Notes under the pieces: generated by a model
The model's database searches: none
Seen by the model: the letters and a program-made list of their open reading frames with translations, nothing else
Told to the model about the DNA's origin: nothing
Position numbers and translations under genes: made by a program
Shown here: in pieces, positions 1-20,000 of the stretch
Numbering within the stretch: the stretch's first letter is position 1
How the letters are laid out: each line of letters starts with the position of its first letter
Source of the DNA: Raillietiella orientalis
Lineage: Eukaryota
Direction of reading: 5' to 3'
Assembly: GCA_036172245.1 (NCBI GenBank)
Contig: JAYWIR010000083.1
Location: 298,696-318,695 of the forward strand
DNA: 20,000 nt

Positions 1-214
1 TCTTTAATAAAAAAATAAACAAGCAAGTGTAGGGCTATCTCCCCTACAGTGTTCAGAACATGTTCTTCTGAACTCGCCGAGTGGGCAGCACGCAGGCTCC
101 CAAGGTCGACTCGGCAGCGGAGGGGGAAGGGACAAATAGAAAAAAAGAAGAAAACACTATTTACAAAAGCAGGGAGGGGTTGGGGAGGGGATTACGTTCC
201 GCTGGAGACGTCCT
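1..214 (-). promoter_or_regulatory. E1 3'UTR with three stem-loops and an ATTAAA signal
   Basis: Inverted repeats TGTAGGG/CCCTACA (28-34/42-48), GTTCAGAA/TTCTGAAC (51-58/66-73) and GCCGAGT/ACTCGGC (76-82/109-115), with a C-rich then U-rich tract after the stop. Confidence 0.7.
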
Positions 215-3200
215 TTACATCCTTTGCAGGATGCCGGCAAGTTCAATCTGCATGTGTCCCAGATGGGTCCATCTGGCTGCCGTCCTCAAGAAGCGCAGGG
301 CGTAGCACAAGATGTCCCTATCGTTCGGTCCATAAGTGGCGGTGCTCCAAGCCGCTACAATCCCTCGTAGGCAGCAGAGGGCTGCAAGGGCTGCGGCAGG
401 CGAAAGGGCGTCGCGCACGAAGAGGCGCTTTAAAACGTCTCTGGGAGCGTGCAAGGGTGCACCAACGGCTGTTGCAAAGCGCAACCACAGGGGCCGGAGA
501 GCAACACAGTCAACGAGCAGGTGCGGGAGAGTTTCTCGTTCCCCGCACCTGACACAGTTTGGGTCCACAACCCCCCTCGTCCAATGAGAGCGGCGGGCGT
601 TGCTGGGGAGTCCCCAGTGCAACACCAGGAACGCCGACTCCTGCCACTTTAGGGGAAGGGCCCGAGTATTCCTCAGCACTGGCGGCCACTCGAGTTCATC
701 CCGCGGGATGCACAGCAGCTCGCCCCAGCGCAACAGTCCTCTCGGTGGGTAACTTGGGATCGCGGCATCAGCAAGCTGACCCGTGGTCCAACCACCTTGT
801 TCTTTCTCAGTGTCTCTGATCGTACACCGGACCTCCCACATGGCCGGCTGGCTACTGCCCAGATGTTCTTTGAGGTGGGACAGAGCTGTGGCAAGGGAGG
901 TCTTCTCAGCCCACGCACTCAAGGCGGGCTGCACGATGATGTCCTGCAGCGTGCGGCTCTTATGATAGGAGTGCAGCATTCGCTGCCGCAACTCCGGGCT
1001 CGCTTTCTCGATCTGCGCCCACGTGCGAAGGCTTTCCTGCAACCAGGAAGTGCCGTTCGCGGGCCGGCAGGAGATCCAGGTGTTCTTCCTGGTCAGCTTC
1101 GCCACTCGCCGAAGAGCCAGTCCGCAGTGGAACAGGTACCGGCGTTTGCGGCGCGCTAGGAAGGTAGACAGTCCCGCGCAGCCGCCGACTCGCTGAACCA
1201 GGCATCGTGCAGGTTCGCACCAGCTGGCGCTCCACAACTTCGCCACTTGGGCGATTGTTCGGAACTGCAGCTGCAGTTCGAGACGCTCCAGCGTGAGGAG
1301 GCCAAGGCCCCCATCGCGACGAGGGGCGCACAAGTCCTTCCAACGCGCGCGGGGCCTTCCTCTGCCCCAGATGGCGATTCTGAGGAGGTCCTTTGTACGT
1401 GTTCTCACACCACGGGGTGGGGGACAAACAAAAAGCAAGGAGCGAAACAGGGGGGCCACGAAAGTGTTCCACAGCACGGCCCGTTCCGGCAAGAAGAACT
1501 TGCCATCCAGGAACGGGCCGATCGCTCTCTCGGCCTTTTGGAGGCAGCAAGACCATTGTTCCGCTGGGGAGTAGTCCCCCAACGGCACACCGAGGTACTT
1601 AAGGTACCGTACCGTGGGGATCCCCAAGCGAGACCAGTCTAGCTGCCCTGCCCACGAGGAACCGACTGCAACAACGGACGACTTTGCTCTGTTCACCTCC
1701 AGTCCTGTCCCGCGACGCAGCAGCTCGAAAAAGTTTTCGACCGCCGACGCCGGGGTGGACATGGGGAGCAGCAGCAGAAGATCGTCCGCATACGCCGCCA
1801 AGGCCGGTGTACCTGGGCACACGCGCGGCAGGCGACCAAGAGTCTCCCTGAATGCCCTCAGCACCAACTCGAAGTAGGTGCTGAAGAGCAAGGGGCTCAA
1901 GCTCTCACCCTGCCGTATCCCGCGGCGCACCGGCACACCGAACACGTTCCTTCCCCTGAAAGAAATGTTGGTCAGCGCGTCGCGCCAGCAAGAGCGCAGA
2001 AAGGCCAATAAGGAGGCCGGGAAGCCCAAGCGCTCCAGACGCTCCAGCAGGAGCTCCTGGTCGACACTGTCGAATGCTTTCCGCAAATCGACAGCGACCG
2101 CGAGGGCCCCTTCTCTCTCCCGACTATTCCGCGAACCACCAGCGGACGTCCCGCAAATCGGGCTGCCGACCTTGTTTCCTCCATTCATTCTGGTTCTTTG
2201 AAGTTCGAACCAGGTGTTCGCGAAGAGCAGGTTGGCGTCCATGCTTCGCCCGGGAACAGCGTAGGTCTGCTCCGGGCTGATGAAGCTTTCCGCCACTAGC
2301 CCCATTCGCTCCGACCATAGCTTCGCAACCAGCTTGGCGTTCGCGTTCAGTACGGTAATCGGACGCCAATTGCTGAGGTTCCGTAAGTCTCCTCCTTTCG
2401 GTAGGAGACGCATACGTGCCGATGGGAAGGAGGCGGGAACGTCTCCTGTCTCCCGGATCAGCAGCGTTAGCCGCTGCACCAGGGGAGCCAGCTCCGCCGC
2501 GAAGCACTGAATAAACTCCGCGGGCAGGCCGTCTTCCCCCGGTGACTTCCGCCTTTTGAGCTTCCCGATTGCGGTGATGATTTCACCCATCGTGAAAGGC
2601 TCGTCCAGGCGTACTCTCTCTTCTTCCCCGATCGCCGGGGCACCGTCCGGAAGCAAAAATTGGGAAAATTCCCGGTCCGGAGGCACCCTGGTGTACAGGG
2701 AAGAATAATAGCCGCGCACTAGGCTACTCACCTCTGCCGGGGCCGAGTGCTCTTGGCCTTCGTCGTCCAGCAGGCTGGGCGACCCCGATTGCCAGGCCTG
2801 CCGCTCGGCCCCGGCTTTAAATTCCGCCAGTCTTCGGACGTCTGGTGTTCGGGAGTAACGACGGGCCTGCAGGTAAGCCCTATCGTTCCGAACACCTTCT
2901 CCAACTCCTTTCGGGAGACGGTCCATGGGGAACTGTTGGCAGAACTCTCGCACCGAGACTTTCAAATCGTCCCAGTCGTCGAGCGTCTGCAGGCTGAAAC
3001 CTCGCAAGAACGCGCGGAGGTGTTCCGCTGCGCCTGGCTTGGTCAGCCAGTCCCCCGGTCGACGCCACGCCTGCGCGGGGGGCCCCCTGTCGCGCGGGCG
3101 AATGACGAGTTCCACACGGGAGTGGTCGGAGACTGCGGACTGTATCTTACCTCGCCTGCCCACGCGACAGCGCAGGTGATCGTCGAGGAAGACGTGGTCC

Positions 3201-3781
3201 ACGCTCCGTTCCATCCCGGTATCCCCGGCTAACAAGTTGGATGCGTGCACCGCAGCGCACATCTCGTTAACCATGGTGGCCTCTGTCCTCGCCGCACCTG
3301 ATAGCAGGCGAATATTAAAATCGCCGGCTATCAGGTGCGCCGTGCGCGCGCCTGCCTCCGACAGCCAGTCGCGCTTGAACGCACGAAAAAACGCCGTCCG
3401 TGCCACGCGCGCGTGACCGCCGCTCGGCGCGTACACGTTCGTGACGACGAGATTGATGGAGTCGGACCACCTGAAGGTGATTTGCCCGACCCGACCTGCC
3501 TCATCGAAACGAACTTTCCGCACCGCGCGTTGTAAGGCAGGCTTCAGAAGGAAAGCGACCCCGCGCGTACGGCGGTGGCCGCATCGCCACATAAGCTGAC
3601 CACCTGCTATCCGTTCGATCTCCCGCGCATGTTCTGCGGAAATCTCATGGATCTCCTGCAGCAGCACGAAGTCGAAGGCTTGCAAGGTGGCAGCTATGTC
3701 TCGTCTCCTGCCGTCATTGCAAAGCCCGTTGACGTTCCAGCTGGCGATGCGTATTTGACGGCAGGTGGCGAGTCCCGGCAT
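215..3781 (-). CDS. E1 ORF2: APE endonuclease + reverse transcriptase + C-terminal CCHC (zf-RVT-like), 1188 aa
   Basis: EN motifs SWNVNGL, LLQE, NVYAP, GDFN, SVDH, SDH. RT motifs KSPGEDG, NWRPITVLN, DLRKAFDSVD, GIRQGESLSPLLF, YADD, KYLGV. Also GGLGL and C-terminal CVRC...ETLPHLLVDC. Confidence 0.97.
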   Translation of the reverse strand: MPGLATCRQIRIASWNVNGLCNDGRRRDIAATLQAFDFVLLQEIHEISAEHAREIERIAGGQLMWRCGHRRTRGVAFLLKPALQRAVRKVRFDEAGRVGQITFRWSDSINLVVTNVYAPSGGHARVARTAFFRAFKRDWLSEAGARTAHLIAGDFNIRLLSGAARTEATMVNEMCAAVHASNLLAGDTGMERSVDHVFLDDHLRCRVGRRGKIQSAVSDHSRVELVIRPRDRGPPAQAWRRPGDWLTKPGAAEHLRAFLRGFSLQTLDDWDDLKVSVREFCQQFPMDRLPKGVGEGVRNDRAYLQARRYSRTPDVRRLAEFKAGAERQAWQSGSPSLLDDEGQEHSAPAEVSSLVRGYYSSLYTRVPPDREFSQFLLPDGAPAIGEEERVRLDEPFTMGEIITAIGKLKRRKSPGEDGLPAEFIQCFAAELAPLVQRLTLLIRETGDVPASFPSARMRLLPKGGDLRNLSNWRPITVLNANAKLVAKLWSERMGLVAESFISPEQTYAVPGRSMDANLLFANTWFELQRTRMNGGNKVGSPICGTSAGGSRNSREREGALAVAVDLRKAFDSVDQELLLERLERLGFPASLLAFLRSCWRDALTNISFRGRNVFGVPVRRGIRQGESLSPLLFSTYFELVLRAFRETLGRLPRVCPGTPALAAYADDLLLLLPMSTPASAVENFFELLRRGTGLEVNRAKSSVVAVGSSWAGQLDWSRLGIPTVRYLKYLGVPLGDYSPAEQWSCCLQKAERAIGPFLDGKFFLPERAVLWNTFVAPLFRSLLFVCPPPRGVRTRTKDLLRIAIWGRGRPRARWKDLCAPRRDGGLGLLTLERLELQLQFRTIAQVAKLWSASWCEPARCLVQRVGGCAGLSTFLARRKRRYLFHCGLALRRVAKLTRKNTWISCRPANGTSWLQESLRTWAQIEKASPELRQRMLHSYHKSRTLQDIIVQPALSAWAEKTSLATALSHLKEHLGSSQPAMWEVRCTIRDTEKEQGGWTTGQLADAAIPSYPPRGLLRWGELLCIPRDELEWPPVLRNTRALPLKWQESAFLVLHWGLPSNARRSHWTRGVVDPNCVRCGERETLPHLLVDCVALRPLWLRFATAVGAPLHAPRDVLKRLFVRDALSPAAALAALCCLRGIVAAWSTATYGPNDRDILCYALRFLRTAARWTHLGHMQIELAGILQRM

Positions 3782-5382
3782 TACTGCTGGGAAAGTGATG
3801 CTGCGTCTCCCGCCTCACCTAGGGGCGGGACGCCGGCTTTCTCCTGTGCGGTGGGGGGCGGCTCGACGACCCCCTCCGTCTCCATCGGCTCCGTCTCGAC
3901 CGATCGTGGGAGTTCAGGACTCGTGTCCATCTCTCCCACGCTCGCCGCACCCTCGTTTCCGGAGGATTCCTCTTCCTCGGAGGAGACGATCCTCCTCGGG
4001 TTACGGATTTTCCTTCCGGTCTTCCTCGGGGGTGCAGATGCGGATGGTGCGTGTCCGGTCTCCGGGTCCGAGTCCGAGGTCCCGTTCCCCCTCCTCTCGG
4101 CCGGACGTCGAACGGCCTTCTTCCCGACCTTTGCGAGAGGCTGCTGACTGGCGGCGAGCTCGGCGGCGGCTTTTGCAAAGCCCGCGTCATCGCGGCTCTC
4201 CCCCTCGCCGCAGCCCTCGGACGCTGTTTGCACAGCGACGGGGCTGTCAGCGTTGTTGCACACGGCAACGTCCTGTTCGCACGGCACTTCGGCGTCTGCA
4301 AGGCGCTCCAGTGCGACCGTGCATTTTTTCAGTCCCTGCTTTTTCGCGGGTTTCGCGGCTTTTGCAGGGACTTTATTTTTATTATTTACGTCCTTTTTTT
4401 CTTTCTTTTTCTTTGGACTGACCTTTTGCCAGCCAGGCTCTTCTCCTTCCACCTCGGTTGCCTGCGTTTCTGCAGACGGGGTGGTCGGGATGCCCTTTTT
4501 GGCTGGCTCCGGGTCAACCGTATTTTCAGACGGCGGCCTGGTCTTGCCAGGCTTCTTGCTCGCGTTCGTGCCGCTCACGGCAGCAGCCGGCGCGCGCGAA
4601 GTCTTTTTGGGGCACACCTCTTCCGTGTGCCCGATTGCCTCGCACTTGCGGCAGGTGATGTTGGGGCAGCGTTTCTTCACGTGCCCCGTACCATCACAAA
4701 ACGCACAGTATTTGGGTTTCCCCAGATACCAGATGTCGACAGAATCTCCGTCGACTACTAGTTTATGGGGAACCTCAATGTCCTTATTCACAGTCACACG
4801 TGCCGCGGCGAGTCCGCTCAGGAGTCCGTCATAAGTACGGAACCTGTTCGGCTTCAGCCACAGCGCGTGTATGGTGCCGAATTTGCTGAGTTGAGCCCTG
4901 ACGGCGCTCGGTGACATCCGCACGGTGATTCCACGGAGGTGGAGAACTATTGAGTTGTCCACCGGGACAGGGAAGATCTGGCGGCCCTCGACCCTGACGG
5001 GGGTTCGCAGCAGTCTTTGCGCCAACCCTGCTTCTTTGCAGGTCAACTCGACATGCTGTCCCCCGCTGCGGATGGAGAGACCCAGCAGATCCTCCTTGTT
5101 AACGTTCAAACGGTGGAGCTCCTTCTCGAAGGAGCGCGCCCCACGGTCATCAAACACCCGGCCTACCTTATACAGCAGACTCGGGTTGTAGTTGTAGGCC
5201 TTGTAGGCCTGGGCCTCGGCGATGGCCGCTGCAGATGGCGCGGCGACCGCGGCGCTGTAGTCCCTCGCCGGCGCGGGGGACGAAGCTTTCGGGGCAGGTG
5301 CCCCTATCTCCATGGGTACGGGGGACGTTCGCCCGGCCCCCACCCCACATTCACTAGTGGCGGGATCAGGCATTTCTGCCAT
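3781..5382 (-). CDS. E1 ORF1: gag-like nucleic-acid-binding protein, 533 aa (start MAEMPDP)
   Basis: Two CX2CX4HX4C knuckles (CAFCDGTGHVKKRC, CRKCEAIGHTEEVC; 4612-4707) after an RRM-like region, followed by a K/E/P-rich low-complexity tail. Start chosen by homology to MAEMPED/MAAMPED in E3, E5 and E7. Confidence 0.9.
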   Translation of the reverse strand: MAEMPDPATSECGVGAGRTSPVPMEIGAPAPKASSPAPARDYSAAVAAPSAAAIAEAQAYKAYNYNPSLLYKVGRVFDDRGARSFEKELHRLNVNKEDLLGLSIRSGGQHVELTCKEAGLAQRLLRTPVRVEGRQIFPVPVDNSIVLHLRGITVRMSPSAVRAQLSKFGTIHALWLKPNRFRTYDGLLSGLAAARVTVNKDIEVPHKLVVDGDSVDIWYLGKPKYCAFCDGTGHVKKRCPNITCRKCEAIGHTEEVCPKKTSRAPAAAVSGTNASKKPGKTRPPSENTVDPEPAKKGIPTTPSAETQATEVEGEEPGWQKVSPKKKKEKKDVNNKNKVPAKAAKPAKKQGLKKCTVALERLADAEVPCEQDVAVCNNADSPVAVQTASEGCGEGESRDDAGFAKAAAELAASQQPLAKVGKKAVRRPAERRGNGTSDSDPETGHAPSASAPPRKTGRKIRNPRRIVSSEEEESSGNEGAASVGEMDTSPELPRSVETEPMETEGVVEPPPTAQEKAGVPPLGEAGDAASLSQQ

Positions 5383-5455
5383 CCCCCGACCACTGATGCA
5401 CCGCACTACACCAATAAAGTCGAGCGAGTCAGGAGCGCGCAGAGAACACGTCTGA

Positions 5456-5905
5456 CCGTCGTCGCTGCTGGTGTTGCATTGGGGACTTCCTTGCAACGCC
5501 CGCCGACACCACTGGACGCGGGGGGGTGTCAACCCTAATTGTGGCAGGTGCGGGGAGAGGGAATACCTCCCCCACCTGTTAGTGGTTTGTGTTGCCCTCC
5601 GTCCCTTGTGGGAACGCTTTGCCGCAGCCCTGGGGATCCCCGGAGGCAACCCCAGAGACGCTTTGCGCCCCCTCTTCGTCCGTGACGCCCTGCCTCCAGC
5701 GGCCTCGCTTGCAGCCCTGTGCTGCCTACGCGGGATCGTCGTGGCATGGAGCAAAGCGACGGGAGGATCCAGCGACAGGGATGCCAACGTGTATGCCTCC
5801 CGTTTCCTCAGGATGGCGACGCGATGGCCCCATCTGGAACCGCACACGCAGAAGCAGCTTGCCGGCATCCTCCAGAGTATGACGGACCCTCCCAGCAGAC
5901 TGTGA
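5456..5905 (+). pseudogene. E2 ORF2 C-terminal remnant (CCHC region)
   Basis: ORF-track 5471..5905 peptide aligns with the last ~140 aa of E1 ORF2; no N-terminal part is present. Confidence 0.88.
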
Positions 5906-6121
5906 TCCCTTTCCGCTCCCTCCCTGATTTTTGTTTATTTTTTTGTTTTCTTTTTGTTTCGTTCCCCCTCCCCTCTGCTGCCGAGGTCGACCGCGCCGGT
6001 CTGCGCACCGGTAGCCCGGCAGGCTATATCTTTCCAGGGCGTGGCTGGACTACTGGTGCAGTCACAGATTATATAGGTTTATTCGTGAGAATAAAGGTCC
6101 TGGCGCTCACGGGTTTCAAGC
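5456..6121 (+). mobile_element. E2: 3' fragment of a related element (ORF2 C-terminus + 3'UTR)
   Basis: LLVLHWGLPCNARRHHW...CGRCGEREYLPHLLVVC is homologous to the E1 ORF2 end; stop at 5903-5905, T-rich UTR, AATAAA at 6090-6095. Very similar to the 3' end of E6. Confidence 0.9.
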
Positions 6122-6922
6122 GAGATTCCGGAGGGTGACGCCTCTCAGGAATTCGCGAAGGTGTTCCTTCGCATCTGAGAGGCGCGTCCAGTCCCCAGGC
6201 AACCGCCACGCCCTGGACGGGGATCCGTTGTCGCGCGGGCACACCTCGAATATCAATTTGGAATGGTCAGACAGTTTCGACGCAACTTTCCCCCGTTTGC
6301 CGACCCGCGAGCACTGGTCGACGTCCAGGAAGACGTGGTCGATGCTGCTGACCATTTCCGGGAGTTCCCCTAACAAGTTGCGCGTGCGCATGGCAGCGCA
6401 CAACTCGTTAGCCGTCCGTTCCTGTGTGCGTGGCTCACCTGATAGCAGGCGGAGATTCAAGTCTCCCGCTATCAGGTGAGCCACGCGCACGTTCGCTTCC
6501 ACCAGCCAGTCGTGCTTCAGGGTTTCCAGGAACGCCGCGCGTTCCCGGTACCTGTTATAACCGCTCGGGGCGTATACGTTTGTTACGACGAGGTCGATTG
6601 TGTCGGACCATGTGAGAATCAGCTAGCCGACACGACGGGCTTCGTCAAAGCGCACGCCCTTCAAGGCAGCGTCGACCGCCGGCTTCATGAAAAACGCGAC
6701 GCCGCAGGTGTATCGGGTGCCGCATTGCCACACCAGCCGCCCCCCTGCGATCCTCTCGATCTCCTGGGCGTTCTCCCCGGTGATCACGTGGATCTCCTGC
6801 AGGACTGCCTGGTCGAAGTCACGCAGGGTGGCTGCCGTGTCCCGTCTGTTGCTGTCGTTGCGCAGCCCGTGGACGTTCCAACATGCCACACGCAATCGAC
6901 GACGACAGGCGAGCCCAGGTGT
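6122..6922 (-). pseudogene. E3 ORF2 N-terminal APE endonuclease (truncated, one stop)
   Basis: CWNVHGL, VLQEIH, NVYAPS, GDLN, SIDH, SDH; TAG at 6623-6625; no RT. Confidence 0.9.
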
Positions 6923-8936
6923 TATTCCCGGGAAAGTGGCAATGGGGCTCCCGCCACCTGGTCGGGCGGGACGGATGGAGGCATGGGGGCACCGTTCAGC
7001 GGTTCTCTTACTTCCATGGGGGCCGATTCCTCGGCGGACCGCAACGGTTGAAGGGAGCATGCTTCACGCACCTCCATCCCCTCTTCCATGGGGGCCGATT
7101 CCTAGGCTGCGTTGACGGCAGGGGGGAGCGGTTCTCAGCTATCTGCTCCCCCTCTTCCATGACCATCTCCGCAGGCTCCACCGGTGGAAGGGGGAGGCAA
7201 TGCCCTACCTGCTCCCCCTCCTCCATGGGGGTGGCCGGCTGCTCGGTGGCGGAGGGTGGGAAAATTTCTCCCTCCGTTCCCACGCTGCCGGCTTCCCCCT
7301 CGGCTGCCGGTGCGTCCCCCTCGCTCTTCGTCGGGATGCGCCTCTTGGGATTCTTGGACTTCCGTCCAGTCTTCTTCGGAGGCGCCTCCGTGGAGGACGC
7401 ACTTCCGGCATCCGGGTCGTGGTCACCTGTCGGAGATGCCCTGGTCGCGGCCGGCCTTCGCAAGGCCTTTCGCGCGCCGTTCTCACGGTCGGCGAGTTCG
7501 GCCGCGAGCTCTTCCTCCGCCTGCTGGAAGGCGGCCTCGTCGATCTTGGCGAGCGCGTCGCGCGGTTCCCCCTCTGTTTGCACAAAGGGTTCGCCTTCCG
7601 TGATCGCGTTATCGTCGGCATCGACGCGGGGGATATCTCCCCCGGTGGCGGTCTCGGGTACCTCCACACGCTCCAAAGCGACCGAACATTCGCGGAGCAA
7701 CGCGCGGCGTTGTCTCCTATTAAAAGGAGACGTCGCGGGTTTCGCTGTCTACCCTTCGGTTTTCTTGGTTTTCTTGGCTTTAGGCTTCGCCTTCTGCCAG
7801 CCTTCGCTCTTTTCAGCGTCGTCGGTAGATTCCACGACCGGCGTTTGCTGCACGGGCTCGGGCTCCGGTTGTGGGTTCCGTCTCACGGGTGCCTTCGCAG
7901 GCTTTTCCGTAGCCCCCGCGCGTTTTTCTTTGGCCTTTTTCAAGGCAGCGGGAGCCGGGGGTTCGCGCTTCGGGCACACTTTGCGGAGGTGGCCCTTCTC
8001 TCCACAGTGGAAACACTGGATGTGAGGGCACCGCTTTTTCAGGTGCCCTGTGGAATCACAGTGTCCACAGTACTTGGGCTTGCCCACGTACCAGACGTCG
8101 ACGGTCTCGTTGCCGACGTCTAGTTTGTGGAGTAGCCCACCGTTTTCGTGGACGGTTACACGCGCACCAGCCATGCCACTAAACAGTCTTCCGTAACTCT
8201 GGAAGACGTTGGGCTTGGTCCATAGCGCGTGAACCGTTCCGTGTTTTCCGAGTTCCTCCTGCACGTCGGCTTTCGACATGCGGAGGGTGACTCCCGTGAG
8301 GTGCGTCACCACGGAGCGATCCTCCGTTACCGGGAAAACCTTTCGGCCTTCCAGTGTGATTGGCGTATTCAGGAGGTGTTGAGCAAGGCTTGCATTTCTG
8401 CAAGTCAGCTCCACACGCTGACCACCACTCAACACGGAAAGACCTTCCAGGTCTTCCTCTTTTACGTTCAACCGCTGCAACTCCCTTTCGAAGTTGCGAG
8501 CGGTGTTCCCCACAAACAGATTGCCTACCTTGTATATAAGGGACGGCTTCTATCTCTGCTCCAGGTAGGCTTTCTGCTCGGCGAGGGCTGCAGGAGATGG
8601 GGCTGCAGCCACTGAACTCCAGGTCTTCGGCGATGCCGAAGACGCATTCGAGGGTGCAGGTGCCCCCTTCTTCAAGGAGGCGGTTGCGCCCTTTTCCAGG
8701 GTTGCGGTTGTCCTCTTTTTCAAGGGGGCGGTTGCACCCTGTTCCAGCGGGGCTTTTGCGTCCTTTTTCAAGGGGGCCTTTGCCCTTGCTTCCGAGGCTG
8801 CGGTTGCCCCCTTTTTCAGGAGTGCGGCTGCCGTAGCCTCCGTGGGGGCGGTTGCCCCCACCTCCGTGGGTTGGGGAGAGGAGCAAGCCTCTCCCCCTCC
8901 TATATCCATCGCGGTGTCCTCAGGCATTTCTGCCAT
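6922..8936 (-). pseudogene. E3 ORF1 (disrupted)
   Basis: MAEMPED start; knuckles CGHCDSTGHLKKRC and CFHCGEKGHLRKVC; in-frame TAG at 8550-8552 and 7749-7751; frameshift near 7110; homologous TAA at 6924-6922. Confidence 0.88.
8653..8868. repeat. Nine degenerate 24-bp tandem units (8-aa repeat, approx. LKKGATAP) in the E3 ORF1 N-terminus
   Basis: Units such as GAGGCGGTTGCGCCCTTTTCCAGG, GTTGCGGTTGTCCTCTTTTTCAAG and GGGGCGGTTGCACCCTGTTCCAGC at an exact 24-bp period. Confidence 0.85.
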
Positions 8937-9022
8937 TGGACACCGCAGATGCTATACACACAAACACAATCGAAACCAAACGCTTTACACCAGGCGCGGA
9001 GGAGCGCTAGAAAAACACGTCG

Positions 9023-11178
9023 CACGTCAAGTTGATAGCAGGGCTATGGGCTTCGCGTCTGAAGCAGGTGGCAGAATCCGTAATTAGCCCGGAGCAGACT
9101 TATGCTGTTCCCGGGCGAAGTATGGATGCCAACCTCTTCTTCGCAAGCACATGGGTGCACCTGCAGAGAAGAGAGAAGAAAGGGATCGGGAAATTCGGCA
9201 ACCCCACATTGGGGCCGCCAGCCGGGCTGGGAAGGAACCCCCGGGCGGGGAAGGGGGCCCTAGCGCTCGCAGTCGATCTCCACAAGGCGATCGACTGTGT
9301 AGACCAGGAACTCCTTTTGGAGCTCCTGGGTAGCATGGGCTTCTCACCCTCCCTGATTTCCTACCTGCGCTGTTGCTGGCGGAATGCGATGATTACCGTG
9401 TCTTTCAGTGGTCACAAGGTGTATGGCGTGCCGGTTCCGCGAGGCATAAGGCAGGGAGATAGCCTCAGCCCCCTGCTCTTCAGCACCTACTTTGAGTTGG
9501 TGCTGAGAGCGTACAGGGTGACTTTGGGCCCCTTGCCGAGCTCGTGCCCCGGCACGCCCGCCGTAGCAGCGTACGCCGACGATCTTCTGCTCTTGTTGCC
9601 AATGTCCACCGCGGCAAAGGCGGTCGGAGACTTCTTCGATCAGCTCAGCCGCGGGACCGGACTGCAGGTCAACAGGGCGAAGTCGTCGGTTGTGCCAATA
9701 GGTGCGGCGTGGGCAGAGCAGCAGGACTGGGTCCGTCTGGGGATCCCCACGGCGAGGTGCTTCAAGTACCTTGGTGTGCCGTTGGGGGACTACTACCCTG
9801 CGGAAGCGTGGTCCACCTGCCTCCAAGAAGTCGAGACGGCGATCGGCCCGTTTCTGGAAGGCAAGTTTCACTTGCCGGAACGGGCTTCGGTTTGGAACCC
9901 TTCGCGGCCCTCATCCTCCGCCCCTTGCTTTTTGTTTGCCCCCCCACCGTGGAATCCAAGAAGAGGACAAAGGACCTCCTCCGTATCGCCCTTTGGGGCA
10001 AGGGGATACCCCGAGTCCCTCTGAAGGACTTGTTCGCTCCGCGTCGGGACGGGGGTCTTGTCCTCCTGACGCTGGAGCGCGTTGAGAAGCAGCTGCGGTA
10101 GCGAACCCTCGCCATCGCAGCGAAGATGTGGAGCACCCCTTGGTGCACTCCGGCTCGCCTCCTGGCCAGCCGTGTGTCCCGGTGCGATGGACTCGCGTCT
10201 TTTCTTCCGAGCCGTGGCCGGAAGACGCGAAGATGCGGCCTACTGTTCGGGCGCATGGCAACATTGACCAATAAGAACAGCTGGATGGTTTGCTGTTCCG
10301 CCAACTCCCCCGCCTGGCTGGAGAAGAATATTGGAACGTGGGCAGTGGTTAACCAGACAAGCCACGAGACGTGGAATCGTCTCCGATGCAGCCCCTACGC
10401 CCGCTGCACGCTGCGGAATCTCCTGGAGAGTCCAGCAAGATGCACGTGGGCAGAGACGACCTGCCTATCTACGGCGCTGCCCTTCTTGAGGAGGGCACTT
10501 CACAGCAGCCGGACGCCAAGGTGGCAAGTCTCCTGCTGCATCGAGGGACGCGAGAAGTTGATTAGCGGCTGGACAACAGGAGAACTGTCCGATGCCACGA
10601 CCCCGAGCGTCCAGCCGCGAGCATTAGTAAGATGGGGCGAGCTGCTCGCCATCCCCAGGGATGAGCTGAAGTGGTCCTTGCTTCTCCAGGAATCCAGGAT
10701 CCTGCCCCTCAAGTGGCAACAGTTGGCGTTGCTGCTGTTGCAGTGGGGTCTACCCTGCAACGCGCGCCGCTTCCACTGGACGAGGGGAGCTGTGGATCCT
10801 GCGTGTGCCAAGTGCGGGGAGCGGGAGTCTCTCCCCCACCTTATTGTGGATTGTGCTGCCCTTCGACCCCTTTGGGAACGGTTCGGGACGACCCTCGGGC
10901 TCCCTACGGGCAGCACCCCCAGAGACGTACTTCGGCCCCTCTTCGTGAAGGACGCACTGCAGCCAGCCGCAGCCATCGCAGCCTTGTGCTGCGTCCGTGG
11001 CATCGTGGCGGCATGGAGCGACGCCAACAACGAAGGAGTGGGTCCACAGGCGAGGGATGTCATCCCGTATGCGCAACGCTTCTTGCGAAGAGCTGCCGGA
11101 TGGCCCCAACTGGGGAATATGCAGACAGACCTTGAGGGCTTCGTTCGAGGGATGGGCCCTCCCCACAGCGACCAGTGA
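9023..11178 (+). pseudogene. E4 ORF2 remnant: RT + CCHC
   Basis: ISPEQTYAVPGRS, GIRQGDSLSPLLF, YADD, KYLGV, CAKCGERESLPHLIVDC; frameshift near 9900 and TAG at 10099-10101. Confidence 0.92.
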
Positions 11179-11383
11179 TCCCTTCCCTGCCCTCCAACTT
11201 TTTGTTTGTTTCTTTTTATTTTTTCTTTTTGTCTTATCCCCATGCCCCTTCGCTGTCGGGGAGTGCCACGCCGGGCTGCGTCCTTGTGTCCCGACAGGTC
11301 CTGTGTTTACGGCCGTGGTGGGGCCTTGTACCACGCATGTAGAGTTTATTAATAAACGCCCCGGGCGTACCCGGGTGATAACG
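9023..11383 (+). mobile_element. E4: element lacking its 5' part (RT, C-terminus, 3'UTR)
   Basis: Begins at VKLIAGLW in early RT; stop at 11176-11178; T-rich UTR; AATAAA at 11351-11356 followed by a CCCGGG-CGTA-CCCGGG hairpin. Confidence 0.9.
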
Positions 11384-11402
11384 CCGAATCCCTTGGCGAG
11401 TG

Positions 11403-11414
11403 GACGTGTTTTTC
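11403..11414 (+). promoter_or_regulatory. Conserved 5'-terminal motif GACGTGTT(T/C)T (candidate internal promoter or start)
   Basis: The same motif occurs at 5452-5441 (-), 9021-9010 (-) and 16957-16968 (+), each ~70-90 nt before the ORF1 ATG and within a few nt of the element's 5' junction. Function is inferred. Confidence 0.5.
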
Positions 11415-11488
11415 CTTCGCTCCCGAGTGAGTCGACAGGAAGCGGTTTTTTCTTTGTGTGTGTTCGTGTGGAACATCGTTGGTGTCCG

Positions 11489-13228
11489 ATGGCAGCGATG
11501 CCTGAGGACACCACGATGGAGGTAGGTGTGGTGGAGGCTTGCCCACCCCCGCAGCCTACAGAATCAGGGGCGTCCGCCCCGGAATCGCCGTCGCCGCCGA
11601 AGGCGAGGAGCTGGAGCGCCATGGTGGCCGCGCCGAGCGCGGAAACCATGGCCGAGATGGCGGCCTACCGGGCAGTAGAGTACAAGCCCAGCTTGGTGTA
11701 CCAGGTAGGCCCCTTATTTGATAGAAAAACGGCACGCGCGTTTTCGAAAGCGCTGCAAAACGCCGAAGTAAGAGAACAAGATCTTCACGGCCTGTCCGTT
11801 CTCAGCGGAGGTCAGCGAGTCGAGGTGGTGTGCAAGGAGATCACCTTGGCTCAGAGTCTGATCACCAACCCGTTTGACGTCGACGGCCGCAAGATCTTGC
11901 CTGTGACGATGGACCGCTCCGTGGTGGTCAATCTCACTGGAATAACGAGCCGTATGACTCGCTCTGCGGTAGCACAATAACTTCGGAATTTCGCCGAGGT
12001 GCACGCTAAGCCAACAAACTTCGAAGGCTTTAATAGCCATTTCGGAGGCCAGGCTGCAGCGCGGGTAAGCGCGAATAAGGACTGTGGGCTTCCCCACAAG
12101 CTGGAGGTCGCGCAAGAGAGCGTGGATCTCTGGTACGTGGGAAAGCCCCGGTATTGCAACTACTGCGATACCGTAGGACACCTTCGCAAGAGGTGTCCTA
12201 ACATCCGATGCCACATGTGCGGGGAGAAGGGCCACGTTCGATGTGTTTGCCCAAAGCGCCCCATCCCGGTTCCTCCTGCCGCCAAAAAAGCGCAGGGGAA
12301 ACGCGCTGTGAAGGTCACAAGACCTAAGGCGGACGCTGGCCGGCTTAAGCTGCCGGATCCTCAATCTCCAAAAGAAAAAACGGAGGATAAATTTTCCCAA
12401 GAGGCGGAAGGTGAAGAGGGCTGGCAACTTGTAGCCGCCAGAAAAGAGAAAAAAGCTCCTTGAAAGGAGAAGAAAGAAAAGTCGACCGCTAAGGCAAAAA
12501 AACCCGGGCCGCGTTCGAAAACCGTACGCGAGTGCACGGTGGCATTGGAACGTATCGTCGTTCCTGAAGATGCCACCCGGGGCGACGAACCTCCCCTTGC
12601 CGTTTCCGATGCGCCCGAAGTTCGCGACGGCGAACCCTCTGTGCAAACAGAGGGTGAGCCGCGCGACGGGCCGGTCGACACCGAGGACGCCGCGTTCGCG
12701 CAGGCGGCGGAGGAGCTCGCGGCCACGCTGGCGGAGCGTGAGAACCGCTCACGCAAGGCCGTGCGAAGGCCTGCTCCCGCGAGAAAGGCCCCCACAGGTG
12801 AGTTGGACCTGGGGGCCCGAAGCACATCCTCCTCCTCGGAGGCACCCCCCAGGAAGTCGGGACGCAAGTCCCAGAAACCCAGGAGGCGCCTACCCTCCAC
12901 CAGCGAGGAGGAGAAGCAGGAAGGTATTGGTAGCGTGGGAATCCCGGAGGGGGAACTCCCACGCTCGGAAGCCGTCGAGCCGGCCACTCCCATGGAGGAA
13001 GGTGAGAAGGGACGCGATGTCCTCCCTGCAGTCGCTGAGCCTGAACAGCTTGCCCCCATGGAGGAGGGCCAACAGATAGGCGCGACCCCACCTGAGGGTG
13101 ACCCGCTCGACGCTCCTTTATCCATTGAGAAGGGGGACCAGGTGCATGCAGCGCCTGACCATCCTCCTCCACCTAGCGTCCCGCCCCTACAGGTGGCGGA
13201 CGCCGCATCGCCATCTTCCCAGGAGTAA
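11489..13228 (+). pseudogene. E5 ORF1 (two in-frame stops)
   Basis: MAAMPED start; CNYCDTVGHLRKRC and CHMCGEKGHVRCVC; stops at 11978-11980 and 12461-12463; a single frame to TAA at 13226-13228. Confidence 0.9.
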
Positions 13229-14070
13229 CACCTGGGCTCGCCAGTCGCCGTCGGATTCGTGCCACCTCTTGGAACGTCAACGGGCTGCGCGACGACGGTA
13301 ACAGGCGAGATACGGCCGACACCCTGCGTGAGCTCGACCTGGCCCTGCTGCAGGAGATCCACGTATTCACCGCAGCAGACGCCCAGGAGATCGAGACGAT
13401 CGCGGGGGGTCGGTTGTATTGGCGATGCGGCCTCCGCAACACCTGCGGGATCGCGTTCTTCGCGAAGCCGGCCATCGACGCTGCCGTGAAGGGCGTGCGC
13501 TTCCCTGACGACGGTCGGGTCGGTCAGCTGATTCTCAGCTGGTCCGACTCGATCGAACTGATCGTCACGAATGTGTACGCCCCCAGCGGTAAACAGGTAT
13601 ACAGCGACCGCACCAGGCTGCTGGAATCCCTGAAGCGCGACTGGCTGGCGGACAAGAACGTGCGAAAGGCTCACCTGATAGCGGGAGAGTTCAATCTCCG
13701 CCTGCTAACAGGTGAGCCAGAAACACAAGAAAACGCGATGAACGAGTTGTGCGCCGCCATGCGTGCGCGCAACTTGTTCGCGGGTGAGAGGGGAATGGTC
13801 CGCAGCATCGACCACGTCTTCCTCGACGCTGACCTGTGTTCACGGGTCGGCAAACGTGGGAGGGTTGCGTCGAGGTTGTCGGACCATTCCCGGTTAATTT
13901 TCGAGATGCGGCCTCGCGACATGGGACTGCCATCCAGGGATTGGCGTCTGCCGGGGGACTGGACGCGACTCTCAGGTGCGAAGGAACACCTTCACGAATT
14001 CCTGAGAGGCGTCACGCTCCAGATTCTCTCTTTAAACCCGGTACGCCAAGACGTTTATTTTTTCAAATAA
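13228..14070 (+). pseudogene. E5 ORF2 APE endonuclease only (open frame, ACA at the start position, GDFN changed to GEFN)
   Basis: SWNVNGL, LLQEIH, NVYAPS, GEFN, SIDH, SDH; homology ends at 14028 and the frame runs into the antisense E6 UTR to TAA at 14068-14070. Confidence 0.88.
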
Positions 14071-16953
14071 ACTCATATAAACTGTGACTGCACCAGTAGT
14101 CGAGCCACGCCCTGGAAACATTCAGCCTGCCGGGCTAGCGGTGCACAGACCGGCGCGGTCGACCTCGGCAGCAGACGGAAGGGGGAATCAAAGAAAAAGA
14201 AAACAAAAAAAAATAAACAAGACCGGGTAGGGAGCGGGAAGGGATCACTGTCTGCTGGGAGGGTCCGTCATCCTCTGGAGGATGCCGGCAAGCTGTCACT
14301 GAATGGTGGCTTCCAGATGGGGCCATCGCGTAGCCATCCTCAGGAAACGGGCGGCGTACACATTGGCGTCCCTGTCGCTGGACTTTCCCGTCGCTTTGTT
14401 CCAGGCCACGACGATCCCGCGTAGGCAGCACAGGGCTGCAAGCGAGACCACCGAAGGCAGAGCATCACGTACGAAGAGGGCGCGCAAAGCGTCTCTAAGG
14501 TTGCCACCGGGGATCCCCAGGGCTGCGGCAAAGCGTTCCCACAAGGGACGGAGGGCAACACATTCCACAAGCAGGTATAGGAGGTATTACCTCTCCCCGC
14601 ACCTGACACAATTGGAGTTTAAACCCCCCCGCGTCCAGTGGTGTCGGCGGGTTATGCAGGGGAGGCCCCAATGCAACACCAGGAGTGCCGACTGTTTCCA
14701 CTTCATGGGGAGGGTGCGCGAGTCCATGAGCACCGGCAGCCACTCCAGATGTTCTTCGGAACATCCAGTAGCTCGCCCCAGCGCAAGAGTCCGTGTGGGG
14801 TGGTCCTCGGGGTCGCAGCGTTGGTGAGCTGACCCGTTCTCCAATCCCCGATCTTCTTTGCCCTGCTGGCGATCTTGACAGTAACCTCCCATTGTGCCGC
14901 GATGTCGCTGCCCAGATGTTCCCATAGGGTAGGCAGTACCGCAGAAAGGGAGGTTCTTTGTGCCCACGCTCTCCTTCGGGGATTCTCGATGATTTCTCGG
15001 AGCGTGCGGTGGACATGCGGCCCGAACAGAGCTATTCGCTCGTGTTGCGAGCTCTGCTCCTGAATCATCGCCCACGTGCGCACGGGTTCCTGCAGCTAGG
15101 CAGGACCGTTCCCGGGGCGTACGAGGATCCGCGTCGAGTTGGTCTTCACGAGCTTGGCCGCCCTTCGAAGCTGAAGTCCGCAGTGGAAGATGGGGCTTCG
15201 GAGTGCAAAGTAGGACGAGAGTCCCCCATTGCCGGTGGCCCGCTCGACGAGGAGACGTGCAGGGAGGCAACAGGCGGTGCACCAATTTTTTGCCACAAAG
15301 GCAACACTCCGGAACTGGAGCTGAAGCTCCAACCGCTCCAGCGTCAGAAGGCCAAGACCGCCGTCCCGACGCGGAGAGCACAAGTCCGCGAGACGGACCC
15401 GGGCCTCCCTCTGCCCCAAAGGGCTATCCTCAGGAGGTCCTTCGTCCTTTTCCTAGACTCCGCTGAGGGGGGCAAACAAAAAGCAAGGGGCGAAGGTGCG
15501 ATGCCGCAAACGCGTTCCACGCCGCGGCCCGTTCCTGCAGGTGGAACCTGCCGTCCTGGAACGGGCCGATCGCCGCCTGAGCCTTCTGAAGGCAGGGGGA
15601 CCACGCTTTTGCAGGGGAGTAGTCCCCCAACGGCACACCAAGGTACTTGAAGTACCTCACCGTGGGAATCCCCAAACGGACCCAGTCCTGCTGCCCTGCC
15701 CACGCCGCTCCGACTGGCATTACGGACGACTTCGCCCTGTTCACCATAAGTCCGGTTCCCCGATGCAGCAGGTCGAAGAACTCCTCGACCGCCGAAGCCG
15801 GGGTGGACATATGGAGCAGTAGCAGAAGATCGTCCGCGTATGCCGAAACCGCAGGCGTTCCGGGACAATCGCGCGGCAGGTGCGCCAGAGTCTCCCTGTA
15901 CGCTCTCAGCACCAATTCGAAAAAGGCGCTAAAGAGCAGTGGGCTCAGGCTGTCTCCCTGCCGTATGCCGCGTCGCACCGGTACTCCGTGCACGGTTTGC
16001 CCGCTGAAAAGAACATTAATGAGCGCGTCGCGCCAGCTGGAGCTCAGGTAGGCCAACAAAGAGGCCGGGAAGCCCAAGCGTTCCAGAAGCTCCAGCAAAA
16101 GATTCTGGTCGACGCTGTCGAATGCTTTACGCAAGTCGAGAGCGACCGCAAGGGCTCCCTTCCCCACCTGACCGTTCCGTCTCCCGCCAACAGACGCACC
16201 GGAATTCCGGCTGCTCAATAAGCCCCTTCCTTGTTGGAGCTCTAACCATGTGGAAGCGTGGAACAGGTTCGCCTCCATGCTCCGCCCGGGAACAGCATAA
16301 GTCTGTTCCGGGCTGATGAAGATGTTGGCGACCCGTCCCAGGCGCTCTGCCCACATCTTGGCTATCAACTTGGCGTCCGCATTCACTATTGTGATGGGAC
16401 GCCAGTTGTTCATGCTTCTTAGGTCTCCTCCCTTCGCGAGGTAGCCGCATCTTTGCTGAACGAAACGAGGTGGGAACGTCACATGTTTCGCGAATCAGCA
16501 AGGTGAGCTGATGTACCAGAGGGGTAAGCTCTGCCGCGAAAGTTTGGTACAACTCCGCGGGTAGGCCGTCCTCCCCTGGAGCCTTCCGCCTCTTGAGCTT
16601 GCCGATGGCCGAGAGGATCTCGTCCATCGTGAAAGGCTCGTCGAGGCTTCTTTTCTCCTCCTCCCTGATCTCTGTAGCACCTTCCGAAAGCAGGAGTCCT
16701 GAGACGTCTCGCTCCGGAGGCGCCCTGGAGTACAATGAGGAGTAAAATTTGTTCACAATCCCGCGCTTCTGAGCAGGAGCCGAGTGCTCCCGGCCCTGGT
16801 CGTCCAGCAAGCTAGCTGACCCGGATTGCCAGGCTTGCCTCTCGGCTCCCGCTTCATACTCTGCTAACCTGCGCATGTCGGGGGTTCTCGCGTAACGTCG
16901 GGCCTGAAGATAGCACCTTTCGTTACGCGGCCCCTCCCCAAATCCCTTGGGGT
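14029..16953 (-). mobile_element. E6: element lacking its 5' part (linker, RT, C-terminus, 3'UTR); same subfamily as E2
   Basis: Starts at PKGFGEG in the EN-RT linker; AATAAA at 14059-14054; 3'UTR nearly colinear with 5906-6121. Confidence 0.9.
14245..16953 (-). pseudogene. E6 ORF2 remnant: RT + C-terminus
   Basis: KAPGEDG, NWRPITIVN, DLRKAFDSVD, GIRQGDSLSPLLF, YADD, GGLGL; frameshifts (e.g. near 16445 and 15465) and stops (14587, 14296). Confidence 0.92.
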
Positions 16954-19698
16954 GCGGACGTGTTTTTCCTGAGCTCCCGAGCGAGTCGACAGGAAGCGGT
17001 TTTTTCTGTGCGTTTTCTTGTGTGGAACATCGTTGGTGTCCGATGGCAGCGATGCCTGAGGACACCACGATGTAGGTAGGTGTGGGGGAGGCTCGCCCAC
17101 CCCCACAGCCTGCAGAATCAGGGGAGTCCGCCCCAAAATCATCCCCGGTAACGCCGAGGACGTGGAGCGCCATGGTTTCCGCGCTGAGCGCGGAAACCTT
17201 GGCAGAGCAAGCGGCCTACAAGGCCTCCGGATATAAACCATCTCTGGTTTAGAAGGTAGGAGTCCTGTTTGATGGTCTCACCGCCCGGGCTTTTAGTAGG
17301 GCACTGCAGGATTTCCCTGTACGAGAGGAGGATCTTGACGGCCTCTCCGTACTCAGCGGGGGGCAGCGCGTGGAGGTCGTCTGCAAAGACGTAGCCTTAG
17401 CACAGCGCCTCATTAACACCCCGCTGAATGTGGATGGCTGGAAGATCCTGCCGGTTAGCATGGACCGCTCCGTAGTGGTCCATCTAACCGGCATTACGAT
17501 CCGCATGACGCGATCTGCGGTGAGTAATGCACTAAGTAAGTACGGTGAGATACACGCGTTGTGGCCAAAGCCTACCATTTTCGAAGGCTTTAATAGCCAT
17601 TTCGGAGGCCAGGCCGCAGCGCGTGTAACGGTAAATGAGTGCAGTGGCTTGCCGCACAAACTGGAGGTCGCCAAGGAATCCGTCGACCTCTGATACGTGG
17701 GGAAAGCCCGCTAATGTTGCTACTGCGATGCACTAGGGCACTCGCAAGCGGTGCCCGAATATCGAGTGCCACTTGTGCGGGGTTAAGGGACACGTTCGTC
17801 GTGTGTGCTCCAAACGCCCCACCCCGGTGCCACCTGCTGTCAAAAAGGCACAGGCAAAAAAAAAATGAAAAAAGGTCGAAAGACCTTATCGCGAAACTGG
17901 CCGGCCCCAGCCGCCATCTCCTGTTCCTCCCACCCAGGCGTCGGAGGAAAAACTTGCTGAAGACGCGGGAGAGGAAGAAGGATGGAAGCTGGTAAATGCC
18001 AGAAAAGAAAAAAAAGTTGCCCCCGTGGAACCCACGAGAGCGAAGAGAGAAAAGAGCTCGAAACCGAATAAACCTGGTCCGCGCTAGAAAACTCTTCGCG
18101 AGTGCACGGTGGCACTCGAACGGATTGCCGTCCCCGAGGCTGCCACCCGGGGCGACGGGCCTCCCCTCGCCGTTTCCGCCGCGCCCGAGGTTCGCGACGA
18201 CGAACCCTCTGTTTGCACAGAGGGTGAGACGCGCGACGCTCTCGCCGCCGTCGAGGACGCCGCCTTCGCGAAGGCGGCGGAGGAGCTCGCGGCCACGCTG
18301 GCTGAGCGTGAGAACCTCTCGCGCAAGGCCGTGCGAAGACCGGCTCCAGTAAACAAGGCCCCCGCAGGTGAGTTAAAACTGGGGGCCGGAAGTACATCCT
18401 CCTCCTCGAAGGCACCCCCCGGAAGACGGGACGCAAGTCCCAAAAGCCGAGGAAGCGCCTCCCCTCCACGAGCGTGGAGGAGAAGCAGGAAGTCGCCGGC
18501 AGCGTGGGAATCCCGGAGGGGGAGCTCCCACCCGCGGAAGCCGTCGAGCAGGACACCCCCATGGAGGAGGGTGAGCAGGGGGCGAAGTCCTCCTTGCCGG
18601 CGCGGACCATGTACAGCCCACCCGTATGGAGGAGGGCCAACAGGTAGGCGCGACCCCACAAGAGGGTGACCCGCCCGACGCGCCGTCACCGATGGAGCAG
18701 GGGGACCAGGTGCTCGAGGCACCTGTCCCTCCTGCCCGAACTAGCGTCCCGCCCCAACAGGTGGCGGACGCCGCAGAGCCGATTATTCAGGAATAACACC
18801 TGGGCTCGCCTGTCGCCGTCGAATCCGCGCGGCCAGTTGGAACGTCAGCGGGCTGCGCGACAATGGGAACAGGCGAGATACGGCCGACTCCCTGCGTGAG
18901 CTCGACCTGGTGCTGCTGCAGGAGATCCACGTGTTCACCGCGGCAGACGTCCAGGAGATCGAGACGATCGCGGGAGGTCGGTTGTATTGGCGATGCGACC
19001 TCCGCAACACCTGCGGGGTCGCCTTCTTGGTGAAGCCGGCCATCGACGCTGCCGTGAAGGGCGTACGCATCGATGACGACGGTCGGGTCGGTCAGCTGAC
19101 TCTCAGCTGGTCCGACCCAATCGAATTGATCGTCACGAACGTGTACGCCCCAGGCGGGAAAGGGGGATACAGCGACCGTATCAGGTTGCTGGAAACCCTG
19201 AAACGCGACTGGCTGGCCGATACGAACGTGTGGAAAGCACACCTGATAGCTGGGGACTTTAATCTCCGTCTGCTGTCAGGTGAGCCCGAAGCACAAGAAC
19301 GCACGGCCAACGAGTTGTTCGCTGCCATGCGCAAACGCAACTTGTTGGCAGACGCGGAGGGAATGGACCGCAGCATCGACCACTTCTTCCTGGATGTCGA
19401 GCTGTGCTCGCGGGTCGGCAAACGGGGAAAAGTTGCGTCGACGCTGTCGTACCATTCCAGGATCATCGCCGAGGTTTGCCCGCGCTACAAAGGACCCCCG
19501 TCCAGGGCGTGGCAGCTGCCTGGGGACTGGACGCGGCTCTCAGGTGGGAAAGAACACCTTCGCGAATTCCTGAGAGGCCTCACCCTCCGCAGTCTCCAAG
19601 ACTGGGACCCCTTCAAGGCCTCGGTCCGCGATTTCTGCGAGGAGTTCCCCCTGCACCGCCTGCCCCCCGGATTTGGGGAGGGGGCTCGAAATTATAGA
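16954..19698 (+). mobile_element. E7: element with 5'UTR, ORF1 and EN (E5 subfamily), RT absent
   Basis: 5'UTR closely matches E5; ATG at 17043; EN from 18796; homology ends at GFGEGARNYR (~19698). Confidence 0.9.
17043..18796 (+). pseudogene. E7 ORF1 (multiple stops and frameshifts)
   Basis: MAAMPEDTTM then TAG; EGFNSHFGGQAAARV identical to E5; TGA at 17691-17693; degenerate knuckles; TAA at 18794-18796. Confidence 0.88.
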
Positions 19699-19728
19699 TT
19701 AGGAACGTTTACTACCAAAGATCCCTGA
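18796..19728 (+). pseudogene. E7 ORF2 APE endonuclease + start of linker (open frame, SDH changed to SYH)
   Basis: SWNVSGL, LLQEIH, NVYAP, GDFN, SIDH, then WDPFKASVRDFCEEF; TGA at 19726-19728 lies in UTR-like sequence. Confidence 0.88.
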
Positions 19729-19952
19729 CCCCACCATCCACTGTTTTTTTTTTGGTTTCTTCTGTTATGTTTTGTTTATTTTCTATCCTTCTCCCTTCGT
19801 TTTTTTCTTTTAAAAGGCAACCTGCGTGCCGGTGATCACTGTGAACTGAACTTTCTGTATGGGCGTTTCTTGTGTTCTGAAAGGATGAATTTGCCTTGAA
19901 GATTGCGGTTCGTTTTTACAAATAAACGTCCCGGCGCAACCGAGTTCAAAAC
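19699..19952 (+). mobile_element. E8: 3'UTR of a family member, joined directly to the E7 linker
   Basis: GATCCC, C-rich and T-rich tracts as at 5904 and 11177; ends AATAAACGTCCCGGCGCAACCGAGTTCAAAA like the other 3' ends. Confidence 0.72.
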
Positions 19953-20000
19953 GCATCAGCGAGGAAAGGCTTAGCACCACATGTTCCTCGACAACCAACT

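Follow-up and report, generated by a model that had tools for sequence, protein, structure and literature searches.

Antisense LINE 3′ ends at one coding position in two diverged copies of a sister LINE

LINE pieces in the window

The window, which is the whole 20-kb stretch of DNA analysed, consists throughout of pieces of L1-like LINEs, which fall into two related kinds, A (E1, E2, E4, and E6) and B (E3, E5, and E7). The region is 100% repeats, has ~60% GC content, and encodes B endonucleases (EN) that are ~67% identical to the EN of the A type.

E1 (1–5454, reverse strand) is a nearly full-length A-type element whose 3′ terminus lies just outside the window. Its ORF2 (215–3814, reverse strand) is open over 1199 aa and encodes EN, RT, and a zinc-binding domain. 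E1 ORF2 matches PF03372 (2.7e-14) and PF00078 (1.7e-21), with a sub-threshold match to zf-RVT, and B EN matches PF03372 at ~1e-9. The closest solved structure to E1 ORF2 is human L1 ORF2p (E = 3.1e-46), and a protein search gave 14 homologues, none of them a close copy, with the best match at 26% identity and the nearest proteins at only 22–28%. The 5′ ORF (ORF1; ~3784–5412, reverse strand, in E1) has two CCHC knuckles in translation, is homologous between A and B, and has no Pfam match. The elements are L1-like, APE-type non-LTR retrotransposons, with an N-terminal apurinic-like endonuclease followed by RT.

E2 (5455–6121, forward strand) is the 3′ 667 bp of an A subfamily, A3, and comprises the ORF2 C-terminus and 3′UTR up to the canonical 3′ terminus at 6121. 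An extension of E2 back to 5333 was spurious; true homology begins at ~5455–5470. E3 (6122–9031, reverse strand) is the 5′ part of a B-type element, with 5′UTR, ORF1, and an EN that carries one in-frame stop and ends after a Leu codon at 6122. E4 (9021–11383, forward strand) is an A-type (A2) LINE that runs from RT to the 3′ terminus and lacks the 5′ part. Positions 9021–9031 are shared with the 5′ end of E3 as an 11-nt microhomology, and the E4 3′ terminus adjoins the 5′ terminus of E5.

E5 (11384–14028, forward strand) is a second B-type 5′ part, with 5′UTR, ORF1, and an EN open over 284 codons. E6 (14029 to ~16950, reverse strand) is the 3′ 2.9 kb of an A3 element, with RT, a C-terminus containing frameshifts, and 3′UTR; its 3′ terminus is at 14029. 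Homology of E6 stops at PKGFGEG codons, and E6 overlaps the 5′ end of E7 by 13 nt. Tblastn extensions that would carry E6 into the linker, or make the B 5′UTR an antisense copy of the post-linker region, were spurious (shuffles, p~0.5). E7 (16938–19955, forward strand) is a B-type copy with an open EN. It is followed in sense by E8 (19956–20000, forward strand), an EN-like fragment recognized by eye from HMFLD, which resembles the motif SIDHVFLD; E8 has no BLAST match to other elements of the window. Simple nesting of E7 in E6 was rejected, because the right flank of E7 is this sense EN-like piece and not the remainder of E6.

Two junctions at one base

E5 and E3 are broken after the same Leu codon, at the same alignment column (14028 and 6122). 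On the forward strand E5 reads ...GTCACGCTCCAGATTCTC and then TCTTTAAACCCGG (junction 14028/14029); on the reverse strand E3 reads ...GTCACCCTCCGGAATCTC and then GCTTGAAACCCGT (junction 6122/6121). Each position is ambiguous by 1–2 nt, since the first base of the insert can be counted with the host or with the insert. The site is read through in E7 (FLRGLTLRSL/QDWD, with the slash at the site) and in E1 (FLRGFSLQTL/DDWD). Unoccupied target sites exist, at 19596/19597 in E7 and at the homologous site of E1 (~2980, reverse strand). The inserts at both junctions are inverted 3′ ends of A3, E6 in E5 and E2 in E3. E2 and E6 are 87% identical to each other and ~70% identical to E1 and E4, and their ends lie within 1–3 nt of the E4 and E7 3′ termini. 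No poly(A) is present at the A3 terminus at either junction.

The earlier note had described these three features, namely the common break, the uninterrupted site in E7 and E1, and the inverted ends of one subfamily, and all were recovered. Its statement that insertion cut the host EN off from its RT is not supported: E7 alone among the B copies extends beyond the site and it lacks an RT, and no B-type RT was found anywhere in the window. Some 100–125 bp past the site, E7 runs into a 3′UTR-like tail (19720–19955) with a canonical 3′ terminus at ~19955; it could equally be broken there by a separate 5′-truncated fragment.

A precise shared 3′ terminus at a junction is a hallmark of the 3′ junction in target-primed reverse transcription (TPRT). 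Both of the two A3 3′ termini in the window sit at the same target base, both antisense, and one BLAST HSP spans both junctions (5455–6973 against 14695–13177, 82.7%). Two random insertions would be expected to coincide in both base and orientation within a ~3-kb element about once in 6000. Chance is thus no explanation, which leaves site preference and common descent as the alternatives. On their 5′ sides E2 and E6 are cut by E1 (at 5455) and E7 (at ~16940), respectively, and the 20-kb window shows neither a 5′ junction nor a target-site duplication nor a filled/empty allele pair. The A3 endonuclease itself is absent from the window.

The conserved host stretch up to the putative nick lies at 13984–14028 (forward strand) within E5; its equivalents are 6122–6166 (reverse strand) and the uninterrupted 19552–19596 (forward strand). 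In comparisons with E3, the best-conserved part of B EN is the stretch just before the putative nick (88–90% over the last 94 bp), and a 26-nt core of the host stretch is common to all three B copies. Two further 3′ junctions are present in the window, at different sites, with E4 ending at the B 5′ terminus and the E7 tail ending in the sense EN-like piece, so specificity, if real, would be confined to A3. The flank of E4, which is the B 5′ end, shares no significant target motif with the E2 and E6 flanks (p = 0.14 and 0.38). Among 3′-terminal hairpins, 12 predicted pairs included only one compensatory change, too little for a structure.

Further copies were sought outside the window. A metagenome scan with a 19-nt word from the A3 3′UTR gave six loci with matches of 19–20 nt only, as expected by chance, and genome and viral collections gave no match to a 26-nt host word.

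Independent insertion and common descent

Hosts and inserts differ in divergence. In MAFFT alignments, hosts E3 and E5 have 177/852 mismatches in EN and inserts E2 and E6 have 88/666 (Fisher p = 1.3e-4); pairwise alignment gives 165/847 and 85/665. The step persists without CpG transitions (17.4% vs 11.3%) and for transversions alone (11.4% vs 6.9%). In the last 394 bp of the host the contrast is weaker (75/394 vs 88/666, p = 0.013), and over the 94 host bp next to the junction E5 and E3 are 88% identical, like the inserts at 87%; from identity alone the step cannot be pinned to the junction itself. Upstream of EN, in bins of 150 columns, E5 is 63–92% identical to E7 vs 48–70% to E3. E3 has large private indels in this part, among them a 24-bp array (8647–8832) present in E3 only.

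A host EN tree was evaluated for E3, E5, and E7 with E1 as outgroup (57 informative sites, 1000 bootstraps). The grouping (E5,E3) takes 8/57 informative sites and 0/1000 bootstraps. In the first 458 bp of EN, (E5,E7) takes 27/37 informative sites and (E5,E3) 5/37; in the last 394 bp, (E3,E7) takes 13/20 and (E5,E3) 3/20. Both interrupted copies are therefore closer to E7, which is uninterrupted, than to each other. The B EN is a mosaic in which the tree switches near 13635, which shows that recombination or gene conversion occurs in the B family and could blur trees.

Differences between hosts E5 and E3 fall 49/42/80 by codon position (p = 8e-4), or 25/23/49 for transversions only (p = 0.0015). 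The 53 coding differences between inserts E2 and E6 fall 13/13/27 (p = 0.025). The third-position excess on both sides implies that part of the divergence arose under purifying selection and predates the truncated dead copies. These patterns are evidence that the two hosts, like the two inserts, derive from separate active lineages.

The favoured explanation, held with moderate confidence, is that A3 entered the sister LINE B twice, independently and by target priming, each time at a site it prefers within conserved coding sequence. The earlier note had proposed two independent site-specific insertions into hosts more diverged than their inserts, with ORF1 and 5′UTR far apart and a repeat restricted to E3. 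A duplication would predict equal divergence on both sides of the junction and along the arms, with E3 and E5 as closest relatives. The differences in divergence were confirmed, neither mark of duplication appeared, and independence is backed by divergence, trees, and third positions; specificity is seen at two of two 3′ ends and does not extend to a genome-wide statement. The evidence base is these two junctions, which form inverted arms within a single 20-kb window.

That layout would suit a single ancestral A3-into-B junction that was copied by local inverted or segmental duplication, its hosts being altered later by recombination or conversion with other B copies. The composites of E2 with E3 and of E5 with E6 stand as inverted arms around E4, as expected of a local inverted duplication; a single HSP runs over both junctions, the B EN is visibly mosaic, and the last 94 host bp are as alike as the inserts. 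Duplication is nevertheless considered unlikely, given that divergence along the arms is uneven (~13% in the inserts, ~20% in EN, and 30–50% with large indels in ORF1 and 5′UTR) and that (E5,E3) is not the favoured grouping in either part of EN. Third-position bias on both sides is unlike the prediction from neutral decay of duplicated dead DNA, and conversion tracts would need to span nearly all 2.9 kb of host and end at the junction.

The composite could instead be an amplified unit, in which an A3 source within B was transcribed past its 3′ end and the RNA, with its antisense B flank, was retrotransposed with variable 5′ truncation (3′ transduction). The A3 sides are cut differently (667 bp and 2.9 kb) and both B sides reach the B 5′ end, as if 5′ truncation had varied while the distal end was shared, and poly(A) is missing at the A3 terminus. 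This course of events is improbable. Antisense B would be non-coding cargo, yet E3/E5 differences are biased to third positions of the coding strand. Across ORF1 and the first half of EN, E5 is also far nearer to the free-standing E7 than to E3, which would still call for two or more acquisitions of the cargo. The distal ends have the 11–13 nt microhomology typical of LINE 5′ junctions and no precise TPRT start. False joins by the assembler, to which a region made up wholly of repeats is prone, are very improbable, since the junction is present twice in copies that differ at 13–20% of positions on both sides, and since no sequence that could mislead an assembler is common to B in sense and the inverted terminus of A3. 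Also in favour of false joins, the one public sequencing run found contains 0.14 of the sampled words and matched the window with 324 short Logan contigs. Among the contigs listed, none bridges 14028/14029, and one of 300 nt, with nine differences, ends at 14028; this end would fit a branch point there but is no proof of one.

Under two target-primed insertions, A3 (as E2 and E6) would have entered B twice at the same phosphodiester bond (±1–2 nt), where the endonuclease domain ends. A nick in the sense strand of B would fall right after ...TCTC, and the 3′-OH there would prime cDNA synthesis on the conserved, poly(A)-less 3′ terminus of A3 RNA. Priming from a sense-strand nick would leave the new A3 copy antisense to its host, and antisense junctions at the precise A3 3′ terminus are as predicted by TPRT. 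The site may be chosen by EN specificity or by annealing of read-through RNA with the host flank.

An extension of this explanation is possible but tentative, namely that A3 is an obligate “parasite of a parasite”. It would home antisense, genome-wide, to ~25–45 nt of conserved coding sequence at the end of B EN, guided by an endonuclease that has evolved sequence specificity or by annealing of read-through RNA to the nicked target, and would use B as a safe harbour while inactivating each copy hit. If the preference holds genome-wide, A3 would be a sequence-specific L1-like LINE that targets a coding site of a competing sister LINE. It would then bear on the origin of target specificity in APE endonucleases, on competition among LINE families, and on how regions composed wholly of nested LINEs, for instance candidate centromeric or heterochromatic clusters, build up, and would offer a natural endonuclease/target pair for biochemistry. 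If the preference fails genome-wide, the window would be no more than a common graveyard of nested LINEs in which one junction arose by coincidence or duplication.

Comparison with known elements

Like L1 twin-priming inversions, the window contains an inverted junction within LINE sequence. Twin priming draws both arms from a single RNA and leaves the 3′ end at the outer edge; here the 3′ terminus is at the internal junction and the arms come from different families.

Xenopus Tx1L sits in a DNA transposon. For target-specific LINEs, Tx1 and R1 are named as the clades that encode APE, and the targets listed are rRNA genes, snRNA genes, microsatellites, telomeric repeats, and transposons (PMC4640811). 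A3 resembles these elements in its precise 3′ terminus at one base of a repeated target, in having another mobile element as target, and in a variable 5′ side. It differs in that the target is the protein-coding EN end of a sister LINE, hit antisense, and is represented by two junctions only. Among solved structures, ORF2 here is nearest human L1.

Zepp and ZeppL of green algae are described as L1-type LINEs that insert into existing copies and build dense nested clusters, mostly of 3′ parts, that are GC-rich (61% in Coccomyxa) (PMC8226300, PMC3446292). The window is likewise a dense LINE-in-LINE patchwork with ~60% GC. Zepp and ZeppL are described as forming tandem 3′-end arrays by nested insertion, with no defined coding-region base; the key junctions here are instead antisense, lack poly(A), and join two diverged families. 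Internal-deletion derivatives of R2 (SIDEs) are reported (PMC3414825). E7 is similar, resembling ORF1, EN, and 3′UTR without RT and with the family 3′ terminus kept, but is a single such copy. Target-specific LINEs and self-nesting LINE clusters are already known, and A3 in B is a variant of them.

Element composition of the window

Related L1-like LINE pieces make up the entire 20-kb window, which has ~60% G+C along its whole length. Elements were mapped by self-comparison of the window, tblastn with E1 proteins, and alignment of element ends. A-type elements are E1 (~1–5454, minus strand; near full length), E2 (5455–6121, plus; a 3′ fragment of subfamily A3), E4 (~9021–11383, plus; reverse transcriptase [RT] through 3′ terminus), and E6 (14029–~16950, minus; A3, RT through 3′ terminus). 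B-type elements are E3 (6122–9031, minus) and E5 (11384–14028, plus), both running from the 5′UTR through the end of the endonuclease domain (EN), and E7 (16938–~19955, plus). E8 is a short EN-like piece on the plus strand from 19956 (19956–20000 in the window).

E1 ORF2 is open for 1199 aa and contains PF03372 (apurinic-type endonuclease) and PF00078 (RT), with a sub-threshold zf-RVT match. Its best match among solved structures is human L1 ORF2p (E=3.1e-46), and the closest database proteins share just 22–28% identity. A and B types have ~67% DNA identity in EN and homologous ORF1s (tblastn). The stop-free frame of E1 ORF1 (3781–5934, minus) runs ~170 codons past its likely ATG (~5412) and into E2 antisense. 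Antisense frames of further A-type 3′ regions resemble this extension by tblastn, and it is most likely a by-product of GC-rich antisense coding sequence. Only E3 has, at its start (8647–8870), a 24-bp tandem array (7.8 copies, 65% matches) and another 2-copy stretch; much of the extra length private to E3 comes from the array.

The shared linker junction

E5 and E3 each end after the same Leu codon (…TCTC) in the EN–RT linker, at 14028/14029 (plus strand) and 6122/6121 (minus strand), and are followed by the reverse-complemented A3 3′ terminus of E6 and E2, respectively. E7 and E1 are uninterrupted there. The junction pair described in the earlier note is real, and its "always antisense" is true of both A3 junctions, the full extent of that claim. 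Assignment is ambiguous by one base, attributable to host or insert. The A3 pieces end 1–3 nt or less from the 3′-terminus ends of E4 and the E7 tail, so the junction is an element terminus joined to its target, as in target-primed reverse transcription, and not a random break. The same position and orientation would coincide by chance ~1 in 6000 times for a 3-kb host; the question left is common descent versus site preference, not chance. A public sequencing run with 0.14 of sampled window words gave short contigs only, one of which ends at 14028.

The further proposal that insertion cut EN from RT is not supported. Past the site (19597–19955, plus), E7, the sole B copy to run through it, loses homology to A after ~100–125 bp and leads into a 3′UTR-like tail ending in the family terminal motif at ~19955, whose score was reached by 0/2000 shuffles. 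E7 has no RT, and tblastn with E1 proteins detected no B-type RT within the 20-kb window. Based on this one copy, B may be an RT-less ORF1+EN derivative; alternatively, a separate 5′-truncated fragment may break E7.

Most likely, an A3 ribonucleoprotein would nick the B-copy sense strand after …TCTC, and the freed 3′-OH would prime synthesis on the A3 RNA terminus; whatever confers specificity is likewise putative, as are the steps on the second strand. In comparisons with E3, no other part of EN is as well conserved as the stretch holding the putative nick, which contains a 26-nt core common to all three B copies. The A3 RNA terminus has no poly(A) and carries a conserved ~35-nt end common to A and B tails. 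As a variant, read-through RNA carrying host flank could anneal at the target and guide insertion; such guidance has been discussed for rDNA-specific LINEs. Strict genome-wide homing of A3 to the B site is rather unlikely.

All four 3′ termini (6072–6121, 14029–14078, 11335–11384, and 19906–19955) lack a poly(A) tail. Within the last ~45 nt they share two predicted stems, one that includes AATAAA and a small one of GC pairs, with a compensatory change in just 1 of 12 predicted pairs. Both hosts carry an inverted repeat of 10–11 nt, its arms separated by 24–26 nt, 17 nt 5′ of the putative nick (E5, 13966–13976/14001–14011; E3, 6139–6148/6175–6184); by eye, its E7 counterpart is shorter. The repeat could act as a structural signal for nicking or simply reflect the coding sequence.

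One copied junction or two insertions

A single junction shared by descent could have been copied as DNA. The two composites flank E4 within this one window as inverted arms, the layout that a local inverted duplication would produce. Five tests were applied, covering divergence on each side, host trees, the region upstream of EN, and codon positions in hosts and in inserts. Host EN sequences (E5/E3) differ at 165/847 positions by pairwise alignment and 177/852 by MAFFT, and inserts (E6/E2) at 85/665 and 88/666 (Fisher p=1.3e-4). Hosts remain more divergent without CpG transitions (17.4% vs 11.3%) and by transversions alone (11.4% vs 6.9%). Counting against two insertions, the contrast weakens to p=0.013 in the last 394 bp of EN, and over the last 94 host bp E5/E3 identity is 88%, comparable to the inserts. 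E7/E3 identity there is 90%, so this similarity looks like conservation of the site. A single ancestral junction would require E5 and E3 to group; with E1 as outgroup, this grouping has 8/57 informative sites and 0/1000 bootstraps. The first 458 bp of EN favor (E5,E7) at 27/37 informative sites, with 5/37 for (E5,E3), and the last 394 bp favor (E3,E7) at 13/20, with 3/20 for (E5,E3). The interrupted copies thus group together in neither half. The B EN sequences (13177–14028, 18745–19596, and 6122–6973) form a mosaic in which the partner of E7 switches near 13635. This pattern points to recombination among B lineages, a process that could blur the trees and so weighs against the two-insertion reading.

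Upstream of EN, per-bin identity is 63–92% for E5/E7 and 48–70% for E5/E3, and large indels, the 24-bp array among them, are private to E3. E5/E3 host differences at codon positions 1/2/3 number 49/42/80 (p=8e-4), and transversions 25/23/49 (p=0.0015). The third-position excess persists among non-CpG changes. Host GC is 74% at third and 64% at first positions, too similar for base composition to account for a two-fold excess. The E2/E6 coding part shows 13/13/27 (p=0.025), on 53 differences in all, a count that limits the two-insertion reading. Truncated, dead DNA copied as DNA would decay evenly across codon positions; with bias on both sides, the two hosts, and likewise the two inserts, appear from their sequences to derive from different active lineages. 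The independence tests are reasonably strong, on n=2 cases, and two independent site-preferring insertions are moderately probable.

Other junctions and known systems

The two further 3′ junctions in the window (E4 and E7 tail) are at sites other than the linker break. At 11383/11384, the exact E4 3′ terminus adjoins the exact E5 5′ terminus in the same orientation. A template jump from the end of one element to the end of the other during reverse transcription could explain this, as could two insertions side by side. A target motif shared with the linker junction was tested for E4 and was not significant. At 19955/19956, the E7-tail 3′ terminus precedes the sense EN-like piece (to 20000), whose HMFLD is similar to the SIDHVFLD motif; this is a LINE-in-LINE junction that differs from the A3/B junctions in site and orientation. 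At their 5′ ends, the B copies E3 and E7 are fused to A-type coding sequence in antisense, each at a different A position, with overlaps of 11 nt (9021–9031) and 13 nt (16938–16950) attributable to either element. These long overlaps are typical of the microhomology found where LINE 5′ ends join their targets. Sequence to the right of E7 does not continue E6, so clean onion-like nesting was rejected; the window looks like insertions accompanied by loss of target DNA.

Genome and viral collections gave 0 matches, and a metagenome scan gave chance matches of 19–20 nt only. Searches confined to open-access text, the primary Zepp papers not among it, found no description of a LINE that homes, in antisense, to coding sequence within a sister LINE. 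Target-specific APE-type LINEs are established, with "transposons" named among targets (PMC4640811), and Zepp/ZeppL LINEs are described as inserting into existing copies, building GC-rich nested clusters (PMC8226300, PMC3446292). Close precedents exist for the phenomenon in target-specific and self-nesting LINEs.
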